This document shows positions 1 to 64,000 of a DNA stretch of 64,000 nucleotides, one piece after another (position 1 is the stretch's first letter; every line of letters starts with the position of its first letter). Under the pieces are notes generated by a model. That model saw only the letters and a list, made by a program, of their open reading frames with translations, did not search any database and had not been told where the DNA came from. The stretch is taken from contig CAZPJY010000005.1 of assembly GCA_964587045.1 (NCBI GenBank), forward strand, positions 183 to 64,182, given 5' to 3'. Source of the stretch: an uncultured Methanosarcinales archaeon. GTDB lineage: Archaea > Nanobdellota > Nanobdellia > Woesearchaeales > CAZPJY01. Position numbers and translations under genes: made by a program.

Positions 1-1128
1 TGCCTGGGTAGGTCCGGAAGACATCCCGCAGAGCGGTCTTTCCTACAATCAAGAAATTCTCGCCGTCCATCGCATATGGGGTAAGCCACCTGGGAGCGAA
101 GTTGAAGCTGCTCAGGGGGCTGGATGGGTCGTGCTTGATTATGTCAATTTGGTCCTTGTCGGCTTCTGAGAGGTCTTTGTCAGAGAGGGTTATGATCCTA
201 TGGTCCTTCCTGTTCCAGTCGATTTCGATATCGCCCACACGGGAAATGTTATTCTTCACGAATTCCGCATGGTCCATCCCTTCTGTTATCGGCTCGTTGC
301 TGCGGACGATCAGGGAGAGGCGTCCGTTCCTCTCTGCTCCGATGAAATGGTTTTCCATAGAAGTCAGGCTGTCGATCCAGAAGAGCTGTTTTGCCTCCCT
401 TTTGACTATCTCCTCGATGCTTAGAGGAAGATCATCCAGTGATATTTGAGTTGTGCACTGGAGCTGGCCATCTCCCGATTCTATGTACAGGCCGTTGCCG
501 GATTTAATGCTCTCTGCCTTAAGCTTGCTGAAGGCGGTGGAGTTTCTCCTTATTCCTCTCGTCACCCAGGTCATGCGTGGCGCATCGAAAATGTGGAGGA
601 GCCGGTGGGAATTGTCCTTGAAGAGCTCGTAGCTCTTGGCCTGGAGCTCCACATCATCTGTTACATTGTTCATGGCCTGGATTTCCCTGATGCTGTAGCT
701 CTCTGCTATCATTATCAGCTGGGGCTTCAGGTCAGTACTGGGTACGACCTCTGCTTTCAGGATGCCGTCCCTCTTTTGGTCTTCGACGTATTTCCTGAAC
801 GATTCAGGATTGTAGCGCAACCATGAGCTGTAGGTAAGAATCTGGTCGAGTATCTGCTTGCTCTTGCGTTCTTTGTATTCGATTAGGACAGGCGAACCAT
901 CCTGGCCCAGTGCCGCGGTGTCCACGCGTCCGTCGATAGTCTTCTTGAGAACTGTTGAGAGGCTTATCTTCCCGAAGTCGATCCACATCTCGTTTCCTAC
1001 GAAATAACATCCGAATATGGTTTCCAGGTTGTCCGAGACCAGGGTCTGCAGACCTTTCTCTCCCTTACGGAAACGAACTTTTTCGATATAATCAGTTCCC
1101 TGCCCTGAGACCTTCAGCAGTTTCATTT
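1..1128 (-). CDS. PD-(D/E)xK (NucS/DUF91-like) nuclease-family protein, partial (C-terminus beyond left edge); absent from ORF track because it runs off the window
   Basis: Hand translation of minus strand from ATG (rc of cttcagcagtttcat ~1114-1128): MKLLKVSGQGTDYIEKV...IDGRVDTAALGQDGSPVLIEYKERKSKQILDQILTYSSWL = classic D...(I/V)E(Y)K restriction-endonuclease-fold motif; open to position 1; TATA-like catttataaatg ~30 nt upstream. Confidence 0.5.
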
Positions 1129-1199
1129 CGGGATGGAATAACTCCTTCTCATTTATAAATGTTTCTAAAATTTCTTACTGAGAAGTAGTAAAAATATCT

Positions 1200-1781
1200 T
1201 TACCGGTTTTCTTTCTCGTACTTGGCTGCTAGCATGCTCATCCTCTCCAAGTCGCTAAGAGGGATTTCATGTTCGCGGCCTAGGAATGAGGCCAGGTGGA
1301 ACTCGTAGCTCAGGCGGGCTAACTCCTCATCAGAATACATCTCCCTGTACTGCTTCTTCAGATTTGAGAGCAGGTCCATGATTTTGTATTCTTCCATACC
1401 CACTGGCCAGCCCACAAACGCCTTTTTGTTGCTGTTGCTGTAAAGGACTACGGGGTTTGCCGGCGCACGTTCCTTTCCCATGAATGTCTTCGCCAAGTCA
1501 TATATGTCAACATCTATGTTGATTATGCTCTCGACCAAGAGGTATTCCCCCAGCTTCCTTGATATTTTTGTCTGGGCGTTGAGCCAAGGCTTTGGCAAGC
1601 CGAAGCAGCGTTCGTCGATGGACCTGGCGATTGCGAGGCTCAGCACCAGGTATCTCTCACTCATCGTAGGCAGGACCATCTCCTGGAAGGTCTTCTTGAT
1701 GTGATTATCGATCTCTTTTGACTTGCTTTGTAGCTGCACCAAACTGCCTATCGTTAATTTCATAGACTTGGCTCCGAACAC
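1200..1781 (-). CDS. hypothetical protein, immediately upstream partner of the nuclease gene
   Basis: 193-aa ORF with balanced composition, same strand, 70 bp from nuclease start; no recognisable motifs. Confidence 0.45.
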   Translation of the reverse strand: MFGAKSMKLTIGSLVQLQSKSKEIDNHIKKTFQEMVLPTMSERYLVLSLAIARSIDERCFGLPKPWLNAQTKISRKLGEYLLVESIINIDVDIYDLAKTFMGKERAPANPVVLYSNSNKKAFVGWPVGMEEYKIMDLLSNLKKQYREMYSDEELARLSYEFHLASFLGREHEIPLSDLERMSMLAAKYEKENR

Positions 1782-1841
1782 TCTTTATTTAAAGCTTTTC
1801 CTGAAGAAAGGTTTTAATATTTCCAGTTTTACCGCTCCTCT

Positions 1842-2114
1842 ATGAATCCGGAAGATGTCAAGAAATTTTGCCTCGGAACAGGAATGGACACTGATACAGC
1901 TGGTGTGATTACATACATCGCGATGCAAGGCAGTTCGCCGTCGGCGTTATGCTTCAAGAGGATGCCGCTGACTGGCCGTCTACGTGCCTGGCTTGTGGGC
2001 AGGCTTGGGGACGAAACGCTCGAGGAGAACATTAAACGTCTGTACAAGGACTGGGAGTACCTGGGTAAGCACTTGGAAATATATAGGGGTCTGAAGTATT
2101 CTGGAGAGTTTTGA
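1842..2114 (+). CDS. hypothetical small protein
   Basis: 90-aa ORF with protein-like composition; competing antisense ORF 1829..2209 is R/S-rich and less plausible. Confidence 0.3.
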   Translation: MNPEDVKKFCLGTGMDTDTAGVITYIAMQGSSPSALCFKRMPLTGRLRAWLVGRLGDETLEENIKRLYKDWEYLGKHLEIYRGLKYSGEF

Positions 2115-2115
2115 G

Positions 2116-2409
2116 CTATTTGGTGAACTCGGGATTGCCGTAATCTCCTGAGTAGGTCCTGTAGTTGGGGAAAAAGACCTTCCTGGCATCTAGCGCTATG
2201 TAAGTCCATCCGTTCTGGCAGCCTTTAGGTATTACGCCTGAAAAGAACCTTACGTAACCCTTCTTGGTCCTGAGCAGGTTGGCACCGTCAGGTATTTGGA
2301 TTTCGTGCCAGTGGTTGAGTATTCTCTCCTTCCCTATGAACTGCAGCGTATCATCAAGGGCCATCTTTTTTCCTCCTCTGCAAAGCCAACCTGACGAGAA
2401 CTTTCGCAA
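2116..2409 (-). CDS. hypothetical protein (start may be the internal Met, MALDDTLQF)
   Basis: 97-aa ORF, W/H/C-containing globular-looking sequence. Confidence 0.35.
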   Translation of the reverse strand: MRKFSSGWLCRGGKKMALDDTLQFIGKERILNHWHEIQIPDGANLLRTKKGYVRFFSGVIPKGCQNGWTYIALDARKVFFPNYRTYSGDYGNPEFTK

Positions 2410-2547
2410 AGCCTGCAGCCGACCTCACAGCACGACGACTACCATGACAACGAGATTGTTCGCGGTAGCATCACCCATGGGTATGATGATATTCATGATT
2501 TTATTTATTCCTATTGACACAAATCGAGAATAACCGATAGTCGCCAA

Positions 2548-2958
2548 TCATGCAAGGTTGTCAGGTCCGAAGGTTTCGGTTATTACCTCGTAGAGCATCT
2601 TTTTCCTGTATTCGCCTCTGAGATTGGAGGCGAATAGCTCCACATCCCTCGTTTTGCTCGAGAACTCTATGATTGCTTGCAGGCAACCGCCGCAGGGGAA
2701 GGGTCTTTTCTCGTCGTCGGTCACCACTGCTACTGCAACTACCCTGCTGTCTCCGTGCTTTACCATGTCGTCGATGGCCATCCTCTCCGCATGCGTGGTG
2801 ACCTGCACAACTGTCTCGTTGTTTACGCCAGTATACAGGTTGCCCTCCGCGCTGAGGAGCGCCGCTCCTACCTTGTAGTTTGAGTAGGGCGCGTGAGCGT
2901 TATTTCTCACTTCCCTGGCCGCGTTGATCAGGGTCTTGATTGTCGATTCGTCCAGCAT
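2548..2958 (-). CDS. cdd: cytidine deaminase
   Basis: Zinc-ligand motifs HAERMAI (H[AC]E) and PCGGCLQ (PCxxC); start moved to MLDESTIKT by codon arithmetic (3231-273); TTTAAATA box ~25 nt upstream; N-terminal 91 aa of track ORF is non-protein-like. Confidence 0.85.
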   Translation of the reverse strand: MLDESTIKTLINAAREVRNNAHAPYSNYKVGAALLSAEGNLYTGVNNETVVQVTTHAERMAIDDMVKHGDSRVVAVAVVTDDEKRPFPCGGCLQAIIEFSSKTRDVELFASNLRGEYRKKMLYEVITETFGPDNLA

Positions 2959-2978
2959 GGCAAGGCTTCGTTTGAGGT

Positions 2979-2995
2979 TATATTTAAATATTAAC
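2979..2995. promoter_or_regulatory. bidirectional archaeal BRE/TATA element (ttatatttaaatattaa) between cdd and ORF 3022
   Basis: TTTAAATA ~25 nt upstream of cdd ATG (2958, minus) and ~32 nt upstream of ATG 3022 (plus). Confidence 0.4.
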
Positions 2996-3021
2996 ACCAA
3001 CTCGCCGCCCCGGGTGATTGA

Positions 3022-3354
3022 ATGGCTAAGATCAAACTGGATGATTTCGTTCCAAACAGCTTTGAAGAACTTAAAGCAGCACATAGGCTGCTCAACAAGT
3101 ACGCTATAATGCTGGGGGATATAGTTCAGGAGACCAATGACAACATGCATCACGATTTCCTCTCGGTCACAAATGGCGAAACCGAAAAAGTCGAGACGTA
3201 TCTGGAGCAGTACCGGCGGCATGTCGAGCAATACAAAAATAAGTCAGTGTCTTGCCTGTCCGACCTGCTGGTGGAGCTGGTGAGGGTCCAGCAGAGCGTT
3301 GTAAACGGCTTGCATTGCTATGAATACAAAGAAAAAATAAAAGAGAAAATCTAG
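3022..3354 (+). CDS. hypothetical protein
   Basis: 110-aa ORF with TATA box at -32; helical K/E-rich. Confidence 0.4.
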   Translation: MAKIKLDDFVPNSFEELKAAHRLLNKYAIMLGDIVQETNDNMHHDFLSVTNGETEKVETYLEQYRRHVEQYKNKSVSCLSDLLVELVRVQQSVVNGLHCYEYKEKIKEKI

Positions 3355-3695
3355 CCTTTCATTCCGTAGGAGAGCCTCTCTATCTCTTCGTTCTTGTACT
3401 TGTTCTTCAGGAGTCCGATCTCGTTTGCGGCCTCTGGATGGGCTGCAACATAGTCGTCCAACACCCAGGAGGCTGTGTAGGTGCCGCGTCTCTCATTTTC
3501 GATATTGGCGAAGTACGTTGAGTTCTTCGGCAGTTCTATTCCCTCGCGGACCATGCTTTCGATGGCCTGGTTGAGACTATCGAGGTTCTTTTTCTCCTTC
3601 CTTGCCTGTCGGTCTATCTTCCTCTTAGTGTCCCTTTGGTTTAGCCCCTTTTCCACAAGGCTTTCAAGTTCCCGTTTCCTTAGGTTTTCAGTCAT
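3351..3695 (-). CDS. hypothetical basic/charged protein
   Basis: 114-aa ORF, convergent with 3022..3354 and overlapping it by 4 nt. Confidence 0.4.
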   Translation of the reverse strand: MTENLRKRELESLVEKGLNQRDTKRKIDRQARKEKKNLDSLNQAIESMVREGIELPKNSTYFANIENERRGTYTASWVLDDYVAAHPEAANEIGLLKNKYKNEEIERLSYGMKG

Positions 3696-3788
3696 TTTCC
3701 ATCACCTGTGGATTAGGTGGCCAGGCATATATATGAATTATTGGGGTGATATTTCTCACCACATTAATATACTTTTTAGAAATGGTGA

Positions 3789-4289
3789 TTAGGCCTTGCG
3801 GATGAGCTCTGCATAGGTCAGAGGCTCGAGCTTGGCGTTGAGGCCGAGTTCTGATGCTACCAGATGGATGGTGTCTTCGTCGCCTTCTACCTCCACGAAG
3901 GTGCCCAGTCCCTTAACTTCGTCGAGGAAGACCTCTGCAGACCTGTACCTATAGACAGAGCGGTTCTTTTCGTACCTCAGGTGTTCGGTGAGGCCGAAGA
4001 GGTGAAGGATTTTTTGGGTATACTTAGGGACGCGGAACTCGATTTCGACCCTCTTGTGTATGTCTTCGCTCCTGTTCTTGCCCTTGAATGTAAACAGGCT
4101 CAGGGTCTTGTCCCCTTCGGATATGGTCCTGAGACGCACGAGGCGGTCGTTGTTATAGAAGTATTCGCCTTTGCTGTCAAAGATCCTGTTAAGCTCCTTA
4201 TAGGTTCCCAGGTGCTTTCCCTTGCCCGTGAGGATGGCTTTTGCCACCTTCTGAAGGTCGTCTACCCTGTATTTTGCCTCGACTTCCAT
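3789..4289 (-). CDS. CYTH-domain protein (CyaB/thiamine-triphosphatase-like triphosphate tunnel metalloenzyme)
   Basis: N-terminal MEVEAKYRV (ExExK), later FVEVEGD acidic strand motif typical of CYTH; 166 aa; TATA tgtataaaaagg ~22 nt upstream. Confidence 0.65.
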   Translation of the reverse strand: MEVEAKYRVDDLQKVAKAILTGKGKHLGTYKELNRIFDSKGEYFYNNDRLVRLRTISEGDKTLSLFTFKGKNRSEDIHKRVEIEFRVPKYTQKILHLFGLTEHLRYEKNRSVYRYRSAEVFLDEVKGLGTFVEVEGDEDTIHLVASELGLNAKLEPLTYAELIRKA

Positions 4290-4410
4290 CCTTGCAACGG
4301 AAACTTCAGTCCTTTTTATACATTTTCTCCATTAAATAACTACTTAATAGTAGTAAAAAAAGGAAAGATTTATATATGGGTAGAGGCTACCTGCAGTATG
4401 AGGTGATTCA

Positions 4411-4578
4411 ATGCAAGGATATACCAACCCCGGTTTAATTCAAGAAAAACCAGACACGGACAAGATTAAAAAGGTAATGGAAGAGGCAGAAGTGATTTAC
4501 CAGCGCTTTCTGGACCTCAAGAAAGATTATCAGCCCGAATTTCCTCAAGACAGGGAAGACGAGCATCTCTTCATATAG
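4411..4578 (+). CDS. small protein (55 aa), below the 60-aa cutoff of the ORF track
   Basis: ATG preceded by TATA gatttatatatg at ~-30 and GAGGTGA-like SD; followed 12 nt later by next gene. Confidence 0.3.
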   Translation: MQGYTNPGLIQEKPDTDKIKKVMEEAEVIYQRFLDLKKDYQPEFPQDREDEHLFI

Positions 4579-4589
4579 GGTGATAGATA

Positions 4590-5015
4590 ATGACGTGGAA
4601 AAAAATCATTCCATGGGCAGTGGCAGGATTGTCGGTGTTTGCCTTTTTAAAGGGTTGTGACAATGATAATAATGTTGCGGGATACATCAATTCACATGAA
4701 CCAGTGATCGTAACACAAGCAGACAGTCTGCTGCATAGAGTTAGTGATGCTTTAGGGGAACATAACTTCGCCCTATACTCTTTGAATAAACTTCTAGATG
4801 ATCCTGAGCGTTTCGATTCAACAGCCGAAGTGGTAACTAAGGAGCTGAAGAAATATTCGGATGTCACCAAGTCACAGGCGTATATTGAGGCCAAAGAAAA
4901 ATTCGACGATTTCGAAGACAGGGCCAAGAGTGAAAAGGGAACACCTTTGTACGTCTACGCTCTCGCGATTGTGGGACTAGTCGGAGCCGGCGTGATTAAT
5001 GAATTAACCAATTGA
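4590..5015 (+). CDS. membrane protein with N- and C-terminal hydrophobic segments
   Basis: KIIPWAVAGLSVFAFL at N-term and LYVYALAIVGLVGAGVI at C-term. Confidence 0.45.
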   Translation: MTWKKIIPWAVAGLSVFAFLKGCDNDNNVAGYINSHEPVIVTQADSLLHRVSDALGEHNFALYSLNKLLDDPERFDSTAEVVTKELKKYSDVTKSQAYIEAKEKFDDFEDRAKSEKGTPLYVYALAIVGLVGAGVINELTN

Positions 5016-5099
5016 TTTTTCATTCATTCTTCAACATATACAACACCATACCGAAATATTTTTAATAAAGCGTTTTTCTGACTTGTCTTTGGGGGTAAC

Positions 5100-5954
5100 T
5101 TGGTATTCACTTCAAAGATAGCAAAGGAAATCAACGACTTCGTCTACGTCAAGCCTCGGACCGTGCAGGAGATCGCGCTTCTCATCGGCAAGAACTGGCG
5201 CACTGCCAACTCCTATGTGGATAAGATAATCTCTGAGATGGGCACCCTTTCGGTTAGGACCTTTCGGGAAGGGACCCGCGGAGCGCTGAAAATCGTCTAC
5301 TGGAGCAACATCGAGAGGATACACTCGACAGCCTTCCAGGAGAAGCTGATGGGCAAGATCGAGGCAGGCAGGCGGAAGGAGGACTTCAGCCCTTTCGACA
5401 TCTACCAGTACGTCGACACGGGCAAGCGTAACGCCTTCTACGAGTACAGGAAGGACACCAAGCTCACCTCAGGCCAGAACCTCATCCCATTCCTCGAATC
5501 CACAGACAAGCAGCTGCTGGTCTTCTCAGGCAACCTCTCATGGCTCAACCTCACCGAAAAAGACGTTCCGCTGGTCAAGGTCGCCGAGGAGCTGGTGCGG
5601 AGGGGTGTTTCCATAAAGGTCGTCTCAAGGGTCGACATGGCCGGCATGGACAACGTGCAGACCCTCCTTGCCATGAATGAAATCGTCGGAAGGGAGCTCG
5701 TGGAGATCAGGCACGTCGAGCAGCCACTGCGCGGATTCGTGGTCGACACCCGCGAGGCGAGGTTCCGAGAGGAGAAGGCGACCAAGACCTACCGCAAGGG
5801 CGAATTGGCAGGGGACGTCGCCATCTTCTACGAGATATTCGACGAGGAATGGGTCGAGTGGCTCAGGAAGGTCTTCTTCAACATGTTCTCAACAGCCGTG
5901 CCTGCCCAGAAGAGGATATCAGACCTGAGGAGCATCACCGAGCTGGAGAAGTGA
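5100..5954 (+). CDS. winged-helix (TrmB-like N-terminus) domain protein; TTG start with GGGGGT SD
   Basis: N-terminal FVYVKPRTVQEIALLIGKNWRTANSYVDKI looks like a wHTH; 284 aa. Confidence 0.45.
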   Translation: MVFTSKIAKEINDFVYVKPRTVQEIALLIGKNWRTANSYVDKIISEMGTLSVRTFREGTRGALKIVYWSNIERIHSTAFQEKLMGKIEAGRRKEDFSPFDIYQYVDTGKRNAFYEYRKDTKLTSGQNLIPFLESTDKQLLVFSGNLSWLNLTEKDVPLVKVAEELVRRGVSIKVVSRVDMAGMDNVQTLLAMNEIVGRELVEIRHVEQPLRGFVVDTREARFREEKATKTYRKGELAGDVAIFYEIFDEEWVEWLRKVFFNMFSTAVPAQKRISDLRSITELEK

Positions 5955-5956
5955 AA

Positions 5957-6154
5957 TCACTTCCTGGTCACCAACGCGTAAAAGGCATGCCCCTGGCACA
6001 AGTTCGTATCATAAATCGCAGGGTCCTTGCAAAGCCAGCAGGTCCCTTCATATGTCGGGTGGGCAATGAGCTCATGAGCCCTTTGGATTTCATCCTCGTC
6101 CAGGCCCTCGCCGCAGGCGTTCTTCTTCAGCAGATCGATTAATTCTGACATCAA
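5957..6154 (-). CDS. small Cys-containing protein (possible zinc-binding)
   Basis: 65 aa with C...C...CWLC...C. Confidence 0.3.
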   Translation of the reverse strand: MMSELIDLLKKNACGEGLDEDEIQRAHELIAHPTYEGTCWLCKDPAIYDTNLCQGHAFYALVTRK

Positions 6155-6177
6155 GGCAATTAATCGGTGCAGAGGAC

Positions 6178-6672
6178 TTATTTCTTTTTGACCTTTTCAT
6201 AGCCATAGCGTTGCAGTCGCTCCGAGTAAACCGCGAAGGGCTCAAGGCCCATCTCCATGCGCCTTCGTTCCAGATCTTCAGGGTCGTGGATCGCCCATGG
6301 CACGTACTGCCCTTCCACGTCGGTGCGGAACTGGGTGCCATAGAGCTGCGGCTGCCCCCTGTTCATCCTCACCCTGTCCTCCAGGAAGGCTATATGCAGC
6401 TTCCTCTGCCTGTTTCCCTTCTGCTCCTTCAGCAGCCTGAGGCATCTTTCCTGGAGCTCCGGGTCATGATCGGCGTGCTGTGCGATGAGCCAGGCGGCGA
6501 ATTCGGCATCCGAGCCGTACTCCTCAAGGCACGGCCAACCATGGTTGGATAGGATAATGGCAAGGTTCTCAGCGTTCTTTCTCGCCACCTCTCCGAAATG
6601 AGGCTTATTGACTGCTTCCTGGTCCTGCCTGCTCAGGAATAGGAGGACATCGCGGAGGCTGGGTCCTGCCAT
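6178..6672 (-). CDS. conserved hypothetical protein
   Basis: 164-aa ORF; WLIAQHADHDPELQ motif; plausible composition. Confidence 0.45.
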   Translation of the reverse strand: MAGPSLRDVLLFLSRQDQEAVNKPHFGEVARKNAENLAIILSNHGWPCLEEYGSDAEFAAWLIAQHADHDPELQERCLRLLKEQKGNRQRKLHIAFLEDRVRMNRGQPQLYGTQFRTDVEGQYVPWAIHDPEDLERRRMEMGLEPFAVYSERLQRYGYEKVKKK

Positions 6673-6702
6673 GATGAATGAAATGTCTAGAAAGAATAAA
6701 AA

Positions 6703-7611
6703 CTAATCGAATTCGACCACTGAGAGGGGATGGTCTGAGTGCCGGACCTCGGTTATCGATCCCCGGTTGAACTCAAACGCCCTGCCGCGGGGGTGCAGCC
6801 TCTTCGCCCCGTCGAACGACGCCCATCCTGTCTCGATCATGTAGCTCTGGACCCTGAGGACCTCGCCAGGCCTGATGATTCCGAACCTCACCTCAGGCTC
6901 GTAAGTCCCCATCCTCTTGGGTGATACCAGCCTGAACCTCAGATTTTCCTTGTCTTCCGAGCTGAAACGCGCCTCTTGTGGCAGGTTGTAGTTGTTGTTG
7001 TACCACCCTTCCTGTCCGTCATAGGTCGATACCAGGACGCCGCTTGCCCCCTGCCTCTTGGTCCACATGCTACCGTATTCGATCCTGTGCCTGAAGTAGC
7101 CTGTGGAGAGCATGTCCCCCAGGTAGAGGTCGTTGGTCGCGACGTCTGCCTTAGATCCGTTGCCCATCACCTTGCCCTCTATCCTGACTTTCTCGCTGGT
7201 CCTGTACTTGCCTGCGACGAAATCCTCGAAGCGCGGCAGGTAGTCGTCGAAGCTGAGCTTCATATGGCCGCCTTCGGAATCGGGGGACGCCCTGATCCCG
7301 AGGACAGGGAGCTTATCGTGGATAAAGCACGCAGTGCCGAAGTAGGTGCCGTCGCCTCCCACCACCACGACTGCGCTCCTGTCTTTGAAGTGCTCTTGGG
7401 TGAGGTTCTCTCTCAGAACCATCTCAAAAGGGACTTGGTTCTTTGATAGGACATCTTCGATTCCATCAAGGGTGGAATAATGCTTATCGTGGCATGCGAG
7501 CATGAAGTCGTAGTCCTCCTGGCTGGCACGGACTGCTTTTTCCACGTTGTACTTGATGCAGTCCTGGTAGTATTCCAGCTGCGATTTCTTAGTCACTATG
7601 AGGACGCTCAT
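6703..7611 (-). CDS. nadK: NAD+ kinase
   Basis: VVVVGGDGTYF (GGDG motif), NDLYLGDM; start moved to MSVLIVTKK (7683-72); overlaps upstream gene end. Confidence 0.85.
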   Translation of the reverse strand: MSVLIVTKKSQLEYYQDCIKYNVEKAVRASQEDYDFMLACHDKHYSTLDGIEDVLSKNQVPFEMVLRENLTQEHFKDRSAVVVVGGDGTYFGTACFIHDKLPVLGIRASPDSEGGHMKLSFDDYLPRFEDFVAGKYRTSEKVRIEGKVMGNGSKADVATNDLYLGDMLSTGYFRHRIEYGSMWTKRQGASGVLVSTYDGQEGWYNNNYNLPQEARFSSEDKENLRFRLVSPKRMGTYEPEVRFGIIRPGEVLRVQSYMIETGWASFDGAKRLHPRGRAFEFNRGSITEVRHSDHPLSVVEFD

Positions 7612-8548
7612 TCCTCCACCTCTCATAATCCTTGAGTATCCTTGGGTGGTCCACGAATGCGAACTCGTTGGGGTAGTCTTCAACCTTGAATACGCGTGAG
7701 TTCTTGGCGTCGTCTCCCCAACCGATCTCCTGCTCAGTCCTCCCGATGAAGGTGTGCGTGACGATGTGCCACCTCGGATCCCTTTTTGGGTCGTCGTAGT
7801 AGCCGAGGTAGTCTGTTATTTCGACGTCTACCTTGAGCTCCTCAGACATCTCCTTCACCGCATTCTCCTTGAGCGTTAGCCCGTAGTCGAGCATCCCGCC
7901 TGGGATGGCCCAGCCGTACGGCGAGTGTTTCCTCTCGATGAGGGCGATTCCCCGGAACTCGCCCCTGTCGTAGACCTCGACGATGCAGTCCGTTGCCATC
8001 CGGGGATGTTTCTTCTTCATGAGCATACCACCTCTCTTGTCAAGCATCTCAAGCGATATGAGCCTTTCCCTTGCTCCGATTTCATCGAGGTAAGCGATGA
8101 CCTTGGAGTCGAGCACGCCATCCAGGGGTTCGCAGTCGATTATCATCTTCCTGATCCTGGTCGCGGATACGCCAGGGATGGTAGGGAATCTTTCGATGCG
8201 CACGCCGAGCCTCGCGATCTCCTCGGCCTCTCTTTGATTGTTGGTGAAGTATACATCTGGCTTGAGCTGGCTCACGACCCGACTTGCCCAATACTGGATG
8301 TCATGCACATCCTCAACAGGCTGTATCTCGACGCTGTCGCCGAGCACAAGCCTTATCATCCTCTCCCTTTCAAGGTACGTGAAAGGGTCGGCTACCCATG
8401 GCTTTGAGGGATGCTTGTGCACGTGGTTGTACTGGGCGCTCCCTATGCCTATTACCAGGTCGTCGATTCCCCAGCTCCTGATATGCTTGATCACACCCTC
8501 ATGGTGTAGTCCGAACGGGTTGAACCTCCCCAGGTACGCTCCTCTCAC
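7589..8548 (-). CDS. bifunctional NMN adenylyltransferase (NadM-like, degenerate HxGH) fused to Nudix hydrolase (ADP-ribose pyrophosphatase-like)
   Basis: GRFNPFGLHHEG and VSATRIR (ISxTxxR) NMNAT motifs, then Nudix box GGMLDYGLTLKENAVKEMSEELKV. GTG start overlaps the nadM TGA (GTGA); the first ~88 aa of the track ORF are R-rich non-protein-like. Confidence 0.75.
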   Translation of the reverse strand: MRGAYLGRFNPFGLHHEGVIKHIRSWGIDDLVIGIGSAQYNHVHKHPSKPWVADPFTYLERERMIRLVLGDSVEIQPVEDVHDIQYWASRVVSQLKPDVYFTNNQREAEEIARLGVRIERFPTIPGVSATRIRKMIIDCEPLDGVLDSKVIAYLDEIGARERLISLEMLDKRGGMLMKKKHPRMATDCIVEVYDRGEFRGIALIERKHSPYGWAIPGGMLDYGLTLKENAVKEMSEELKVDVEITDYLGYYDDPKRDPRWHIVTHTFIGRTEQEIGWGDDAKNSRVFKVEDYPNEFAFVDHPRILKDYERWRNERPHSD

Positions 8549-9117
8549 AAGCCATCCCTCCGGGCCAGTTCCTTGAGCCTGTACTCTGCGTTGATGCTGT
8601 CCCATACTTTCAGGGTGCCTTCCGGCAGGTACTGGCGGTAGTCGCCTCCGCTTAGAGCAAGGTTCCTTATTTTCGTCCCGCTCATCAAGCGCTTCTCCTC
8701 GTCGATCCCTCTCACTTCGATATTGTCGTTGGAGGCCAGCATCCGCACGACAGTGTTGCCGGCGTATATGACGTGGAAGGGAGGCATGATGGCCTTCACG
8801 TAGGGGAACCATTTGGAGTAATCATGAACGTCCCATACGGGCAAAATCGCCACAGGCTTGACAATCCCTTCAATGCTGGATCTTATCATCATTTGCCTTT
8901 CCTCCAGGGTGAACGGGTTATGCAGCCATCCGGCCTCAGGGCTCCTGCGATTCAGGTCGTACTGCGCAGAGCCAATGCCTATTATTATCTCATCGATATC
9001 TGGCGAGCGGTCCATCAACTTAATCATCATGAGATGCCCCTTGTGGAAGGGCTGAAATCTGCCTATGAATAATCCGCGCCTGGCGTCTGGCCTGTAGTAG
9101 ACTTTCAATACGTCCAT
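8545..9117 (-). CDS. nadM: nicotinamide-nucleotide adenylyltransferase, archaeal type
   Basis: GRFQPFHKGHL and SGTKIR motifs. Confidence 0.85.
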   Translation of the reverse strand: MDVLKVYYRPDARRGLFIGRFQPFHKGHLMMIKLMDRSPDIDEIIIGIGSAQYDLNRRSPEAGWLHNPFTLEERQMMIRSSIEGIVKPVAILPVWDVHDYSKWFPYVKAIMPPFHVIYAGNTVVRMLASNDNIEVRGIDEEKRLMSGTKIRNLALSGGDYRQYLPEGTLKVWDSINAEYRLKELARRDGL

Positions 9118-9140
9118 CCTCCGCCGGAATTAGCGGCTTC

Positions 9141-10082
9141 TTATAAACCATTCGCTATCCTCAGGTCGTATTGCGTCGGGGCAAGTATGCGTTTAGGCTC
9201 TTCAAGTTTGCAGACAGGCGCCGGCTTTGACTTGAATTGCGCCCCTTCGACCATCCTGTAAATCCTTTCGATTAGGTCGAGCCTCACGCCTGTCGCCTGG
9301 AGCACCTCCTCCTGTGAAAAACCAAGAACGATACCGAGGAGTATCTTGTCTATCGTCTTGTAATCCATGCCCAGTTCGCCTTCGTCTGTCTGGCCTGCCC
9401 AAAGCTCAGCTGAAGGGGTGCGCTCGATGATCCTGCTGTCGACCTCCTGATAGGCGGCCAGATCCCAAACCTGGGTCTTGAACAGCCCGTCGATTCCCTC
9501 GTTGTCGACCCCGCCTGTCCCGTCTCCGGCTATCGTCGCATAACCGAGCATCCTTTCGGTAGCGTTGCTAGTTCCAAGAACCGCGTAACCTCTTAACCAA
9601 TTGTGGTCTCGTAGTCCTTTCATCCTCTGTCTTGCGTGAAGATTTCCTATCCGAACGAGATTTTTGTACGACTTATCATTTGGGTCAATGTTTAGCCATC
9701 TCATGTCTGCAGCGATGCACTTCTCAAAGAGATCAGCATCGAGTATCTCGTAAGAAATTTGGAGCTTTTTTGCAAGATTCTCTGCTAATACTATGCTGTC
9801 CTTAGTTGTAAAATACGATGGGAGCAGCATGCCATGCACATTCTCATTTCCAACTGCCTTTACCGCCAATGTGGCTACAAGCGCCGAATCTATCCCTCCA
9901 GACAAACCAATGGTGTATCCAATCGGTCCGGGTTTAACTGATGCAAGAGTTTTGTAGAAATGGGTGATTACCTTCGAGACCCTTGCCTTTTCATGGTTAT
10001 CCATCCTGAGCAAAGCTGCGGGGTCATTCATGTATAGCTTGGGTCTCATGCCACGTAAGTCAAAATTGGTAAGTCGGTCCAT
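9141..10082 (-). CDS. nadE: NH3-dependent NAD+ synthetase
   Basis: PP-loop GLSGGIDS; 313 aa. Confidence 0.9.
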   Translation of the reverse strand: MDRLTNFDLRGMRPKLYMNDPAALLRMDNHEKARVSKVITHFYKTLASVKPGPIGYTIGLSGGIDSALVATLAVKAVGNENVHGMLLPSYFTTKDSIVLAENLAKKLQISYEILDADLFEKCIAADMRWLNIDPNDKSYKNLVRIGNLHARQRMKGLRDHNWLRGYAVLGTSNATERMLGYATIAGDGTGGVDNEGIDGLFKTQVWDLAAYQEVDSRIIERTPSAELWAGQTDEGELGMDYKTIDKILLGIVLGFSQEEVLQATGVRLDLIERIYRMVEGAQFKSKPAPVCKLEEPKRILAPTQYDLRIANGL

Positions 10083-10741
10083 CAGAGCTTTCCCTCCAGC
10101 ACTTCCTCAGTCGTGACCAGCTTCACGCCGAGGCCTTTCCACTTGTCGTAGATATCTTGCCTGCTCTCTTCTGATATAGGCTTCATCGCGTCCGTTACGG
10201 CGTACACGTTGTAGCCTCGCTGAGCGAGTCCGGTGATGGCGAAGTCGTTGCAAACCTCAAGCGCCACGCCCATGACTATTATGTCCGTCAGCTCGAGGGC
10301 CTTCAGAACCTCCTCTGTGTGGGGGTTGCTGAATACGTCAAACTTTTGTTTCCTCATGTACACTTCGCCCTGGTGCTCCTTTAAGACGTCTGAGAGGCTG
10401 CCGTACACCTGCTTGCCTCCCTTTTCCATCTTGCCGTCCGTATCGATCCAAAGGGGGTCTTTTGGCCTGGTCTCGATGATCTTATCAGCCCCCCATGTTC
10501 CAGCGATGCAGTGCTCATTGTAGGTGGTCTTGTAGTCTGGCTCGTCTGATATTTCCTCATCGCCTAGGCTGTGCCAGTCCACGGAACCTGTTATCTGGAT
10601 GCCTTCCTTTCGCGCGTAGTTGAGGATCCTAGACAGTTTATCGTTGATCTCGCCAGCTCCCCGGATCGAAAGCTTGCCTTTCTCTTCCATGAAGTCGTTT
10701 TGCGTATCCACGTCCCAAATCGCGTATTTCATTTTATTCAC
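10082..10741 (-). CDS. pncA: nicotinamidase (isochorismatase family)
   Basis: IWDVDTQNDF, catalytic Cys in VMGVALEVCNDF; ATGA overlap with nadE. Confidence 0.85.
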   Translation of the reverse strand: MNKMKYAIWDVDTQNDFMEEKGKLSIRGAGEINDKLSRILNYARKEGIQITGSVDWHSLGDEEISDEPDYKTTYNEHCIAGTWGADKIIETRPKDPLWIDTDGKMEKGGKQVYGSLSDVLKEHQGEVYMRKQKFDVFSNPHTEEVLKALELTDIIVMGVALEVCNDFAITGLAQRGYNVYAVTDAMKPISEESRQDIYDKWKGLGVKLVTTEEVLEGKL

Positions 10742-10953
10742 CTCATCCTTGTTTGGATTATCTCATAACTTTGCTTGTTCAGTATCCGGGCGATCTCCTC
10801 GGTCATGTCGGACATGATCTCTGCGCTGACTCTCTCTTCCTTGTAGCGGACGATCACGCGGAGCGGCTCCTCCTCGACCCGGATGCTCTTGAGGGGGAAC
10901 CTCTTGTAGAGGCTTCGCATCTTCTCGATAACGTCCTGCTCGATCATCCTCAC
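10738..10953 (-). CDS. small hypothetical protein inside the NAD operon
   Basis: 71 aa; 4-nt overlaps with both pncB (upstream) and pncA (downstream). Confidence 0.45.
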   Translation of the reverse strand: MRMIEQDVIEKMRSLYKRFPLKSIRVEEEPLRVIVRYKEERVSAEIMSDMTEEIARILNKQSYEIIQTRMR

Positions 10954-12359
10954 CTCAATTCGGCGGCTAGTTTGTCTGTCAGGTCTGATAGGTTACTGCT
11001 GAGCCGCACGGCGTATTTCTCTGACTTGTGTATGTCCCTGTACACTGCTGGTATCTTCGCCCTCTCTTTTATGGAGTATTCTCGGATCTCACTGATGGAG
11101 GGGAAATCATAGATTATCTCTCCCTTCTCCATTATTGGTATAAGCAGGGGCTTCCCATCAGAGTTCTCATCCCAAAGCGTTATGGCGTCGCCTGCGTACA
11201 TGCCCTGTTCATCGAATCTCCTGTAAACTTGCTTCTTGGATGGGAGGGTCATCTTGGCCATCTCGCTTGAGAGTTTCATCTTTGGTATGACTTTGCTGCC
11301 CTCACGGCGTTCCACCTCTTTGTATACTCCGGGGAGGGCCGCAACGCCTCCTTCCTTAGTGAATGGGTTGTAGACTGCACCAGTTATAAGCCTAGTCCCA
11401 ACACCGAACCCATCTATGGGAGCTCCCTCTTCAAGTAGCCGGTCGATTGTGAACTCGTCCAGGTCGTTTGATGCGAAGACCTTGACATCAGTTAGGCCTG
11501 CTTCGTCCAGTATCTTCCTTACTTCCCTTGAGAGTTTGAGGAGATCGCCTGAGTCGAGCCTCACGCCTTTGAGCTGGTATCCTCTCTCAGCGAGCTCCTT
11601 ACCAACAATCGCTGCGTTCCTCGCACCCTGCACCGTGTCGAATGTGTCTATCAGCAGTATCGGGTTGTGCGGGAACACATTGGCGTAGTCGCGGAAGGCT
11701 GTAAGCTCATCAGGTCTGTCTTGGACGAACTTATGGGCCATGGTCCCGACATAAGGCAACCCGAATTTTTTTCCAGCGGCGACTAGGGAGGTGCCCACAG
11801 CTCCGCCGATGTACGAGGCGCGTGCTCCTAACATGGCGGCATCGCGGCCGTGGGCCCTCCTTGCACCGAAATCAAGAAGTGTTTTTCCTTTTACGGTCTC
11901 TGATATCCTCGCGGCTTTCGTGGCGATGAGGGTTTGGAAGTTCATCATGTTGAGCAGGTAGGTCTCAATCAGCTGGACGTCGATTGAAGGGCCGGATATG
12001 TTTATGATCGGCTCTCCAGGGAATACTGGCGTTCCCTCAGGGACAGCGTATATGTCACCCTTAAACTGGAAGTTGCGCAGGTAGCCTATGAAATCATCCG
12101 ACAAGTCGCCGTTTGACGTGTCCTGAAGCCACTTGATGTCCTCTTCTGAGAATTTGATGTTCTTGACGAAGCTCACGACCTGTTCGAGGCCTGTGCTCAC
12201 CATGTAAGAGCCTTGCGGAACCTTCCTGACGAAGTAGTTTTCCGTGATTTCGACATTGTTATCCAAAGCATGGTCGGCCATGCCCATGGTCAGCTCGTAG
12301 TAGTCCTCGAATAGCGCGAGCTCGCTTTCGGTTATCAGTCCTGAGTTCGGTGCGTTCAT
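10950..12359 (-). CDS. pncB: nicotinate phosphoribosyltransferase
   Basis: ALFEDYYELTM N-terminal motif, 469 aa; SD AAGGAGGA 6 nt before ATG. Confidence 0.9.
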   Translation of the reverse strand: MNAPNSGLITESELALFEDYYELTMGMADHALDNNVEITENYFVRKVPQGSYMVSTGLEQVVSFVKNIKFSEEDIKWLQDTSNGDLSDDFIGYLRNFQFKGDIYAVPEGTPVFPGEPIINISGPSIDVQLIETYLLNMMNFQTLIATKAARISETVKGKTLLDFGARRAHGRDAAMLGARASYIGGAVGTSLVAAGKKFGLPYVGTMAHKFVQDRPDELTAFRDYANVFPHNPILLIDTFDTVQGARNAAIVGKELAERGYQLKGVRLDSGDLLKLSREVRKILDEAGLTDVKVFASNDLDEFTIDRLLEEGAPIDGFGVGTRLITGAVYNPFTKEGGVAALPGVYKEVERREGSKVIPKMKLSSEMAKMTLPSKKQVYRRFDEQGMYAGDAITLWDENSDGKPLLIPIMEKGEIIYDFPSISEIREYSIKERAKIPAVYRDIHKSEKYAVRLSSNLSDLTDKLAAELR

Positions 12360-12448
12360 TTTGATGTCCTCCTTTCGAGTTTTTTGTTAAACTTTTCAAT
12401 AAAACCCCCATACGCGATGCCGTAAGGAGGCTCATCGTCGGATTTTTA

Positions 12449-12471
12449 GAAAGTGTTTTTTTAACACTTTC
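12449..12471. promoter_or_regulatory. perfect palindrome GAAAGTGTT-TTTTT-AACACTTTC (9-bp arms) upstream of pncB; candidate operator
   Basis: read directly; ~90-110 bp upstream of pncB ATG in a divergent intergenic region. Confidence 0.4.
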
Positions 12472-12632
12472 AACATATTGTGTAGTATACACTAACTAAT
12501 ATATAAATGTTGTGAATATTTGCTTCAATTTCGAACTGGAAGGCGTGGGGAGCAATTATTTTGCGTTCTGGCGGGTTCTGTTAGTCCCATTTGGCGAATA
12601 ATATATATAGTTGGGTTCCACCCCGCCAGCTG

Positions 12633-13673
12633 ATGGAGAAGCTGAAACCAGACATCCTGGCCCTCATAAGGGAGGCGATGGGGAGCAATCTCGACAAATC
12701 AAAGGAGGATTTTCCTTACCATCCCAACCCTCGGTACAGACCGGTCAGGTTCAGCGCAGACAATTTTTCCTTCCCAGAAAAAAGTCATGGGAGGACCATG
12801 CGCTCCTTCACCGACGGCGGCTCGGCAGACATCATCGTGGCGCCCAACTTCTGTGTCGGGATGGTCAGGACCGCATGCGTCGGCTTCCTGGACAGGCAGC
12901 GCGTTTCCAACACGAGGAGGGAGTACTACTACTTGACATCCCTGGTTAGCCCTGAGAAGATAAAGGCTGAGCTGTTCCCTGTCAGCGGCAAGGAGGAGCA
13001 GATAGCGCCGTTGGGGTTCGACACAAAAGAGCTCTTCGACGATGAGGTCGACCTCTCGCAGGTGACGCATACCATCAGGAAGATACTAGAGCTGAGGCTC
13101 GCTGTCGAGGCAATGGACACTCTTCCCGCAGGCTCGATCATGACCCTCGACGGCACGCTCGAGTGCAGGAACCGGGCAGAGGAACCGTTTTGGAAGGCTC
13201 TAAAGCAGAAGGCCCTGAAGAGAGGCATCCTGCTCACCGCGCTTGCCAAGACGTGCAGGCTCATCACGAAGAACGGCGACTCCCTGATAGGGAGGGTATC
13301 CTCAACAGCCCCTAAGGGGGAGTGGTTCTACCATCCTGTTTTCAAGATTGAATCCGAACAGCACCAGGCCGACATGTACATAGTCAAGCTGCACAGGAAC
13401 TCGGATTATGCCTTCAGGTTCGAGATATTCTCAGAGCAGCTCAATACAGTCGATCCTGGGAAGGTGATAGGCATGCTGACCCAGCATTCAGCAGACCCCG
13501 CTTTTGTGGGCTACCCGTACGGGCTTGTGGCCGTCGACCAGGTAGCGAGGATTTCCAACTCGGAGAAGAGCTATTTGACGACCAAGCTGATGGCATCAGC
13601 CGGTGGGGATTGGAAGCGTTTCAAGCCTTATACTTCTGCGCTCAATGCGCATGAGAAATTGGATAAGAAATAA
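12633..13673 (+). CDS. NurA-domain 5'-3' nuclease-like protein (stand-alone)
   Basis: TDGGSADIIV and IMTLDGTLE (DG[ST] motifs) plus C-terminal GYPYGLVAVDQVARIS, which matches the NurA C-terminal motif. Start moved to MEKLKPD because TATA ataatatatatag lies inside the track ORF (TTG start). Confidence 0.5.
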   Translation: MEKLKPDILALIREAMGSNLDKSKEDFPYHPNPRYRPVRFSADNFSFPEKSHGRTMRSFTDGGSADIIVAPNFCVGMVRTACVGFLDRQRVSNTRREYYYLTSLVSPEKIKAELFPVSGKEEQIAPLGFDTKELFDDEVDLSQVTHTIRKILELRLAVEAMDTLPAGSIMTLDGTLECRNRAEEPFWKALKQKALKRGILLTALAKTCRLITKNGDSLIGRVSSTAPKGEWFYHPVFKIESEQHQADMYIVKLHRNSDYAFRFEIFSEQLNTVDPGKVIGMLTQHSADPAFVGYPYGLVAVDQVARISNSEKSYLTTKLMASAGGDWKRFKPYTSALNAHEKLDKK

Positions 13674-13680
13674 AAAAAAA

Positions 13681-14178
13681 TCAGCGTCTACCTCCTTTCT
13701 TGTGCCCGCGGAAGTCCCCTTGACTGCCCTTGGGCCCTACCTTGTGATCAGGGCCGCGTTTCTCACCTTGGCGGAAATTCTGTTTGTTCCTGTTTTGGTA
13801 CATGTCATGGATACCGTCGCCGTCCCGGTCCATCCACCTGTGATGGTACTGGTTGGCAAACTTCCTTGCATGGTGCTCCCTGAACATGTTCATCGCCTGC
13901 TGCTCAGCACTGCCGTAGCCCATCCTGCGGTGATTCACCCAAGACTGCTTCATCATGGGATTTTGTTCCCCACGCTGGTACTTCGACCTGAACTTTACCT
14001 TGTATTCAGGCCCATTGCCGTCAAATTTTTGGTACCTATGCGAGTTGCGCAACTCCATCCTGTGCTCTATCCTCTGTTGGTAGGGCTTTTGGTCGAACTC
14101 TTGGCCTAACGCTATTCCCCCACCCAGTAGGCCTAGGGCGACCAGCGCCTCCAGCCCGAATTTAGTCACTTTGTTCAT
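13681..14178 (-). CDS. secreted basic H/Q/R-rich protein
   Basis: signal peptide ALVALGLLGGGIALG; low-complexity H/R/Q/N-rich mature part. Confidence 0.5.
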   Translation of the reverse strand: MNKVTKFGLEALVALGLLGGGIALGQEFDQKPYQQRIEHRMELRNSHRYQKFDGNGPEYKVKFRSKYQRGEQNPMMKQSWVNHRRMGYGSAEQQAMNMFREHHARKFANQYHHRWMDRDGDGIHDMYQNRNKQNFRQGEKRGPDHKVGPKGSQGDFRGHKKGGRR

Positions 14179-14182
14179 ATTC

Positions 14183-14812
14183 TCATTCCTCCCAAGAAGG
14201 GATTATTATGATATAATTATCCCCTTTCTTCTCTATACGGAAGCCCTGATGGAACCTCTGCAACCGCCTGTCGAGATCCTCATGGAAGCGGTTCATGCGC
14301 TTCTTGAACTTCTCATTGTCGAAGCGCTTCCTGAACTCTTCGGGTTTCATCCTCTTCCACCTTTGGTCCTTCATCCCGAAGTCGAAGCTCTTGTAGAACT
14401 CCAAGCCCTCAAGCGTCTTGAGCTCATCAAGCTTGGGGAGTATTTGGTCATAAAGCCGGTTTTGCAACTCCATCATTTCCTTCCTGTTCTCCCTCATCTG
14501 CGTCCTGAACTCCTCCCTGTGCTCCTTCCAGTACTTCTGCATCTCCTGATGGTGCTCTTTCCTCAGCTCCTCGAACTTGGGCGCGTATTGGTCAACAATC
14601 TTGTCAAGGTCCCCAATTATGGCATCAAGCTTCTCCTTCTCAGGCCCTTTGACCTCGAACTTGTATATCTCCACCCTCGGTTTGGGCATCTGCTGCTCCT
14701 GCGCAGCCTTGGGCTGGTAATGCTGCTGAGCCGCGGCTGTGCCAACACCTCCGATCAGGAGGGCAGCGGTACTGTACGTCAGAATTTTGCTCCTCAAATT
14801 CATGGAAACCAC
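14183..14812 (-). CDS. secreted charged helical protein
   Basis: N-terminal LTYSTAALLIGGVGTAAAQQ signal; K/E/R-rich heptad-like remainder. Confidence 0.5.
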   Translation of the reverse strand: MVSMNLRSKILTYSTAALLIGGVGTAAAQQHYQPKAAQEQQMPKPRVEIYKFEVKGPEKEKLDAIIGDLDKIVDQYAPKFEELRKEHHQEMQKYWKEHREEFRTQMRENRKEMMELQNRLYDQILPKLDELKTLEGLEFYKSFDFGMKDQRWKRMKPEEFRKRFDNEKFKKRMNRFHEDLDRRLQRFHQGFRIEKKGDNYIIIIPSWEE

Positions 14813-14876
14813 CTCGTCTTAATGAACTGTCTGGCGGTGGCGGTCAATAATCTTTTCCCAGTAGAATATATCAATA

Positions 14877-15749
14877 CTAGTGACGGCCCCCGCCTTTCCT
14901 CTGAAAACGGTTCTTCTTCATCTGGTCCCAGGGTGACTGGTGGATTCGGTCCATGTCCTTGATCATCCCGTCGAGGAATCTCTTGGTGTGCTCGTCCTCA
15001 AGGTACATGTTTAGCTTATGGAAGCTGTTTTTCGCATCAGCTAGGCGGGACTTCATCCTGTCCATGATGTCCTTGACATCGCTATAGTAATTGCCCTTCA
15101 GCTTCACGTTGTCCAGGGAGTTGATGTTGTCCTTGTTGAGCACGATGTTTTCCTTCTCGATACCGAACTCCTTAATCACTATCTGGCCCAGGTCGGGATT
15201 GCCATCGTCATTGTTGTCGAAGAGCTGGATGTCCATTACGAGGGGCTCTTGCTTGTCGAAGATGAAGTACTGCATGTGGTTGATGCCGCCCTTCTGGTCC
15301 GGATTGAATCCTCTGTAGAATATTATTGGGGGCTCGAGGCCCTCAGGTGTGGGGGGAGGCATGGGCATCATCGGGTAGGCGGTAATCCTTCCGTCCTGCT
15401 TGTCCTTATCCTTCAGCTGCTTGTAGGGCGTGTTCGGGACCTTGTTCTTCTCGTCGTTGACGGTCCTCCAGTAGTCCCGAAGCCTCTGTTGGTACTTTTG
15501 GTATTCCCCAATGTACTTCCTAACCGCATCCCTCTGGCCCATCTTGGTGTTGCTGAAAGCCACCATCACAGGTGTGTCCGACGACTTGTAGCCGTACACC
15601 ACATAACCCCCGTTGACTTCTATGGGTGGTGACCTCTTGATAAGGCGCGGGTGAAGCCTGTCCTGGGCATAAGCTCCGCTACCCGCGAGAAATAAACCAG
15701 CAAGTACATAAGGAATGGCCTTGTTCCGGATCCAGGACATTGTATTCAT
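14877..15749 (-). CDS. secreted protein
   Basis: AIPYVLAGLFLAGSGAYAQ signal peptide; 290 aa. Confidence 0.5.
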   Translation of the reverse strand: MNTMSWIRNKAIPYVLAGLFLAGSGAYAQDRLHPRLIKRSPPIEVNGGYVVYGYKSSDTPVMVAFSNTKMGQRDAVRKYIGEYQKYQQRLRDYWRTVNDEKNKVPNTPYKQLKDKDKQDGRITAYPMMPMPPPTPEGLEPPIIFYRGFNPDQKGGINHMQYFIFDKQEPLVMDIQLFDNNDDGNPDLGQIVIKEFGIEKENIVLNKDNINSLDNVKLKGNYYSDVKDIMDRMKSRLADAKNSFHKLNMYLEDEHTKRFLDGMIKDMDRIHQSPWDQMKKNRFQRKGGGRH

Positions 15750-15764
15750 AGTATCACCAGCATG

Positions 15765-17741
15765 TTATTCTCTTTTTCCACTATGGTTACTATTGAGTCT
15801 TATCAGAGCCTCTTCTAGGCGTTTAGACTTATCTTCTTTTGAATAGTAATTCAGTTTTCCAAGCGCGTCGATGCAGTTATCTATGCACTCCCAAGCTAGG
15901 CAGTCGTAGCCTTCCTTACCGAGACGGAGATACCAGTCTCTGAAGCTGGCGTGGTGAGCCAGTGATTTATGGACAGCAGCAGTATAATATCCTATAATCA
16001 GCTTGTCATCAATCTTGATCTTCTGTATATTCGCATCGGAGGCGAGCGCGTTTGTAAGGCTAATGATTCGGTCTAGGGTTTCCTCCCTGTCGAATTCGAA
16101 CCTTCCCATTTCAAGAGCTGTTGCGATATCCATAACGAATGGCGAGTTCCTAAGCTCCTCGAAATCCAGGACCTCAACTCTCCCGTCGTAGAATATCATG
16201 TTCTTCAGCGAATTGTCCTTATAGAAGTCCGGCGGCAGCTTGGCGATGTTTAGGGCCAGGGAAGGGTAGTTGCTTTCAATTGCCCGCACAAGTTTATTTA
16301 GGCCGTCTCGGCTATAGAAGCTGGCAGAAGCTGAATTGCCCTTTACCTTTGTCAGCAAGCCGATGGATGCTCCGAAGGCGTTTTCTACATGGTTGCTAGG
16401 ATGCACATCGTAAAGGAGGTCCTTGCATGAGTGCATGCCTACTGTCCTGACCTGAGCAAGTGTCTGGACAATCAGCTCAATAAGGTCATCGAACGGCATT
16501 TTTAAGTCCCTCCTCTGGATTAGGCAGTCGAGCATGTTGTTTCCGGTTATCCTTCCCAGGATGAGCGTGTCGGCTTTGGGGATGTAAGCGTGGTGGTCCA
16601 CGGTCTTGAGGGCAAGCCCGAGCTCCGCAGATGCCTTGTGGAACCTCAAAATCGCCTCGGATTCCTTCTGAAGCGCTTCGCTGTGGGACTTTGGAACCCT
16701 CTTGAAGATATACAGGTTAGGCATGTTGGTGTTCTCGAAGCTTGCCTCTGCCACCTGGAACTTGGCGTGGTCGATCAGCTTGAATCGCTCCTGGGGGATT
16801 ATGGACAAGGCGCGCTTCCAGTAATCTTTTGGCTGGTTCATGTGGGGGAGGCCCAGGCTCGCGAGACTCGCAAGGTTGCCCAACGCAAGCACTGAGGATT
16901 CCAAGTCGTTCCCTATCGCGTTCTTGAATCCCTTCAGGGCCTGCTCGTACTCTTCCAGTTCCATCTCGCACGCTCCCAGGTTGTTCCAGGTGTGAGGCTG
17001 AGGGTCAAGGTGGAGTGACCTCAAGTAGGCATCTTTTGCCTTTCTGAATGCGGATTGGGAGAACCACTTGTTGCCTATGCTGTACACGATACTTGCCAGG
17101 CCACGCTTCTCCTGTCTTTTCAGCCGGCCGATGGAAGAAGCTTCCGTTACCAGCTGCTCCAACCCTTGCGTTGTATCATCCTGGAGAGCTTTCTTGTACC
17201 TGTCCAAGAAGTCAGTTTCGCTGCCATATGTGGTACATTTCTCTTTGTCCTCACCGATGACCTCAAGGCTGGCCTTGAGGTACTTCTTCCTGTACCTCTC
17301 TCTCCCGCTCAGCTTCCATAGTTGGTAGAGTATGGCTGGATTTCCCTTGTCCTTCCGTGATGCCCTCCTGTATAGGGCAAATGCGCGTTCTGGCTCATCC
17401 TCTTTGATCAGGTTGGCCAGGTTGTGCATGGCCTGCGGATATCCCCTTCTTGAAGCGTGCTCAAAATGCGCTCTCGCCGCAGAGGGATTGCTGTTCAGCT
17501 CGATTACTCCCAGGAAGTTCGATGCTGCGGCGTCGCGTGTCTTGGACTCCATCGCAGAGGAAAAGTATCCCTTGGCCTTCTCCATGTTACCTTGTAGGTA
17601 ATTGAGCACTCCGAGGAGGTAGTTGACCTCGCCCCACTTCTTGGAACCCTTCGTTAGCGAGGCTAGCGATATCTCGTATTGGCGCGCGGCATCTGCGTAT
17701 TCGCCTTTCCTCCAGTGCTCTTCTGCTATTCTAGATTCCAT
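15765..17741 (-). CDS. Sel1/TPR-repeat protein fused to an APH/choline-kinase-like phosphotransferase domain
   Basis: Sel1-like repeats (RRGYPQAMHNLANL) N-terminal; C-terminal HSCKDLLYDVHPSNHV (HxDxxxxN catalytic loop), VLDFEEL (D[FW]E) and FVMDIATAL, as in aminoglycoside phosphotransferases. Confidence 0.6.
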   Translation of the reverse strand: MESRIAEEHWRKGEYADAARQYEISLASLTKGSKKWGEVNYLLGVLNYLQGNMEKAKGYFSSAMESKTRDAAASNFLGVIELNSNPSAARAHFEHASRRGYPQAMHNLANLIKEDEPERAFALYRRASRKDKGNPAILYQLWKLSGRERYRKKYLKASLEVIGEDKEKCTTYGSETDFLDRYKKALQDDTTQGLEQLVTEASSIGRLKRQEKRGLASIVYSIGNKWFSQSAFRKAKDAYLRSLHLDPQPHTWNNLGACEMELEEYEQALKGFKNAIGNDLESSVLALGNLASLASLGLPHMNQPKDYWKRALSIIPQERFKLIDHAKFQVAEASFENTNMPNLYIFKRVPKSHSEALQKESEAILRFHKASAELGLALKTVDHHAYIPKADTLILGRITGNNMLDCLIQRRDLKMPFDDLIELIVQTLAQVRTVGMHSCKDLLYDVHPSNHVENAFGASIGLLTKVKGNSASASFYSRDGLNKLVRAIESNYPSLALNIAKLPPDFYKDNSLKNMIFYDGRVEVLDFEELRNSPFVMDIATALEMGRFEFDREETLDRIISLTNALASDANIQKIKIDDKLIIGYYTAAVHKSLAHHASFRDWYLRLGKEGYDCLAWECIDNCIDALGKLNYYSKEDKSKRLEEALIRLNSNHSGKRE

Positions 17742-18577
17742 TGGTAACCCTTCAGGAATTTCAGGTACTTGTCGATGTTTCCCATCCTCTCATTTATTTC
17801 CATGGTCCTGTAAAGTATGATGTCAAGCTTCACGCTGTTCCTCTCTTCCTCATCGTTTACGATTAGCATCTCTTCTGTGAGGGATTTCGACATCTGAATC
17901 AGGTCTGATTTTATGTCGCTGTCCTTTATCGGCTGGTTGAGGACGCCTGCTGAGAAGAGTTTCTGCTCTGCTTGATGCTCGTATCCCCCGCCTGTTTTGT
18001 AGCCCGTACTGATGACCTTGAGGATGTAGGCCTCGTCCATGTCGGTCAGCTCCGTATGCGTGGCTGAAATGGCTTGCTTGATTTGTTTGAGCAGTTTTTC
18101 TAGGTTCTGACCCGGGTCCGGGCTCACTTCGGGGTCGCCGACATAGTTGGCCAGCCTTATGATTTTTTCGTCGCCAGAGTAGAGGACCTCCTCTATCATG
18201 AGCCTGAGCTTAACCTCCTCATCATGGGTGAGATTGAAGGTATGCAGCGCCTCGAGCGCGTAGTCTACCTGGTCGTACTGCTCACTGTCGTCAGGGACCC
18301 ACATGACGTTGAATAGCTGGTCTTCGAGGTTCTTCCTCTGCTCGTCGACCTTGACGGCAGCGTCCAGGTACCTGCCTTGAACGTATGCTTTCTTGATTTC
18401 AGAATTGATGTGATTATATTCTTCTATCTCTAAGCCGGTGTAGCCGCCGTAAAGGCTGAGGCTGAGCCCAGCCAGCACCGTAGCTGTCCTGAACAGCTTG
18501 CTGGAGCGGATGCGTTTCCACAGTCCCGCTCTCACGTGTGGGGTGTCACCCAGATGGACGAGGTATTTGCCCGCCAT
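17726..18577 (-). CDS. membrane-anchored protein (single N-terminal TM)
   Basis: LFRTATVLAGLSLSLYGGYTG hydrophobic segment; 16-nt overlap with downstream kinase gene; TATA cttataaaaagg upstream. Confidence 0.5.
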   Translation of the reverse strand: MAGKYLVHLGDTPHVRAGLWKRIRSSKLFRTATVLAGLSLSLYGGYTGLEIEEYNHINSEIKKAYVQGRYLDAAVKVDEQRKNLEDQLFNVMWVPDDSEQYDQVDYALEALHTFNLTHDEEVKLRLMIEEVLYSGDEKIIRLANYVGDPEVSPDPGQNLEKLLKQIKQAISATHTELTDMDEAYILKVISTGYKTGGGYEHQAEQKLFSAGVLNQPIKDSDIKSDLIQMSKSLTEEMLIVNDEEERNSVKLDIILYRTMEINERMGNIDKYLKFLKGYQWNLE

Positions 18578-18714
18578 GAAGGGCAGAAGAAAAGACCCTT
18601 TATAAAAGCCTTTTTATAAGAAGCAATATATTGTGATACTGGTATACAATAGATAAATATGAAATTCACTATTGTTCCATAATATTTTTATATGCAACAA
18701 TATTACTATATTGC

Positions 18715-19608
18715 ATGCAAAGGAAAGTCATAAAACAGGGCAATGACACACTAACCATCACCCTGCCAAGGAAGTGGACCGGCCAGTACAACATCAAGGC
18801 AGGGGACGATCTGGAAGTCGAGGTCCGTGAAGGATCCCTAGTCCTGTCAACTGAGAAGAGTGCGGCGATGCAGGCTCTCGATATCTCGATAAGTACGCCT
18901 AAAGACTTCCTCAAGAGGTTCATCGATGTACCTTATCGGCACGGATATGATGAGATAAAGGTCTCTTTCGATGATCCTAAGGTTCTCCCACTGGTGCAGG
19001 CAGAGACCGAGAACCTATTGGGATTTGAGGTCGTGGATCAGGGGAAACGCACCTGTGTATTAAAGAATGTCGCACAGGCTATGGAGTCTGAGTTCGACAA
19101 TCTGCTGCGGAGGATATTCCATCTTACAAAGACGACGTGGGAGGAGGCGCTAAGTGCGACCAAGACCGGTTCCTTCGATGAGCTCGAGAACGTAAAGAAC
19201 ATGGAACGCATCAACCACAAGCTGACCAACTTCTGTGAGCGCGTCCTGAACAAGAAAGGCTACACAGAGAGGCACAAGACCACGACTATATTCTACCTGG
19301 TAGCTCAGCTGGAGGTAATCGCTGACGAGCTTCGCGACATATGTGTTACGGTCAGGGATTATAAGCTCAAGATGTCGCCAGAGCTCTACAAGCTGTTCAA
19401 GGAGGTAGGTATCCTGTTTGATGCAATGTACCAGTTGTTCTACAAATTCGACCACAAGAAGGTTGTCGCGATGACTGCAAAGGAAAAGGAGCTGGTGAGG
19501 CAGTGTCTTGACATGATTGTACAGAAGAAGGGTGCAGAGGTGCTCGTACTCCACCATCTGCTTTCTCTGGTGCGTGCAATCCATCATGTGACCGACTTCT
19601 TGTACTGA
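18715..19608 (+). CDS. AbrB/SpoVT-PhoU domain transcriptional regulator (archaeal PhoU-like)
   Basis: N-terminal swapped-hairpin VIKQGNDTLTITLPRKWTGQYNIKAGDDLEV; helical PhoU-like C-terminal region; TATA aatatttttatatgc at -20 to -34. Confidence 0.7.
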   Translation: MQRKVIKQGNDTLTITLPRKWTGQYNIKAGDDLEVEVREGSLVLSTEKSAAMQALDISISTPKDFLKRFIDVPYRHGYDEIKVSFDDPKVLPLVQAETENLLGFEVVDQGKRTCVLKNVAQAMESEFDNLLRRIFHLTKTTWEEALSATKTGSFDELENVKNMERINHKLTNFCERVLNKKGYTERHKTTTIFYLVAQLEVIADELRDICVTVRDYKLKMSPELYKLFKEVGILFDAMYQLFYKFDHKKVVAMTAKEKELVRQCLDMIVQKKGAEVLVLHHLLSLVRAIHHVTDFLY

Positions 19609-19644
19609 GATAGTTTAATATAGGTGCTGGCCCGGTTTCTTCCC

Positions 19645-20070
19645 ATGAGTAGTGGGCAGCTGGCAGGTTATCAAACAGGAGGGAAGAATGATTACACTCG
19701 CCAGCAGATGCAGGAACCTGGAGGGTATGATCAAAAGGATGAAGCGCTCAAGCAAATGGTTAAGAGGAGGAATCCGGTGTGGGTATTTCTGTTTGGGATG
19801 TTCACCTTGGGAATTTACACCTTCATATGGCTAGTCTCAACATCTAAGGAGCTGAGGAATTTTTCGGCGTCTGCACCCAATCCGAACCTGCTCTGGCTCA
19901 TCCTGATCCCATTCGCCAATGCGATAGTTATGATTATCTATTTCTGGGAATACAGCAAGGCCTTGAGCGATGCCACCCACTTCAACTCCGGGACCCTCTT
20001 CTTGCTTTTTGTCCTTTTGACACCGGCTGGCATGCTTGTGGCACAGAAGGAGCTCAACCAGTTGGTTTGA
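19645..20070 (+). CDS. small membrane protein (DUF4234-like GIYxxIW motif)
   Basis: FTLGIYTFIWLVSTSKEL and two further TM segments; start moved to MSSGQ (GTG in track) with TATA agtttaatatagg ~25 nt upstream. Confidence 0.5.
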   Translation: MSSGQLAGYQTGGKNDYTRQQMQEPGGYDQKDEALKQMVKRRNPVWVFLFGMFTLGIYTFIWLVSTSKELRNFSASAPNPNLLWLILIPFANAIVMIIYFWEYSKALSDATHFNSGTLFLLFVLLTPAGMLVAQKELNQLV

Positions 20071-20725
20071 GTGCCTCTTTGACAAACACATTCAATTTGA
20101 TGCTGAATCGTTTCTCAAAAAGATTATCAAAGTTCTGTTTGAGGGGTTTCTTGGCGAATTCTTGAAGGAATCTTAAGATTTTTTTCCAGCCGAACATTTT
20201 ATACATCTCCTTGAATATAAGATAACTGAGAACATAGAACTTGTCTGCGTTAGCATAATACCTTTTTTTGATATATCTGTAGTAGAGATACTTATCAGGG
20301 TTGCTAATCCCTCGGAAATGCTTTTTCCACCCATTTTCATCTACCTTGTAGCTACCCATTAGGTATGTCGCAATACCTTCACTAAGCCAGACGGGATTGT
20401 AATTACCTACAAGAGTCTTGTAGAAGATGTGATTAATCTCGTGGAAGAAGAATGATTCAGTATCATATGCAAGCTTGTGCACCTTTGGCGATATCAGGAT
20501 GATTGTATTGCCTTTGACATATCCATTCCTTATGGTTTTCCTCTCATAGACTCCTGTCGCCTTGTCATATTCAGCATCAGAATAGACCAATTTTATCTTG
20601 TATGGCTTTGGATTGATTCCAAAGAGCTTCTTATTCTTCTTTTCAGCTTTTCTGGCAGCTTTCCCAACAATATTCACAGAGGGATCAGACTTGTCTGAAA
20701 GGATTATAAAACTATCCTTGTCCAT
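20054..20725 (-). CDS. Peptidase_MA_2-like zinc metallopeptidase, AT-rich gene
   Basis: FFHEINHIFY...NPVWLSEGIATYL (HExxH...WLxEGxAxY); markedly lower GC (~38%) than flanks. Confidence 0.55.
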   Translation of the reverse strand: MDKDSFIILSDKSDPSVNIVGKAARKAEKKNKKLFGINPKPYKIKLVYSDAEYDKATGVYERKTIRNGYVKGNTIILISPKVHKLAYDTESFFFHEINHIFYKTLVGNYNPVWLSEGIATYLMGSYKVDENGWKKHFRGISNPDKYLYYRYIKKRYYANADKFYVLSYLIFKEMYKMFGWKKILRFLQEFAKKPLKQNFDNLFEKRFSIKLNVFVKEALKPTG

Positions 20726-21935
20726 CCTTGATCTCCTTCATCAGGATCTCCTGCTCGAAAACCGCCTTGGCGAACTCATCAAGCGAGAATGGGACCCTCC
20801 TCTCATCGCGCTGGGGCGTCTGCACTTTGCGCACTAACCTGTGCTTTGCCAGCAGCTGGAGGTTGCGGGAGATAGCGGGCCGCGATTTGTCCACGACCCG
20901 GCTTATCTCCGTCGCGGTCACCTCATTTCCGCCCAGGTGTATCATCGCTAGGATGATACGTTTAAGCGTGTTCTCTTTCTTCTGCCAAGGTTTGGGCGGC
21001 GGGATGAGCTTGGTTAGGGAGGACACAAGGTCCTGGAACGATGGCGAATGCTGTTTTAGCACAGACTCTGCCCTTGCCTTGCCCATCCTGGAAGAGAGAC
21101 AGTGCTCAAGCAAGACGGCCGAGAACTCCAGAGCGAATCGGGGGAGATTGCCTGCGTAGGACGCGACTGTTCCGAGCACATCATCACTGAGCGGGTGTGC
21201 TGTGGAGCCTTCGAGTCTGTAAAAGGCCATCCTTCTCTTGAGCAACTGAACAATGTCTCTCTGTGACAATGATGGTAACAAAATGATGTGTTCATAAACT
21301 TGGGTGAGGGTAGGTGATTCTGTGGTGAGAAATTGCCAAGCAGACGCCGTCCATGGGGAGATATAGATTACCTTGTCGCTTGACATCGAATCGAACTCGA
21401 GCACTTTCCTGAAGGTCTCGATCGTTGATTCGTTGTAATGATTCTTCGATGATAGCAAAGGCATGTTCCTGTCGCCGAAATTCGAGGTGATGATAGTAAG
21501 CTTTCCGCTTTTGAGGGAGGCCATGATGGATTTCTTGGCCTCGTCGCGAAGCTCTGGTGTGAACGCTTCTATCGGCGTGCCTATCACCGAGGCAATCTTT
21601 TCCCGCAGCATAGCAAGTTCGAGTGATGGATCGTCTTCATCAATTGTGGAAAGGAAATGCCCGAAGAGGTTGGCAACAGACCTTCCCCCGCTGCCTGAAG
21701 GAGCCACTATGGCGACGTCCTGTCCCATTCCGACCAATCCTTCCACGAGGAGGTCTGAGAGGTTCCTGACAAGGTCCTTGCGGCCGTAGAACAAGCTGTC
21801 GAAATTGGCTTTCATCGGATGCTCTGAGCCGAGAAACGGGTTGCTCCAGAATCCAAGCTTGGCGTATTTGCCGCTGAACCGATCACCCCTTTCTTTTATC
21901 CGCGAGGTGATTTCATCCTTGATGAAAGACAGCAT
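20712..21935 (-). CDS. AAA+/archaeal-ATPase-like protein with degenerate P-loop and C-terminal winged-helix DNA-binding domain
   Basis: NPFLGSEHP...FYGRKDLVRNL start typical of Arch_ATPase/AAA_16, VAPSGSGGRS degenerate Walker A, C-terminal ISRNLQLLAKHRLVRKV wHTH. Start moved to MLSFIKDE because aaaatatttaaataag TATA lies inside the track ORF. Confidence 0.5.
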   Translation of the reverse strand: MLSFIKDEITSRIKERGDRFSGKYAKLGFWSNPFLGSEHPMKANFDSLFYGRKDLVRNLSDLLVEGLVGMGQDVAIVAPSGSGGRSVANLFGHFLSTIDEDDPSLELAMLREKIASVIGTPIEAFTPELRDEAKKSIMASLKSGKLTIITSNFGDRNMPLLSSKNHYNESTIETFRKVLEFDSMSSDKVIYISPWTASAWQFLTTESPTLTQVYEHIILLPSLSQRDIVQLLKRRMAFYRLEGSTAHPLSDDVLGTVASYAGNLPRFALEFSAVLLEHCLSSRMGKARAESVLKQHSPSFQDLVSSLTKLIPPPKPWQKKENTLKRIILAMIHLGGNEVTATEISRVVDKSRPAISRNLQLLAKHRLVRKVQTPQRDERRVPFSLDEFAKAVFEQEILMKEIKDGQG

Positions 21936-22133
21936 AACCCATCCCACGCATAACTTATTTAAATATTTTTGCAAAAATGGAAACATTTTCGTAAATATTG
22001 ATTTAATACGATATTATTGATTTTTTACGATTATTATATCTATTTTTCCTAATTAGAGTATCAAAGTTCATTCAATAATATTTATTAAAATTAGGTATTT
22101 GTTATTCCATACTAAATAGAGTGAGGTGGAAAT

Positions 22134-22694
22134 ATGAGAACAAACAAGGGTGCGGTGATTGGCCTTACTGCCATACTGGGAATCACCGGCCTGACATGGA
22201 TGGGTACCATGCGTGGCCCTGCTTACCTGCCACATGGCACCCCAACGCCGATGTTCAGCTACCGCGTCGAGCGGCTGGCTGACCCGCCATCGAGATGGTA
22301 TGGGGAGTTCCACGCTACCCAGGAAGCCCTCGGGCTCACAGGAGTCGTGAAGGATGCCATCGAAGGGGACTATGGGAGGGATGAGCAATTCGACAAAGAG
22401 AGGTTCCACAAGGACCTAAAGGAATCGTTGGAACATCAAGGCAATTACGACGAACGCGTCTACAAAGAGATAGAGCCACTCCTGAACGATGTGGTCAACG
22501 ACGTGCCTACAATCCTGTCAGAGGAGTTCTCCAAGATGCCCAAGAAACAACCAGGAGAGTCCTTCGATGACTGGGGCAAACGGATGGAGGTCTGGGGTAA
22601 CGACCTTGAAAGACGCATGGACACCTGGGGCGCAGAGATGGATAGGAAGGCACAGCAGATAGAGGAAAAAGTTGGAAAGGATTATCAGAGGTGA
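22134..22694 (+). CDS. secreted/anchored hypothetical protein
   Basis: N-terminal AVIGLTAILGITGLTWMG; GAGGTGG SD. Confidence 0.45.
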   Translation: MRTNKGAVIGLTAILGITGLTWMGTMRGPAYLPHGTPTPMFSYRVERLADPPSRWYGEFHATQEALGLTGVVKDAIEGDYGRDEQFDKERFHKDLKESLEHQGNYDERVYKEIEPLLNDVVNDVPTILSEEFSKMPKKQPGESFDDWGKRMEVWGNDLERRMDTWGAEMDRKAQQIEEKVGKDYQR

Positions 22695-22700
22695 TGGTCA

Positions 22701-23372
22701 ATGTCGCTTGACAAACAAATCGAGACTTACAAGCCAACATTCTGGGATGGGATGAAGCTCGGCATAGGATACTTCGTTGATCCGTTAGGCAGAATCATGG
22801 AGAACTGGGAAAACGTCGCGGTAAACGGCCTGCCTCTGAGGGATAACTACTCGCAGACCCTTTTTGAGAGGCTGTCGGAGGACGCGCACAAAGGCAACAG
22901 CTTCGCCAAATACGCCGGTGCGGGCATCGGAATCGTGAGCGGCATCACCACCCTTGCGATCGCGACTGTTCCGTACGGATCAATGGCTGTCGGCACCTTT
23001 GTTTACGACGGCATCAAAACGTTCGGCAAGGGAGAGAAGAAGATTGCGGAACCCGATTACAGCCCGACTTTCTGGGAAGGCCTTAAAGGAGGGTTCGGAA
23101 TAGGGGTCGATCCGGCAGGATTCTTCCTGGAGAACATCGAGAGGAATCTCGTAAACGGTAAGGGTATCGACGAGAACCGTATCAGAAGTGTGACTGAGAG
23201 CCTAACTCGTGACGCGAGGAAGGGCAACAGCTGGAAGAAGTACATCGGAGGAGTCATAGGACTGGGTAGCGGAACGCTCGTCAGCTACCTGACACTGGGT
23301 CTGGTCCCGCTGGGCACTGGCATCTACGACGTGATCGCCTCGGTTCGCAATAAACCCAAAAAGTCCCCTTAG
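22701..23372 (+). CDS. internally duplicated Gly-rich membrane-associated protein (two ~105-aa repeats)
   Basis: KPTFWDGMKLGIGYFVDPLG...KGNSFAKYAGAGIGIVSG vs SPTFWEGLKGGFGIGVDPAG...KGNSWKKYIGGVIGLGSG. Confidence 0.5.
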   Translation: MSLDKQIETYKPTFWDGMKLGIGYFVDPLGRIMENWENVAVNGLPLRDNYSQTLFERLSEDAHKGNSFAKYAGAGIGIVSGITTLAIATVPYGSMAVGTFVYDGIKTFGKGEKKIAEPDYSPTFWEGLKGGFGIGVDPAGFFLENIERNLVNGKGIDENRIRSVTESLTRDARKGNSWKKYIGGVIGLGSGTLVSYLTLGLVPLGTGIYDVIASVRNKPKKSP

Positions 23373-23406
23373 ACTTGGGGCAGCGGTTACATAGGAGGGG
23401 CTGAAG

Positions 23407-23646
23407 ATGGATCTTGAGGACCTTACCTCAGAAACGCTGGACGGGAAGCCGGAAAGGATAGAGTTAGACATGTCAGGCAAGATACTCCTGAGGGCTTTTG
23501 AGATCAGGAGCATAGTAAGTCTGGCAATGAAGGCAAGCGCATATGGCGGCAAGGTTTACCTACTCAATGCTTCAAGGCATCTAAGGCAAGAACTCAGGTA
23601 CTGCGCTGTCGACAGCCTCATCAGTTACCGAGCGTCGCGAGGGTGA
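23407..23646 (+). CDS. STAS-domain-like small protein (anti-sigma-antagonist fold candidate)
   Basis: 79 aa, pattern IELDMSGKILLRAFEIRSIVSLAMKASAYGGKVYLLNAS resembles SpoIIAA/STAS; GGAGGGG SD. Confidence 0.35.
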   Translation: MDLEDLTSETLDGKPERIELDMSGKILLRAFEIRSIVSLAMKASAYGGKVYLLNASRHLRQELRYCAVDSLISYRASRG

Positions 23647-24997
23647 AGAGTTCCTCGAATGGGTCATGGCATTTTTTTATTTTTTCCTTTATTTTCCCGT
23701 ATGCCAGGAGATTGCCGTGGCCGTGGGATATGGTCAAAGCGTTGATTATGGGCGGAACGAAGATGGTTCCGATGCCCATCGACATCAGGTAGAACAGCCA
23801 AGGAGCGCCGAGGAAGGCGAGATGGCTTCCCCAAGTGTGGGTGAGAGCCTCGCGGAACGCGTGGCCGTTGAGGTTCTCTTTTAGGTAGAGCGCGGTTGCG
23901 ATAATGCTCTTTTGGAACGGGTCGGAAAGCGCTTTTCCCCTGATGAGGTCCTGGATGCTCTGATCCCGGAAATATATCTCCGAGATGAAGTTGGGCTTTT
24001 TCTCTTCGTACAGGCGGTCGCTTTTAATGAGGTGCATCATGGTCTCATAGACCTTGTTTGGGTTGTTGCAATAATCATTGTAGATTGGAGACTCAGGAGT
24101 CAGCAGCTCGTAGAAGCATGAATAATAAAGTGCGTGCCTGAGATGGTGGACCTTGACACGGCTTCCGAGTATTGGTGCTGCCGCAACAGACCTCGGCATG
24201 AAGATGGCTATCTCCTCAGGGTTCTCGATGCCTGACTCCTTTGGTCCGTACTGGGTGAGATCTACCAGGAAATCGATTGCCGGCCACAGGATATCACCTA
24301 TATCCAGGAGGGGTATCGGGTTGCGCTTGTACCTCTCACCTATAGTACGCACGGCTCCTGTCTTCAGGTAGCGCGCGAAAAACACTCCCACGAGAGGTTG
24401 TTCCTTGGTCTTGTAGAATTTGAGGTGCTTGCTCACTCTGGCCTCCAGTATTGAGGCGGCCTCAGGGCTCAGCTTGAGCTGCTTGACCCAAGGTCTTACG
24501 GCCTTGGATATGTGCTTGGCCTCGATTTCGGCATTCCTGTACCTCATCATCTCGAAGACGTACCTCGTCATAATTTTGTGCAGCACTTTGGGGTCGAGCT
24601 CTGCTGGCCTTTGGGTCTTTCGCCTGTAGTCGATCTCATCGATCTTGAGGTCGATGGAGTTGCCGATCATATCACCATCCATCCTGTATTCCTTGATGTT
24701 GATCCTGTCGATTCGCTTGGTTACCTTCCTTGGAAGCTTCCTGTAAACCCCTGATATGAGGCTGTTGTATATGGAGGAACTTTCTATGAGCCTCTTATAG
24801 TGCTCGAATGTGTGCATGACAGAATGGTAGACCCTGAAGTAGTCCTGAGCGTAGATGACAAGGAGGTTTACGGCTTTCGGTTCCACCTTGGTCCTCATGA
24901 GAGCTTTTGACTTTATCTGGCTCTTTGAGAACCTTGGGCCAACGCTGTATTCCTTACCCTTGTAAATCAATGATTCGAGAGTGACCCGTTCGTCCAT
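23621..24997 (-). CDS. large hypothetical protein
   Basis: 458-aa ORF, hydrophobic C-terminal segment; no recognised motifs. Confidence 0.5.
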   Translation of the reverse strand: MDERVTLESLIYKGKEYSVGPRFSKSQIKSKALMRTKVEPKAVNLLVIYAQDYFRVYHSVMHTFEHYKRLIESSSIYNSLISGVYRKLPRKVTKRIDRINIKEYRMDGDMIGNSIDLKIDEIDYRRKTQRPAELDPKVLHKIMTRYVFEMMRYRNAEIEAKHISKAVRPWVKQLKLSPEAASILEARVSKHLKFYKTKEQPLVGVFFARYLKTGAVRTIGERYKRNPIPLLDIGDILWPAIDFLVDLTQYGPKESGIENPEEIAIFMPRSVAAAPILGSRVKVHHLRHALYYSCFYELLTPESPIYNDYCNNPNKVYETMMHLIKSDRLYEEKKPNFISEIYFRDQSIQDLIRGKALSDPFQKSIIATALYLKENLNGHAFREALTHTWGSHLAFLGAPWLFYLMSMGIGTIFVPPIINALTISHGHGNLLAYGKIKEKIKKCHDPFEELFTLATLGN

Positions 24998-25064
24998 GAA
25001 GGATAGATTCCGAACAAGAAATATTTAAAGGTTGGTCGCACAACCTTGGGTGGGGATGCAATAG

Positions 25065-26180
<1,116 letters not shown>

Positions 26181-27497
26181 TCACTTCTTTTTCTTCTTCA
26201 CTCTCTTTTTCTTTGAGAGTCTCTTTGCAGCCTTTTTTTGGGGTTTGGCTTCCTCTTCAGAAAATAGGTCCCTGACTGCCGCGAGCAGTCCCCTTCGCTC
26301 ACCAGTGTATTCGGAGAGCCTCTTGTTCTTTGCGTCCTTTTGAGGGGTGCGCTGAATCTCGATGGCTTCCTCCATCTCGTTCAGCCGGCCCTTGAGCATC
26401 TTGATCCTGTAACCAACCAGCCCGATCTGCCTGTTGAGCAGGGCCTTTTCAGCATAGGTGTGTTGTACCCTGGTGATTTTGTTGATCATATCCTCAAAGA
26501 GGTTGTTCACCTCAGCTATCCGGTCATTGATGGCTGCGATGGCTTTCGCGTGCTCATCTACGGCAGAAATCTTCGAATTGATTCTGGGAAGCGGAGTCAT
26601 CCTCTTTTCGATGCGCTTGATGGCTTTCGAGTGTTCCTTTAGACGCTTGTCATGCCCTTTGAGCTTGGGTGTTAGGAAGGCTTCTGTCAGCATGTCATCC
26701 TTTACCTCAGATATCTGGCCGGAGAGCTTCTTGACGGCTTCCGCGTGCTTGCCCTCAAGCTTTGCCTTGACATCCTTGATCTTTGAGTCGACTTCGCCAG
26801 AAGAGATGGTGGCCTTGCTGACCCTCTCAAGCTCGGCTTGTGTTGCTGAAAGATCCTTCAGCAGGTCCGAAATCTTGTCCTCGACCTCCTTGATGCGCTT
26901 CTTGGTTTCAAGGGTGCTCTTTGATAGCTGCTCGATGGATTTCTCCTCAGAGACCGCATCCTTTATCTGGTCGACGCTAAGCGAGGTGCTGGTGACCTCA
27001 TCGATCTCGAGCCTCAGGTTCTTTATGCTGTTCTTTATGCGGGATATCTCCTTGTAATAATCGTTGGGCGGGACGATAGTGTCCTGAAGCTCGTCAATCT
27101 TCTTCTTAAGCTGCTTGACCTGTTTAACCTCGCGCTTCAGACGGTCTTTCTTCTTGAGCTTCTTCTTGATGCGCTCAATCTGCGCTAGCATCCGGGCCCT
27201 GGCCTTGCTTATCTCATCCCTGGTCATGACCTTGGAAGAGAGCTCGAACAGCCCGGTCCTGTTGTCCTGGACGTCCTGGTTGTAGAGGTCGAGCTTGTCC
27301 TTGGTGACGGCCGTGCTTTTCAGGTAGTCGAGCTGGTCTTTGATGTCGCTCTTTACAGCCTCCCTGCCTTTGAGGCTCTGTGTAAGTGCGTTGAATTCCC
27401 TCCACTGCTGGACCTGCATCTGCCTGATGGCTTCGATGTCCTTCCTGATGAGCGCAAATGAAGCTCGCAGGTTTCTCTCAATCTGATTCTGGTCCAA
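26181..27497 (-). CDS. long coiled-coil protein with Lys-rich C-terminal tail
   Basis: 438 aa, heptad K/E-rich, tail KKAAKRLSKKKRVKKKKK. Confidence 0.55.
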   Translation of the reverse strand: MDQNQIERNLRASFALIRKDIEAIRQMQVQQWREFNALTQSLKGREAVKSDIKDQLDYLKSTAVTKDKLDLYNQDVQDNRTGLFELSSKVMTRDEISKARARMLAQIERIKKKLKKKDRLKREVKQVKQLKKKIDELQDTIVPPNDYYKEISRIKNSIKNLRLEIDEVTSTSLSVDQIKDAVSEEKSIEQLSKSTLETKKRIKEVEDKISDLLKDLSATQAELERVSKATISSGEVDSKIKDVKAKLEGKHAEAVKKLSGQISEVKDDMLTEAFLTPKLKGHDKRLKEHSKAIKRIEKRMTPLPRINSKISAVDEHAKAIAAINDRIAEVNNLFEDMINKITRVQHTYAEKALLNRQIGLVGYRIKMLKGRLNEMEEAIEIQRTPQKDAKNKRLSEYTGERRGLLAAVRDLFSEEEAKPQKKAAKRLSKKKRVKKKKK

Positions 27498-27550
27498 TGT
27501 TTACCCCCGATACCACTCGGGAATGGAGAATGGTTATATATAAATGTTTC

Positions 27551-28018
27551 CTAGTCTTGAGAGTCATAATCTACCCCTAAGAAACGCATGTGGGGGAAAC
27601 CTTGCGCCTTGTCATCCCAAACAGAATCCTTGAGGGCCTTTGGGAAAACCGTGACTTCTTTCAGCTCTTCCTTGGATAGAAACCTGACTTCCTTGATCCA
27701 CTTCTGCTCTGCGCCCACTTGGTTTGACGATGAGATGTTACCCTCATAATGCTCGGCCAAGATAAGTATGTCCTGAAGGTTGTGCCCTTCTCTCCGGGTT
27801 ATGTACTGTCTTAGGTATGCGACCTTGCCAGGTTTTATGGTTAGACCCGTTTCCTCCCTGACCTCGCGCACAGCTGCATCAAACAGGGTCTCAGCGCCTT
27901 CGATGCCCCCTCCAGGCGGCACCCAGAACTCAAAGCCTGTCTTAGGGTCCATATGCTTTACCAAAAGAACACTATCACCATTGAACACCAGAGCTCTAAC
28001 GCTGTTCCTGTTCTTCAT
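27551..28018 (-). CDS. Nudix hydrolase
   Basis: GGGIEGAETLFDAAVREVREETGL Nudix box; ATGA overlap with pgk stop. Confidence 0.8.
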   Translation of the reverse strand: MKNRNSVRALVFNGDSVLLVKHMDPKTGFEFWVPPGGGIEGAETLFDAAVREVREETGLTIKPGKVAYLRQYITRREGHNLQDILILAEHYEGNISSSNQVGAEQKWIKEVRFLSKEELKEVTVFPKALKDSVWDDKAQGFPHMRFLGVDYDSQD

Positions 28019-29172
28019 GGCTTACCCTCCTCAAGGGCAGCTAATGCGGGCATCGGCTTGCCTTCAAGGAACTCCATGGACGCGCCGCCGCCGGTCGACA
28101 CATGGTCTATTCCGTCCCGCAGTCCCAGTTTGTTGACAGCCGCAGCAGAATCCCCGCCGCCTACAATGGTGATGCCGTCGATCTCTGCCAGCGCTCGCCC
28201 AATCTCTGCCGTGCCCTTTGCGAAAGCGGGCATCTCGAAGACCCCCATGGGACCGTTCCACACTACAAGCGCCGCACCTTTTAGGATTTCTTTGTAGGCC
28301 GCGATGGTCTGAGGCCCGATGTCAAGCCCGATCCAGTCCGCGGGCATCTTATCTATGGTAACTACCTTGTGTACCGCGTCCTCCTTGAACTCGGACGCCA
28401 CCACGACATCTGTCGGGAGCACCAGCTTGTCTGGGTACTTTCCCAAGAGCTCCCTGGCCTTGCCCATGAACTCGTCCTCGACCAGCGATTTCCCGATCTC
28501 GTGGCCTTGGCTCTTGTAGAAAGTGAAAATCATGGCGCCTCCCAGGAGCAGCTTGTCAGACCTCTTGATGAGGCTCTCTATTATCTCCAGCTTGGTCGAT
28601 ATCTTGCTGCCGCCTAGGATGGTGATGTAGGGGTGCGCCGGGTTGTCTGTGGCCTTGCTCAGGAACTGCACCTCCTTTGCCAGCAAGAATCCTGCAGCGC
28701 TGGGCAGAAACCTGGTGACGGCCTCGACGCTCGCATGCGCCCTGTGAGCGGTGCCGAAGGCGTCGTTTACATAAACGTCGCCGTGGCTTGTCAGCTTCTT
28801 TGCGAAAGCCTCATCGTTTTCCTTCTCCTCCTTGTGGAAACGCAGGTTCTCTAGGAGAACCACCCTCTTTTCGGGAAGCTCGACGTCCACGCAGTCGTCG
28901 ACTTTGGCGACCTCCTCTCCCAGCAGCTCAGACAGCTTCCTCGCGACCCCGTCCATCTTGAGCTTCTGCACCACTTCTCCTTTCGGCCTTCCCAGGTGGC
29001 TCATCAGTACCACCTGCTTTGCCTTATCCAAGGCGTACCTTATGGTCGGCAGGGTCCTCTCGAGCTTCTCTGTGTCGGTGATGTTACCTTCATCGTCGAG
29101 GGGGACGTTGAAGTCGGCCCGGATAAGCACCCTTTTACCTTCAAGATTCAAATCTGTGATTGTCTTCATCAT
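28015..29172 (-). CDS. pgk: phosphoglycerate kinase (bacterial-type)
   Basis: MMKTITDLNLEGKRVLIRADFNVPLD; 385 aa. Confidence 0.9.
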   Translation of the reverse strand: MMKTITDLNLEGKRVLIRADFNVPLDDEGNITDTEKLERTLPTIRYALDKAKQVVLMSHLGRPKGEVVQKLKMDGVARKLSELLGEEVAKVDDCVDVELPEKRVVLLENLRFHKEEKENDEAFAKKLTSHGDVYVNDAFGTAHRAHASVEAVTRFLPSAAGFLLAKEVQFLSKATDNPAHPYITILGGSKISTKLEIIESLIKRSDKLLLGGAMIFTFYKSQGHEIGKSLVEDEFMGKARELLGKYPDKLVLPTDVVVASEFKEDAVHKVVTIDKMPADWIGLDIGPQTIAAYKEILKGAALVVWNGPMGVFEMPAFAKGTAEIGRALAEIDGITIVGGGDSAAAVNKLGLRDGIDHVSTGGGASMEFLEGKPMPALAALEEGKP

Positions 29173-29215
29173 GATACCTCCGCAAGGAGGGTAGAAGCTG
29201 AGGCCTATAAAAAAC

Positions 29216-29554
29216 TTACTCGGACTTCAGTATATCGTCGAGCTTGAGGTCTGAGACCTGGTTCTTGTCGATGTGCACCCGGGTCGCGTCCTGCGGGACG
29301 GTCGTTGCTTGGTACTCAGGCATTCTATTGGGATATGTGGGGAGAAGCTCGTTAGAAGGAGCCCCGGAAAAGTCGTACCTCTGCGCAACTCTTGTCTTAT
29401 CTGGCTCGAAGAACCTCTTTGCCATCTCTGAAGTCTCGATTATGTTGTAAGGTTTCTCCGGCTTGGGCTGAGTGGTTATGTGCGGCGGCGAGACAGTGGT
29501 GACATAGACGAAGACCAGTCCTATTGCGGTCAGGATTTTTCCGAGCGTTTTCAT
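29216..29554 (-). CDS. secreted/anchored hypothetical protein
   Basis: LTAIGLVFVYVTTV N-terminal hydrophobic. Confidence 0.4.
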   Translation of the reverse strand: MKTLGKILTAIGLVFVYVTTVSPPHITTQPKPEKPYNIIETSEMAKRFFEPDKTRVAQRYDFSGAPSNELLPTYPNRMPEYQATTVPQDATRVHIDKNQVSDLKLDDILKSE

Positions 29555-29600
29555 ATCATTCCCCTCCAGTCCATGCTTTTAAGCGACTAATATTTAAGCT

Positions 29601-29807
29601 TTACCTGTCGGAGATGTGCACGTAGCATCCGTCCGGTTCCCAGTATTTGTCCAGCCTGGGTATTTGATGCATGCCCTTGCATCTTGAGACATAGAAAGGA
29701 CCTGGATCCCACCTGGTGGTCGGCTCAACTTTTATGTCAGAAACAGCTGCTGCCAGCCACCCGGCGGCGAGGATCGCTGCAAGGTGCCTGGCTCTCATCC
29801 TCACCAC
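29601..29807 (-). CDS. small secreted Cys-containing protein
   Basis: HLAAILAAGWLAAAVS signal-like; 68 aa. Confidence 0.3.
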   Translation of the reverse strand: MVRMRARHLAAILAAGWLAAAVSDIKVEPTTRWDPGPFYVSRCKGMHQIPRLDKYWEPDGCYVHISDR

Positions 29808-31054
29808 TTGAAGTTGGCGAGCGCGTACTCTTGGGTATTGTCCTCGATGTGCTGCCAGGGGTCCTCCTCTACCGCGAGGGCGACCTTTTCATTGGTGCCG
29901 GGCACTGTGCACGTGTCGCAGAATCCCTCTATCAGCGCTGGCGACTCGAGGATGTTGTACTGCGTGTTGCACTGAGGGCACTTGCCTGACAGGAGCTTCA
30001 CGTACTGGTCGAATATTGACAGCTTGTGGTCGATGACCTTGTTCCGGAGGAAGGCGTTCTTGAAACCCCACTTGGCCAGCTTGAAGACTTGGGCCTGGGA
30101 GAATCCGAGGTGCCTCATCAGTATCATGTACTCCTTGGTCATGCTGGTGTCTGACACGGTCCGGTTGTCCGTGTTGATGTTGAGGCGCAGGTTGTATTCG
30201 AAGTACTGCCTGACAGGATGCGTATCATAGGTGTCGACCACGCCGGTGTCGACGTTGCTGCTGATGCAGATTTCCAAGGGCTTCCTTATCTCGTCGAGGT
30301 AGTCGAAAATGTTGTCGCCCTGCGTCAGCGCCCTGCCGTGGCCGATGCGGTCAGCCCTCAGGTGGCGGACCGCCTTGTCTATGCTCTCGACCCCTCCCTC
30401 CTCGCCCGCGTGGATGGTTATGGGCATCCAGCAGTCGAAGACTGGCTCGATGTCTTCCTTGTAGTTCTTGTGGTCGGTGCCCTTCTCCTGCCCCGCCAGG
30501 TCGAAGCCAACGACGCCGCGTCCGCGGTAGAGCGCGGCGGCTTCGGCTGCGCGTCTTATCAGCTCGGGGTGGTTCCTGTGTCCGCATATGATGAGGCCTG
30601 TGATGACGCCGAAGTTCCTTGCCGCGTCCTTCAGTCCTGCGAGAGACGGCTCGATTATCTGGTGCATCTTGAGCCCGTGCGTGAGGTAGTTGGTTGGGGC
30701 GAAGCGAAGCTCCATTATCTCGACCCGCTCGTTCCACGCGTCCTCGACTATCTCATATGCGACGCGGTAGAAAGCCTCAGGCGTCCGTAGGACTGATTCG
30801 GTCAGGTCGAATAGCTTGAGGTAGTTTTCGAGCGACTTGTTCTCCTGGTGCTTGAACTGGATGTGCTCGAGAATCTCGTTTTCGTCATATGTGGGTAGCT
30901 TGATCTTGTAGTCCTTGGCGAGCTCGACTAGTGTGCCCGGCCGGATGGACCCGCCCATGTGGCAGTGTAGGTCTGTCTTGGGCATCTCCTGCAGCCACTT
31001 GGGCACTTCGTATTCCTTGTCATCTATCGTGACGCTTCGGATGAGGTTTCTCAT
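29801..31054 (-). CDS. add: adenosine/AMP deaminase-family protein with C-terminal Cys4 zinc-ribbon
   Basis: DLHCHMGGS (HxH), ITIHAGE, NINTDN (SLNTDD-like); C-terminal CPQCN...CDTC. Confidence 0.7.
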   Translation of the reverse strand: MRNLIRSVTIDDKEYEVPKWLQEMPKTDLHCHMGGSIRPGTLVELAKDYKIKLPTYDENEILEHIQFKHQENKSLENYLKLFDLTESVLRTPEAFYRVAYEIVEDAWNERVEIMELRFAPTNYLTHGLKMHQIIEPSLAGLKDAARNFGVITGLIICGHRNHPELIRRAAEAAALYRGRGVVGFDLAGQEKGTDHKNYKEDIEPVFDCWMPITIHAGEEGGVESIDKAVRHLRADRIGHGRALTQGDNIFDYLDEIRKPLEICISSNVDTGVVDTYDTHPVRQYFEYNLRLNINTDNRTVSDTSMTKEYMILMRHLGFSQAQVFKLAKWGFKNAFLRNKVIDHKLSIFDQYVKLLSGKCPQCNTQYNILESPALIEGFCDTCTVPGTNEKVALAVEEDPWQHIEDNTQEYALANFKW

Positions 31055-31126
31055 AGGGGCAGAGTTTCATGAGGTATATAAAAACTTAGTGGTTGTTACT
31101 ATTATTAAGTGGTAAAAAATCGAAAG

Positions 31127-31134
31127 ATTTAAAT
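31127..31134 (+). promoter_or_regulatory. TATA box (tttaaata) ~30 nt upstream of ATG 31158
   Basis: read directly. Confidence 0.35.
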
Positions 31135-31157
31135 ACTGGACTCTGTTCGAAGGCTGT

Positions 31158-32381
31158 ATGGGAAGCCTACTTAGAAAGCTCCTCAAAGGCACAGCATACG
31201 CCCTGGGAGGCCTCATGCTATGGTCTGCGGCCAATATGGGTTTCAATAACACGTTACAAACCTACTACAGTCTCAAGCCAGACCAGACCCGTGAGAGTTA
31301 CAAGCAGAGATACGGCCATTCCATCAGCGGCTACGAACCGTATCTGGGCAAGGACCGCTGGGAGGTCCCAAACATAGTAAGCATTATCGAACGCGAAAGC
31401 CTGGAGGGCGGGCTGAATCTCAAATCCCTCCGTTATGAGCCCAGCAACTTCTTGAAGAAGAATTTATTGGAGCAGCTCTCATTCATTTTTACCGGTGGTT
31501 ACGAAGGTTACGCGATAGGTAGTCACATCACCCTAACAGAGGACGCAAGTTACGAGACCGTAACCCATGAGCTCAAGCACAACAAGACCTACCAAGTCCT
31601 CAAGCAGCATCCTGAATTCAAGGAGAGGTGGGAGAGAATCGCACAGGACTCCACCGGAAAGACAGGTTACGTCCCATGGGTCAAATACGGACTCTCCAAC
31701 CTGAGGCTGGTCGGAAACCTTTTCTGCAATTCCAAAGGAGCATCCTTTAAGGATGGGTACGTCAGCGGGTACGCGCGGACGAACTTCTACGAGGATGTCG
31801 CAGAACTCGCGACCGAAATAGAAGACCATAGGATTATGGGCTGGTTCCAGTTTGAATTCTTCTCATTCGTGATGGATTCAAGCGACAGCAACTCCAAGCT
31901 CCGGGCCAAGATGGACCTCCTCATTGAGTACGGACTAGTGCCTCCTGAGACCTTCGAGTTCTACCAGATCAAGCAGACCTTCTGGGATGGCATCGAAATG
32001 CGCAGCGTCAGCAGGGAGAAAGGAGAACGCTTTTTGAAGGAGAGCGAAGAGTTCCTGGAAAAGCACCCCCGCAGCACCTTCGCCCAGACCGTGCACTCAG
32101 GAAGGGCGTGGGTGATCTCCGAGCTATTGATCGGCGAAAACCCTTACCAAGACGCGCTCGAGGAGTGCAAGAAGGCCGTCAAATACCCTGTCGCCGACAT
32201 AACAGAATACCCTTGCATTCTAGACCGGATGCATGACCTGTACCTTCGATTGGGCGATCCCGAAAAAGCGGGTGTCATGAAAGAGGCGATTAAGAGATAT
32301 GAAAACATGGACGATAAGGTGGAGATGGTGACAGACGGGGCCAACCGATTCCTCGCCGAGAAGGGAATACTGGAGAGATAA
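31158..32381 (+). CDS. membrane-anchored HExxH protein (putative zinc metallopeptidase-like), paralogue 1
   Basis: N-terminal TM; THELKHNKTYQVLKQHPEFKERW; C-terminal ...FLAEKGILER. Confidence 0.5.
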   Translation: MGSLLRKLLKGTAYALGGLMLWSAANMGFNNTLQTYYSLKPDQTRESYKQRYGHSISGYEPYLGKDRWEVPNIVSIIERESLEGGLNLKSLRYEPSNFLKKNLLEQLSFIFTGGYEGYAIGSHITLTEDASYETVTHELKHNKTYQVLKQHPEFKERWERIAQDSTGKTGYVPWVKYGLSNLRLVGNLFCNSKGASFKDGYVSGYARTNFYEDVAELATEIEDHRIMGWFQFEFFSFVMDSSDSNSKLRAKMDLLIEYGLVPPETFEFYQIKQTFWDGIEMRSVSREKGERFLKESEEFLEKHPRSTFAQTVHSGRAWVISELLIGENPYQDALEECKKAVKYPVADITEYPCILDRMHDLYLRLGDPEKAGVMKEAIKRYENMDDKVEMVTDGANRFLAEKGILER

Positions 32382-33616
32382 TGATGGGGACTGTATTTAA
32401 GGTATTGGATAAAACGCTAACCGCTGTAGTTGGCGCAGGCATGACCATCAGTTTGATAGGCAGCATAAACTATTATGTCAACACCGGCCACGAGTCTGCC
32501 ATGCGAACCGAGTACGAAAGGAGGCTCAAAACCAAGGTGGAGGCGTATGAGGAGCACTTCGAGGGCGATAAGTACAACCTAATAACCCTGACCAATGTGA
32601 TCGCCGAAGAGCAGCTCGAGCGGCCATTCGAACTCGAGCTTAGGTTGATCCCTGACGATTTCCTAAAAGCTCACGTCATCGACCAGTTGGACAAAATAAT
32701 CGGAACGAAAAAATCAGGGACGTATAATGGAGGCAACCACGTAGCCATGCCCCAAGATGTCTTCATGTCAGCCCTTCACCACGAGATAAAGCACCTGAAG
32801 ACCAAACAGGTGGTAAAAGAGCATCCCGAATTCAAGGAGAGATGGTTGGAGCTCACTGTCGACGAAGATGGCAAGTCGCTCTACTACGGGGATGGCTACA
32901 ACTTCAAGCAAAAATTCGTTTTCCTGCATAAGTTTCGGGAGGATTATGATTATGAAAAGAACCTGGAGCTGGGTTTCACATCTGACCATGGCAGGGAAAT
33001 ATTCGATGAGGATGTCGCAGAATTATGCGAAGATATAGAAACGAGTTTTTGGGTCACTACTGAACTGCCCTTTGACGATTTCCTTACAGATTCGACCAAG
33101 GACACGAGGAGGATAAGGCAAAAAATCGGGCTGGCTGAGGAATACGGCCTCGTTCCCAGCGGCTTTATTGAGTATGTGAACCTCAAGAAGCAAACCTCCG
33201 CCATATGGGAGGTTCCTGATTGGAAACCCAATCTCAAAAATTCCCGAGCCGAGCGGTACTTGGAGATGACCGACAAATTCATCAGCGAACATCCGCAGAA
33301 CCCCTACTTAAACGAGCTGAGGATGAGACGCGCTACAGTGCACTTCAACCTTGAGATATACGACAAAGCGGAAAGATACATCAAGGCCATACGCGAATAT
33401 GAGGCATGCCTGACCAGTCCGTACAAAAACTATGAAATTATGCAGTCTGTGTTGCACGAACTCTCGAAGTCCTACATGTACCTTGGCGACGAACGGAAGT
33501 CGGAGATCTACAATGAGGCGGCAAACATGTATGACACCTATGACAATATACTCAAACTTGTGCTGGACGGTCCGCTGCCTTTCCTCGCCGAGAAGGGCAT
33601 AGTGCTCGAAAGATAA
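32381..33616 (+). CDS. membrane-anchored HExxH protein, paralogue 2 (tandem duplicate)
   Basis: HHEIKHLKTKQVVKEHPEFKERW; same C-terminal ...FLAEKGIVLER; TAATG overlap with paralogue 1. Confidence 0.5.
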   Translation: MMGTVFKVLDKTLTAVVGAGMTISLIGSINYYVNTGHESAMRTEYERRLKTKVEAYEEHFEGDKYNLITLTNVIAEEQLERPFELELRLIPDDFLKAHVIDQLDKIIGTKKSGTYNGGNHVAMPQDVFMSALHHEIKHLKTKQVVKEHPEFKERWLELTVDEDGKSLYYGDGYNFKQKFVFLHKFREDYDYEKNLELGFTSDHGREIFDEDVAELCEDIETSFWVTTELPFDDFLTDSTKDTRRIRQKIGLAEEYGLVPSGFIEYVNLKKQTSAIWEVPDWKPNLKNSRAERYLEMTDKFISEHPQNPYLNELRMRRATVHFNLEIYDKAERYIKAIREYEACLTSPYKNYEIMQSVLHELSKSYMYLGDERKSEIYNEAANMYDTYDNILKLVLDGPLPFLAEKGIVLER

Positions 33617-33662
33617 CTTTAAATTCAAGCGCTGCTTCGCAATGCCTACAGGAGGTGCTCGC

Positions 33663-34649
33663 ATGCTCGTTATGGTAACTGGAATCTCAGGCTCCGGGAG
33701 GAAGGAGTACATCGAAAAGGTCGTCAAGTTCGCGCGGCGCAAGAAGAAATCCATACAGGTCTTCAACATCGGGGAGATGATCCTCGAACATGCCCAGAGG
33801 ATGGACATGAACATCACCAAGGAAAACATCCTCAACACCTCGCCCTACACCTTGAAGGCCCTGCGCAGCGCAGTGTTCGAGAGGATAGTCGGAGAGGTTA
33901 AGCGCCACAAGAACGTCATAATCGAGACTCACGGCACCTTCTACTGGAAGAAGATCTTCTCAAACGCGTACGACTGGGAATACCTGCAGAAGCTCAAGCC
34001 AGACATGTTCGTCACCATAATAGGCAACGTCCCTGAGATGGCCGCGCGGCACAGGGCAAGCGACCAGTGGAGCGAAGCGGAGCTGTCTGAGGATGAGATA
34101 CTATTATGGCAGAACCTCGAGGTGAACACCGCGAAGGGATGGAGCGACCTGTTCGACTCCCCATCGTTCGCCTGCAGCGAAAGGCAGCCCCCATCTACCC
34201 TGTACAAGCTCATGTTCCACCCCGGAATGGAGCCTGTTTACGCATCCTTCCCCATGACACACCTCAAGAGGCCTGCTGACAAGAAGAGGATCGTTGAATT
34301 CGTGAGGAAGCTCAACGACTACTTCGTCGTCTTCGACCCTTCGACGATAGAGCTGGGCCCGGTGACCTCCGAGGTCGACGCTTTCCAGTGCGTGAACCGC
34401 GACCTGTACTGGCTGGTCGACCAGAGCAAGAAGGTCATTGCCCTCTTCCCGGAGGTCGTGATGAGCACCGGTGTGATCAACGAGCTCCGCGAGGCGTTCG
34501 AGACCAACCGTGAGGTTTGGCTGATATACCCCAAGAAGGGCATAAGCCCGTTCACCTCCTATTTCTCTCACAGGATGTTCTATAGCGAAAAGGAGTTCTG
34601 GGACTTCATCAGGAAGAAGGGCTACAGGAAGGTCAAGGGAGCTAACTAA
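33663..34649 (+). CDS. P-loop NTPase/kinase-like protein with unusual GSGRK Walker A
   Basis: MLVMVTGISGSGRKEY; start moved to ATG 6 nt after AGGAGGTG SD. Confidence 0.45.
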   Translation: MLVMVTGISGSGRKEYIEKVVKFARRKKKSIQVFNIGEMILEHAQRMDMNITKENILNTSPYTLKALRSAVFERIVGEVKRHKNVIIETHGTFYWKKIFSNAYDWEYLQKLKPDMFVTIIGNVPEMAARHRASDQWSEAELSEDEILLWQNLEVNTAKGWSDLFDSPSFACSERQPPSTLYKLMFHPGMEPVYASFPMTHLKRPADKKRIVEFVRKLNDYFVVFDPSTIELGPVTSEVDAFQCVNRDLYWLVDQSKKVIALFPEVVMSTGVINELREAFETNREVWLIYPKKGISPFTSYFSHRMFYSEKEFWDFIRKKGYRKVKGAN

Positions 34650-34752
34650 AATTTTACTCCTGTTCTTGCCTTCCAATCCCATCTCATGCAATTAGTCCAA
34701 AACGGCCCATTTTATCATTAACTATTTATACTCTCAAATCAGGTTAAGTTGC

Positions 34753-35820
34753 ATGTTCACCTTCAGCAGCTACCTGCAGGGGGTAAGGAAGGGATTCGAA
34801 GCCCTCGGCAAGGAAGCTGACAACCTCTACGAGCAGAAGTCATTGCTCGAGAAGAAGGGGAGCGTCGAGGAGCTCGAGAATCTGGTTTTCCAAAAGGAGC
34901 TTCCAATGCTTTCCAAAGCCCTCGAGGAGGTGGACAGGATCCTGCTGCACAAGGAGCGCATCCTCCAAACTGCAGGGGAGAATAGGGCCCAGGCCCAGTC
35001 CCTCCTCGGAAGGCTCGAGAGGTCCAAGCACCCCCTCATCGCGCTGCAGACCAACGCGCGCCACCAGGCCGACGCTCTTTCTGAAAATGACATGGAAAGG
35101 TACGCCCGCTACGCGGGAGAGGCTGCGTCGCTCCAGTCTGCTATCAAGGGTGACGGCAAGGCACGGAGCGGGGTTTCAAGAGTGGTCATAACAGCCCTTT
35201 TTTTGATGTCACTCGTGGTCTCGCCGCCGCCAATAAAACCTGGTGGTCATGAGGTCGGGTCAAAGGTCGAGAATGTGGAGTGCCTGGAACTGGAGAATTT
35301 CAATTCCCTCAAGTCCAGGCTTGAGAGGTCGGACGAGTGGTTCAACTCGCATGTGAAGGGCATGTCCGACAGCATAGTCGAGAACCGGATGAACATGCTG
35401 CACAACGAGGAGCTTATGAGGAGGTACACGCAGCAGCGGGTTTCAGTCATCCTCGACTGGATACGTCACGCCTACCCCTACTCAACCTACAAGATAATCT
35501 ACCCGCGTTCCAACGAATTTCGGAAGATCGAGCTTGCTCTCGTAGGGAAGGGCTCTGAAATAGAGACCGTCAAGCGCCAATTGGGCCTGGCCAAGCCCAA
35601 AAAGATTGTGGGCCTCGCTGTGCACGGCGAATCTGACAAAGGCAAGCAGGTCCAGCTGGCAACCCTATTATCGCCGGCTGAGATATCCGAGGAAAAGTGC
35701 CATTACTTCGGCATACCTCGAGGGGAGAATGTCCACTTCGTGATATCGTGGACCTCAGTGCAGCGCGGCCTGGTCTCCAACGAGGCTCTGATCGTCATCG
35801 CTCCCCGGGAATCCAGCTGA
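34753..35820 (+). CDS. hypothetical protein with central TM segment
   Basis: 355 aa; VVITALFLMSLVVSPPP; TATA ctatttatac at ~-25. Confidence 0.45.
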   Translation: MFTFSSYLQGVRKGFEALGKEADNLYEQKSLLEKKGSVEELENLVFQKELPMLSKALEEVDRILLHKERILQTAGENRAQAQSLLGRLERSKHPLIALQTNARHQADALSENDMERYARYAGEAASLQSAIKGDGKARSGVSRVVITALFLMSLVVSPPPIKPGGHEVGSKVENVECLELENFNSLKSRLERSDEWFNSHVKGMSDSIVENRMNMLHNEELMRRYTQQRVSVILDWIRHAYPYSTYKIIYPRSNEFRKIELALVGKGSEIETVKRQLGLAKPKKIVGLAVHGESDKGKQVQLATLLSPAEISEEKCHYFGIPRGENVHFVISWTSVQRGLVSNEALIVIAPRESS

Positions 35821-36559
35821 GGTGGTTGCCCTCGACCTCTTTGCGGGGAATCAGCTCTGCAGGGTATTTCATCCTGATGCCCTTGAGGTATTGTGCCTCT
35901 GACTCGCCGGCGACGTAGTGCGTGGCGCGTATCACAGAGTTCATCCAGTCGAACCTCGCCTCCCTTCCCGGCGACAATCTCGCCTTGTCAGGCCTTTCGG
36001 GCACGGGTCCCAAGTCGATGTAGGATCCCCCTCCCTTGTGCAGCCTGAGCCGTCCTTCGTGGATCCCAGCCCTGACTTTCACCCCTTCGTGCTCTGTGTC
36101 ATAGAAGTAGCCGTCGCCCGAGACTTCCGCCCTCCTCCTGAAGCCCGGGTCTGCGCTGCGCATCACCTTGATGCCTTCGAGCAGGCCCAGCTCCCTGTAC
36201 ATGTGCAGGCAGAATGGACCTGCCTTCTTTTCTGGATTGCTGTCCCACGCGTCGAGGACCTGCTCTGGCACCAGTTTCGATATCTTTTGCCTGATGTCCG
36301 CCATGCAGCCAGGCATCATCTCCTTGTCGGCCAGCGGCGTCCACTTCCTCTGCGCCTTGCCCTCGTAGCAGAAGTTGAACACCTTGCCTTTGAGGTTGAC
36401 CTGCGTCTCTCGGTGGTCAGCGTCTGAGTCGTGCCAAAACAGCACTATCTCACCGCCGACATCCTTTTGCAGCTGTCTTGCGGTCTCAATCTTCGCTACG
36501 AAGAACTTCTTGGGAAGGAAGCCGTTGGGCTGCTGTCCCAGGGCTATTATGGGAGGCAT
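35795..36559 (-). CDS. hypothetical protein
   Basis: 254-aa ORF, balanced composition. Confidence 0.45.
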   Translation of the reverse strand: MPPIIALGQQPNGFLPKKFFVAKIETARQLQKDVGGEIVLFWHDSDADHRETQVNLKGKVFNFCYEGKAQRKWTPLADKEMMPGCMADIRQKISKLVPEQVLDAWDSNPEKKAGPFCLHMYRELGLLEGIKVMRSADPGFRRRAEVSGDGYFYDTEHEGVKVRAGIHEGRLRLHKGGGSYIDLGPVPERPDKARLSPGREARFDWMNSVIRATHYVAGESEAQYLKGIRMKYPAELIPRKEVEGNHLSWIPGER

Positions 36560-36603
36560 CGGATATGGGGAGGTGAGTGGCTATTAAAAATTGGCGTTTT
36601 TTC

Positions 36604-37224
36604 TCACTTGAGCACGTCCCCGGCGCGCATGTACCACAGGTAGAAGTCGAGCTCGCCCTGCCGCATCTTCAGCATGTCAGCGAGCTTCTGCAGCCTGGCC
36701 TCGTACTCAAGGTAGGTCTTGGGCGTGAGGCTCTTAGGCACCTCGGGGATCATGCCGTTATCTGCCATTATCCGGAGCACGTGCCTGTCCAGAATGGCCT
36801 TGCTGAAGTCGCCAGTGTTCCTGAGGAAGTGCGATGCCTCCTTGTAGCCCACTCCCTTGACGTTATCGACCAGCCATCTGCGAGGGTCGCTCTCCCTTGC
36901 GAGTATCGATTTGATGTCGCCGTGGGCCCTCGCCTCCACTATGAAACTGGCCTTGTTGTTGTGGAAGCGGTGGTTCCTCGCCCTTATGGCCCTGACAATC
37001 CTCGCTTGAGGCCATGTCAGGAGGCCCTCTGCACCGATGTCCTGCTGGATCTGGAAAGCGACGTGCCCTTTGGCGTTGGCTGCAAGGATGCAGAATGAGA
37101 GCTCAGAGAACCAGTCCTGCCACGGGCGGCCCTTGAAACGGGAGAACTCCTCGAGCCTGGCCTGCACCCTGCGTCCGACATCGCCGCTCTGCAGGTCCCT
37201 TATCGTCTTGGCTAGATCCTCCAT
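36604..37224 (-). CDS. HhH-GPD N-glycosylase/DNA lyase (Ogg2-like 8-oxoguanine glycosylase)
   Basis: VKGVGYKEASHFLRNTG helix-hairpin-helix Gly/Pro motif followed by Asp; ~206 aa as archaeal Ogg2. Confidence 0.6.
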   Translation of the reverse strand: MEDLAKTIRDLQSGDVGRRVQARLEEFSRFKGRPWQDWFSELSFCILAANAKGHVAFQIQQDIGAEGLLTWPQARIVRAIRARNHRFHNNKASFIVEARAHGDIKSILARESDPRRWLVDNVKGVGYKEASHFLRNTGDFSKAILDRHVLRIMADNGMIPEVPKSLTPKTYLEYEARLQKLADMLKMRQGELDFYLWYMRAGDVLK

Positions 37225-37297
37225 GCGTCGGTGGAATGAGGCCTTGTTTTAATAACTTATCATAACCTATTTATACTGGTCCGACCCACAAGAGAAC

Positions 37298-37501
37298 ATG
37301 GACAAGCTCGACAGGATTGCATCTGTGATCCACAAGGAGTGGATCGAATGGAGCAGGGAGACCGCGCACCGCGAAAGGATTTCTGAGGCGACCTTGAGGC
37401 GGTGGAAGAGCAGGTGGATCCCTTTCGAGCATCTGCCTGACAAGGAGAAGGAACGCGACCGGATATGGGCGAGGCGCATCCTACAGCTGGTGAGAGAATG
37501 A
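37298..37501 (+). CDS. small hypothetical protein
   Basis: 67 aa; ATGA overlap with macro-domain gene; TATA ctatttatact upstream. Confidence 0.4.
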   Translation: MDKLDRIASVIHKEWIEWSRETAHRERISEATLRRWKSRWIPFEHLPDKEKERDRIWARRILQLVRE

Positions 37502-38007
37502 GGCTGAAAGTTCTGCATGGCAACATCGCCGAACAGGACACGGACGCGATAGTCAATGCCGCCAACCGCTCCCTCATGGGGGGCGGAGGGGTCGACGGGG
37601 CTGTCCACCGCGCCGCCGGTCCTGGGCTGCTCGAGGAGTGCGGCCGGATCCGCAAGACCAGATATCCCAAGGGCCTTCCCACAGGCAAGGCTGTCATCAC
37701 AGACGGTCACAGGCTCAAGGCCAGGTACGTGATACACACTGTCGGGCCGGTTTACTCCGGGGCGGAGGACCGCTCCCACCTGTTGAGGGACTGCTTTTGG
37801 AACTCCCTCGAGTTGGCTGAGGAGAACAAGCTCGGGTCGGTGTCGTTCCCGGCCATCTCCACAGGGGCATTCGGGTATCCCAAGGCAGAGGTCGCGGCGG
37901 TCATGAAGGAGGTCTTCTCATCCTTCCCCTTCAACTGCGTTAAGGAGGTCAGGGTGGTGCTCTTCTCAAGGGAGGACCAGGAGCTCTTCAAGGAGCTGCT
38001 CTCCTGA
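37498..38007 (+). CDS. Macro-domain protein (ADP-ribose/O-acetyl-ADP-ribose processing, MacroD/YmdB-like)
   Basis: DTDAIVNAANRSLMGGGGVDGAVHRAAG...VIHTVGP...ISTGAFGYP; start at MRLKVLHG by codon arithmetic. Confidence 0.85.
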   Translation: MRLKVLHGNIAEQDTDAIVNAANRSLMGGGGVDGAVHRAAGPGLLEECGRIRKTRYPKGLPTGKAVITDGHRLKARYVIHTVGPVYSGAEDRSHLLRDCFWNSLELAEENKLGSVSFPAISTGAFGYPKAEVAAVMKEVFSSFPFNCVKEVRVVLFSREDQELFKELLS

Positions 38008-38012
38008 CCCGG

Positions 38013-38390
38013 TCAGACCCACTCATCCTTCGGGTACCTCCTCTCTATCATCCTGAGCAGGTCCTTTGCCCTTATTGGTCTGCCGTCGAGGAACCTGCGG
38101 ATGCGGAAGAACCTCGCGTACCTTCGCTCGTTTCTCCTCTCCAATTCGCCGTCCCTGCAGTAGTTTCTCGAGAGTTCCGGGTTGTGGTTGGGCGCATCCC
38201 TGTTGTAGGGGCAAGCGCCGCAGATGTCGTCGAGGCCTGACACGATACGGACTTCAGCTTCAGGCTCGCTTCGCAACCTGCTGACGACACCGTTCCACAT
38301 CTCCTCGTGGAAGCTGTCGTAGTGCCTGCTCAGGTTTCCTACCAGTCCCTCGGCGATTAGGTAGACATGGTGCGGCAATATCTTGAGCAT
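38013..38390 (-). CDS. hypothetical Cys-containing protein
   Basis: 125 aa; DICGACPY motif. Confidence 0.4.
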   Translation of the reverse strand: MLKILPHHVYLIAEGLVGNLSRHYDSFHEEMWNGVVSRLRSEPEAEVRIVSGLDDICGACPYNRDAPNHNPELSRNYCRDGELERRNERRYARFFRIRRFLDGRPIRAKDLLRMIERRYPKDEWV

Positions 38391-38457
38391 GCCATGCCAT
38401 GAGAAACGCTTTCTTTTAAGACTAATCTTTTTATAATACCGCCTCCACAGTCAATTT

Positions 38458-39252
38458 ATGGATGTCGCAGAGAGGAGGCGTTTCCTCGCCAAGCTGGAAG
38501 GGGACCTGAAGGCCCTGTACGGCCAGATGAGGACGCAGGACGGGGCGTCACTGCCGCCCATGCGGGCGCTTGCCCCAGTCTCGGACCCGGTCACTGAGAT
38601 CGCGAAGCCAGTATGCGACCTGATGGCGTCGGAGGCGGGTATTGAGAAGGAGGATGACGTGAAGGGCTACCTGGACGGACTGTTCAGGGAGCGATTCGAC
38701 GACGAGCCGCACATAGAGCTAAACCTTGATGTCGAGGGCAGGAGGGGCACGATGAAGGTGAACCCCTACGACCTGGACAATCTGGGTTGCTCTGACATCG
38801 AGGAGTACGCTGACAAGACCCAGATGCGCCTGCGCAGGGACTTCCGCGAAGAGATCAACACAGGAAGCGACGTCTCGGACACCGTCGACAGCTTCAAGCT
38901 CCACTACCTCTCGGACCTGGTCATAAAGGCCTTATGCCAGGCGGGCGCCGCGGCGAGATCCGACGGCGGGTACGACGATGGCAAGCTCAGATCGGTTTTT
39001 GCGGAGACCCTGGCCGGGCTGATGGACTCGCACTGCGAGGCGATCAAGACTATCTTCGAATACTCCGGTTTCCAGAACGTGTCGGTCGAGGACGAGCTGG
39101 GGCTTGGCAAGATCGGGGCTGAGGTCATCCTGAAGTATGAGACCTTCGGCGACCTCTTCGACAGGAGGTTCGAGGCGGCTGCCAGAAGCAGGATCGGAGC
39201 TGTCCTTAATGATGAGGGCATCACTGACCTTGTGAAGAAGTACCGACCGTGA
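38458..39252 (+). CDS. hypothetical acidic protein
   Basis: 264-aa ORF. Confidence 0.45.
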   Translation: MDVAERRRFLAKLEGDLKALYGQMRTQDGASLPPMRALAPVSDPVTEIAKPVCDLMASEAGIEKEDDVKGYLDGLFRERFDDEPHIELNLDVEGRRGTMKVNPYDLDNLGCSDIEEYADKTQMRLRRDFREEINTGSDVSDTVDSFKLHYLSDLVIKALCQAGAAARSDGGYDDGKLRSVFAETLAGLMDSHCEAIKTIFEYSGFQNVSVEDELGLGKIGAEVILKYETFGDLFDRRFEAAARSRIGAVLNDEGITDLVKKYRP

Positions 39253-40474
39253 TGTCCTCTTTTAGGACTATCCTAACCAGGCTTTTAATCTCTTCGGTTA
39301 TCCCAGTGTCGTCCAGGTCGCGCGTCGCGAGCCTGCCTCTCTCGTTCTCTATCCTGTCGGCGAGGAGGTTCCGCTTCTCCTTGAGGGCTGTCAGCTTCTC
39401 CTCAGCCTGCAGCGATGACATCTGCTTCCTCAGCTCGTCTGCTTCCGAGCGCTGGGCGATGAGCTTGTCCCTGATCCCTTCCAGGGTCTTACTGGTGAGC
39501 CCGGCGACGGCCGCTTCGGCTTTGTCCTTTTGCCTGTCCTTTAGGCTTATCTTGTGCAGGGTGGTGCCAAGGCGCTGCAGCTCTTCTGCTATCTCCATAT
39601 CCTGGTCGTCTAGGAGGGCTCGGGTGAAGTCCTCGAGGTAGGAGTTGACCAGCTTCTCCTTCATGGATGTGCGGGCGAACTTGCGCAAGGGGCGCTCTAT
39701 CGGGGCGAATAGGGTGAACAGCCTCTGCTCAGTCGCCTTCCTTGCGCCTTCTGCCAGCTCGATGTCGTGGAGGAGCTGGTTGTGCCTCTTCATTTCAGGA
39801 CCGCTCTGGGCCTCTTTTACCTGCTTTTCCAGCTGCTTGAGCTCCTTTTCAAGGGAAGCGATGAGCCTCTTTTGGTCTGAGAGCCTCTTGTTCTGCTGTT
39901 TTCGCTCACGCCTGAGCGCCTCAAGATCGTCTATCCGGTCAGCCAGGGTGTCTGCTTGGAGGATCCTGAACCTCTGGGCTGCCTCCTTTATTGCCTTGAC
40001 CACCTTGTCTATCTGCTTTATGGATTCGCTCACATCTTTCGACTCGTGGGCTAGGAACTCCTGTAGCACGAAGTACGATCTCGCCGAGGACTTGCTCATG
40101 ACGTTGACGTGGTAGTCGTAGTCCTTGACGAAGGCGAGCACGCGATCCTTGCCTTTGATCCCTTTGGGTGAGATGCGGTCCAGGAATGCGTTGATGGTGT
40201 TGACGTACCCCTTCCTGTTGCCTTCCATGATCTGCTTGGCGCGCATCTCGATTTTTGGGTTGCGCAGCTCGGCATGATTGAGGGCTTCGAGGGCTTTCCT
40301 GCACGAAAGGATCGCTTCCCTCAGGCGTTCCATGTGCTCCCTTGTCTCTTCTTCGAAGGCTGCGATGTGCTCTGTTAGCCTCTCCCTGGCCCAGGAGGCC
40401 AGGTCCTGTGCGCTCACTTCTAAGGGCTCCTTGGGCTCCGGGGTGGAGAACAGCTCCTTGAGACGTTTGAACAT
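39221..40474 (-). CDS. coiled-coil protein
   Basis: 417 aa, long heptad-like E/K/R/L-rich stretches. Confidence 0.5.
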   Translation of the reverse strand: MFKRLKELFSTPEPKEPLEVSAQDLASWARERLTEHIAAFEEETREHMERLREAILSCRKALEALNHAELRNPKIEMRAKQIMEGNRKGYVNTINAFLDRISPKGIKGKDRVLAFVKDYDYHVNVMSKSSARSYFVLQEFLAHESKDVSESIKQIDKVVKAIKEAAQRFRILQADTLADRIDDLEALRRERKQQNKRLSDQKRLIASLEKELKQLEKQVKEAQSGPEMKRHNQLLHDIELAEGARKATEQRLFTLFAPIERPLRKFARTSMKEKLVNSYLEDFTRALLDDQDMEIAEELQRLGTTLHKISLKDRQKDKAEAAVAGLTSKTLEGIRDKLIAQRSEADELRKQMSSLQAEEKLTALKEKRNLLADRIENERGRLATRDLDDTGITEEIKSLVRIVLKEDITVGTSSQGQ

Positions 40475-40524
40475 GGCTTATCCGGAGGCTGGCCGTTTTT
40501 ATATGCTTTGTGGTAGATTAATAT

Positions 40525-40848
40525 ATGAGCCTGTCAACCCTTCCTGCCATGTCAAGGCGTAACAAAGAGGAGGAGCGCGCAATCGCCAGGAGGCGCATAG
40601 CGACGCTCTTTGAGCAGGCCCAGATGTCGGGCGATGAGGCCCTCTCCAGACGCTATGTGGTGATGGCAAGGAGGATCTCCACCAAGTACAGGGTGAGGAT
40701 ACCTCCCCAGTTCAGGAGGCGTTACTGCCGCTCCTGTAACGCTTTCTGGGTGCCTTCCAAGACTGTGAGGGTGCGGATCACAGGGTCCAAGGTCGTGTAT
40801 TCGTGCCTGTCCTGCGGGGCCAAGGCAAGGCTGCAGCTCAGGCGGTAG
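40525..40848 (+). CDS. rnp4: ribonuclease P protein component 4 (Rpp21/RNP4)
   Basis: ERAIARRRIATLFEQA...RRYCRSCNAFWVP...VYSCLSCG zinc-ribbon, matches archaeal Rpp21 architecture; TATA tttttatatg at ~-25. Confidence 0.75.
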   Translation: MSLSTLPAMSRRNKEEERAIARRRIATLFEQAQMSGDEALSRRYVVMARRISTKYRVRIPPQFRRRYCRSCNAFWVPSKTVRVRITGSKVVYSCLSCGAKARLQLRR

Positions 40849-41337
40849 GGCATTCCCGATTTCGGTATACACAAATGTATACTTTAACTACTCTAGAGTG
40901 ATAATAAAATCGAAAATTATATATAGGAGCTTCTATATTAAATAGGATATTCACTACTTTACAGTGGACCAAATCGTCGGGTGTGCAATTGACGGGGCCA
41001 AAAGTCCCGGACGTGAGATTAATGAGCGAGCTGACTGAAAGACTTCACAATCAAAGATTATTCTACAGTATGGCCTGCTATGACCCAAATGAGGAGTACT
41101 CTCCAGGATACTCCATCGTCGAGCCGGCCAGTCTCCAAAAAAAAGAGGTGGCATCCAGAATGCAGGTGATAAATGGTGCCCAGAAAGAGGAGATCGAAGA
41201 CCAACACAACGTTTTTCCTGGATATCAACGAGGGTAACGACGGGAAGAAATGGAAGCGCGTTGACAAATCCAAGGACCCGTTGATGTTCCTCTGATGTCC
41301 TGGAACTTTTTTTTCTTTTCTCCCAACATTTATTAAC

Positions 41338-41604
41338 ATGATTCTATTCCCAACGCCAATGGAGATTGACCTTGAGCTGGACCGTATAATATCGGGGATC
41401 AAAGAGAAGAAGGCGAAGAGAGTCATGCTCCAGCTCCCCGACGGCCTCAAGGCGAGAGCGGGCGACCTCGCGGACGAGATCGCAAGGGAGACCGGCGCGG
41501 AGGTCCTGATATGGGCGGGCTCAAACTACGGCGCGTGCGACCTGGCGCCGGCAGCGGAGGGCGTCGACCTCCTCGTGCACTTCGGTCACTCCGAGTGGCG
41601 CTAG
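41338..41604 (+). pseudogene. dph2: truncated dph2 (2-(3-amino-3-carboxypropyl)histidine synthase) N-terminal fragment, 88 codons
   Basis: LELDRIISGIKEKKAKRVMLQLPDGLK...AGSNYGACDLAPAAEGVDLLVHFGHSEW aligns with the first ~85 aa of archaeal Dph2, then stop. Remaining ~250 aa are absent in all frames; a minus-strand gene starts at 41601. Confidence 0.6.
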
Positions 41605-41984
41605 GGATGCTTGTAGAACTTCTCGATGAGCTGGTAGTCTGCCAGGTCCTTCTGCGTCTTCCTCTTCAGCTTGAACATTGCGACGTACTTGATGGGGACA
41701 TACGGGTGGCCGTCGATGATCTCCGCAGCTTCGATGAGATCGTCGGCAGACATCGTTGGGAGGGCAGAATCCCTCATTACCTCAAGATGGCCCCTGGCCA
41801 GCTTGCCAGCTTCTAGCGAGAAGTCCGGCCTGGCCTTGAGCCTATCCCACACGTCCTGTCTCACCATGATGTCCAGGTCCTTGTTCTCGCGCAGGCCGGC
41901 GACAGCCATCACAGCAGACCCTGTGAGCACGTAGTCTCCAACGCTCAGTTCCAGGTCCTCAAGCTCATCGAGGTATCTTATCAT
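41601..41984 (-). CDS. minimal nucleotidyltransferase (Pol-beta superfamily)
   Basis: GSAVMAVAGLRENKDLDIMV (GS...DxD) signature; 127 aa; ATGA overlap with upstream gene. Confidence 0.6.
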   Translation of the reverse strand: MIRYLDELEDLELSVGDYVLTGSAVMAVAGLRENKDLDIMVRQDVWDRLKARPDFSLEAGKLARGHLEVMRDSALPTMSADDLIEAAEIIDGHPYVPIKYVAMFKLKRKTQKDLADYQLIEKFYKHP

Positions 41985-42517
41985 TGCAGCCGCCTCGCGT
42001 AATGCGCCATGAAGGACTTGTCGCTGATGCTCACGTTGACCGCGGGCAGCACGACGTTGGCTTCCTTATCCCTTTCCTCGATGGTCTCGGCCGCCATCGT
42101 CCTTATCTGCATCAGGTTGCCAGAACCGATCAGCTCCCTCAAGTCCTTACTGCCGTACTTCCCCTTCCAGAGCCTATGCTCGAGCCTGCTTATCACACCT
42201 TTGGGCTTGAACCCTACGAGGTAGCAGCGGTGCGGCCCGCCGTTCAGCATCACGTCGTTTTGGTAGAAGCTTTGAATGGACAACGATAGCTGGCCTTCCG
42301 GAGGATTCATTGACCTGTATGGCGTGACCCCCGCCCCGGCGTTGGCTCCACACATAGAGGTGATCCAATCGTGGTAGTAAGCCATCGCCCACTCGTAAGA
42401 TGCCTGGTCGCCTGCGCGCTTCCTGGCCTCGCCGTAGTTCCTTATCACGTCGATCTTCGCCTGGTCGAAGCCGACTCCGCCGATGAAATCCTCGAGGAAC
42501 TCGTCGATGCCCTTCAT
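41981..42517 (-). CDS. hypothetical protein co-transcribed between pfk and the NTase
   Basis: 178 aa; 4-nt overlaps on both sides. Confidence 0.5.
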   Translation of the reverse strand: MKGIDEFLEDFIGGVGFDQAKIDVIRNYGEARKRAGDQASYEWAMAYYHDWITSMCGANAGAGVTPYRSMNPPEGQLSLSIQSFYQNDVMLNGGPHRCYLVGFKPKGVISRLEHRLWKGKYGSKDLRELIGSGNLMQIRTMAAETIEERDKEANVVLPAVNVSISDKSFMAHYARRLQ

Positions 42518-43650
42518 TTTCCCCCACCTTCCATCGTGTCGATACCGTCGCGCTCTGAGGTGTTGAGGACATTGTGCCGCACGCCGTTGTACAGCACCTT
42601 GTCATAGGTCTGCTCCACGTTGACCAGCTTGTATCCCTTCATCACCTCGCTGAGGTCGACGTGAGTGAATCCGCCCTCGAGCCATGATGCCATGCGTCCG
42701 GTCATGCCCTCATGTATCAGGTCCACCGCCGCGATCCCGAACAGGCGGGCCATGCGCTTGTCCCGCGCGTTCGGGGGCCCTCCCCTGACCAGATGGCCGG
42801 GGACATTAACCCTTACTGTGAGGTCGGTGCGCTCCTTTATCATGGCGCCGACCTTCTCTCCAATGCCCTTCAGGGTCTCGTGCCCGAATGCGTCCTTCTC
42901 CTTGCTCTCGGTCGAGAGCTCCCCCCCTATAGGCTTTGCGCCCTCGCTCACGACGACGATTGAGTAGTCTATCCCCTTGTGCTCCCTTACCATCAGGAGT
43001 TCCGCCACCTTGTCGGTCTCGAAGTCCACCTCAGGGATGAGTATGATGTAGGCCCCGCCTGCGATGCCGCCCGAAAGCGCGAGGTGGCCCGCGTGCCTTC
43101 CCATCACCTCGATCACGTATATCATGTCGTGCGATCCGCCGCAGGTCCTGAGGCGGTTGATCGCCTCGTCGACGCGGTCGACCGCGGTCTCGAATCCTAT
43201 GGTGTAGTCAGTACCCACCAGGTCGCGGTCGATGGTCTTGGGGATCCCTACGACAGGCAGCCCTTTCCCGTAGAGCTTGGCGGCTGCGCCGAGCGTGTCC
43301 TCGCCGCCAATGGCCACGATGTAGTCCAGTCCCAAAAGGTCAGCGTTCTTGAGAGTTATGTCAGAAAGGTCCTTCCCGTCGACGTTGAACGGGTTGTACC
43401 TGTCCGTCTTGAGGAGGGTGCCGCCAGAGCGGTCCCAGGTCCGCACTTTTTGTTCTGTCAGGATGCCCTCGACGTTCCTGCTGTTGTCAGCCCCGTAGGA
43501 TAAATCGTATTCTGTGAGGCCACGCCATCCGTACTTGAGGCCAACCACATCGTAGTCACCCCTAAATGTCGCTGCCTTCACTATCCACTTGATCGCGGAG
43601 TTAAGTCCTGGCGCGTCTCCTCCGCCGGTCAGTACCCCTATCCTTTTCAT
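42514..43650 (-). CDS. pfk: 6-phosphofructokinase, PFK-A family (ATP- or PPi-dependent)
   Basis: RIGVLTGGGDAPGLNSAI, GGEDTLG, MGRHAGH motifs. Confidence 0.85.
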   Translation of the reverse strand: MKRIGVLTGGGDAPGLNSAIKWIVKAATFRGDYDVVGLKYGWRGLTEYDLSYGADNSRNVEGILTEQKVRTWDRSGGTLLKTDRYNPFNVDGKDLSDITLKNADLLGLDYIVAIGGEDTLGAAAKLYGKGLPVVGIPKTIDRDLVGTDYTIGFETAVDRVDEAINRLRTCGGSHDMIYVIEVMGRHAGHLALSGGIAGGAYIILIPEVDFETDKVAELLMVREHKGIDYSIVVVSEGAKPIGGELSTESKEKDAFGHETLKGIGEKVGAMIKERTDLTVRVNVPGHLVRGGPPNARDKRMARLFGIAAVDLIHEGMTGRMASWLEGGFTHVDLSEVMKGYKLVNVEQTYDKVLYNGVRHNVLNTSERDGIDTMEGGGK

Positions 43651-43707
43651 GTTGAATCACCTGCGTCCGACGGAAGACAGCTTATTCTTAAAGCTTTCTG
43701 GGTCACC

Positions 43708-43717
43708 CTTAAATATT
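43708..43717 (+). promoter_or_regulatory. TATA box (cttaaatatt) 23-32 nt upstream of ATG 43740
   Basis: read directly. Confidence 0.35.
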
Positions 43718-43739
43718 CCCTGTTGCTGAAAGCCGTCTC

Positions 43740-44345
43740 ATGGGCGATTTGGTGATACTGGCGAAGTACCCGTTCCCCGGCGAGGTCAAGACGCGGCTCG
43801 CAGCTGACATAGGGGAGCGGAAGGCTGCCCGGTTCGCGAAGGCCATGCTCGACGACATGGTCGGCGTGGCCTCAGGGGTCTGCGAAGTGACGATAGCTGC
43901 CAGCAGGGGGGAGGCCCACCTTTTCAGGCAGGCGTACGACTGCAACGTCTGCGCCACCCCCAGGGGCAGCCTGCTCAGCAAGATATTCTATTCTGTCAGG
44001 GACAGGTATGTCAAGGGTGCTCAGGCTGTGGTCGCGATCACTGCCGACGTCGTCGTGAACGCAGACGAGATACGCGACTGGTTCTCGGTTCTCGAGGGTG
44101 GCGGCGTGCTGCTCGGCCCGACCTTCGACAACCTGTTCTACCTCATAGGCCTGGGCAGGAGGGGGGATGTCTTGGCCGACTCGGTATACAGGTCCATCAA
44201 GCGCGCGGGAATCCACATCCTAATGGACCGCCCGGGCATACACCTGGCTGCGAAGAAGCGCGACATCGACAGGCTCGACGACCTTTTAAGGACAGAGTTC
44301 CCCCCTGACTACCGTCGGACCCGGGAGTTGGTGAATCACTTGTAG
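43740..44345 (+). CDS. DUF2064/CofC-like nucleotidyltransferase-fold protein (TIGR04282-like, as I recall often associated with radical SAM/SelD-like clusters)
   Basis: MGDLVILAKYPFPGEVKTRLAADIG N-terminus characteristic of DUF2064. Confidence 0.55.
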   Translation: MGDLVILAKYPFPGEVKTRLAADIGERKAARFAKAMLDDMVGVASGVCEVTIAASRGEAHLFRQAYDCNVCATPRGSLLSKIFYSVRDRYVKGAQAVVAITADVVVNADEIRDWFSVLEGGGVLLGPTFDNLFYLIGLGRRGDVLADSVYRSIKRAGIHILMDRPGIHLAAKKRDIDRLDDLLRTEFPPDYRRTRELVNHL

Positions 44346-44605
44346 TAGTTCAGAACGCGCTCGATGATGATCGGCTTCTCCTCAGGGGTCACGAATCTGA
44401 CCTCGTAGGGCCTTTCCGGATCCAGCCAAGGGTGGCCCATGTAGCTTTCCAGCAGGCCTTCGAGCACGGAGCGCTTGTCCTCTCTGCCCCGGATATCCTC
44501 TGCGTACCTTGCAATGCAGAAGAATCCCGAGAAGTTGGCAGCGAGGCTCGAGCATTCCGCAGGGTACGCGCACTGCTCATCGCCCGGTTTGCACGATTTT
44601 GCCAT
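44336..44605 (-). CDS. small Cys-containing hypothetical protein
   Basis: 89 aa; CKPGDEQCAYPAEC. Confidence 0.35.
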   Translation of the reverse strand: MAKSCKPGDEQCAYPAECSSLAANFSGFFCIARYAEDIRGREDKRSVLEGLLESYMGHPWLDPERPYEVRFVTPEEKPIIIERVLNYYK

Positions 44606-44650
44606 TCTGTTAACGGAATGAAGGAGGGTATTTAATTGTTGTGACAGAAA

Positions 44651-45454
44651 TCAGCTTACGAAACCGTGCAGGATGTCAGATGGGTCCAGGAGGTCGAAAT
44701 CCTCGGCTCCGGGGTAGCCGACCTTACGCGCGTATTCCCACTCGAAGAGCACAGGCAGGCAGCTCCATTTCTTGCCTTCGATCTCGGAGGTGCAGTACGA
44801 GAGCGGCTCACGTATCACTGCCGCGTCGGGGAAGGCCTCCCTTATCCTCTTCTCCACTTGCTCGATCGGGCCTTGGTGGAGCTTGCAGCCCTGGCCCCTG
44901 CAGATGATGTTGTTGGTGGGCGTGCCGTCCTCCTGGACGTGGACGTCCTCGTCGTCGATGAGCATGCCTGTCACGGCGACCTGTCCGTCCTTCTCACAAA
45001 GCGCGTAAGCCCTCTTGGTGGCAGGCATGGATTCGAGCAGCTGCCTTGCCGCGCACTTCACGCCCCTCTTCTCCATCATTACCTCGTCTTCGTACCCGAT
45101 CCAGTGCAGGGACGTCCTCGGCTTCAGGCGCTCGTCGAACAGCCCCCTTGCGCTGGTCTTGTCCCTCACGCGGATGGGCTGCTTGAATAATGAGAGGGCC
45201 TTGTCCAGGTAGTCGATGCAGTACTCGTCAGAATACGGAGTGACGCATGCTATTACGTTTCCGTCGCTGCCGCATATACCAAATGAGAGGAATTCGTCGT
45301 ATACGAGGAGCGTGAACTGTGGTTCTCCCCTCTTCATGATCCCGAGCTCGCTCCTGAAGTCCTCAGACTGGGCGAGCGCACGGGTCCCGGCCAGATCATC
45401 CATCAGCGTGATCTCGACCTTCTCCTCCAATCTCAACTGCTCGTGGGTCATCAT
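44651..45454 (-). CDS. hypothetical Cys-rich protein
   Basis: 267 aa; TATA ttatatttaag 21-31 nt upstream. Confidence 0.45.
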   Translation of the reverse strand: MMTHEQLRLEEKVEITLMDDLAGTRALAQSEDFRSELGIMKRGEPQFTLLVYDEFLSFGICGSDGNVIACVTPYSDEYCIDYLDKALSLFKQPIRVRDKTSARGLFDERLKPRTSLHWIGYEDEVMMEKRGVKCAARQLLESMPATKRAYALCEKDGQVAVTGMLIDDEDVHVQEDGTPTNNIICRGQGCKLHQGPIEQVEKRIREAFPDAAVIREPLSYCTSEIEGKKWSCLPVLFEWEYARKVGYPGAEDFDLLDPSDILHGFVS

Positions 45455-45549
45455 CAGCCCTCACGGCGAAGAGGTTATATTTAAGCCTGGCCGAAACGCA
45501 TAATAATAACCTCCCCACTGGTTGCCCAAACCATAGTGAGGGGGTTATC

Positions 45550-46887
45550 TTGGACAGACTGCAAAGCATACTCAAGGATTACGATCTCAAGCTGGGCGAC
45601 CTCAGCAAAGAGTACCCAGACATCGTCGACGCGATCAAGACACGCGAGGAGGAGGGCAAGAAGATCAACCCCATCAAGCGTGCGCTCGTCCTGAGAGGGA
45701 CGCTCTTCAAGGACGGCGCGGTGCTGCTGGCCGACTTCACTGGGACGTTGCAGGGTAAGGACACCTCGAAGGTGATCGACACTCAGCCCCTCATCGGCAC
45801 CAGCTACAACCCCTTCAGGGCCAAGGTCAACGTCAAGGACTTGGACCCGATAGCCGCCGAGGCCTACAGCAAGAGGCTGCTCGACATAAGGCGCATGGAC
45901 GACGCGGCCATCGAGGAGCACGTGAAGCGTCAGGAGTTCGACTTTCCCCTGTGGTTCAAGCACCATCCTGACTTCTCGATGGGCAAGATCACTCACTTCA
46001 ACATGCCTTTCATCCTCCAGGTAGCGGGGTGCAACTTCCATGACGGCTCGGAGAGGGGAGGGTGCTGGTACTGCTTCGTCGACGACAAGTCAAACGACGG
46101 CAGGCCCGGCGAGGGCAAGGCTTACGCTGTGCCTGGCCAGGTTATCGACAGCATGGAGATGGCGCGGGGTAAGGTCAAGAAGATCTACGCCGAATTCAAG
46201 GGCGGCGAGTTCGCGGACTATCCAATGGACCTGCGCGTTCTCCGCGTATCTGGAGGCGAGCCTACAATAACCCTGGACTGGGTGCTGGAGGTGTGGAGGG
46301 AGATCGAATTGAAGGGCCTCGACTTCGTCGGACAGATCGACAGCAACCTCTCGACGGCCCAGGTGGTTGACAGTTTCGAAAGGGAGGGCATCTACGAAGA
46401 CAGCACTCTCGAGAAGCTGGCCTCGTTTCGGGCCGGCGGCCTTTCCAGGATAAAGGTGCTGACCGCTCTGAAGGGAACTGACAACGAAAACCTCGCTTCC
46501 AACGTCCAGTCCAACGCGACGATCGAGGACCAGCTCTACTCCATCACCAAATTCCTCAGGGCGGGCTTGGACATCTATCCCCAGATGTACAACCCAAACC
46601 CCCGGAGCCTGACTGAGTACCTGCATGCGATGGACGGCAAGATTAGGGACTTCTCGCTGCGCGTCCACGTGGGGCCGCTCAAGATGTACGGCCCAAACGA
46701 GTACCGCCTGCGCGTCGAGGCCAGGAGGCTGCACGTCGACGAGGACCGCTTCGTGGACTTCCACGGCAAGCTTTGGGACCTCACGTACGAGTACGGCTGC
46801 TCTGTCGTCGACAACTACCTCCGTGACGCTCACGGGGTCGGCTACAAGGACGCCGTCAGGAGCGACGTCGGGCTGAAGCTGCTCTAA
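45550..46887 (+). CDS. radical SAM-like enzyme with non-canonical Cx10Cx2C cluster motif; TTG start with GAGGGGG SD
   Basis: QVAGCNFHDGSERGGCWYCF plus glycine-rich SAM motif LRVSGGEPTI; 445 aa. Confidence 0.5.
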   Translation: MDRLQSILKDYDLKLGDLSKEYPDIVDAIKTREEEGKKINPIKRALVLRGTLFKDGAVLLADFTGTLQGKDTSKVIDTQPLIGTSYNPFRAKVNVKDLDPIAAEAYSKRLLDIRRMDDAAIEEHVKRQEFDFPLWFKHHPDFSMGKITHFNMPFILQVAGCNFHDGSERGGCWYCFVDDKSNDGRPGEGKAYAVPGQVIDSMEMARGKVKKIYAEFKGGEFADYPMDLRVLRVSGGEPTITLDWVLEVWREIELKGLDFVGQIDSNLSTAQVVDSFEREGIYEDSTLEKLASFRAGGLSRIKVLTALKGTDNENLASNVQSNATIEDQLYSITKFLRAGLDIYPQMYNPNPRSLTEYLHAMDGKIRDFSLRVHVGPLKMYGPNEYRLRVEARRLHVDEDRFVDFHGKLWDLTYEYGCSVVDNYLRDAHGVGYKDAVRSDVGLKLL

Positions 46888-47417
46888 CGGGCGGACTGGA
46901 GCCAACTGTCAAGAAGTCTGTGGAACTCGAGGGTGGTTTGGAGCTGCTCTTGGCCGTAGCATCTGTTGTTCCTGATGTACTCTATCCTCTGCTTCCTGGT
47001 CTCATGCACTACCTCATCCAATGGCCGTACTGCAAGAGTTGTGTCTGACGATCCGTCCCAGTCGTTGACATTGAATCCCAATTTTTCTAGTGGAGGATCC
47101 CAAGTCGCGTCGAGAAGCACCCATCCCCCCGAGATGTTAGCTTTGCATGCCAGGTGGTAGGCTAGGGGCATCCTCTCCGCGTGTTCAAGTAGGGTTCTGG
47201 GATAGTTGATGTCAAGCTCTTTCCATCTGAATGGGTAGGTCACCAGTAGGGTGCTCATTCCTTCTGATTCAAGGAGATCGCAGAGGTAGTAATGCTTGGC
47301 TGTGCACGAGCCCTTGTTACCCCTGAGCATCCTCGCAACCCGGTCGTCTTCCCTATCACCGGGTAAGGGTCCGAATGGGATGTCCCTAACTGTTTGGAAG
47401 GAGGTAATTAGGTCCAT
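46884..47417 (-). CDS. transglutaminase-like (Cys-His-Asp) domain protein
   Basis: GSCTAKHYYLCDLL ... ~45 aa ... AYHLACKAN ... GGWVLLDATW fits the TGase-like core spacing. Confidence 0.5.
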   Translation of the reverse strand: MDLITSFQTVRDIPFGPLPGDREDDRVARMLRGNKGSCTAKHYYLCDLLESEGMSTLLVTYPFRWKELDINYPRTLLEHAERMPLAYHLACKANISGGWVLLDATWDPPLEKLGFNVNDWDGSSDTTLAVRPLDEVVHETRKQRIEYIRNNRCYGQEQLQTTLEFHRLLDSWLQSAR

Positions 47418-47536
47418 GACGTGAGGGAGTCAGAAAGAAAATTTAAGGCTTTAGGATGAAAGATTTCCGAGAAATTACCGAAAAGTATTTAATAATCCCC
47501 TTTTTGTAACCACTTAATAGTGAAAAAAGTGATACC

Positions 47537-48589
47537 ATGCTACAATCATTCGACGAGGCAAGAAGGCTCTCAGACAGCTATGAGATCCCCTTATCCGACA
47601 TCCTATGTACAGACCTGAATATCACAGGGATAAGCCTGGCAAACCCCAAAGCCATGCAAAGGACCCGCTTCTCGATGAACCTCGATAACGAAAACTTATT
47701 CTTCGCAGTGACTGTAAACAGGAGGAGCGACTACAAGCACACAGGCGACTCAGTCTGGTTCAAGGAGATATTACTTGGGATGGCTAGCGACCCTGAGAAC
47801 GACACCTGCGACGACACATATTTCCGCAAGTCAGGCAAGGTGCTGACCCTGAACTCCAACAAGAAGAGCGCATGTTCGGGTTGTAAGTTCTGTGGTACCT
47901 ACAACCTCGACAAGGCAGAAGAACCGCTGACTACCAAGCCAGCGCTCACAAGAAAGATAGAGAGTCTGCTTTCAGAGAGCCGCAAGGATAACATGTCTGA
48001 TCTGGAAGCGATTGGTGTGGTCACGGGATGTTTCCCTGGCGAAGAAGAGGCTGTAGAACACCTCCTCATGGTCAGGGACGCCTTTGAGCCTTTCGGCTTC
48101 AAAGGTGAAGTGATTTACATAGGATCCCAGATAAGGAGAGAGGAATCGTTGGACGCCCTTGTTTCATCAGGACCCTTCGGTCTCTATCTCACTGTGGAAT
48201 GTTTCACGAGGAGGGAGCAGCTGATGAATCCTAAGAAAGCATCGCTTACCCTTGAGAGAGGGCGTGAGCTCCTGGATCTTGCGAAGGGCAAGGGTATCAA
48301 TACAACTTTCCTCTATATACTCGGACTCGACCCCATCGAATCTATCTTCGACGAGATTCCCGAGTACCTTCCAGTAGTCACCAGGCACCCAATAATAAAT
48401 GTCATGCAGGCCTACGTGCCGGAGCAGGAGGCGCTCCGCCATCCCTCTGCGACGAAGATTGAGTACTACCTGGAATCGAGGGGGCTTATCGAGATACTCT
48501 TCTGCAGCTCGAGCCTAGTCCCCAGGAGATGGGAAAACTACCGCAGTCCGTGGGTCACTAAATATGGAGGTAGGGTCCTTGATATATAA
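47537..48589 (+). CDS. radical SAM-like (TIM-barrel-type) protein with Cx2Cx2C motif
   Basis: NKKSACSGCKFCGTYN; downstream pattern GEVIYIGSQIRREESLDALVSSGPFGLYLTVECF...GINTTFLYILGLDP resembles radical-SAM barrel strands. Confidence 0.45.
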   Translation: MLQSFDEARRLSDSYEIPLSDILCTDLNITGISLANPKAMQRTRFSMNLDNENLFFAVTVNRRSDYKHTGDSVWFKEILLGMASDPENDTCDDTYFRKSGKVLTLNSNKKSACSGCKFCGTYNLDKAEEPLTTKPALTRKIESLLSESRKDNMSDLEAIGVVTGCFPGEEEAVEHLLMVRDAFEPFGFKGEVIYIGSQIRREESLDALVSSGPFGLYLTVECFTRREQLMNPKKASLTLERGRELLDLAKGKGINTTFLYILGLDPIESIFDEIPEYLPVVTRHPIINVMQAYVPEQEALRHPSATKIEYYLESRGLIEILFCSSSLVPRRWENYRSPWVTKYGGRVLDI

Positions 48590-49745
48590 CACGGTCAGCG
48601 ATGAGGTAGATCTGTCATCTAGATATGCCTGCGAGGTGCTAAAGGAGAACGGGGTCGACTTCGCAAGCGGGGTGCCTTGCGGTGTTCTCCGGCACTTCAT
48701 CTCGTACTTTGAAGCTGATGCGCAGATGCAACTCCTCCCTGCACAGAACGAACCAGAGGCGGTAGGCATCGCAGCAGGAGCCTACCTAGGAGGCAAGACT
48801 CCTCTGCTTTACATGCAGAATTCAGGAATGCTCAAAGCTACCAACGAGTTTGGTTCCCTGCTGATACCATATAAGATACCTGTGGTTTCAGTCGTGACCT
48901 TCAGGGGATGCGAAGGCGAGGATGCTCCACAACACTTCACAACTGGCGGGATAACAGTGTCACTCCTCGACGCACTCGGTATATACCACAGCGAGCTTGA
49001 AGAGGATTTAATCAGGGAGACTATCGGTGATGTCATGGATTGGAGCAGGTCGAACAGCATGCCCTCAGTCCTGCTGATCAAGAGAGGCTGGTCGTCAAAA
49101 AAGGAGGAATCGGACAGCAAGGAGCACGAGCAGGACGAGCTCGAGAGTCAGCCCACGCAGACCAAGGATTACCGAAACGGCAAGTCCTCAATGAAAAGGG
49201 AGGATGCTCTTGATGTCATCGCCCGATCCACAGGTGCGGATACTGCAGTCTTCGGCACCACTGGTCTGATTAGCCGCTCGCTCTACGAGAGGCATGACAG
49301 CCCCAACTTCTTTTACAATACAGGGGGCTTTGGTTTGGTGTCCTCGATTGGGCTGGGATTCGCCAACGCGCAACCCTCAACGCGGGTAATCATCGTCGAC
49401 GGGGATGCGAGCTTGCTGACGAATCTCAATACCCTGGTCACCATCGGTTGCAACAAGCCATCCAACCTCGTCCATGTCGTCTTAGACAACAAGGCCTACG
49501 CGTCGTGCTCTGAAGAGGGATCATGCTCACGTCAGGTCGACCTGTCATCCTTTGCTGAGGTGGCTGGCTATAAATCTATCTTTCGGGTCGACGATACGCA
49601 GTGTCTGGCGCGAGCCATGACCGAAGGCAGCGGGCCGAAGTTCGTGCACGCCGAGATTGGGCTGGGCGGAAGGAGGGATTTTGCCAGACCCAAAGACCTG
49701 GCGCATATCGCTCGCAGGTTCAAAGGGCATTTCAGCAACCAATAA
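48564..49745 (+). CDS. fused sulfopyruvate/phosphonopyruvate decarboxylase-like ThDP enzyme (ComDE/Ppd family)
   Basis: N-terminal GVDFASGVPCGVL (ComD-like), C-terminal ThDP motif IVDGDASLLTNLNTLVTIG. Confidence 0.7.
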   Translation: MEVGSLIYNTVSDEVDLSSRYACEVLKENGVDFASGVPCGVLRHFISYFEADAQMQLLPAQNEPEAVGIAAGAYLGGKTPLLYMQNSGMLKATNEFGSLLIPYKIPVVSVVTFRGCEGEDAPQHFTTGGITVSLLDALGIYHSELEEDLIRETIGDVMDWSRSNSMPSVLLIKRGWSSKKEESDSKEHEQDELESQPTQTKDYRNGKSSMKREDALDVIARSTGADTAVFGTTGLISRSLYERHDSPNFFYNTGGFGLVSSIGLGFANAQPSTRVIIVDGDASLLTNLNTLVTIGCNKPSNLVHVVLDNKAYASCSEEGSCSRQVDLSSFAEVAGYKSIFRVDDTQCLARAMTEGSGPKFVHAEIGLGGRRDFARPKDLAHIARRFKGHFSNQ

Positions 49746-49771
49746 ATAGGTGCGGGACCTACCTCCATTCC

Positions 49772-50425
49772 ATGGCCGGATGGGACAGGATCTACAAGGA
49801 GAAGGGGACATCTTACGACTATTACGACATAGTCGGGACGCCGCACGAGTCGATGCCCAAAGTCGCGGCATTCCTCAAGAAGAGCAAGGCCAGGAGGGTG
49901 CTCGACCTCGGATGCGGAGCGGGAAGGAACCTGATCTATCTCGCAGGGAGGGGCTTCGAAGCCTATGGGGTTGACAAGGCGCCTGAAGGCATCAAGATCG
50001 CCAGGAGGGCATTGTCCGAACGGGGTCTCAGGGCCGGGCTTAAGGTCGCCGACATGTTCGAGCGCCTCCCCTACCCTGACGGATTCTTCGACGCGGTCGT
50101 GGCAGTCCAGGTGCTGCAGCACGGCACCGAGGCCAGGATCAGGAAGGCCATCGCCGAGCTGGGGAGGGTGCTGAAGCCGGGAGGCGTGCTCTTCGCAACT
50201 CTGTCAGGCAGGGTCGCCAACGGCAAGACAAGGTACTGCCTGGTCAAGACCGCAAGGCGCGTGGCGCCCAACACGTTCGTCCCGCGGAAGGGAAGCGAAG
50301 CCGGGGTGACGCACTTCATCTACAGCAGGGAGAGGATCAAAAAACATTACAGGGACTTCCGAATAACCAATATCTGGCGCGACAGCAAGGGGTACTACTG
50401 CTTCCTGGGCGTCATGAAATCATAA
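49772..50425 (+). CDS. class I SAM-dependent methyltransferase
   Basis: RVLDLGCGAGRN motif I, VVAVQVLQH, LKPGGVLF; start by codon arithmetic (49601+171). Confidence 0.8.
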   Translation: MAGWDRIYKEKGTSYDYYDIVGTPHESMPKVAAFLKKSKARRVLDLGCGAGRNLIYLAGRGFEAYGVDKAPEGIKIARRALSERGLRAGLKVADMFERLPYPDGFFDAVVAVQVLQHGTEARIRKAIAELGRVLKPGGVLFATLSGRVANGKTRYCLVKTARRVAPNTFVPRKGSEAGVTHFIYSRERIKKHYRDFRITNIWRDSKGYYCFLGVMKS

Positions 50426-50470
50426 CTTTTTTATTTCTGGAGATTCCCATGCCTGAGGGGGTGAGCAAAC

Positions 50471-51442
50471 ATGAAGCTGGGCAAGCTTCCGATAAACCTG
50501 CTGGAGGAGGAGCTTAGGAAGATCAAGATCCACCACGACGACGTGATCCTGGGCCCGAAGGTCGGCGAGGACAACGCTATTATCGACTTGGGGGACCGCT
50601 ACATGGTGGTCGCATCGGACCCGATAACCGCAGCGGCAGAAAACATCGGCTACTTTGCGGTGCACATCAACGCAAACGACATAGCTGTGGCAGGGGCTAA
50701 GCCCGCTTACATGGCGGCAGACATACTCCTGCCGGAGCACGCCGACGCGGAAATGGCGAGGGAGGTGTTCTCGCAGCTGCGCAACGCCTGCGATGATATA
50801 GGGGTGTCGCTCGTCACAGGCCACACCGAAAAGTCGCCGGGGCTCAAGAATATCATAATCGCATCGACCATGTTCGGGTTCGTGCCAGTGTACATGCAGG
50901 TGACCACCGGCGGCGCGGAGGAGTTCGACGACATACTGGTCACCAAGTCTGCAGGCCTCGAGGGAACTGCTATAATAGCGAGCGACTTCGCAGAGAGGCT
51001 CGGCTTCCTCTCAAAGGACGAGATCGAAGAGGCGAAGGGGTACCTGAAAAGTTTTTCAGTGCTCCCCGAGGCGCGCATCGCGGCCGACTACGGGGTGACA
51101 TCCATGCACGACCCTACAGAGGGCGGCATCGCGAACGCGCTGCACGAGCTTTACCGCGCATCAGGCGTCGGCGTGTGGGCGCTGCTCGACCTCGTGCCTG
51201 TCACGCCCTTGACTGAAAAGATCTGCAGCCACCTCGAAATCAACCCTTACGGCCTGCTGTCATCAGGCATGCTCCTTGCGACCTGCGAGCCGTCCAAGAC
51301 CAAGAGCCTGAGGGCCGCTTGGAAGGATGCGGGGATAGAATCGACTGTCATCGGCCACATGGAACAGGGAGGGGTGCGTCAGCCCCACGGCAGGAAGCTG
51401 CCCTACTTCCGAAGCGACGAGCTGTGCAGGCTCTTCGAATAA
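50471..51442 (+). CDS. AIR-synthase-related (PurM/HypE/SelD-like) ATP-dependent enzyme
   Basis: GPKVGEDNAIIDL, VVASDPITAA, VSLVTGHTE; 323 aa. Confidence 0.7.
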   Translation: MKLGKLPINLLEEELRKIKIHHDDVILGPKVGEDNAIIDLGDRYMVVASDPITAAAENIGYFAVHINANDIAVAGAKPAYMAADILLPEHADAEMAREVFSQLRNACDDIGVSLVTGHTEKSPGLKNIIIASTMFGFVPVYMQVTTGGAEEFDDILVTKSAGLEGTAIIASDFAERLGFLSKDEIEEAKGYLKSFSVLPEARIAADYGVTSMHDPTEGGIANALHELYRASGVGVWALLDLVPVTPLTEKICSHLEINPYGLLSSGMLLATCEPSKTKSLRAAWKDAGIESTVIGHMEQGGVRQPHGRKLPYFRSDELCRLFE

Positions 51443-51476
51443 TCTTTTTATATTACAATCTTTTTCCCCCGCCCCA

Positions 51477-52124
51477 ATGTTCCCATACACGAATATAACC
51501 TTGGTTGGCACCTGCCACGACGACCCGATGGGGCCTGAACGCCTCAGGACCCTTCTCTGCTTTCTGAGCCCGGACATACTCACCGTTGAGGACTCGCCTG
51601 GTCTCCGTAGGCTTGATGGTGCCAATGTGATGCGGGCACGCGACATCCTGATCGGGATGGGTTGTGAGCCCGGCCTGGTCGAGAAGGTGCTGGCCAAATA
51701 CGGCGTCTACGAGCCTGGGGTGTGCTCGGACTTCGCGAAACGCGAGGGGATCCCAACCTACGATGTCGACCTCCTCGTCCCGCGGACCAGCTGGCTGGTG
51801 GAGAGCGAATCACTCGATGAAGGCAGGCGTATCTGTGACTCTGATCTCATCGCTCATTTGGAGTATGAGTGTGAGGTCGGGAACGCCTACAAGAGATGGG
51901 TCATCGACTTTATCAACGAGACATTGCCCACTTTGGACGAGGACCGCGACTGGCACATGGCAGGAGAGATAGCGCGGCTCGCGTACCTGAATCCGGAAAA
52001 GCGCATCGTCCACGTGGGCGGAGCCTCCCACATGTATCCCAACAGCAAGAGACTCACCCTGGGCCGGATGCTGCCCTTTGCGGAGGTGCGCATGCTCGAC
52101 GAGGCCGACAGCCTCTACCGGTAG
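51477..52124 (+). CDS. TraB/GumN-family-like protein
   Basis: NITLVGTCHDDP...PDILTVED resembles TraB LVGTAH...PDxVxVE. Confidence 0.4.
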   Translation: MFPYTNITLVGTCHDDPMGPERLRTLLCFLSPDILTVEDSPGLRRLDGANVMRARDILIGMGCEPGLVEKVLAKYGVYEPGVCSDFAKREGIPTYDVDLLVPRTSWLVESESLDEGRRICDSDLIAHLEYECEVGNAYKRWVIDFINETLPTLDEDRDWHMAGEIARLAYLNPEKRIVHVGGASHMYPNSKRLTLGRMLPFAEVRMLDEADSLYR

Positions 52125-52375
52125 TCCTTCAGGTTGCAGAATTCCGGGAGGGTGTAGATCTTGAACTGGGGGTTGCCGCTGTCGTTCCTGTAGGTGAGGG
52201 TTATGCGCTCGATGTTTTCCCTGCCCTCCAGCTTCAGCTGCGTGATGGTCCCCGGCAGATCCTCGACCTTGGACATGACCTTGAGGAAGTCCCTCGCAAC
52301 CGAGGTGGGCTCGAGTGATCTGTTGCCGTCCGCTTCTATCGGGATGTGCTGTATGATCCTTTCAAGTTTTGCCAT
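52115..52375 (-). CDS. hypothetical small protein
   Basis: 86 aa. Confidence 0.3.
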   Translation of the reverse strand: MAKLERIIQHIPIEADGNRSLEPTSVARDFLKVMSKVEDLPGTITQLKLEGRENIERITLTYRNDSGNPQFKIYTLPEFCNLKDYR

Positions 52376-52410
52376 GAAGCGGGTGGGAAAGAGGTTTGCT
52401 TTAAGCCTTT

Positions 52411-52809
52411 CTACGAGAGGTCGAGAATGCTGTACCCATCGATTATCCTTTCCAGCGCATGGACCTCTTCCCTGGACGAGCCAGTAAGCAGCATCAGCCC
52501 CGCATGGCCCATCGCGATACGCTTCCAGCTCTCCACATGCATCATCACAGCCTCCCGAAGCTTAGGCTCGACGTCATCGTAGAATTCGGCGCATTCGAGC
52601 TCTTCCTCTGCGGCTCTCGTCCTGACCTTGATGAGATACTTTCCCCCGGCTTCCATTGCGAAGTAGGTCGCCTGTGCCTCGTGGTGTTCCCTCAGGTACG
52701 CGGCGAGCGAAGAATTACCGAAATCTGATATTTTTTGAGGGCTCACTGAATGGATCTCGAACGTGTTGTCGCCTCTCTTCACCAGCACCAGCTGCGGCAG
52801 GTATCTCAT
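52411..52809 (-). CDS. hypothetical protein
   Basis: 132 aa; TATA tttatttaaatg ~25 nt upstream. Confidence 0.4.
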   Translation of the reverse strand: MRYLPQLVLVKRGDNTFEIHSVSPQKISDFGNSSLAAYLREHHEAQATYFAMEAGGKYLIKVRTRAAEEELECAEFYDDVEPKLREAVMMHVESWKRIAMGHAGLMLLTGSSREEVHALERIIDGYSILDLS

Positions 52810-52830
52810 GCGCTGGCTGGGAACAAGGTT

Positions 52831-53226
52831 TTATTTAAATGTGGCCTTCTCGAACTCCTTGATGAGCCACGGCGGAAGGTTGCTTGCCTTGAGCTCCTCG
52901 AGGCTAAGCCAGGCTGAGCTGACGTGCTCTCCTGAGAGGGCCAACTCACCGCCCTTCAGGTCGCACAGGTAGGTGATTCCCACCAGCTGGAAATCGCCGT
53001 CTGTGAAGGTCCATGCGTTTATGGGCTTTTTGACGTCTATTTCAAGCCCTGTCTCCTCCCTGACTTCCCTGTGCAACGCTTCCTCCAGCCCCTCGCCGAA
53101 CTGGACCCTGCCTCCAGGCAGGTCGAATGTGTCTGGGGCCACATCTTCGCTCTTGCTCTTCTTGATGATGAGATATTTTGCTTCCTTTCTGATGATGGCT
53201 TTCACAGCGACTCCGAACGTTGGCAT
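52831..53226 (-). CDS. Nudix hydrolase
   Basis: GGRVQFGEGLEEALHREVREETGL; start moved to MPTFGVAV (53343-117); TATA-like aaaaaatttatcaag upstream. Confidence 0.75.
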   Translation of the reverse strand: MPTFGVAVKAIIRKEAKYLIIKKSKSEDVAPDTFDLPGGRVQFGEGLEEALHREVREETGLEIDVKKPINAWTFTDGDFQLVGITYLCDLKGGELALSGEHVSSAWLSLEELKASNLPPWLIKEFEKATFK

Positions 53227-53299
53227 GAGGTTTGGGGGTGGGCCTGACTTGATAAATTTTTTCGAAACCCATAAATATCTTGGCGCCTGAAGACTTCTT

Positions 53300-53758
53300 G
53301 TGGAAGAGAAAGAGATACAGAAATGGAAGTCGGTCGACGTCAAGGGCTACATGACCCTGCCCACCATGTACGTGCCGACCGCCGAGAACGTGCAAAAGAA
53401 GGTGTTCGAGGGCGACGACGTCGACGGCAGCCTCACAAGGCTCGATGAGGAGTTCTCCAAGGTGGAGAATCGCTTTGCGGAGATGGACCTCAAGGACCTT
53501 GACGAAGGCTACAACGTCGGCATACTCCGCGAGATAAGGGAGAACCTCCTGCCCAACCTGAAGACCGAGCTGGAACGCTTCGAGCGCCTGATACGGGCGT
53601 ACCAGAACGGCGAGGAGGTCAGCCCCAATGACATCCAGCTGGCCATAACCAAGGCCAAGCCGCTCCTGCGCCGCTACACGACGCTGGGCGAGGAGTTCCG
53701 CAAGAACCCCAGGTACAGCGAGTTCCGCAGGCTTGGCTACGAGACGCGGGAGAAGTGA
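53300..53758 (+). CDS. hypothetical protein
   Basis: 152 aa; ataaatat box ~25 nt upstream. Confidence 0.4.
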   Translation: MEEKEIQKWKSVDVKGYMTLPTMYVPTAENVQKKVFEGDDVDGSLTRLDEEFSKVENRFAEMDLKDLDEGYNVGILREIRENLLPNLKTELERFERLIRAYQNGEEVSPNDIQLAITKAKPLLRRYTTLGEEFRKNPRYSEFRRLGYETREK

Positions 53759-53760
53759 AC

Positions 53761-54156
53761 TCAAGGATGGAATCCCGTATGGCGCGGCTCCCTGACCGGC
53801 AGCTTCAGCTGCTGGTAACCTTTCTCTTTTGGGTTCTTGCCGAACGGTATGCGGATGCTGATGTAGAACTCGCCTCTGGTCCGGTAGTTCACGTTCAGGT
53901 TGGTGTTGCCTTTCGTGTACTCGAAGTCGAGCTCCCTGACGAGCTCGCTCCTGCTCACGTCCATGCCCACCTTGAGGAGGCCGTTTGCGAGCGGGAAGGT
54001 GCGCTTATCGTCGATGTACTTCCTGACTTCTTCGTACCCTGTCCGGACCTCCTTGACCTTCTCGGCCGTGGGCTTGACGATCTTCTCTTGCAGTCCGCCG
54101 GCGTAGGATAGGGATGAGAATAAGAGCAGTGCGATTAGGGTGCGCATCGTGATCAC
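53761..54156 (-). CDS. secreted hypothetical protein
   Basis: LIALLLFSSLSYAGG signal peptide. Confidence 0.45.
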   Translation of the reverse strand: MITMRTLIALLLFSSLSYAGGLQEKIVKPTAEKVKEVRTGYEEVRKYIDDKRTFPLANGLLKVGMDVSRSELVRELDFEYTKGNTNLNVNYRTRGEFYISIRIPFGKNPKEKGYQQLKLPVREPRHTGFHP

Positions 54157-54320
54157 TTCTCGTCCAGGTGGGTGTAGAGTATCGCTGCGAACATGAAGTA
54201 CAGCCCGAACGTAATGATGATGGCGGGCAGCGGGTGCATTATCATCATCAACCCTAGGAACATGATGATGGAGCCCAGGATTAGCAGCAGCATGTTCTTG
54301 CGTAAGTGGCTTAGGTCCAT
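54156..54320 (-). CDS. small two-TM membrane protein (55 aa), missed by ORF track
   Basis: Hand translation MDLSHLRKNMLLLILGSIIMFLGLMMIMHPLPAIIITFGLYFMFAAILYTHLDEK; TATA atatttaaatg ~24-34 nt upstream. Confidence 0.35.
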
Positions 54321-54343
54321 ACGATTCTAGGTGGGCCGGGTGA

Positions 54344-54354
54344 TATTTAAATGT
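54344..54354 (-). promoter_or_regulatory. TATA box (atatttaaatg) for small membrane ORF
   Basis: read directly. Confidence 0.35.
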
Positions 54355-54375
54355 TTAGTACACCAGGTCGTGCGC

Positions 54376-55794
54376 TCACTTGCGCAGCAGCCACGAGCCG
54401 CGGAACCAGTCCTGCCTCTTGCCGTTAGCGTCGCCGTTGCGGTCGAGGAAAGCGAGTCGGGGCAGCATGGGGCGCATCGAGAACCCCAGCGGGCGGTGAA
54501 CGAGTACCTCGTAGAACAGGCGGCCTTCCTCGACTTTTTCGTGGTTACCGATGTCGCGCACCCGTGGTAGTAGCACGGCCGTCGAGAGCACTCGCAGGCA
54601 TGAGGATATGGCGAGGATGATGAGCAGCGTCCACAGCGCGCTGGTGCGGCCCTGCAGTAGCAAGGACAGCCCGCTTCCGGTAAGGCCGCCCACCATGACC
54701 GCGAATCCGAAAGTGACTGCGTAGTTGGCGAAAAGCTTGGTGCGGGTGCGCTTGCTCGACGCCTCGAGCATGTAGTTGAAGGTGGTAAGCTCCAGGCCCG
54801 CCCAGGCGAAGCCACTGATAGTCTCAGCAGCAGCGAGCACGAGGAAAGCCGCGATGCCTGAAAGCGACGATGCGATTACGACCCAGTATAAAGGTATCAG
54901 CGAGACAATGACTGACGATACCTTGAGAAGGTTCTTGTTGCCGAACACCGAGGTGAGGCTCCCCCAGTAAGTCATGGTCAGTGCCTTGATCAGCACGGGG
55001 ATCAGCACGACGATGCTGTACTGCAGGTATGAGAACCTGAGGTGGGTGAGCATGATGATGGCGAAGAACGGGGCTGAGACCATCACAGCGAAGGCGAGCA
55101 CCGAGCGGAACAGGGCGAAGCTCCCGAAGGCGGTCTTGGGCAGCTCGGCGATGAACTCCCGGAAGCCTGAGTGGTTGTAGACGTCTGGCAGGAAGGGGGG
55201 CTCGTAGTGGCGGGTGAACAGCAGGAAGGATACGAACCTGCCGGTGAGGGCGAGCAGGAAGAGGATGCCGAACGCCACCCACACATCTGGCACGAAGGTG
55301 AGGATGAAGCCGCTTGCGATAATCGATGAGAGCAGGAAGAGGAGGGTGACGCGGTTGCGCTTGCCGAAGTACGTACCACGCTCGCCTGCGGGGATAACGT
55401 CGCCGATCCACGACGACCACGGCGGGCCGGCGATGTTGCCGAAGACGAGGTAGAGCGAGAATATACAGGTGAGCGCCCACACGCTTCTCGTGAATAGCGG
55501 CAGGAGGAAGAGGGGCGCAAACGACAGTGATTGCAGCAGCACGAAGATGAGCACCAGCTTCTTCCGCTCCTGCAGCTTCTCTGTCAGGCGCGCGCCGAGC
55601 AGCTGGAAGAGTGAGCCCAGGAAGAACGGTCCTGATGAGAGGAAGGCGATCTCGGCGTTGCTCGCGCCGAGCCGCAGGGCGAAGGGGACCACGTACTGCT
55701 CGCCGCACCCCATCATCACGGAGGCGGCGCTGCCCTCAGCGACCGAGCATCGTTTGGTGCGTTGAACCTCCTCCCTTGTAAGCTCTCTCCTCAT
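54376..55794 (-). CDS. MFS transporter
   Basis: 12-TM-like hydrophobic profile, 472 aa, typical MFS loops (GKRNRV, GRTSA). Confidence 0.8.
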   Translation of the reverse strand: MRRELTREEVQRTKRCSVAEGSAASVMMGCGEQYVVPFALRLGASNAEIAFLSSGPFFLGSLFQLLGARLTEKLQERKKLVLIFVLLQSLSFAPLFLLPLFTRSVWALTCIFSLYLVFGNIAGPPWSSWIGDVIPAGERGTYFGKRNRVTLLFLLSSIIASGFILTFVPDVWVAFGILFLLALTGRFVSFLLFTRHYEPPFLPDVYNHSGFREFIAELPKTAFGSFALFRSVLAFAVMVSAPFFAIIMLTHLRFSYLQYSIVVLIPVLIKALTMTYWGSLTSVFGNKNLLKVSSVIVSLIPLYWVVIASSLSGIAAFLVLAAAETISGFAWAGLELTTFNYMLEASSKRTRTKLFANYAVTFGFAVMVGGLTGSGLSLLLQGRTSALWTLLIILAISSCLRVLSTAVLLPRVRDIGNHEKVEEGRLFYEVLVHRPLGFSMRPMLPRLAFLDRNGDANGKRQDWFRGSWLLRK

Positions 55795-55835
55795 GGTCCC
55801 GACGAGATGGTGAAGTGGTTAATATTGCTTTCGGG

Positions 55836-57947
55836 TCACTCTTTCATGGAGGCCGGTCTCCTGCGCGCGACCGCTGCCGGCTGCTCGAGACTGATGCCTG
55901 AGCGCTGCGCTGCCGCGTTCAGTACGGCAAGGATGATGTCTTCGTAGCTCATGCCTGCGGAAAAGCAGGAGCGCGGGAAGCGGGAGTTCTCGAGCGGATC
56001 GGGCATGAGGCCCGGCAGTGCGTTGACCTCGATCACGTTGGGCACGCCTCTCGAGTCCAGACGCATGTCTATCCTGCACAGGTCGCGCATGCCTAGAGTA
56101 TGGAAAGCGCGCATGGCAGTGTCGCGGATGCGCTGCTCTAGCTTCCTATCCAGCCTGGCAGGGCAGACGAGCGGGTCGACTCCTGGCACGTCATACTCCC
56201 ACTTGGCCTCGTAGCTGTCAAACCTGTGCATGCCCTTGGGCAGATGGTCGAACGTCACCTCGACGATGGGCAGGACTTTGGGAGGGTTGCCCAGCATCGG
56301 CACCGTGAACTCGCGGCCCTCGAGGAACTCCTCGACGAGTGCGGGCTGTCTGTAATCGCGTATGACCCCGGCGACCTTGCGCTTGAGCTCCCTTGGGCTG
56401 AAGACGAGCGAGTCGTTCCTGATGCCCTTGCTCGAGCCTTCGGAGTTGGGCTTGACGATCAGCGGGAAGCGCAGCTCTGCGTCGAGCTTGTCGCCTGCTG
56501 AGACAAAGGTCTGGTGCTTAGGGGTCGGGATGCCTGCCTGCGAGAGCACCGAGCTGGTCAGCGCCTTGTCAAGCGTGAGGGCGAGCGCCATCACTCCTGA
56601 ACCTGTGTAGGGGATGCGCAGCATCTCGAGGATCGCCGGCACGTGGCTTTCGCGCGCCTCGCCGTGCAAGCCTTCCGCTAGGTTGAAGGCGATGTCGAAC
56701 GCGCTCTTCCTGAGCCGGTCGTAGATGCGCTCGTCAGCCTCTACCAGCGTGGCTGAGTGGCCGTTCCTATCGAGCGCCTGCTTGATGGCCAGCGGCACCG
56801 AGATGTCGTCGAACTCTGCGTAAGCGTCCTTGGGCATGCCTGCTGGAGCCGCGCGCTTCTCATTGTAGATGATCGCCACTTTCAGCCCTGACGGGCTTCT
56901 CTTCCTCGGGTTGGCGTACTCGACCCTCCTTCCCTCGAAGTTCCTGAGCACGAATTTCCGCTCGTCCTTTGCGGTCACGAACTCTGGCAGGATGGGGATC
57001 TTTCCACCGCCAGGAGCGTCGATTACGTACTGCGGGATCGCGAGGCCTGATGTGAAGCCGTAGAGATCCTCCATTATCTTGAGCCCATCCTGGACCGACG
57101 TCCTGAAGTGCTCCGTGCCTTTGACCTGGTCTGCCTGGTAGAGGTAGTAAGGCCGGACCCTGTTCATGAGCAGGCGGTGGAACAGCTCCTTGAGCACCTC
57201 GGCGTCGTCGTTGACGCCTTTAAGCAGCACCGACTGGTTGCCCAGTGGTAGTCCCGCGTCTGCGAGCAGCTCAAGCGCCCCCTGGCTCTCGGGAGTGAGC
57301 TCGCGCGGGTGCTCGAAGTGGACGTTGACGTAGAGCGGCCTGTACCTGGCAAGCATCGATGCGAGCTTCTCGGTTACGCGCATGGGGAAGGTGCAAGGCA
57401 CCCTCGTCCCGATACGGATGATCTGCAGGTGCGGGATGGCGCGCAGGCGTTTTAGGATGGACTCGATCTCGCTGTCGGAGAGCATGAGCGGGTCGCCGCC
57501 TGAGAGTATGACGTCCCTCACCTCAGGGTGGGCTGCGACGTAGTCTATCGCGTCCTGGATGTGCGCCGGGGTGATCTCGACCTCGCGTCCGACCTTTCGC
57601 TTGCGCGTGCAGAACCTGCAGTACACCGCGCACCTGTTGGAGACGAGCATCAGCACGCGGTCTGGGTAGCGGTGCACCAGGAACGGCACTGGGGTGTACT
57701 GCTCCTCGAGCAGGGGGTCCTCGTCGTTCTCATTGTCGTTGAGCTCCTCGGGGTCTGGTATGCACTGCTTCCAGATGGGGTCGCCCTTCTCCCTGATCAG
57801 GCCCTTGTAGTACTCGGTCACCCTTACGGGGTAGACTCGGGTCACCTCTTTTTTAGAAAGCGCGATTTGTATCACCTGTTTAGTATGAGAAGAAGGTTGG
57901 AAGGTCACATCCGCCGCGGGGCGTCCAGTGGCCTTGCGGGATTCCAC
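55836..57947 (-). CDS. fusion of lysine 2,3-aminomutase-family radical SAM enzyme (KamA-like) with a D-Ala-D-Ala-ligase-type ATP-grasp domain
   Basis: VHRYPDRVLMLVSNRCAVYCRFCTRKRKVG (CxxxCxxC, KamA signature context); C-terminal half with ATP-grasp motifs ...EEFLEGREFTVPML...IEVNALPGL. Confidence 0.8.
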   Translation of the reverse strand: MESRKATGRPAADVTFQPSSHTKQVIQIALSKKEVTRVYPVRVTEYYKGLIREKGDPIWKQCIPDPEELNDNENDEDPLLEEQYTPVPFLVHRYPDRVLMLVSNRCAVYCRFCTRKRKVGREVEITPAHIQDAIDYVAAHPEVRDVILSGGDPLMLSDSEIESILKRLRAIPHLQIIRIGTRVPCTFPMRVTEKLASMLARYRPLYVNVHFEHPRELTPESQGALELLADAGLPLGNQSVLLKGVNDDAEVLKELFHRLLMNRVRPYYLYQADQVKGTEHFRTSVQDGLKIMEDLYGFTSGLAIPQYVIDAPGGGKIPILPEFVTAKDERKFVLRNFEGRRVEYANPRKRSPSGLKVAIIYNEKRAAPAGMPKDAYAEFDDISVPLAIKQALDRNGHSATLVEADERIYDRLRKSAFDIAFNLAEGLHGEARESHVPAILEMLRIPYTGSGVMALALTLDKALTSSVLSQAGIPTPKHQTFVSAGDKLDAELRFPLIVKPNSEGSSKGIRNDSLVFSPRELKRKVAGVIRDYRQPALVEEFLEGREFTVPMLGNPPKVLPIVEVTFDHLPKGMHRFDSYEAKWEYDVPGVDPLVCPARLDRKLEQRIRDTAMRAFHTLGMRDLCRIDMRLDSRGVPNVIEVNALPGLMPDPLENSRFPRSCFSAGMSYEDIILAVLNAAAQRSGISLEQPAAVARRRPASMKE

Positions 57948-58094
57948 TTGCCGGCCTTACCATCGTATCGTCAGCTGGGGATCCCTTGAGACACTTTTTT
58001 GCGTGTCGTCATCAGACTAATCCGGAACCGGAATGCGCGCTTGGTATTTAATCCTATTCTTTTTGCGTCGGGTTCGTCTCTTGAAAGGAGTGGC

Positions 58095-59816
58095 TCACAG
58101 CCTGACCTTCTCGGGACCTTCCGGCCCTATGCGCACCAGGCCGCGGTCTGTCAGGTGGAGCTCAGGTATCACCGCGAGCTGCAGGAAGCTCATCGCGGCC
58201 ACCGGGTCCTCGAGGGTGCCGCCCAGCGACGCGTAGGCCTTGAGCACCTTGGCCTTGTCCCTGACCACCTTGTCGGGCGAGTCCTTGGACATGAGTCCTG
58301 CGACGTTGAGGCGGAGCGACGCGACCGTGCTCGAGTCCTTGGCCACCACCACCCCGCCCTGCATGCGCCGCAGCTCGTTTACCGCGTGCGCCATGTCGGT
58401 GTCTGAGGCTCCGATGACGCAGAGGTTGTGCGCGTCGTGGCCGACTGTGGTGGCCATCGCGCCCTCCTTCATGCCGAAGCCGTCGACGAAGCCTATCGAG
58501 AAGTTGTCCTCGCCCGTGTGCCTGTTGATGACAGCCGCCTTGAGCACGTCCTCGACCCTCGCCTGGGTCTCCTGCGTGATGAGCTTTCCGGGCAGCACCC
58601 TGATGGCCCGGACGTTCTTCCTGTGCGTGTGGAAGTCCTCTGCGGAGAACGGCCTCTGGATGTTGACGGTCTTTAGCATGTACTGGTGGTATGGGTAGTC
58701 CTCGCAGTCGTTCTTCAGCTCTCCCTCCTGCGCGACGAGGAGACCGTTCCGGAACGTCGCGTACACTTCGAAGCTCTCCAGGTCGTCGACGATTGCGATG
58801 TCCGCGCGCGTCCCGATGCCCAGGCGGCCTCGGTAGCGCATGCCGAAGAACTCAGCGGGAGTGAGGGTTGCCATGCGCACCAGGTCGACAGCGCCTATGG
58901 CCCCCTTGGTAAGCGCGGCCGCCTCCCTCAGGGTGTCGTTTATGTGGCCCTTGGTGAGCAGGTCGTAGGCGGTGCGGTCGTCGCTGCAGAACATGAGGCG
59001 GCGCGTGTCTATGCCGCGCTCCGCGACGTATTCCATCAGGCCGACGTCCTTTGCCGTCGAGCCGTTCCTGACCATGACCATCATGCCTTTCTTCAGCTTC
59101 TCCTCGAGCTCCCCGCCCGCCGAGGTCTCGTGGTCTGCCATGATGCCAGCGTTGATGTAGCCTGAGAGCGCCTTGCCCGAGAGGCCCGGGCAGTGGCCGT
59201 CGATGATGGGCGGCAGCTTCTTGTAGCCGCGCATGCGGTACGTCTCCTCTATCTTCGATAGGATCTTCTCGTCGCCTGAAAGGACGCCGGGGAAGTTCAT
59301 GACCTCGCCCAGTCCGATGCAGTCGCGCTCCATGATGAGCAGCTTGATGTCGTCGACGGTGACCTCGGCTCCTGACGTCTCGAAGGGCATGCCCAATGCC
59401 GGAACGCACGAGGGCACGGTGAAGTAGCAGCGCAGGTTGGTGTAGTGGCCCTCGTCCATCATCTGCCTGATGCCCTTGATGCCCAGCACGTTCGCTATCT
59501 CGTGCGGGTCGGATATGACTGTCGTGGTGCCGTGGGGAAGGACGGCGCGTGAGAAGTTGGTGAGGGTGAGCATGCTGCTCTCGATGTGGATGTGGGGCTC
59601 TATGAATCCCGGCAGCACGTACCTGCCCTTGAGGTCCATTACGCTGTCTGCTGTGTAGTCGTCGTAGAGGCCTACGATGCGGTGGCCGCGTATGGCGACG
59701 TCGCCCTCAGTGATGAGCCCTGACTGCACGTCGACGATCCTGCCGCCTTTGAGGACGATTTCGGGAGGGTTCTTGCCCAGCGCGTTTGCTATGCTCTCCT
59801 GGTAGCGGTTGACCAT
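58095..59816 (-). CDS. ade: adenine deaminase
   Basis: LPGFIEPHIHIESSML, 573 aa. Confidence 0.85.
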   Translation of the reverse strand: MVNRYQESIANALGKNPPEIVLKGGRIVDVQSGLITEGDVAIRGHRIVGLYDDYTADSVMDLKGRYVLPGFIEPHIHIESSMLTLTNFSRAVLPHGTTTVISDPHEIANVLGIKGIRQMMDEGHYTNLRCYFTVPSCVPALGMPFETSGAEVTVDDIKLLIMERDCIGLGEVMNFPGVLSGDEKILSKIEETYRMRGYKKLPPIIDGHCPGLSGKALSGYINAGIMADHETSAGGELEEKLKKGMMVMVRNGSTAKDVGLMEYVAERGIDTRRLMFCSDDRTAYDLLTKGHINDTLREAAALTKGAIGAVDLVRMATLTPAEFFGMRYRGRLGIGTRADIAIVDDLESFEVYATFRNGLLVAQEGELKNDCEDYPYHQYMLKTVNIQRPFSAEDFHTHRKNVRAIRVLPGKLITQETQARVEDVLKAAVINRHTGEDNFSIGFVDGFGMKEGAMATTVGHDAHNLCVIGASDTDMAHAVNELRRMQGGVVVAKDSSTVASLRLNVAGLMSKDSPDKVVRDKAKVLKAYASLGGTLEDPVAAMSFLQLAVIPELHLTDRGLVRIGPEGPEKVRL

Positions 59817-60363
59817 CAGGGGTGTTTGGCAACAGCTTATTCTTAAGGCTTTGCCGTGATTGTCCCGGAGGTTTGGGTGAGAGGATTATATATGCCAACT
59901 ATAGGATGATTTCGACCATCCAGACATCGAAGGAGACCGAACAGCCAATCTCCACGTTCGGCTCGAAAGAGGATATGGCTGTACAAGATGGGCCGTAAAG
60001 GAGCAGTTGCGCGAGTTCCTGATGTCATCAGAGGGCACGATGACCATCGACGAGGCCATCGCGGAAGAGGATGGCCGGAGCACGGATAGCGCGGTCGGGG
60101 AGATATCCAAGAGATCCAAAGGGGAGAGCGTCGGGGTCCTCCAGCGCATCAAGTCGCTTGGGGGGAATTCCGAGGAGGGGAGGGCTACTGGGCAACGTCG
60201 GCGGCATACTGGTCAGGGAGCTGCGTTACTGCGCCTTCAGGTCCCGTTTACTCGCAGACGGCCAGAAGCTGAAGCCCATGGATGCTGAGGCGCTGACAGT
60301 CCTGCTCGGCTCGTCCGCATGTCGGGCGAGGACCGCCAAAAAGTGGTCATAGAGGAGATAGGG

Positions 60364-60936
60364 TCAGTCCTCAGGAACGGAGGGTTCTGGCCTCGCCGCT
60401 TTCAGCGCTTGGGCGTACCATTCCAGCTCGTCGAGGAACTTTTCTGCGCGCTCGTCGAACGCCCTGTCCAGCGCGTTGCCTTCGCCGTCGAAGGCGTCCT
60501 GCACCTTGGGCACGAGGAACTCCATCGGCGTGGAGACCATGCCCAGGTTGGAGAGTATGGGGCGTAGAGCTTCGGCAGCGCGCCTGCCCGCGAAAGGTCC
60601 TGAGGAGTAGGACGCGATCGCTGCCGGCTTCCTGGCGTATTCTGTCCTGAAGTGGTCGAGGAGGTTCTTGAGCGCCGGCGGCACAGACGCGTTGTACTCT
60701 CCTGTCACGACGACGAAGGCGTCCGCGGCCTGCAGGATGTTATGTATTTCCTCCATCGCCCTGGGCGGCTTTTCGAACTCCCAGTATCGCCTGTCCAGCA
60801 GGGGGAGCTTCAGCTCCTTGGGGTCGATGAGGGTTACGGCGTGCTTGCGCTCCTTGAGCTTTCGCTCCATGAACCTCGCTGCCCTGATGCCCTGGCGCTC
60901 TGTGCGAACAGAGCCGTATACCACTGCGAATCTCAT
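60364..60936 (-). CDS. NAD(P)H-dependent FMN reductase (flavodoxin-like)
   Basis: MRFAVVYGSVRTERQG...VVVTGEYNASVPPALKN. Confidence 0.75.
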   Translation of the reverse strand: MRFAVVYGSVRTERQGIRAARFMERKLKERKHAVTLIDPKELKLPLLDRRYWEFEKPPRAMEEIHNILQAADAFVVVTGEYNASVPPALKNLLDHFRTEYARKPAAIASYSSGPFAGRRAAEALRPILSNLGMVSTPMEFLVPKVQDAFDGEGNALDRAFDERAEKFLDELEWYAQALKAARPEPSVPED

Positions 60937-61003
60937 GAGAGGGGGGGAGGTTCCGCAGTCTTAAAAAATTAATGTTTAATATAACCTGTTTTACCCAAAG
61001 ACC

Positions 61004-62194
61004 ATGAACTACATACTCGAGGAGCTCGAAAAGATTGGTGACCCGCAGGAGCGGCGCCGCGAGGCGGTGCGGCTTCTGGAAATCTTCGACCACCCGCAGC
61101 GGGGCGAGGTGCCAGAGGGCTGGTACCACCCCGCGGGCTGGGACGCGGTGGGGATAGCGGGCGTCCAGAAGGAGACCGACCTCTTCTACCAAACGCTTGA
61201 GTCCTACCTGCTCCCGGACCTGCCCGCGCACTTCGTCAGGCTGCGCGACGCGTACGTACGCCGCCGCGACGCGGTGCGGCGCCTCGCCGCCCTGAGCCCT
61301 GAGGAGCGCAGGGAGCTGCCGGGCATCGAGCTCCCGCCGTTCGCAGGAGAGGCCGCGTACAGGCTGGCCCGCCAGGCGCAGGGCGCGCCCTTCGACCTCG
61401 AGCAGCTCGTAATCGACCCCAAGCCGTGGGGCAAAGGCGGCTTTGCCGAGGTGTACCGCGCCTCTTCAGCAGAGGGGGAGTTCGCGCTCAAGCTCTTCTA
61501 CTGCGAGGACAAGATATCCTACTTCCAGCAGAACATGGGATGGCGCAGCAAAGTCATGCGCATCGTCGACAACGTACGGGCGCACGATGACGTGTTCTCG
61601 CAGGAGCCCTTCACCAAGGTGCGCTTCGCGCCTGATGCGGGGTGGTACCTCATGGACTTCTTCGACGGCAGGAACGTTTCCGAGATGCTGGATGGGGACG
61701 ATCCCGCGCTGGCAGGCCGGGACACGCAGGGCAGGCTGCTGTTTGCTTACGCGTCGATGCTTTCGGCCCTGCACGCGCGCGGCATGGTGTTCAACGACAA
61801 CAACTGGGGCTCGGTCCTCCTGGGCGACGGGGTGCGCATCTGCGACTTCGACCTGGCAAGGGACGTAGACGGCGTGGACGGGCTCTTCGCAGACGTGCAC
61901 ACGCCCGAGTCGACCTGCCGGGAGAAGATGCTGTCCCTGCCCTACACCTACACGGCAGATCTCGAGGGCTTCGCGCACATGGTAGACCACCTGGTCAACG
62001 GCGAGCCTATCGTGCAGTCTTTTGATGGGTACTACGCTTACAAGCGGGCTGCTGCTGAGGGCAAGAGGCGCTACACCAGGGGGAGGCGCATCCCCAAGCG
62101 GCTGCGCGGCCTCGTGCGCTCGCTGCTTTCTGACCCGCGGGACGAGTCTCTGACTGCGGAGGATTTCGTCGAGGCGGTCAGGCTGGACTTCTAG
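61004..62194 (+). CDS. atypical eukaryotic-like protein kinase domain protein
   Basis: GKGGFAEVYRA (Gly loop), ALKLF (VAIK-like), ICDFDLARD (DFG); catalytic loop LHARGMVFNDNNW lacks canonical HRD. Confidence 0.55.
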   Translation: MNYILEELEKIGDPQERRREAVRLLEIFDHPQRGEVPEGWYHPAGWDAVGIAGVQKETDLFYQTLESYLLPDLPAHFVRLRDAYVRRRDAVRRLAALSPEERRELPGIELPPFAGEAAYRLARQAQGAPFDLEQLVIDPKPWGKGGFAEVYRASSAEGEFALKLFYCEDKISYFQQNMGWRSKVMRIVDNVRAHDDVFSQEPFTKVRFAPDAGWYLMDFFDGRNVSEMLDGDDPALAGRDTQGRLLFAYASMLSALHARGMVFNDNNWGSVLLGDGVRICDFDLARDVDGVDGLFADVHTPESTCREKMLSLPYTYTADLEGFAHMVDHLVNGEPIVQSFDGYYAYKRAAAEGKRRYTRGRRIPKRLRGLVRSLLSDPRDESLTAEDFVEAVRLDF

Positions 62195-62216
62195 CGAAAC
62201 GCTTATTAACACCCGC

Positions 62217-62759
62217 ATGCCCCGCTCTCCCATGTTCGAGCTAAAGGGCGAGAGGGTGAAGCTTCGCAGGCTGCGCAGGTCGGATGCCTCTTCGATGGCG
62301 AGGCACGCGCACGACAAGGCCATATCCAGGTACACCACCCTCCCCTACCCGTACAGGCTGGAGGGCGCTTACGAGTTCATCAAGCTGAGCCAGGCGCACT
62401 TCAGGAAGAAGGAGGCGTACGAGCTGGGCATAGTCGTGGACGGGAACGTCGTTGGGACGATGAGCCTGTTCAACATCGACCGCAAGAACGGTAAGGCGGA
62501 GATGGGCTACTGGATAGGCAGGGAGTTCTGGGGCAGGGGGCTGGTCACCGAGGCCGCCCGTCTCATCATGCGCTTCGGCTTCGAGGAAGTGGGTCTGGAG
62601 AGGATCTTTGCGCTGGTCATGCATCCCAACCGCGCTTCTTCTAAAGTTCTGGAGAGGCTCGGCTTTTCGTATGAGGGCAGGCTCAGGAAGGACGCCCTGC
62701 AGAACGGCAGGCGGATGGACCACCTCGTGTACGGGATGCTCGCAGAAGAGTTCAAGTGA
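62217..62759 (+). CDS. GNAT family N-acetyltransferase (RimJ/RimL-like)
   Basis: MGYWIGREFWGRGLVTEAARLIMRFGFEEVGLERI. Confidence 0.8.
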   Translation: MPRSPMFELKGERVKLRRLRRSDASSMARHAHDKAISRYTTLPYPYRLEGAYEFIKLSQAHFRKKEAYELGIVVDGNVVGTMSLFNIDRKNGKAEMGYWIGREFWGRGLVTEAARLIMRFGFEEVGLERIFALVMHPNRASSKVLERLGFSYEGRLRKDALQNGRRMDHLVYGMLAEEFK

Positions 62760-62809
62760 TGCGGATCTTTCGGGAAAGCTTTAAGAATACAGGTTTTTGG
62801 CCTTGACTC

Positions 62810-63094
62810 GTGATGGGAAATATTGTCTCAAAATCGCTGCTGTACGGGGTCGGGCTTTCCGCCCTGCTGTTCGGCGCAAAGACAGGATGCGATGCGGTGT
62901 TCTACGACGAGCTCTATGCGCTGAAAAAGCCGATCGTGGTCGAGGGCAGGGACTATACGAGCCTGGTCCAGGATGTTATTGACCAAAAGAGGATGGAAGA
63001 AAACCTCATCGGGGCAGGGCTCTGGGGTCTTGGTCTTGGTGCGTTGTACGGCGTATCAGCGTACAGGCGAAAGAAATCACTCGAGGATTGCTGA
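62810..63094 (+). CDS. small membrane protein
   Basis: two Gly-rich hydrophobic segments. Confidence 0.35.
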   Translation: MMGNIVSKSLLYGVGLSALLFGAKTGCDAVFYDELYALKKPIVVEGRDYTSLVQDVIDQKRMEENLIGAGLWGLGLGALYGVSAYRRKKSLEDC

Positions 63095-63174
63095 AAAGTT
63101 CTTGGTTGCCCAGAATCCAATCTGTGCTGCACTGATTGAGTAGTTTTATAATATGGAGGGTCATATCCTGTCCC

Positions 63175-63831
63175 ATGACGCTAGACGGCGACTTCAGCAG
63201 GGGCGAGGAGACGGCGAACTTCGTATCCCACCTGGTGGGCGCTTCTGTTGCGCTTGCGGGGATTGTCGTGCTGATAGTCTTCTCAGCGCTTCGCGGCTCA
63301 GGCATCCACGTGGTCTCCGCATCGGTCTTCAGCGCTTGCATGCTCGCGCTGTACCTGTCATCAACCCTTTACCACGGCCTGAGGCAAAAGAGGGCCAAGA
63401 GGGTGTTCTTCATCTTCGACCAGGCATCCATATACCTCATGATCGCGGGCAGCTACACGCCCATCGCCCTCGTCGCCTTGGGAGGGGCGCTGGGCTGGAC
63501 CATGTTCGGCATCGAGTGGGGCCTCGCCATCATAGGCATAGTCATCACCGCCGTATTCCACCACGACCACACCAAAGGCGTGCACCCGCTAAAGGTCGCA
63601 TCATACCTCGTGATGGGGTGGCTTGCGTTGATTGCGTTAAAGCCACTCGCCGCTGAGCTGTCCTTTTGGGGGATGGCCTTGCTGGTCGCGGGCGGGGCGT
63701 TCTACACTTTAGGGGTCGTGTTCTTCGCGCTCAAGAGGATCCGGTACAACCACCTCGTGTGGCACCTGTTCGTAATATTCGGAACGCTCTGCCACTACGC
63801 CATGGTGTTCTTGTTTATTCTGCCGTGGTAG
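63175..63831 (+). CDS. hemolysin III / PAQR family channel protein
   Basis: EETANFVSHLVGA...YHG...DQASIYLMIAGSYTP...HHDH; 7-TM pattern; start at MTLDGD by codon arithmetic. Confidence 0.8.
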   Translation: MTLDGDFSRGEETANFVSHLVGASVALAGIVVLIVFSALRGSGIHVVSASVFSACMLALYLSSTLYHGLRQKRAKRVFFIFDQASIYLMIAGSYTPIALVALGGALGWTMFGIEWGLAIIGIVITAVFHHDHTKGVHPLKVASYLVMGWLALIALKPLAAELSFWGMALLVAGGAFYTLGVVFFALKRIRYNHLVWHLFVIFGTLCHYAMVFLFILPW

Positions 63832-64000
63832 AATTCTTTATCTTCGTCGGGATTTCTTGCTTTTGCGACTAGATCTCTTTTTCGGTTTTGATTCGTCTTT
63901 CCTTTTTCGCAATTCCTTGATGTGAGGGTTGGTGATGGCGTGCCTCTGGAGTTCTTGTATGCCTGATTTCCGGTTCCCTCTCTTGATATTACCATGGACA

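Follow-up and report, generated by a model that had tools for sequence, protein, structure and literature searches.

Seven co-directional ORFs on the minus strand of the 64-kb stretch of DNA that we analysed (hereafter the window), running from position 12359 to 6703, encode in order pncB, a 69-aa ORF, pncA, nadE, nadM, a fusion of an NMNAT-like domain to a Nudix domain and a divergent NAD kinase. We judge it likely that they make up a single operon for NAD salvage and NADP formation, which is preceded by two NrtR boxes and contains a duplicated NMNAT module; the fused NMNAT copy would be inactive and the Nudix half of the fusion still active. The ORFs and their family assignments (NAPRTase, a small ORF, isochorismatase-type nicotinamidase, NH3-type NAD synthase, archaeal-type NMNAT, NMNAT-like plus Nudix, and NAD-kinase-like) bear out the original observation of seven genes on one strand, and its reading as a route from nicotinate or nicotinamide to NADP in one transcription unit with tandem NMNAT paralogues was upheld after testing. 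The proposed pathway is Preiss-Handler salvage extended to NADP: PncA would deamidate nicotinamide, PncB would produce NaMN, the canonical NadM would adenylylate NaMN to NaAD, NadE would amidate NaAD to NAD, and the NADK2-like kinase would convert NAD to NADP. The host is an uncultivated archaeon, probably of the DPANN type, and the locus is an interesting variant assembled from known parts and no new kind of system.

Upstream genes and junctions of the operon

The first gene, pncB (10950..12359), encodes a 469-aa nicotinate phosphoribosyltransferase that matches Pfam NAPRTase_N/C and scores 497 bits against NCBIfam NF006695 (cut-off 469) and 459 against TIGR01513 (cut-off 297); its nearest relatives, at 56-60% identity, have none of the other operon genes nearby. 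It is followed by orf69 (10738..10947), which encodes a small protein of unknown function. This gene had been described as a 71-aa ORF, a length that corresponds to an alternative GTG start at 10953, but the deposited call and an upstream Shine-Dalgarno (SD) sequence, GAGGTGA, give 69 aa from ATG 10947, and this product is a called gene in both NCBI and JGI. A single-sequence AF2 model (pLDDT 85) has an alpha-beta-beta-alpha-beta arrangement with no significant fold match in the PDB; profile searches gave no family hit, and none of the fetched loci contains a homologue. The product of pncA (10082..10732) is a 216-aa isochorismatase-fold nicotinamidase (Pfam Isochorismatase) whose top PDB matches are nicotinamidases (29iv, 1im5/1ilw, 2h0r, 3o90) and which conserves the metal motif DWH...HC together with the aligned D, K and C; it scores under the NCBIfam equivalog cut-off. 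Finally, nadE (9141..10082) encodes a 313-aa NH3-dependent NAD synthetase (Pfam NAD_synthase, 3e-56; TIGR00552, 171.9 against a cut-off of 63.65) with an SGGIDS motif and without a glutaminase domain.

Taking as best supported those starts that agree with the deposited gene calls and have an SD sequence, we found that the six junctions are all tight. There is a gap of 2 nt between pncB and orf69, a gap of 5 nt between orf69 and pncA (ATG 10732), an overlap of 1 nt between pncA and nadE (TGATG), a gap of 32 nt between nadE and nadM (TTG 9108; 23 nt if nadM starts at ATG 9117), an overlap of 4 nt between nadM and the fusion gene (GTGA), and an overlap of 23 nt between the fusion gene and nadK (ATG 7611). 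The overlaps of 1-4 nt originally proposed throughout thus exist at pncA/nadE and nadM/fusion and not at the other four junctions. No promoter- or terminator-like site was seen at any of the six, and translation would be coupled through the short overlaps and through SD sequences located inside the ends of upstream genes.

The tandem NMNAT pair

The free copy, nadM (8545..9108), encodes a canonical archaeal-type NMN/NaMN adenylyltransferase of 187 aa from TTG 9108, which is the deposited form (190 aa from ATG 9117). It scores 134.8 against NF002243 (cut-off 127) and aligns with the M. jannaschii NMNAT 1f9a at 1.6e-30, with GRFQPFHKGH and SGTKIR intact. Every catalytic motif of the archaeal NMNATs (M. 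jannaschii MJ0541, 1f9a; M. thermautotrophicus, 1ej2) is present, but unlike those enzymes it has an 8-residue insertion after GSAQY and is nearer to the N-domains of the fusion family than to free NadMs, with which it also fails to group in a poorly resolved neighbour-joining tree without bootstrap, where it clusters with the fusion N-domains. Only three of 81 NMNAT domains carry this insertion, namely those of the window NadM, the window fusion and one further fusion (P0011), in whose cluster nadE is directly followed by the fusion gene and a free nadM is absent. The sharing of so rare an insertion by the window NadM and its fused neighbour points to a lineage-specific tandem duplication, in which the NMNAT module of the fusion would have been duplicated and the free copy would have retained the catalytic motifs. 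Among the sampled clusters, a NadM with canonical motifs lies immediately upstream of the fusion gene in the window only; one other locus (L168) also has a tandem NMNAT copy, and there it is the free copy that is degenerate.

The fusion gene (7589..8548) encodes 319 aa from GTG 8548, a start that overlaps the nadM stop codon as predicted, falls opposite the first residue of M. jannaschii NMNAT in the alignment and coincides with the NCBI call. The 88 additional residues at the N-terminus of the 407-aa mechanical ORF, suspected from the outset of being nonsense, are the overlap of nadM read in another frame, and a search for an in-frame ATG giving a cleaner N-terminus found none. As had been noted, an ADP-ribose-pyrophosphatase-type Nudix domain is joined to this second NMNAT, whose HxGH motif is degenerate and whose ISxTxxR-type motif is preserved: in the alignment, GRFNPFGLHHEG stands where GRFQPFHxGH is expected, so that HxGH has become GLHH, and VSATRIR is retained. 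In the Nudix box (G-x5-L...KEMSEELKV), three catalytic Glu residues are retained and the first Glu and the Arg are missing. Of the 52 columns conserved in the family, 13 differ in the fusion, H13G, G15H, E224L and R232K among them, and R8, H16, D80, N104, R133, E233, E236 and E237 are unchanged. Its AF2 model has a pLDDT of 91.8, and the top Foldseek matches to the model are 2qjt and 2qjo (both domains), 2yyh (Nudix, TM 0.93) and 1f9a (NMNAT, TM 0.86).

An exhaustive HMMER search recovered ~35 full-length homologues of ~300 aa with 30-38% identity (best 5.6e-43). These come from MAGs of Nanoarchaeota and Aenigmatarchaeota, from a contig that also encodes archaeal ribosomal proteins L1/L10/P1 and from a CPR-like contig with TGA=Gly, and nearly always have pncA, pncB, nadE or nadK adjacent; the fusion is normally the sole NMNAT of its NAD cluster. 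By sequence, the window fusion is a member of this DPANN/CPR NMNAT-Nudix family (P0007, P0009, P0011, L002, L004), with which it shares full-length homology, linker, domain limits and a neighbourhood of pncA, pncB, nadE and an NADK2-like kinase, but it is an outlier, being one of the three members most divergent at conserved columns. The comparison originally made with bacterial NadM-Nudix proteins (Synechocystis slr0787, Francisella; 2qjo, 2qjt, 2r5w; PRK05379) holds for the domain pair and its order, an archaeal-type NMNAT followed by a COG1051-type Nudix domain, and extends to the RDPR motif, to the best whole-chain structural matches and to being encoded among NAD salvage genes; the Synechocystis protein is also NrtR-controlled (PMC2330246). 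Nonetheless, the bacterial proteins are distant relatives only: identity is ~25% by tblastn, the window fusion scores 39 bits against cut-offs of 350-450, it is ~30 residues shorter, its Nudix half is nearer to Aquifex 2yyh (1e-29) than to 2qjo (1e-3), its Nudix box is perturbed too, and it combines loss of HxGH with a separate canonical NadM directly upstream.

Having lost both the Gly and the first His from HxGH, the fused copy is probably an adenylyltransferase no longer, and the catalytic Glu residues that remain suggest that its Nudix half probably retains ADP-ribose hydrolysis, although in NrtR proteins a perturbed Nudix signature accompanies loss of hydrolase activity (PMC2330246). A frameshift in sequencing or assembly that broke one gene into nadM and fusion, or decay of the fusion into a pseudogene, could be suspected from the mechanical ORF running 88 codons upstream across nadM and from the degraded catalytic motifs, but we give this almost no credence, as it is already contradicted by the data. 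There are two complete NMNAT domains, not halves, the NadM alignment reaching the last residues of 1f9a and the fusion starting at its residue 1; a JGI metagenome contig from the same population (L178) is identical over 965 nt that include the nadM/fusion junction and the GLHH codons; and the open frame of 319 codons yields a confident two-domain model with 39 of the 52 conserved columns retained. Less easily dismissed, though still unlikely in our estimation, is that both NMNATs are active and that the fusion is simply bifunctional, an NMNAT/ADP-ribose pyrophosphatase like those of Synechocystis and Francisella, its shifted GLHH still placing a His at the ATP alpha-phosphate and the two enzymes dividing labour, for example between NaMN and NMN or through differing affinities. 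Indeed, His15 of GLHH might spatially replace the lost His13 and permit some NMNAT activity; the N-domain is intact and confidently modelled (pLDDT ~97 over most of its length); it retains Arg8, the second His and SxTxxR along with the residues of the NMN site; the gene is free of stops and frameshifts and translationally coupled; and the closest structures are the bifunctional enzymes 2qjt and 2qjo. Set against this, the first His is present in 32 of the 33 other members of the family and the Gly in 31 of 33, the fusion and P0025 are the only two of 34 missing a His of HxGH, and the related FMN adenylyltransferase becomes inactive when either His is replaced (PMC3509593). The fusion N-domain is also the longest branch among the 81 NMNAT domains of the neighbour-joining tree, and among the sampled clusters the intact-motif NadM directly upstream is peculiar to the window locus.

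Putative promoter boxes and the 5' leader

A TATA-box-like element, TTTATATA (12500..12507, minus strand), is the putative operon promoter, and transcription may start near 12476; alternatively, the true promoter could be a weaker TATA-like element closer to the ATG, TTTTATTG, which would put the boxes on its upstream side. Four nucleotides after the first element comes box A (12475..12495; TTAGTGT-ATACTAC-ACAATAT), which has one mismatch to AGTGT-N7-ACACT and a left half identical to boxes at L031, L169 and L174; the spacing of TATA and box is identical in the nrtR/nadV intergenic region of a Methanosarcinales MAG (L031). Box B (12449..12471), centred 25 bp from box A, is the perfect palindrome with 9-bp arms that had been reported upstream of the operon. 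Written as GAAAGTGT-N7-ACACTTTC or, with its 5-nt spacer, as GAAAGTGTT-N5-AACACTTTC, it has no second occurrence in the window with up to three mismatches (0.01 expected), contains AGTGT-N7-ACACT, includes the GT-N7-AC core of the 21-bp palindromic NrtR operators (PMC2330246) and shares the 8-N7-8 geometry of a mycobacterial NrtR site (PMC6800001).

With up to one mismatch, AGTGT-N7-ACACT occurs at two sites only in the 64 kb, both in the operon promoter, against a background of 0.011 sites/kb across 1.87 Mb of other loci. Elsewhere, three boxes precede a pncB'-pncA-fusion operon (L169; 0.07 expected), three lie between nrtR and a nadV-like/Nudix/CinA operon in L031, two perfect ones belong to the promoter of an operon that includes nrtR (L174), one follows the TATA box of an operon whose last gene is nrtR (L166), and L144 and L108 each have a box close upstream of pncB; the motif having been defined after the window palindrome and L169, only L031, L174, L144 and L108 are independent tests. 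The same motif thus stands before other NAD operons and beside nrtR genes, and the palindrome is most likely an NrtR operator, which lends comparative support to its proposed role as an NAD-responsive operator. In line with the NrtR regulon of Rodionov et al. 2008 (PMC2330246), the boxes are palindromic with a GT-N7-AC core, occur in tandem, sit at the promoters of pncA/pncB/nadE/nadM-type operons and match a motif found beside genuine nrtR genes on other contigs; they differ in following an archaeal-type TATA box and in having no cognate regulator within the window. The 64 kb contain no nrtR gene (Nudix plus winged helix), so any such regulator in this genome is hypothetical. NrtR has been presented as a bacterial family (PMC2330246, PMC10311068); we observed archaeal nrtR genes in L031 and L172. 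Most likely, an NrtR-family (Nudix plus winged-helix) regulator encoded outside the window would repress the operon by binding the two WTAGTGT-N7-ACACTAW boxes that immediately follow the TATA box. In bacterial NrtR systems ADP-ribose is an anti-repressor (PMC2330246); by analogy, NAD consumption would relieve repression here by releasing ADP-ribose, which the Nudix half of the fusion would hydrolyse, both recycling it and clearing the inducer.

The palindrome might instead act as RNA, through a 5' hairpin and anti-SD pairing that would exert riboswitch- or thermometer-like control of mRNA stability or pncB translation, or as a terminator. Given a start near 12476, the 5' leader (12360..12448, minus strand) has a stable hairpin, an inverted repeat (I3) and an SD sequence, GGAGG, at 12372-12368; none of 200 shuffled versions folds as well as the 136-nt leader (z = -3.4), CCUCC (12430-12426) can pair with either GGGGG (12410-12406) or the SD sequence, and a 9-bp hairpin would form if transcription began upstream of 12471. 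We nevertheless regard this as improbable. Rfam returned no family for the leader even at E<=10, nor so much as a weak NAD-riboswitch hit, and the palindrome is followed by no T-run and is at no gene end. Moreover, what other loci conserve is the N7 distance and the sequence of the half-sites, with spacers that vary without compensating pairs, and some of the boxes are upstream of the likely start site, a pattern characteristic of DNA sites bound by a dimeric protein.

The kinase gene and the end of the operon

The last gene (6703..7611) encodes a 302-aa kinase from ATG 7611. Its designation as nadK stands insofar as the protein is NAD-kinase-like, with a GGDGT motif and a Pfam NAD_kinase score of only 21 bits, but it is closer to mitochondrial NADK2 than to classical NAD kinases: human NADK2 is the top PDB match (3.6e-11), and a five-sequence profile finds NADK2 at 5.5e-30 and the best classical NADK at 1.1e-11. 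Like human NADK2 (7r4j/7n29), the window kinase and its relatives have an N-terminal segment and G(I/V)NxDPxxSEG after GGDG; unlike it, these prokaryotic kinases are ~300 aa long and have no NADK2 insertions. They share ~25-28% identity with one another, and a homologue occupies the same position beside the fusion in L004, L172 and L173. Relatives of the window kinase are found in DPANN-type NAD clusters and on other metagenome contigs. Directly after the nadK stop codon is a T-rich tract, TTTTTATTCTTTC (6690..6702, minus strand), a candidate archaeal oligo-T terminator that is possibly also the TATA element of the next gene (DUF6624, ATG 6672).

A compact NAD salvage operon built from known modules

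Seven consecutive ORFs occupy the minus strand from 12359 to 6703, and ORF calls and family scans agree that they form the co-directional set of NAD genes described in the original prediction, whose interpretation of the locus was largely right. Start codons were judged from the position of SD sequences, from homology and from searches of deposited gene calls for identical products. The unit begins with pncB (12359-10950, ATG, 469 aa), which encodes an NAPRTase (NF006695, 497 bits against a cut-off of 469), and continues with orf69 (10947-10738, ATG, 69 aa, without a family), pncA (10732-10082, ATG, 216 aa), whose product has an isochorismatase fold and nicotinamidases as its best solved relatives, and nadE (10082-9141, ATG, 313 aa), which encodes a single-domain NH3-type NAD synthetase (TIGR00552, 172 against 64). 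These are followed by nadM (9108-8545, TTG, 187 aa), which encodes an archaeal-type NMNAT, by a gene fusing an NMNAT-like domain to a Nudix domain (8548-7589, GTG, 319 aa) and by a GGDGT-containing, NAD-kinase-like gene, nadK (7611-6703, ATG, 302 aa). The locus by itself covers every step that leads from nicotinamide or nicotinate to NADP; for the cofactors of DPANN archaea and CPR bacteria, dependence on a host is assumed. It is a new combination of known modules, namely Preiss-Handler salvage with an NADK, an NMNAT-Nudix fusion of a DPANN/CPR family and a predicted NrtR-type operator on an archaeal-style promoter, and it extends these modules to new lineages without overturning current knowledge. 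Its unusual feature is a duplicated NMNAT in which the fused copy lacks HxGH.

Overlaps of 1-4 nt had been proposed throughout the operon. They hold for two of the six junctions, pncA/nadE (1 nt, TGATG) and nadM/fusion (4 nt, GTGA), but not for the other four: pncB/orf69 and orf69/pncA are separated by 2 and 5 nt, nadE/nadM by 32 nt (23 nt if ATG 9117 is taken as the nadM start), and fusion/nadK overlap by 23 nt. The unit is compact nonetheless. A GGAGG/GAGGTGA-type SD sequence lies within the preceding gene for each start, and a consensus scan of the operon returned no internal promoter- or terminator-like sites. The Asp/Lys/Cys triad of PncA (VDxQNDF, the Lys of the KxxF segment and GVALEVC) and its metal site (DWH...EHC) are conserved in an alignment to 29iv and 1ilw/1im5, and its score falls under the NCBIfam equivalog cut-off. 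Free NadM scores 134.8 bits with NF002243 (cut-off 127), matches the M. jannaschii NMNAT 1f9a at 1.6e-30 and contains both GRFQPFHKGH and SGTKIR.

In a metagenome scan, the nearest relatives of pncB were 56-60% identical (L083-L089) and were situated on contigs without the other six operon genes, and the pncB of an Aenigmatarchaeota, DPANN-type NAD cluster (L004) is just 29% identical, a pattern that suggests pncB was probably recruited into the operon from a source other than that of the remaining genes. The small ORF had been given as 71 aa, and the supported start, ATG 10947, shortens its product to 69 aa. This protein has no family, no significant fold match and no homologue in any fetched locus; modelled from its single sequence, it adopts a confident alpha-beta-beta-alpha-beta arrangement (pLDDT 85), and it appears to be an orphan specific to this operon.

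The nadK product scores 21 bits in Pfam against a gathering threshold of 25.5 (PF01513/PF20143). Among solved structures it is most similar to human mitochondrial NADK2 (3.6e-11), with classical NADKs at 1.7e-3 or weaker. A profile built from five sequences (this protein, its syntenic counterpart in L004 and three relatives from metagenomes) matches NADK2 at 5.5e-30 and the best classical NADK at 1.1e-11; the sequences have the motif G(I/V)NxDPxxSEG in common. Homologues adjoin the fusion gene in L004 (8894-9799) and on two further contigs (L172:2649-3518 and L173:554-1459). A phylogeny of the eukaryotic mitochondrial NADK clade found no prokaryotic sister, and its provenance was reported as unknown (PMC6675116). 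As a lead rather than a result, the predicted kinase would belong to a prokaryotic group much closer to human NADK2 than to classical NAD kinases.

The tandem NMNAT pair and its degenerate fused copy

As proposed, the fusion gene starts at a GTG (8548) that overlaps the nadM stop codon. Three observations agree on this start: the alignment of the product to MJ0541 begins at residue 1 of the latter, the 319-aa protein is identical to the deposited NCBI protein, and over nadE-nadM and the first 23 fusion codons, including the GTGA and the GLHH codons, the sequence matches a 965-nt contig from JGI metagenome 3300031552 with 100% identity. A mechanical ORF of 407 aa starts 88 codons further upstream, inside nadM, and its leading ~88 residues had rightly been suspected to be spurious, since they overlap nadM in another frame. 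The alignment of NadM itself reaches the very end of the MJ0541 structure, after which the stop codon follows. The alternative that nadM and the fusion are one frameshifted gene is contradicted by the two complete NMNAT domains and by the identical junction in the JGI contig, which make a frameshift or an assembly artefact at this point very unlikely.

Domain matches in Pfam and NCBIfam and an AF2 model computed from the family alignment (pLDDT 91.8, with a disordered linker at 172-179) place an N-terminal archaeal-type NMNAT fold before a C-terminal Nudix fold. Foldseek returned 2qjt and 2qjo over both domains as top matches, followed by 2yyh (TM 0.93) and 1f9a (TM 0.86). The comparison with bacterial NadM-Nudix proteins drawn in the original prediction thus stands for domain order and fold but not for sequence, which puts the fusion in a separate family: NCBIfam models of the bacterial bifunctional enzymes score 20-39 bits against cut-offs of 350-450, the best of them, NF003786, reaching 38.8 bits against a curated threshold of 397, and the Nudix half matches Aquifex 2yyh at 1e-29 compared with about 1e-3 for the Synechocystis and Francisella NadM-Nudix proteins.

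Word-indexed protein searches gave almost nothing beyond the query itself; an exhaustive HMMER search of 1.84 billion representatives yielded ~35 full-length homologues of ~300 aa at 30-38% identity (best 5.6e-43), to which the fusion is homologous end to end. Genome and contig look-ups place these proteins in Nanoarchaeota and Aenigmatarchaeota MAGs, on a contig with archaeal ribosomal L1/L10/P1 genes and on a CPR-like bacterial contig of genetic code 25. Their neighbourhoods are NAD salvage clusters: pncA-fusion-nadK-pncB (L004), pncA-X-nadE-fusion-nrtR (L166), pncB'-pncA-fusion (L169), fusion-IUNH-nadK...nrtR (L172), pncA-nadK-fusion (L173) and pncB-nadM'-fusion-prs (L168). No description of this family of ~300-aa NMNAT-Nudix fusions was found in the literature searched, and the present locus suggests that a widespread, uncharacterised family may supply the usual NMNAT of small DPANN and CPR genomes.

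The code-25 contig is L168 (1-5493, Logan SRR14493015), which encodes PncB, a NadM-like protein, the NMNAT-Nudix fusion and Prs. All of its in-frame stops are TGA, each where Gly is conserved, as in LFI[TGA]RFQP, and it was assigned to code 25 (Gracilibacteria/Absconditabacteria-like) for this reason; in the protein P0085 from this contig, TGA is translated as Trp.

That the second NMNAT has a degenerate HxGH and keeps ISxTxxR is confirmed by the alignment. Its HxGH region, GRFNPFGLHHEG, departs from (H/T)xGH in that the first His is replaced by Gly and the Gly by His, giving GRFNPFGLHH (H13G, G15H) where the family has GRFQPFHxGH in a 34-sequence alignment; the only other member of that alignment lacking a His of HxGH is P0025. 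The fusion deviates from the family at 13 of the 52 columns that show at least 80% conservation, E224L and R232K in the Nudix box among them. ISxTxxR is present as VSATRIR (residues 127-133), with R133 in a column of at least 90% family conservation, and the NMNAT residues R8, H16, D80, N104 and R133 (SxTxxR) are kept. Compared with the signature GX5EX7REUXEEXGU, the Nudix box is changed at three positions (G218-x5-L224, that is E224L; R232K; and Gly to Lys at 239), and the catalytic, metal-binding glutamates E233, E236 and E237 are kept.

In the related FMN adenylyltransferase, replacement of either HxGH His abolishes activity (PMC3509593), and with HxGH lost, the NMNAT module of the fusion is probably inactive. 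The Nudix module is perturbed yet may still be active; its activity is uncertain because perturbed signatures in NrtR proteins go with lost hydrolysis (PMC2330246). A bolder reading, which we think unlikely, makes the fusion a double pseudoenzyme with a dead NMNAT and a weakened Nudix domain that would still bind NMN/NAD and ADP-ribose and would be a partner subunit of the neighbouring canonical NadM with a sensing or regulatory role, mixed hexamers being one possible form. If this were true, NAD synthesis would be coupled post-translationally to ADP-ribose levels, and the tandem pairing of a catalytic with an HxGH-degenerate copy would have at least two origins, one in this operon and one in L168, where the degenerate partner of the second tandem pair is the free copy (GRFQPAHYGT, second His lost).

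The origin of the pair was examined across 81 NMNAT domains, taken both from fusion N-domains and from free NadMs of many archaea. Three of them have an 8-residue insertion following GSAQY: NadM and the fusion from this operon and the fusion protein P0011, in whose cluster nadE is directly followed by the fusion and a free nadM is absent. In a weakly resolved NJ tree, the nearest neighbours of NadM are fusion N-domains (P0011, L004), not free NadMs, and the fusion N-domain from this operon has the longest branch. In the simplest history, the NMNAT module would have been duplicated in tandem in this lineage and the fused copy would then have lost its catalytic motif; because the tree is weakly resolved, the indel is the main evidence. 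Such a history suggests that duplication can release one copy to lose catalysis.

A predicted NrtR-type operator upstream of pncB

A perfect palindrome with 9-bp arms, GAAAGTGTT-N5-AACACTTTC, is located upstream of the operon at 12449-12471, as previously noted, and occurs once in the window. Read as 8-N7-8, it includes AGTGT-N7-ACACT, and a search for this core with at most one mismatch over 10 positions returned exactly two sites in 64 kb, the palindrome and 12477-12493. The resulting boxes, box B (12449-12471, AAAGTGT-N7-ACACTTT) and box A (12475-12495, TTAGTGT-N7-ACAATAT), both have the ~21-bp GT-N7-AC form. Their centres are 25 bp apart within the operon promoter, and box A begins 4 nt past a TTTATATA element at 12507-12500. 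Unrelated fetched loci, 1.87 Mb in total, have a background density of 0.011 sites per kb; at two mismatches the window showed no enrichment (14 sites observed, 17 expected). A weak direct repeat at 12378-12399, considered as a further box, does not fit the motif.

The same box recurs beside nrtR genes and NAD operons on other contigs, in line with the proposal that the palindrome is a candidate operator of an NAD-responsive regulator. In L169, the 110 bp in front of pncB'-pncA-fusion contain three boxes (0.07 expected per contig), one lies right after the operon TATA box in L166, where the last gene is an NrtR homologue (8e-34), and in L172 the nrtR gene has a two-mismatch site behind its TATA box. 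The present locus contributed to the definition of the motif, and L174, L031, L144 and L108 were examined once it had been fixed: in L174, an operon that includes nrtR has two perfect sites overlapping its promoter, single boxes are found just upstream of pncB in L144 and L108, and L031, a Methanosarcinales MAG contig, has three sites between nrtR (Pfam NUDIX and NrtR_WHD) and a nadV-like/Nudix/CinA operon, with identical TTTATATA-N4-TTAGTGT spacing. The consensus of 14 sites is WTAGTGT-N7-ACACTAW, with TGT/ACA invariant.

Known NrtR operators are 21-bp palindromes with a GT-N7-AC core, for which ADP-ribose is the anti-repressor (PMC2330246), and a mycobacterial NrtR site has the 8-N7-8 geometry of box B (PMC6800001). 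The palindrome is most likely box B of a predicted two-box NrtR-type operator; no nrtR gene (Nudix plus NrtR winged helix) is found within the 64-kb window. As an alternative, the palindrome could be an element of an RNA leader instead of a protein operator. The pncB leader (12360-12448, minus strand) is predicted to fold unusually well (z = -3.4), into a stable hairpin in which CCUCC pairs with GGGGG and could alternatively sequester the SD GGAGG. However, no Rfam family matched the leader or the window, and across loci the half-sites are conserved while the spacer is free, which is the pattern of a protein operator; relatives from the pncB-based metagenome scan included no close leader homologue for covariation. 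We consider the RNA reading highly improbable. An NrtR-type operator at this position would suggest that NrtR/ADP-ribose logic, so far described for bacteria, acts on archaeal promoters with a recognisable box.

Two archaeal loci are of separate interest. L031:4071-8964 (CAYLMH010000050.1) has the layout of a textbook NrtR regulon in an archaeon, with nrtR divergent from the nadV-like/Nudix/CinA-like operon and intergenic boxes of the form TTAGTGT-N7-ACA(C/A)T, one of them directly 3' of a TATA box. A TrmB-family regulator is encoded divergently from the Aenigmatarchaeota pncA-fusion-nadK-pncB operon of L004 (promoter at 7243-7345). The promoter of this operon, TTTATAT..TAGTGATAACTACA..GTTGAAG, resembles 12475-12510 of the window, TTTATATA..TAGTGTATACTACA..GTTGAAAG, and has TAGTG-N3-ACTAC in common with box A. 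The AGTGT-N7-ACACT box is absent from the L004 promoter, and the likeness to box A is unexplained or due to chance. A 284-aa HTH-looking protein (5100-5954) was considered as a counterpart of the TrmB-family regulator and rejected, as it gave no match; it has no PDB relative.

Flanking genes and the remainder of the window

TATA-like elements precede the starts of the divergent gene (12633) and of the next gene downstream (6672) by ~26 nt, a spacing expected for leaderless archaeal mRNAs. The divergent neighbour (12591-13673, plus strand) was called from ATG 12633, giving 346 aa, and its mRNA is probably leaderless because TATATATAT lies 24-32 nt upstream of this codon. The product of 12633-13673 has no Pfam or NCBIfam match and looks NurA-like by eye (DGS...DGTL motifs), and was rejected as a regulator candidate. 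On the other side of the operon (6178-6702, minus strand), a T-rich tract, TTTTTATTCTTTC, right after the nadK stop precedes the start codon of a DUF6624 gene by ~25 nt and could be both the operon terminator and the TATA box of that gene, which would be leaderless.

The rest of the window codes for glycolytic and nucleotide-salvage enzymes, for an Ogg-type N-glycosylase/DNA lyase above cut-off (NF002305) and for many orphan proteins, and has no rRNA or tRNA genes. The Ogg-type enzyme, the archaeal-type NMNAT, the TATA-like elements ahead of 12633 and 6672 and the occurrence of the nearest fusion relatives in DPANN MAGs and on the contig with archaeal ribosomal genes all point indirectly to an archaeal source. 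Another ADP-ribose-handling gene, for a Macro-domain protein, is located at 37465-38007 (plus strand; O-acetyl-ADP-ribose deacetylase model NF001664, 214 bits, cut-off 200) with no NrtR box in front of it. Finally, a 703-aa protein (55836-57947, minus strand) fuses a lysine-2,3-aminomutase-type radical SAM domain (KamA/AblA-like) to a D-Ala-D-Ala-ligase-type ATP-grasp domain and, judged from this architecture, may be a beta-amino-acid ligating enzyme.

Follow-up and report, generated by a model that had tools for sequence, protein, structure and literature searches.

Kinases of the APH/choline-ethanolamine/MTR-kinase group (Pfam PF01636) have a bilobal fold with a helical C-lobe, a catalytic Asp and Asn within an HxDxxxxN loop, and a DFE-Asp followed by a short segment without an activation loop. 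The bacterial pho system functionally pairs a protein of the PhoU fold with PhoR, a histidine kinase; the PhoU of bacteria carries no DNA-binding domain. The enterobacterial kinase YihE (RdoA, SrkA) has an APH/choline-kinase-like fold. In Escherichia coli, where it acts as a Ser/Thr protein kinase, YihE shares its regulation with the envelope-stress (Cpx) regulon; it is a cytoplasmic non-Hanks kinase tied genetically to exported or envelope proteins (PMC9663540). Phosphorylation of Bacillus subtilis AbrB at Ser86 by YabT, PrkC, and PrkD reduces its DNA binding (PMC4837961); these are Hanks-type kinases that are not encoded beside abrB, and Bacillus AbrB has no PhoU domain. Archaeal proteins combining AbrB and PhoU domains, such as TK2245 of Thermococcus kodakarensis, carry the annotation of transcription regulators (PMC7325993), and the literature searched describes no kinase partner or operator for them.

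We examined a gene cluster within a 64-kb archaeal window (the whole stretch of DNA analyzed). An earlier note, made from the sequence alone, had claimed five minus-strand ORFs in a single tight transcription unit, and all five were found where it placed them: G1 (17726–18577, 283 aa), G2 (15765–17741, 658 aa), G3 (14877–15749, 290 aa), G4 (14183–14812 from a GTG start, 209 aa, or 14183–14803 from an ATG start, 206 aa), and G5 (13681–14178, 165 aa). For every one of the five ORFs, codon-usage log-odds, scored against confident genes of the window, exceeded zero in the annotated frame alone, and ribosome-binding sites are present for G3, G4, and G5. Tight packing was equally borne out, with a 16-nt overlap between G1 and G2 (17726–17741) and gaps of 15 nt (G2–G3), 64 or 73 nt (G3–G4), and 4 nt (G4–G5). 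G5 is the last gene of the minus-strand unit and is followed by a convergent plus-strand gene (12591–13673). The note had recognized no described system here, and neither did we: Pfam, NCBIfam, and PADLOC searches of the cluster returned nothing besides TPR repeats and a weak APH match in G2, and literature searches found no description of this gene arrangement.

The gene order recurs in other loci, so the operon was not refuted on this point, although only its G1–G2 core is kept; the set of five is not fixed, as the number of secreted-protein genes varies from one to three. In the window's subfamily, the conserved unit consists of a divergent regulator gene, overlapping G1 and G2, and then one to three genes for secreted charged proteins. 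The G1–G2 overlap (13–23 nt) is kept in all five full loci. After G2, L002 and L004 each carry one secreted-protein gene, L001 carries one or more (its contig ends there), and L014 and the window each carry three. Synteny, overlap, and a cis-element are shared by genomes whose proteins are just 20–50% identical and whose GC contents range from 26% to 54%. Were these simply adjacent lineage-specific genes that resemble an operon, with no functional unit behind them, one would expect G3–G5 to lack demonstrable homologues, as they do, and all relatives do come from a few, related metagenomic lineages; the conserved gene order, G1–G2 overlap, regulator adjacency, and shared cis-element nevertheless contradict this reading, which we regard as scarcely credible.

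The regulator gene (18715–19608, plus strand, 297 aa) is divergent from G1 and lies outside the coordinates given by the earlier note, which missed it; of all cassette members, it is the best conserved. Its product has an N-terminal AbrB/MazE/SpoVT DNA-binding domain (Pfam MazE_antitoxin, 31.9 bits, cut-off 24.7) and a PhoU-like helical domain (PhoU, 19.6 bits, under cut-off), the same two-domain architecture as TK2245. Its homologues across loci are full-length and 30–65% identical to one another, the window protein being 47–52% identical to those of L001, L002, L004, and L014 and 30–41% identical to those beside distant kinases. Named homologues, annotated as "phosphate uptake regulator PhoU" or "AbrB/MazE/SpoVT", come from Woesearchaeota, Nanoarchaeota, and Aenigmatarchaeota, all DPANN. 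These annotations are a point of likeness to PhoU-PhoR-Pst, from which the cassette differs in having no pst genes and a PhoU domain that scores below the Pfam threshold.

A G2-type kinase and an AbrB-PhoU regulator of about 300 aa are paired in 9 of 9 loci with enough flanking sequence for both. The regulator is divergent and upstream, through G1, in the window, L001, L002, L004, and L014, and convergent downstream of the kinase in L007, L009/L010, and L012; in L008 the kinase is followed by a PHP gene and then the regulator. Three end-truncated loci (L019, L020, and L021), each containing the regulator and G1 along with the beginning of a G2-like TPR gene, fit the pattern. The distant kinase subfamily has neither G1 nor secreted-protein genes and instead has a Lon-like protease gene upstream. 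The regulator is the sole neighbor of the kinase that is constant across subfamilies, and their adjacency outlasts changed orientation and turnover of all other neighbors, though a same-family regulator also occurs without a kinase (L017). The constant core is a rare TPR-APH/choline-kinase-fold kinase plus an AbrB-PhoU regulator. We tentatively favor, at somewhat less than even confidence, a lineage-specific regulatory cassette in which a membrane-tethered kinase and an AbrB-PhoU factor would control surface or secreted proteins.

The regulator and G1 share a divergent control region (18578–18714, 137 bp, 26% GC) that serves both directions. It contains a TATA box for G1 (18599–18607) and another for the regulator (18684–18693), each centered 26 nt from its ATG (at 18715 for the regulator); around the latter box, the window and L002 agree at 23 of 26 nt. 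A putative operator, the inverted repeat ACAATAG-N16-CTATTGT, sits between the two boxes (18646–18676), with ACAATAG at 18646–18652 on the plus strand and AACAATAGT at 18668–18676 on the minus strand. The core ACAATAG has just two copies in the window, inverted and both within this region. The exact 9-mer AACAATAGT is also present in the regulator–G1 intergenic regions of L002, L004, L014, L019/L020, and L021, and in the G2–G3 intergenic regions of L001, L002, and L004, right after a TATA box in the last two. In total, it occurs in seven of eight long cluster intergenic regions, against a chance expectation of 0.2–1% per region. In L019, L020, and L021, the sole copy of the 9-mer forms CAATAGTAT-N11-ATACTATTG. 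The palindromic element, whose half-site is AACAATAGT, is conserved: it tags the regulator/G1 control region and also, in relatives, the separate region that holds the promoter of the secreted-protein gene. Assignment of the operator to the AbrB-PhoU protein follows from their adjacency alone. The DPANN subfamily differs from TK2245-type regulators in having a defined palindrome and a kinase neighbor. As the G2–G3 gap has shrunk to 15 nt in the window, transcription of all five genes there probably starts at the G1 promoter alone.

G2 is a fusion of an N-terminal TPR half (16752–17741, minus strand, approximately residues 1–330) to a C-terminal kinase domain (15765–16760, minus strand, residues 328–658), an architecture also seen in P0007, P0009, L004, and L014. 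The repeats, read as Sel1 in the earlier note, proved to be TPR (Pfam TPR_1, 42.3 bits, cut-off 27.8, 5.4e-11, with TPR_16 and TPR_2 also above their cut-offs), and Sel1 was absent from the Pfam matches. A search of the TPR half for a hydrophobic window found none, nor is there a signal peptide or TM helix. The proposed cytoplasmic repeat protein with an APH/choline-kinase fold was upheld by an AF2 model of the kinase domain (pLDDT 81, pTM 0.85) and by Foldseek. The D-F-E motif is at residues 526–528, as anticipated, but the catalytic loop is YxDxxxxN (Y-K-D-N-S-L-K-N) rather than HxDxxxxN. Among full-length family members, D509, N514, D526, and the helix-C Glu E360 are invariant, whereas the strand-3 position (K347 in G2) is Lys or Arg, with Arg in three close relatives. 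The family is very rare, with nine representative clusters in an exhaustive HMMER search of 1.84 billion representative proteins, and its kinases are only 22–37% identical to each other.

G2 shares with the PF01636 group the bilobal fold, the catalytic Asp, Asn, and DFE-Asp, a helical C-lobe, and a short stretch of ChoK/APH type past DFE that lacks the activation loop of protein kinases. It differs in its Pfam APH score (16.4 bits, below the cut-off of 23.2), in having Tyr in place of the His of HxDxxxxN, in a helical insert of about 100 residues between the hinge and catalytic loop, in the TPR fusion of about 330 residues, and in the family's own motifs LRNxPF and HHASFxDW. The best 50 Foldseek matches of the kinase domain against the PDB are all APH, choline/ethanolamine-kinase, MTR-kinase, or other small-molecule kinases (E 1e-5 to 1e-3), including PsiK, corramycin and capreomycin phosphotransferases, MTR kinase, APH(2''), APH(3'), choline/ethanolamine kinase, and glucosamine kinase; YihE is not among them. 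These matches underlie the main rival to the regulatory reading, namely that G2 is an APH/choline-kinase-type kinase anchored by G1 and acting on a small molecule (a metabolite, lipid head-group, surface-glycan precursor, or antibiotic). The AbrB-PhoU protein would then be an ordinary pathway regulator sensing substrate, phosphorylated product, or phosphate, and the secreted proteins would use or bind the product, as in a surface-modification module. Relative P0013 passes the Pfam APH threshold (28.6 bits), the DFE...N...D-I-A segment of G2 resembles the choline-kinase/APH motif, a regulator beside an enzyme gene is the usual metabolic-operon pattern, and the PhoU-like domain, with homologues named as phosphate uptake regulators, suggests sensing of phosphate or a phospho-compound. 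Yet the fold likeness is modest (TM about 0.5, 10–16% identity), and fold does not define substrate. In addition, a 330-residue protein-binding TPR domain, atypical for such kinases, is fused in nearly every member, the cassette keeps no further metabolic gene, and the regulator is the only neighbor kept across subfamilies. We consider this alternative possible but doubtful.

G1 is predicted from its sequence to span the membrane once, and the positive-inside rule places its N-terminus inside and its C-terminus outside. A basic N-tail of about 30 aa (seven K/R and one D in residues 1–30), with invariant P13 and W20, precedes about 20 hydrophobic residues. Beyond this TM helix lies an all-alpha outer domain of about 230 aa; AF2 modeled the protein with 11 helices, and pLDDT is about 88 once the tail and TM helix are set aside. 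No significant fold match was found in the PDB (best E 0.065, TM 0.2), nor any match in Pfam or NCBIfam. Homologues occupy the same position in L001, L002, L004, L014, L019/L020, and L021 (BLASTP 1e-9 to 1e-15, small databases).

G3, G4, and G5 have predicted signal sequences, IRNK-AIPYVLAGLFLAGSGAYA ahead of QD, MNLRSK-ILTYSTAALLIGGVGTAAA ahead of QQ, and MNKVTK-FGLEALVALGLLGGGIALG ahead of QE, respectively. G3 is rich in K, D, and N, with a proline-rich PMMPMPPPTP segment, a DNNDDGNPD loop, and an upstream ribosome-binding site, GGTGAT. It has no Pfam or NCBIfam family match and no significant similarity to the third gene of relatives, though an identical copy exists on JGI contig L013. G4 (K 12%, E 12%, R 8.6%, Q 7.2%) probably starts at the ATG at 14803 rather than the GTG at 14812, because the ATG is preceded, 6 nt away, by a GAGGTG ribosome-binding site and the protein collection lacks the product of the GTG start; it matches an HMM of the relatives' third-gene family weakly (13 bits, compositionally biased). 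G5 is strongly basic (G 12.7%, R 10.9%, K 9.1%, Q 9.1%, H 6.1%; 33 K+R vs 17 D+E), includes a DRDGDGIHD loop, and has GGGAGGA as its ribosome-binding site; an RG/H-rich 255-aa protein in L014 is its compositional analogue without detected homology. Homology of G3, G4, and G5 to the secreted proteins of relatives was not detectable, as these charged proteins diverge too fast. The Spy/CpxP-like character that the earlier note had sensed would make G4 and G5 periplasmic-type chaperones of an envelope-stress module. Composition alone (helical, charged, H/Q/R/K/E-rich) and the precedent of YihE in the Cpx response speak for this; no LTXXQ/CpxP/Spy match was found in Pfam or NCBIfam at E ≤ 0.1, and relatives do not conserve G4 and G5 as such, leaving the idea very unlikely. 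YihE itself, unlike G2, is bacterial and has no TPR domain, membrane partner, or AbrB-PhoU neighbor.

Alternatively, G2 could be a cytoplasmic TPR chaperone-kinase that holds and/or phosphorylates disordered charged secreted proteins before export, with G1 docking the complex near the Sec translocon. Genes for secreted, charged, low-complexity proteins follow the kinase in the window's subfamily wherever downstream sequence exists, the TPR repeats weakly match the LcrH/SycD secretion-chaperone model (1.2e-5, far under cut-off), and the G1–G2 gene overlap suggests a membrane complex. We nonetheless judge this unlikely: the distant subfamily keeps the regulator with no secreted-protein genes nearby, and in relatives the secreted-protein gene is served by a promoter region of its own, so stoichiometric co-synthesis is not required.

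Returning to the regulatory cassette, the AbrB-PhoU protein would bind the palindrome and control its own gene plus the G1-G2-(G3-G5) operon. G2 would be an active ATP-dependent phosphotransferase, made 1:1 with G1 through translational coupling and tethered by G1 at the membrane; the ligand of the TPR domain would likely be the basic tail conserved at the N-terminus of G1. The outer domain of G1 may sense a condition outside the cell; "sensor" is a guess, since that domain has no significant structural relative. G2 would then alter the activity of the AbrB-PhoU factor, either by phosphorylating it, a proposal modeled on Bacillus AbrB, whose DNA binding is likewise tuned by Ser/Thr kinases (PMC4837961), or through its PhoU-like domain, by analogy with PhoU-PhoR. 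The TPR–tail and kinase–regulator contacts are pure inference. Against kinase-to-regulator signaling are the small-molecule identity of all 50 best matches to the modeled domain and its lack of a protein-kinase activation loop, together with the strand-3 Arg in three close relatives and same-family regulators that stand without a kinase. As neither G1 nor secreted proteins occur in the distant subfamily, membrane sensing cannot be the general role of the family. Collectively, the cassette is real, conserved, undescribed, and lineage-restricted in uncultured archaea, with host lineages that are probably small DPANN archaea, and its output would be secreted cationic or charged proteins at the cell surface that may act, for example, in host-cell contact or anionic-polymer binding.

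Five minus-strand genes, here called G1 to G5, run from window position 18577 to 13681, divergent from a gene for an AbrB-PhoU regulator (18715-19608, +; 297 aa). All five open reading frames were present as an earlier note on this DNA had them. G1 (17726-18577, -) encodes a membrane protein, G2 (15765-17741, -) a protein with a TPR half and an APH/choline-kinase-fold half, and G3 (14877-15749, -), G4 (14183-14812 from a GTG start, -), and G5 (13681-14178, -) predicted secreted proteins. The coordinates bear out the 16-nt overlap of G1 and G2, which are translationally coupled, and the remaining gaps from G2 to G5 are 15 nt, 64 or 73 nt, and 4 nt. By codon-usage log-odds, with ten confident window genes as the training set, the annotated frame was the sole positive frame for each of the five genes, which excludes two long plus-strand shadow ORFs (13603-14109 and 14171-14962). 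Shine-Dalgarno-like sequences lie 5′ of G3 (GGTGAT), G4 (GAGGTG), and G5 (GGGAGGA), and the position of GAGGTG makes the ATG at 14803 a likelier G4 start than the GTG at 14812; the protein collection contains the products of G1, G2, G3, and G5, and the GTG-start G4 product is absent from it. G1 has no Shine-Dalgarno-like leader, and a candidate TATA box, TTTATAAAA (18599-18607), is centered 26 nt from its ATG, a spacing as expected of a leaderless archaeal transcript. The N-terminal signals or anchors previously proposed for G1 and for G3 to G5 agree with our reading of the sequence, in which G1 has a predicted basic tail and one hydrophobic helix, and G3, G4, and G5 each begin, by eye, with a short basic n-region, a Gly/Ala/Leu-rich h-region, and an A-x-A-like end before Gln. 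A JGI metagenome contig, Ga0315542_1025508 (L013, 2626 bp), is 100% identical to window positions 14374-16999 and therefore represents the same population sampled independently; the metagenome scan returned nothing beyond this fragment from the same organism.

Directly upstream of the gene convergent with the cassette lies a minus-strand run for NAD salvage and synthesis (6703-12359), with genes for nicotinate phosphoribosyltransferase (10950-12359), an isochorismatase/nicotinamidase-like protein (10082-10741), NAD synthase (9141-10082), a cytidylyltransferase-like protein (8545-9117), an archaeal-type NMN adenylyltransferase-Nudix-like protein (7589-8812), and, by a weak match, an NAD-kinase-like protein (6703-7683). 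A 148-aa DUF4234 membrane protein (19624-20070, +, from GTG) starts 16 nt past the regulator stop and, given this spacing, may be on one transcript with the regulator gene; relatives do not keep it at that position, and one of these, L014, has an acetyl-CoA hydrolase there. Two overlapping minus-strand genes follow at 20054-21986, one for a 424-aa protein with a P-loop-like N-terminal half (weak STAND/AAA matches) and a C-terminal MarR/ArsR-type winged helix, and the other for a 223-aa peptidase-MA-like protein with an HExxH motif. Farther along (55836-57947, -), a 703-aa fusion of a KamA-type lysine/glutamate 2,3-aminomutase radical-SAM domain (33-352) and a D-Ala-D-Ala-ligase-like ATP-grasp domain (387-682) suggests beta-amino acid synthesis and ligation. 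The window also has a match to an archaea-specific SMC-related protein and a weak NurA-like match, which, with the NMN adenylyltransferase and the AbrB-PhoU regulator, speak for an archaeal source. No tRNA or Rfam elements were found in its 64 kb. Its GC content shifts from ~0.47-0.56 in the first 34 kb to 0.54-0.63 from 36 kb on.

The N-terminal half of G2 matched Pfam TPR families (TPR_1, 42.3 bits, cut-off 27.8; TPR_16, 35.4, cut-off 32.7; TPR_2, 33.8, cut-off 27). Sel1 repeats had been proposed here, and these have to be replaced by TPR, as neither G2 nor its relatives had a match to Pfam Sel1 (PF08238) at E ≤ 0.1. The C-terminal half scored 16.4 bits against Pfam APH (PF01636), below the cut-off of 23.2. 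Because the window protein is sub-threshold for this profile, with the distant member P0013 above it at 28.6 bits, the kinase domain is best described, judging by these scores, as a divergent sister family of APH/choline-kinase-like kinases and not as a plain member. An exhaustive HMMER search with G2 residues 328-658 found nine clusters in all among 1.84 billion representative proteins: the query, three relatives at 34-37% identity (P0007, P0008, and P0009), a fragment (P0010), and four distant clusters (P0011-P0014). A word-indexed homology search with full-length G2 returned the query only, probably swamped by TPR words, and a genome scan gave one true relative (L004); two other loci from that scan, L005 and L006, were TPR false positives. 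The kinase family is narrow.

Neither the kinase domain nor the family profile drew anything useful from PDB sequences, the matches being TPR designs and one APH chain (E = 1). An AF2 model of the domain, built with members of the nine clusters as the alignment (pLDDT 81, pTM 0.85), has a bilobal protein-kinase-like fold with an APH/ChoK-type helical C-lobe, and its best 50 PDB structure matches were all small-molecule kinases (APH, choline/ethanolamine-kinase, and MTR-kinase; E 9e-6 to 9e-4, TM 0.4-0.55). The model and its matches support the APH/choline-kinase fold assigned to G2 at first reading. The catalytic motifs read at that time fared unevenly: D-F-E stands, and HxDxxxxN does not, as Tyr replaces the usual His in a catalytic loop that is Y-K-D-x-S-L-K-N in the family and YKDNSLKN in the window (D509, N514). 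D509, N514, and the DFE Asp, D526, are kept in all full-length members, and the helix-C Glu, E360, is conserved in the family. The strand-3 basic residue is Lys (K347) in the window and Arg in P0007, P0008, P0009, and L004, with the alignment of distant members uncertain at this point. Family-specific motifs beyond DFE are LRNxPF-x2-D/E-(I/V)-A and, in the C-terminal helices, HHASFxDW. The active site is intact, and because its residues are conserved the domain looks catalytically competent; within the APH/choline-kinase superfamily it forms a branch that is new and very small.

The substrate cannot be told from this fold alone. The structure matches favor a small-molecule kinase, in which case the regulator would sense the substrate, the product, or phosphate; the fusion to TPR and the lack of other metabolic genes in the cassette speak against it, and we regard this account as possible, if doubtful. 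Searches of Pfam and NCBIfam gave no match to Pkinase (PF00069), HisKA, or HATPase_c in any cassette gene. An anti-phage defense reading was set aside after PADLOC-DB gave three marginal matches only (E 9e-4 to 2e-3, 14-15 bits), each falling on a repeat or charged segment.

We recovered the surrounding DNA for every member of the kinase family, and the cassette proved to be real and conserved. Members of the close subfamily share the window's layout, namely, a divergent AbrB-PhoU gene, a G1 homologue, and a kinase gene overlapping the G1 homologue by 13-23 nt. Four loci (L001, L002, L004, and L014) have this layout, as do the end-truncated L019/L020 and L021, which reach only the start of the kinase gene. 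The G1 homologues matched window G1 by BLASTP at 1e-9 to 1e-15 and one another at up to 1e-69. GC content is 54% in the window versus 26-45% in the relatives.

Conservation of the whole five-gene order, which the earlier note had offered as a check, held for G1 and G2, with the regulator beside them, and did not extend to the downstream secreted genes, which vary in number. Three secreted charged proteins are encoded 3′ of the kinase in the window (G3-G5) and in L014 (249, 255, and 323 aa, the second RG/H-rich and G5-like), at least one in L001, where the contig ends, and one each in L002 and L004, followed by an unrelated opposite-strand gene. The relatives' secreted proteins form one family among themselves (E 1e-12 to 1e-57). 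By BLASTP and family HMM, G3, G4, and G5 had no significant similarity to that family, the best matches being a compositionally biased 13 bits for G4 (family HMM) and 2.8 bits for G3 over a proline-rich segment, so that homology is unproven and the slot 3′ of the kinase appears conserved in kind (exported, charged, low complexity), not demonstrably in sequence. A chaperone-kinase role for G2, acting on the exported proteins, is improbable in our judgment. A Spy/CpxP-type stress module, to which the feel of two of these proteins had pointed at first reading, is without profile support, as neither Pfam nor NCBIfam gave G3, G4, or G5 an LTXXQ-family match at E ≤ 0.1, and we consider it very improbable. 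DRDGDGIHD in G5 and DNNDDGNPD in G3 resemble DxDxDG calcium-binding loops, for which the databases offer nothing beyond a weak Excalibur match in G5 (E 0.035). In L014, the closest relative, the second and third secreted proteins are 59% identical over the N-terminal 90 residues, which points to recent duplication, and a small STAS-like protein (weak Pfam match) is encoded on the same strand after the three secreted-protein genes (L014 3735-4016 and 4163-5917).

The distant subfamily lacks both G1 and a secreted-protein gene at its loci. The kinase lies 3′ of a Lon-like protease gene in L007, L009, L010, and L011 (the L007 copy partial and unannotated), an AbrB-PhoU gene is convergent with the kinase within ~20 nt in L007, L009, L010, and L012, and the L008 order is kinase, PHP-domain gene, regulator. 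The Lon-like AAA+ protease gene (815 aa in L009-L011; L009 2788-5235, L010 1962-4409, L011 2862-5309) fills the position of G1 directly upstream of the kinase, where L007 has its partial 833-aa gene (1-2502); L009-L011 also have a HEPN/nucleotidyltransferase pair farther upstream. PHP-domain phosphoesterase genes adjoin or are near the distant kinase/regulator pairs (L008 2123-3148, overlapping the kinase gene; L009 9899-10741; L010 9073-9915; L011 176-1024), and the PHP-domain product could be a cognate phosphatase.

The sole neighbor present in every kinase subfamily is the regulator, a universal pairing in which the regulators are better conserved (30-65% identity) than the kinases (22-37%). 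Residues 6-49 of the window regulator match PF04014 (AbrB/MazE) at 31.9 bits (cut-off 24.7), and its C-terminal PhoU match scores 19.6 bits to PF01895 (cut-off 23.5) and 9e-4 to TIGR02135. Several homologues carry a precomputed PF01895 match and the name "phosphate uptake regulator PhoU," and the named ones are all from Woesearchaeota, Nanoarchaeota, or Aenigmatarchaeota, which makes a DPANN origin of the window likely, if not proven. Archaeal AbrB+PhoU proteins carry annotation as transcription regulators (PMC7325993; PMC6316755). The regulator family, with at least 157 clusters, is much larger than the kinase family and includes at least one member, at 40% identity, without a nearby kinase (L017); for these two reasons, the kinase is an accessory partner of a subset of AbrB-PhoU regulators.

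Alignment of the G1 family revealed a conserved basic N-terminal tail in which P13 and W20 are invariant, a single transmembrane helix, and a conserved outer domain, the presumed orientation being taken from the positive-inside rule. The outer domain has Y-V-G at residues 145-147, where relatives read YVGSYS. The AF2 model of G1 is all-alpha with 11 helices (pLDDT ~88 outside the tail), and it had no significant match among PDB structures (best E 0.065, TM 0.2). The McpS sensor domain was the top structure match and was discounted at that TM of 0.2; a word-indexed homology search with G1 returned the query only.

Two half-sites, ACAATAG at 18646-18652 (+) and AACAATAGT at 18668-18676 (-), lie in the 137 bp that separate the regulator from G1, and ACAATAG has no further copy in the whole 64-kb window. 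These half-sites form an inverted repeat between two TATA boxes, that of G1 and that of the regulator (18684-18693, centered 26 nt from the regulator ATG). The exact 9-mer also occurs in the regulator-G1 intergenic regions of L002, L004, and L014, and in L019/L020 and L021 the locus's only copy lies there as CAATAGTAT-N11-ATACTATTG; L001 has the variant GAATAGTAT in this region. It recurs in the kinase-G3 intergenic regions of L001, L002, and L004, immediately 3′ of a TATA box in the latter two, and the shared element forms a palindrome or repeat pair in most loci. Around the regulator TATA box, the window and L002 are identical at 23/26 nt, as read from motif contexts. By resampling, the 9-mer would be expected by chance in 0.2-1% of regions and was present in 7/8 long regions; that any 9-mer would be shared at such a rate by chance is very unlikely, a rough estimate for a motif chosen post hoc. 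Between genomes with proteins only 20-50% identical, neutral conservation is not expected. That the cassette is no functional unit at all is hardly credible, contradicted as it is by this motif and by the synteny. We read the element as a putative operator of a shared transcription factor, for which the AbrB-PhoU regulator, by adjacency alone, is the obvious candidate. The window's 15-nt G2-G3 gap has no copy, so transcription of G3-G5 probably continues from the G1 promoter; within the end of G2, at 15780-15788, AACCATAGT differs from the 9-mer by one mismatch.

The account toward which we tentatively lean is that the AbrB-PhoU factor would bind the palindrome, G1 would hold G2 at the membrane via the TPR domain and report an external condition, G2 would modulate the factor, and the output would be the secreted charged proteins. 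YihE has an APH/ChoK-like fold. As precedents for the account, this E. coli protein is a Ser/Thr protein kinase whose regulation is shared with envelope proteins (PMC9663540), and phosphorylation of AbrB in Bacillus lowers its DNA binding (PMC4837961). A bolder form of the same account, speculative and unlikely as it stands, is an undescribed archaeal transmembrane signaling system: G1 would be a single-pass sensor recruiting G2 by TPR, the APH/choline-kinase-fold kinase would partner the AbrB-PhoU factor or act on it as a protein kinase, and the factor would switch fast-evolving secreted cationic surface or host-interaction proteins via the AACAATAGT palindrome, filling in DPANN archaea the role that two-component and Hanks-kinase systems have elsewhere.

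As kinds, the parts of the cassette (TPR, APH-fold kinase, AbrB-PhoU regulator, Sec-type exported proteins) are all known. The kinase family, its TPR fusion, the obligate pairing with the regulator, the G1 family, and the putative operator appear to be undescribed in the family libraries and literature searched. The genomes of DPANN archaea are small, and how these archaea sense the environment and control host-contact surface proteins is little known. The cassette offers a testable regulatory unit, comprising a regulator, a candidate operator, a rare kinase, a membrane partner, and variable secreted outputs. With a small molecule as its substrate, the kinase would define a new TPR-fused branch of the APH/choline-kinase superfamily; were the AbrB-PhoU factor its target instead, the result would be a new archaeal signal-transduction route and a first function for the widespread archaeal "PhoU-type" regulators.

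What the first reader, a model, noticed from the sequence alone, without database searches (positions are those of the whole stretch)
41338..43650. Truncated dph2 abutting a pfk-X-nucleotidyltransferase operon
The first ~85 residues of diphthamide synthase Dph2 are recognisable, then a stop at 41604. No continuation exists in any frame. Instead the minus strand carries a minimal Pol-beta nucleotidyltransferase and a 178-aa unknown, joined to pfk by 4-nt overlaps. Either diphthamide synthesis has been lost/disrupted by insertion (as in some archaeal lineages), or Dph2 is encoded elsewhere. The NTase-plus-partner pair co-transcribed with a glycolytic kinase is itself odd.
Basis: partly seen in the sequence, partly recalled or inferred. 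Interest (0 to 1): 0.55.

Follow-up and report, generated by a model that had tools for sequence, protein, structure and literature searches.

The report
Split dph2 N-terminal gene, not truncation
The "truncated" dph2 is the intact N-terminal half of a two-piece diphthamide synthase gene, a split already described in DPANN archaea, and the neighbouring pfk, unknown gene and small nucleotidyltransferase are unrelated neighbours that did not disrupt it.

Summary
All four ORFs exist as described. The 88-aa ORF (more likely 81 aa, starting at 41359) is Dph2 domain 1. No continuation of Dph2 exists in any frame of the 64-kb window.

It is not a truncation. More than 70 homologous proteins are also 77-126 aa long. 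In 78 of the 80 best-matching species-level genomes (Woesearchaeota/Nanoarchaeota) the frame stops 0-23 codons after the same GHSEW motif. The Fe-S ligand cysteine (PhDph2 Cys59) is kept. The upstream rpr2 gene and its coiled-coil neighbour are syntenic with relatives.

Seven relatives carry a separate C-terminal gene directly downstream, holding the other two ligand cysteines. In the other 73 it lies more than 10 kb away, as it apparently does here. Split Dph1/2 in DPANN is published (Narrowe 2018; Podar 2013).

On the minus strand, pfk, orf178 and nt127 are joined by ATGA overlaps and have native codon composition. The 127-aa protein is a confident Pol-beta-fold nucleotidyltransferase from an uncurated family, with AbiEii/MenT-like motifs and no conserved partner. 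orf178 is an ORFan. No relative shares this arrangement. Overall this is ordinary and of low interest.

The parts
41338..41604 (+). dph2-N: stand-alone gene for domain 1 of diphthamide synthase Dph2. The likely true start is 41359, giving 81 aa. It carries the first [4Fe-4S] ligand cysteine (C67 in 88-aa numbering).
   Evidence: PF01866 positions 1-56/302, E 6e-13; TIGR00322 positions 2-81/320, E 5e-22. 73 homologues of 77-126 aa. All end at ...FGHSEW[RK]. It aligns to residues 7-84 of solved Dph2, and C67 corresponds to PhDph2 Cys59.
41601..41984 (-). nt127: a 127-aa minimal Pol-beta-fold nucleotidyltransferase from an uncurated family, with AbiEii/MenT-like motifs (GS...R...DxD; K105; K112-D113-x-x-D116). 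It is the last gene of the pfk operon, and its stop codon overlaps the dph2-N stop (CTAG).
   Evidence: No Pfam or NCBIfam hit. 544 hits at E<=1e-3 in the exhaustive HMMER search, the best 150 (all that are listed) all on this part of the query. Motif conservation. AF2 pLDDT 96.8. Foldseek: TM1012, MenT1, JHP933, LnuA, ANT(2''). phrog_12854, E 9e-7.
41981..42517 (-). orf178: a 178-aa ORFan of unknown function that fills the whole gap between pfk and nt127, with ATGA overlaps at both ends.
   Evidence: Only self hits. No Pfam, NCBIfam, PADLOC or PHROG hit. Codon-position GC 0.53/0.41/0.80, like neighbouring genes. GGTGGGGG lies just upstream of its ATG. The single-sequence AF2 model is unusable, pLDDT 41.
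42514..43650 (-). pfk: a PfkA-family 6-phosphofructokinase and first gene of the three-gene operon. The GGEDT and PKTID motifs suggest a PPi-dependent type (own knowledge, not tested).
   Evidence: PF00365, E 8e-84; NF002872 313 bits, above its cutoff of 253. Motifs.
43651..43739 (.). 89-bp divergent intergenic region between pfk and a CofC/DUF2064-like gene (43740-44345, +). It holds A/T-rich TATA-like boxes and a GGTGA ribosome-binding site upstream of pfk, and is the only plausible promoter region for pfk-orf178-nt127.
   Evidence: Read from the sequence. There is no intergenic space inside the operon. Promoter function is inferred.
40525..40848 (+). rpr2 (RNase P protein component 4): the conserved upstream neighbour of dph2-N in relatives, used here as a synteny anchor.
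   Evidence: PF04032, E 5e-18. It lies within 10 kb of dph2-N in 26 of 80 relatives, and upstream on the same strand within about 1.2 kb in nine.
39221..40474 (-). A 417-aa coiled-coil protein, divergent from rpr2; a second synteny anchor shared with Woesearchaeota-type relatives.
   Evidence: tblastn hits in 10 of the 80 dph2-N loci; next to rpr2 in nine of them.
40849..41337 (.). A 489-bp A/T-rich spacer (GC about 47-50% against 54% for the window) between rpr2 and dph2-N. It contains a 15-bp indel polymorphism (41063-41077) between two assemblies.
   Evidence: No Rfam or tRNA hit.

Best explanation
The plus-strand ORF is dph2-N, the N-terminal-domain gene of a split dph2, in a Woesearchaeota/Nanoarchaeota-type DPANN archaeon. 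It encodes domain 1 of the radical-SAM enzyme 2-(3-amino-3-carboxypropyl)histidine synthase, including the first of the three cysteines that hold the [4Fe-4S] cluster.

The other two domains, with the other two cysteines, are encoded by a separate dph2-C gene. That gene is not on this 64-kb contig (shown). It presumably lies elsewhere in the genome (inferred from relatives and from the literature). The two polypeptides would assemble non-covalently to rebuild the cluster site and transfer the ACP group of SAM to the target histidine of EF-2 (inferred; never tested for any split Dph2 as far as I know).

The stop at 41604 is the ancestral split site, not a lesion. The minus-strand pfk-orf178-nt127 unit is a compact, translationally coupled operon specific to this lineage, which converges on dph2-N. 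It consists of a probably PPi-type phosphofructokinase, an ORFan, and a small Pol-beta-fold nucleotidyltransferase from an uncharacterised family. Their co-transcription most likely reflects tight gene packing rather than a shared pathway.
For: - Domain identity.
- Small-gene family: 73 homologues, all 77-126 aa, all PF01866.
- Shared C-terminus: aligned homologues end at ...FGHSEW[RK], with K38, A41, W59, G65, C67, D68, D77, G83 and H84 invariant.
- Scale: at least 594 genome loci were found. The best 80 are all Woesearchaeota/Nanoarchaeota-type, and 78 of them stop 0-23 codons after GHSEW.
- Ligand cysteine: C67 aligns with PhDph2 Cys59.
- Separate C-terminal gene: in 7 of 80 relatives it lies directly downstream (PF01866 positions 69-277/302, E 8e-34). 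It aligns to residues 92-308 of solved Dph2 and keeps the QVLGC and ACPR cysteine motifs.
- Dispersal is normal: in the other 73 relatives the C-terminal gene is not within 10 kb.
- Ancestral upstream synteny.
- A different genomic context in relative P0027, with the gene still 86 aa.
- Literature: the split into N- and C-terminal genes in DPANN is reported in PMC6143161, PMC6349945 and PMC3655853.
- The same junction is present in an independently assembled contig.
- Operon: ATGA overlaps, a Shine-Dalgarno-like GGTGGGGG, and native GC3 of about 0.8 in all three genes.
Against: - The C-terminal gene of this organism was not seen. It is absent from the 64 kb, and the rest of the genome is not available.
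- No dph5, dph6 or EF-2 was found among about 49 window ORFs scanned. An intact diphthamide pathway in this genome is therefore inferred, not shown.
- Assembly of the two halves into an active enzyme has not been demonstrated here, nor, to my knowledge, anywhere.
- The organism's taxonomy rests on similarity of about 60% and on synteny, not on marker phylogeny.
Confidence: 0.86

Rival explanations
1. A recent truncation: a full-length dph2 was cut at 41604 when the nt127-orf178(-pfk) block was inserted or rearranged, leaving a pseudogene stub, and diphthamide synthesis was lost.
For: No Dph2 continuation in any frame of the window. The convergent nt127 gene abuts the stop codon. pfk, orf178 and nt127 are found next to dph2-N in no relative. 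Some archaeal lineages do lack dph genes (PMC6143161).
Against: The stop falls at the same site as in 78 of the 80 relatives and in more than 70 database proteins. All family-invariant residues, including the Fe-S cysteine, are intact. GC3 is 0.81, like neighbouring live genes, although that alone cannot exclude a recent lesion. The flanking minus-strand genes have native codon composition with no sign of foreign origin.
Confidence: 0.02
2. An N-terminal piece without a partner: this lineage descends from split-dph2 ancestors but has lost dph2-C (and perhaps dph5 and dph6). dph2-N would then be a decaying relic or would have taken on another role.
For: No C-terminal gene, dph5, dph6 or EF-2 in 64 kb. 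Loss of diphthamide synthesis is known in several archaeal lineages.
Against: 64 kb is a small part of a genome. In 73 of 80 relatives the C-terminal gene is also more than 10 kb away. The protein shows no decay at invariant positions. The literature reports both halves in split DPANN genomes.
Confidence: 0.07
3. orf178 and nt127 form a toxin-antitoxin-like or abortive-infection-like pair: a miniature AbiEii/MenT-type nucleotidyltransferase toxin with an upstream, translationally coupled, fast-evolving antitoxin, riding on the pfk transcript.
For: nt127 carries motifs I and II, the conserved Arg four residues before the first Asp, and a +DxxD pentad, as described for DUF1814/AbiEii (against PMC3985639). 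The MenT1 toxin is among the best fold matches. The upstream gene overlaps by 4 nt, as in the bicistronic abiE operon (bicistronic: PMC3985639; that such pairs typically overlap by 4 nt is my own knowledge). The partner is an ORFan, and antitoxins are often poorly conserved (own knowledge). There is a weak PHROG hit.
Against: No DUF1814 or PADLOC hit. Eight homologue contexts show no conserved partner, and the upstream genes are unrelated to orf178 and to each other. Family members are fused to CYTH, NUDIX, Maf, RIO-kinase and methyltransferase domains, which points to nucleotide metabolism or signalling rather than toxicity. orf178 has no recognisable HTH match and no HEPN Rx4-6H motif.
Confidence: 0.1
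4. An assembly artefact: a chimeric contig joins two unrelated pieces at about 41604 and so creates an apparent truncation.
For: The window comes from a metagenome-derived contig. The junction has convergent genes with no spacer.
Against: A separately assembled 4,106-bp JGI contig spans the junction with 99.6% identity (3 SNPs and one 15-bp intergenic indel). GC and codon-position composition run continuously across it. The stop is at the family's normal end.
Confidence: 0.01

Closest known systems
Split Dph1/2 (separate N- and C-terminal domain genes) of DPANN archaea: Narrowe et al. 2018 (PMC6143161); Dombrowski et al. 2019 (PMC6349945); Nanoarchaeote Nst1 genes Nst222/Nst440 (Podar et al. 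2013, PMC3655853)
   Same: A stand-alone ~80-90-aa gene for Dph2 domain 1. The C-terminal gene is elsewhere or adjacent in relatives. The relatives are Woesearchaeota/Nanoarchaeota-type. The gene ends at the same point as in more than 70 homologues.
   Different: Nothing essential differs. This instance lies in a relatively G+C-rich genome (54% overall; about 56-62% over the coding part of this locus). It abuts a convergent operon specific to this lineage, and its partner C-terminal gene was not observed.
Single-gene archaeal Dph2 (P. horikoshii PH1105, PDB 3LZC/3LZD; 6BXM; 6Q2D)
   Same: Residues 9-86 align with domain 1 (38-58 bits). The GACD cysteine corresponds to Cys59, one of the three [4Fe-4S] ligands.
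   Different: It lacks domains 2 and 3 (about 250 aa), which hold Cys163 and Cys287. Alone it cannot form the cluster site.
DUF1814 / AbiEii / MenT nucleotidyltransferase toxins (Dy et al. 2014, PMC3985639; MenT1, PDB 8AN4)
   Same: For nt127: Pol-beta fold; hG[GS]x12DhD; a conserved Arg four residues before the first Asp; a C-terminal Lys and a +DxxD pentad; an upstream gene overlapping by 4 nt.
   Different: 127 aa against about 190-300 aa. No HMM-level match to DUF1814 or to PADLOC models. No conserved antitoxin partner across the family. Toxicity not tested.
TM1012-type and LnuA/ANT(2'')-type small nucleotidyltransferases (PDB 2FCL, 4FO1, 4XJE)
   Same: These are the best structural matches to the nt127 model (TM-score normalised to the query 0.57-0.66 for TM1012 and LnuA), and they have a similar minimal size.
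   Different: Sequence identity is only 12-19%. The substrate is unknown. Nothing suggests antibiotic modification in this organism.
MNT-HEPN toxin-antitoxin pairs of archaea
   Same: A small Pol-beta nucleotidyltransferase gene tightly coupled to a second small gene.
   Different: orf178 has no HEPN Rx4-6H motif and no HEPN Pfam hit. nt127 does not reach the threshold for PF01909 or PF18765.

Membership tests
Dph2 (PF01866 / TIGR00322 / arCOG04112), split N-terminal gene | Sequence homology to Dph2 domain 1 | tested here: met
   PF01866 49.3 bits, above its cutoff of 33.2, positions 1-56/302. TIGR00322 78.7 bits, above its cutoff of 35. Aligns to solved Dph2 structures 6bxm, 6q2d and 3lzc.
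Dph2 (PF01866 / TIGR00322 / arCOG04112), split N-terminal gene | First [4Fe-4S] ligand cysteine (PhDph2 Cys59, GACD motif) retained | tested here: met
   C67 aligns with Cys95 of the tagged 3lzc chain, which is native Cys59. The residue is invariant in 29 homologues. The role of Cys59 comes from established knowledge (Zhang et al. 2010).
Dph2 (PF01866 / TIGR00322 / arCOG04112), split N-terminal gene | The gene ends at the domain 1/2 boundary shared by relatives (a conserved split site) | tested here: met
   All aligned homologues end at FGHSEW[RK] plus or minus a few residues. 78 of 80 genome loci stop 0-23 codons after the motif.
Dph2 (PF01866 / TIGR00322 / arCOG04112), split N-terminal gene | A separate gene for domains 2-3, with the other two ligand cysteines, in the same genome | not testable with these tools
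   Absent from the 64-kb window, and the rest of the genome is not held. In relatives, 7 of 80 have it directly downstream, with QVLGC and ACPR conserved. The literature reports both halves.
Dph2 (PF01866 / TIGR00322 / arCOG04112), split N-terminal gene | Rest of the pathway present (dph5, dph6, EF-2 with the target His) | tested here: inconclusive
   None found among about 49 window ORFs scanned by Pfam. A relative has a possible dph5 (a PF00590 TP_methylase protein of 283 aa; identification not confirmed) 8 kb from its dph2-N. 64 kb is too little sequence to decide.
Dph2 (PF01866 / TIGR00322 / arCOG04112), split N-terminal gene | The two halves assemble into an active ACP-transferase | not testable with these tools
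   Needs biochemistry or at least a complex prediction. No C-terminal sequence from this organism is available.
Pol-beta superfamily nucleotidyltransferase (minimal NTase) | hG[GS]x9-13Dh[DE]h catalytic motif | tested here: met
   G22-S23-x12-D36-L-D38. G22, S23, D36 and D38 are at least 90% conserved in 56 family members.
Pol-beta superfamily nucleotidyltransferase (minimal NTase) | Pol-beta-like alpha/beta fold | tested here: met
   AF2 pLDDT 96.8, pTM 0.89. Foldseek probability 1.00 to TM1012, MenT1 and JHP933, and 0.96-0.99 to LnuA and ANT(2'').
Pol-beta superfamily nucleotidyltransferase (minimal NTase) | Match to a curated NTase HMM (PF01909, PF18765, DUF6036) above threshold | tested here: not met
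   No hit for nt127. Homologues give only sub-threshold hits, E 0.002-0.05.
DUF1814 / AbiEii / MenT toxin | Motifs I-IV (GS; DxD with a preceding Arg; KLxAaxxR; +DxxD) | tested here: inconclusive
   Motifs I, II, the Arg and +DxxD (K112-D113-L-A-D116) are present and conserved. Motif III is only loosely matched (consensus K105-x4-R, with Lys in nt127 where the consensus has Arg). Sources: against the definition in PMC3985639. This is a comparison of motifs by eye, not a profile test.
DUF1814 / AbiEii / MenT toxin | HMM-level membership (Pfam DUF1814; PADLOC AbiE models) | tested here: not met
   No Pfam or PADLOC hit.
DUF1814 / AbiEii / MenT toxin | A conserved cognate upstream antitoxin gene | tested here: not met
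   Eight homologue contexts show solitary genes or unrelated upstream genes. Pairwise BLASTP of the upstream genes against orf178 gives E >= 0.07.
MNT-HEPN toxin-antitoxin pair | A partner protein with a HEPN domain and the Rx4-6H motif | tested here: not met
   No Rx4-6H in orf178. No Pfam hit.
PfkA-family phosphofructokinase | Full-length PF00365 match | tested here: met
   281.7 bits, positions 1-277/277. NF002872 313 bits, above its cutoff of 253. The GGEDT and PKTID motifs hint at a PPi type (the meaning of the signature is from own knowledge, not tested).

The most novel reading that the evidence does not exclude
orf178 and nt127 are a previously unrecognised two-gene module. nt127 would be a miniature (127-aa) AbiEii/MenT-like nucleotidyltransferase that nucleotidylylates an RNA or protein target. 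orf178 would be an ORFan partner that controls it, and the pair would be expressed from the pfk promoter, so that its dosage follows central carbon metabolism in a host-dependent DPANN cell.

More broadly, the nt127 family (at least 544 cluster representatives, no curated model, fusions to CYTH, NUDIX, Maf, RIO kinase and methyltransferase) would be a new branch of minimal nucleotidyltransferases with an unknown substrate.
Probability: 0.1. Interest if true: 0.45.

Novelty: already known. Interest (0 to 1): 0.12.

Why it matters
Mostly as a caution for annotation. In Woesearchaeota/Nanoarchaeota-type genomes an ~85-aa Dph2 fragment is the normal state of the gene. It should not be scored as a pseudogene, as loss of diphthamide synthesis, or as an insertion scar. 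It also distorts single-copy marker counts, as Narrowe et al. already noted.

Two side products came out of the work:
- A precise, clade-wide split site (after GHSEW, between domains 1 and 2). This places one Fe-S ligand on one polypeptide and two on the other, which could be tested by reconstitution.
- A sizeable, uncurated family of about 130-aa nucleotidyltransferases with AbiEii-like motifs, which may deserve a family model.

Neither would surprise a specialist.

Tried and rejected
- **C-terminal half in the window.** I Pfam-scanned about 49 ORFs and ran a six-frame hmmsearch with a seven-sequence C-terminal HMM. Nothing was found, so the C-terminal gene is not on this contig.
- **Homologues of orf178.** The word-indexed search, the exhaustive phmmer search (among the best 150 of 544 hits, the only ones listed, none maps to orf178), Pfam, NCBIfam, PADLOC and PHROGs and tblastn against all fetched loci all found nothing. 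The single-sequence AlphaFold model had pLDDT 41 and was not used.
- **Profile search of the nt127 family against PDB sequences.** Only chance hits, E > 1.
- **pfk-anchored synteny in metagenomes.** Apart from the same sample's contig, only relatives of about 50% identity were found, and they share no neighbours.
- **Selection test from the second assembly (L001).** Only 3 SNPs and one indel, none in orf178 or nt127, so there was no power.
- **A hidden RNA gene in the 489-bp spacer upstream of dph2-N, or elsewhere.** No Rfam or tRNA hit. No terminator-like sites (the promoter scan there is bacterial-type and not informative for an archaeon).
- **A HEPN partner.** Considered and rejected.
- **A conserved partner gene for the NTase family.** Rejected.
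- **Organism name.** The cluster look-up returned no name.
Full report
**Observation.**
- The plus-strand ORF matches only the N-terminal part of the Dph2 models: PF01866 positions 1-56 of 302, E 6e-13; TIGR00322 positions 2-81 of 320, E 5e-22.
- The 378-aa ORF is a full-length PfkA-family phosphofructokinase (PF00365, E 8e-84).
- The two ORFs between them have no Pfam or NCBIfam match.
- The minus-strand junctions read GGTGGGGGAAAATGAAGG and GCTGCAATGATAAG, which are ATGA stop/start overlaps. The convergent dph2 and nt127 stop codons share a CTAG.

**The 88-aa ORF is not a truncation.**
- A search of 5.8 billion proteins returned 73 homologues. All are 77-126 aa long, all carry PF01866, and those that are named come from Woesearchaeota, Nanoarchaeota or Nanobdellota.
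- Aligned, they end at the same place...FGHSEW[RK], which is exactly where the window ORF stops. K38, A41, W59, G65, C67, D68, D77, G83 and H84 are invariant.
- A scan of one genome per GTDB species found at least 594 loci. The best 80 are all DPANN MAGs of this type, a few of them labelled 'Methanosarcinales'. In 78 of the 80 the reading frame stops 0-23 codons after the GHSEW motif.
- Against solved Dph2 structures the ORF aligns to residues 7-84. Its C67 corresponds to Cys59 of P. horikoshii Dph2, one of the three [4Fe-4S] ligands (established knowledge: Zhang et al. 2010).
- Homologues begin M-x-YDLELD, and the public gene call is 81 aa. The real start is therefore probably 41359. A TTTATTAA box about 25-30 nt upstream would fit a leaderless archaeal transcript (inference).

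**Where the rest of Dph2 is.**
- I clustered the ORFs that flank the 80 loci. One family lies immediately downstream of the N-terminal gene in seven genomes.
- Its member L022:1546-2292 is PF01866 positions 69-277 of 302, E 8e-34. It aligns to residues 92-308 of solved Dph2 and keeps the QVLGC and ACPR cysteine motifs.
- The enzyme in this clade is therefore encoded as domain 1 (one ligand) plus domains 2-3 (two ligands).
- An HMM of the seven C-terminal genes, searched against the six-frame translation of the window and of every locus with filters off, recovers only those seven.
- So there is no C-terminal gene in the 64-kb window. The other 73 relatives also lack one within 10 kb, so dispersal is the norm.
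- About 49 window ORFs scanned by Pfam include no dph5, dph6 or EF-2. For 64 kb this is uninformative.

**Synteny.**
- The left flank is ancestral. rpr2 (RNase P component 4, 40525-40848) lies within 10 kb of dph2-N in 26 of 80 relatives. It sits upstream on the same strand within about 1.2 kb in nine of them, with gaps as small as 34-37 nt.
- The divergent 417-aa coiled-coil gene (39221-40474) has homologues in ten of these loci, next to rpr2 in nine.
- In a more distant relative the 86-aa gene sits between the S3Ae and PHP genes and is still stand-alone.
- No relative has pfk, orf178 or nt127 near dph2-N.
- pfk-anchored loci from metagenomes are only about 50% identical and share no neighbours.
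- The right flank is thus specific to this lineage, but it did not cut anything.
- A separately assembled 4.1-kb contig spans the junction at 99.6% identity, so a chimera is unlikely.

**Literature.** The split is already described.
- Narrowe et al. [quoted passage not shown]
- Dombrowski et al. 2019 list Parvarchaeota, Pacearchaeota, Woesearchaeota and Altiarchaeota (PMC6349945).
- Podar et al. 2013 list a split DPH2 (Nst222/Nst440) in a nanoarchaeote (PMC3655853).

The headline finding is therefore an instance of a known phenomenon.

**The minus-strand operon.** pfk, orf178 and nt127 have no intergenic space. A Shine-Dalgarno-like GGTGGGGG precedes orf178. The only plausible promoter region is the 89-bp A/T-rich spacer upstream of pfk. 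Codon-position GC is 0.61/0.40/0.78 for pfk, 0.53/0.41/0.80 for orf178 and 0.61/0.31/0.77 for nt127, indistinguishable from neighbouring genes. All three look like native coding genes. Co-transcription is inferred, not shown.

**nt127.**
- The word-indexed search found only the protein itself.
- An exhaustive phmmer search, using orf178 and nt127 concatenated as one query, gave 544 hits at E<=1e-3. All of the best 150 map to the nt127 part. They are mostly proteins of 125-140 aa at 30-41% identity.
- A 56-member alignment shows nearly invariant G22, S23, R32, D36 and D38 (hG[GS]x12DhD). It also shows an invariant K105 and D113, with K112 and D116 at 90% or more, giving a K-D-x-x-D pentad.
- These features resemble motifs I, II and IV of DUF1814/AbiEii, and the conserved arginine four residues before the first aspartate, as defined by Dy et al. 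2014 (PMC3985639).
- The AlphaFold model is very confident (pLDDT 96.8). Its best PDB matches are TM1012 (E 2e-4, TM-score 0.66 normalised to the query), the MenT1 toxin, JHP933, LnuA and ANT(2'').
- The Pol-beta NTase call is thus correct at superfamily level. The protein still fails every curated HMM (Pfam, NCBIfam, PADLOC) apart from a weak PHROG of unknown function.
- Some homologues are fused to CYTH, NUDIX, Maf, RIO-kinase or methyltransferase domains.
- Eight homologue contexts show no conserved neighbour. The two with an abutting upstream gene have genes unrelated to orf178 and to each other.

**orf178.** It has no homologue in any search and no HEPN motif. Its single-sequence model is unusable. 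I can say only that it is very probably a real, translationally coupled, lineage-specific gene.

**Mechanism and verdict.**
- Most likely (about 0.86), dph2-N is a working half of a split radical-SAM diphthamide synthase, and its partner gene lies off this contig. The abutting operon is a consequence of tight gene packing.
- Step shown for this window: domain identity.
- Step shown for this window: the ligand cysteine is retained.
- Step shown for this window: the stop falls at the clade-wide split site.
- Step shown for this window: the upstream synteny is ancestral.
- Step shown only in relatives: a separate C-terminal gene exists.
- Steps inferred: the C-terminal gene is present in this genome, the two halves assemble, and the enzyme is active.
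- The toxin-antitoxin-like reading of orf178 and nt127 is possible but weak (about 0.1).
- Interest is low. The main feature is already known and the remainder is an uncharacterised small NTase next to an ORFan.

Noticed in passing
window 55836-57947 (-): A 703-aa ORF fuses a radical-SAM lysine-2,3-aminomutase-like module (Radical_SAM plus LAM_C) to a D-Ala-D-Ala-ligase-type ATP-grasp domain. This is an unusual fusion that could make and then ligate beta-lysine.
   Followed up: no
window 45550-46887 (+): A 445-aa ORF with no Pfam hit contains a cysteine motif, C-x11-C-x2-C (AGCNFHDGSERGGCWYCF), reminiscent of variant radical-SAM cluster sites.
   Followed up: no
window 42514-43650 (-): The PFK has GGEDT and PKTID at the positions where ATP-dependent enzymes have GGDG and PGTID. 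From my own knowledge of the family this is the PPi-dependent signature, whereas NCBIfam names the best passing model 'ATP-dependent'.
   Followed up: partly
window 9141-12359 (-): A contiguous NAD salvage cluster: NAD synthase (9141-10082), an isochorismatase/nicotinamidase-like gene (10082-10741) and nicotinate phosphoribosyltransferase (10950-12359).
   Followed up: no
window 2548-3231 (-), 29801-31054 (-), 58095-59816 (-); L100:3273-4545: The window encodes a cytidine/dCMP deaminase, an adenosine deaminase and an adenine deaminase. The nt127 homologue P0077 lies about 1.7 kb from a dCMP-deaminase and adenosine-deaminase gene pair in its own contig. This may be coincidence or a hint of a link to nucleotide salvage.
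   Followed up: no
window 41063-41077 (spacer 40849-41337): A 15-bp indel separates the window from the independently assembled JGI contig L001, inside a 489-bp A/T-rich spacer between rpr2 and dph2-N. The spacer has no Rfam or tRNA hit. Several relatives also keep a spacer of about 440-770 bp here.
   Followed up: partly
L104:1-438 and protein P0084: In L104 the gene that overlaps the NTase homologue by 4 nt contains a GNYLELE-type stretch that looks like a CYTH domain (by eye, not tested). P0084 is a confirmed CYTH-NTase fusion. This suggests a functional link between this NTase family and triphosphate-tunnel enzymes.
   Followed up: partly
L014, L022, L024, L025, L027, L028 and others: Many genome records titled 'uncultured Methanosarcinales archaeon' carry the Woesearchaeota-type split dph2-N gene. 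The taxonomic labels of these MAGs are probably wrong.
   Followed up: no
window 1-64000: There is no tRNA gene and no Rfam family at gathering threshold anywhere in the 64 kb.
   Followed up: no
L002:1518-2369: In the relative that carries P0027, a TP_methylase-family gene (283 aa, a possible dph5) lies about 8 kb upstream of dph2-N. This is consistent with an intact diphthamide pathway in split-dph2 genomes.
   Followed up: no
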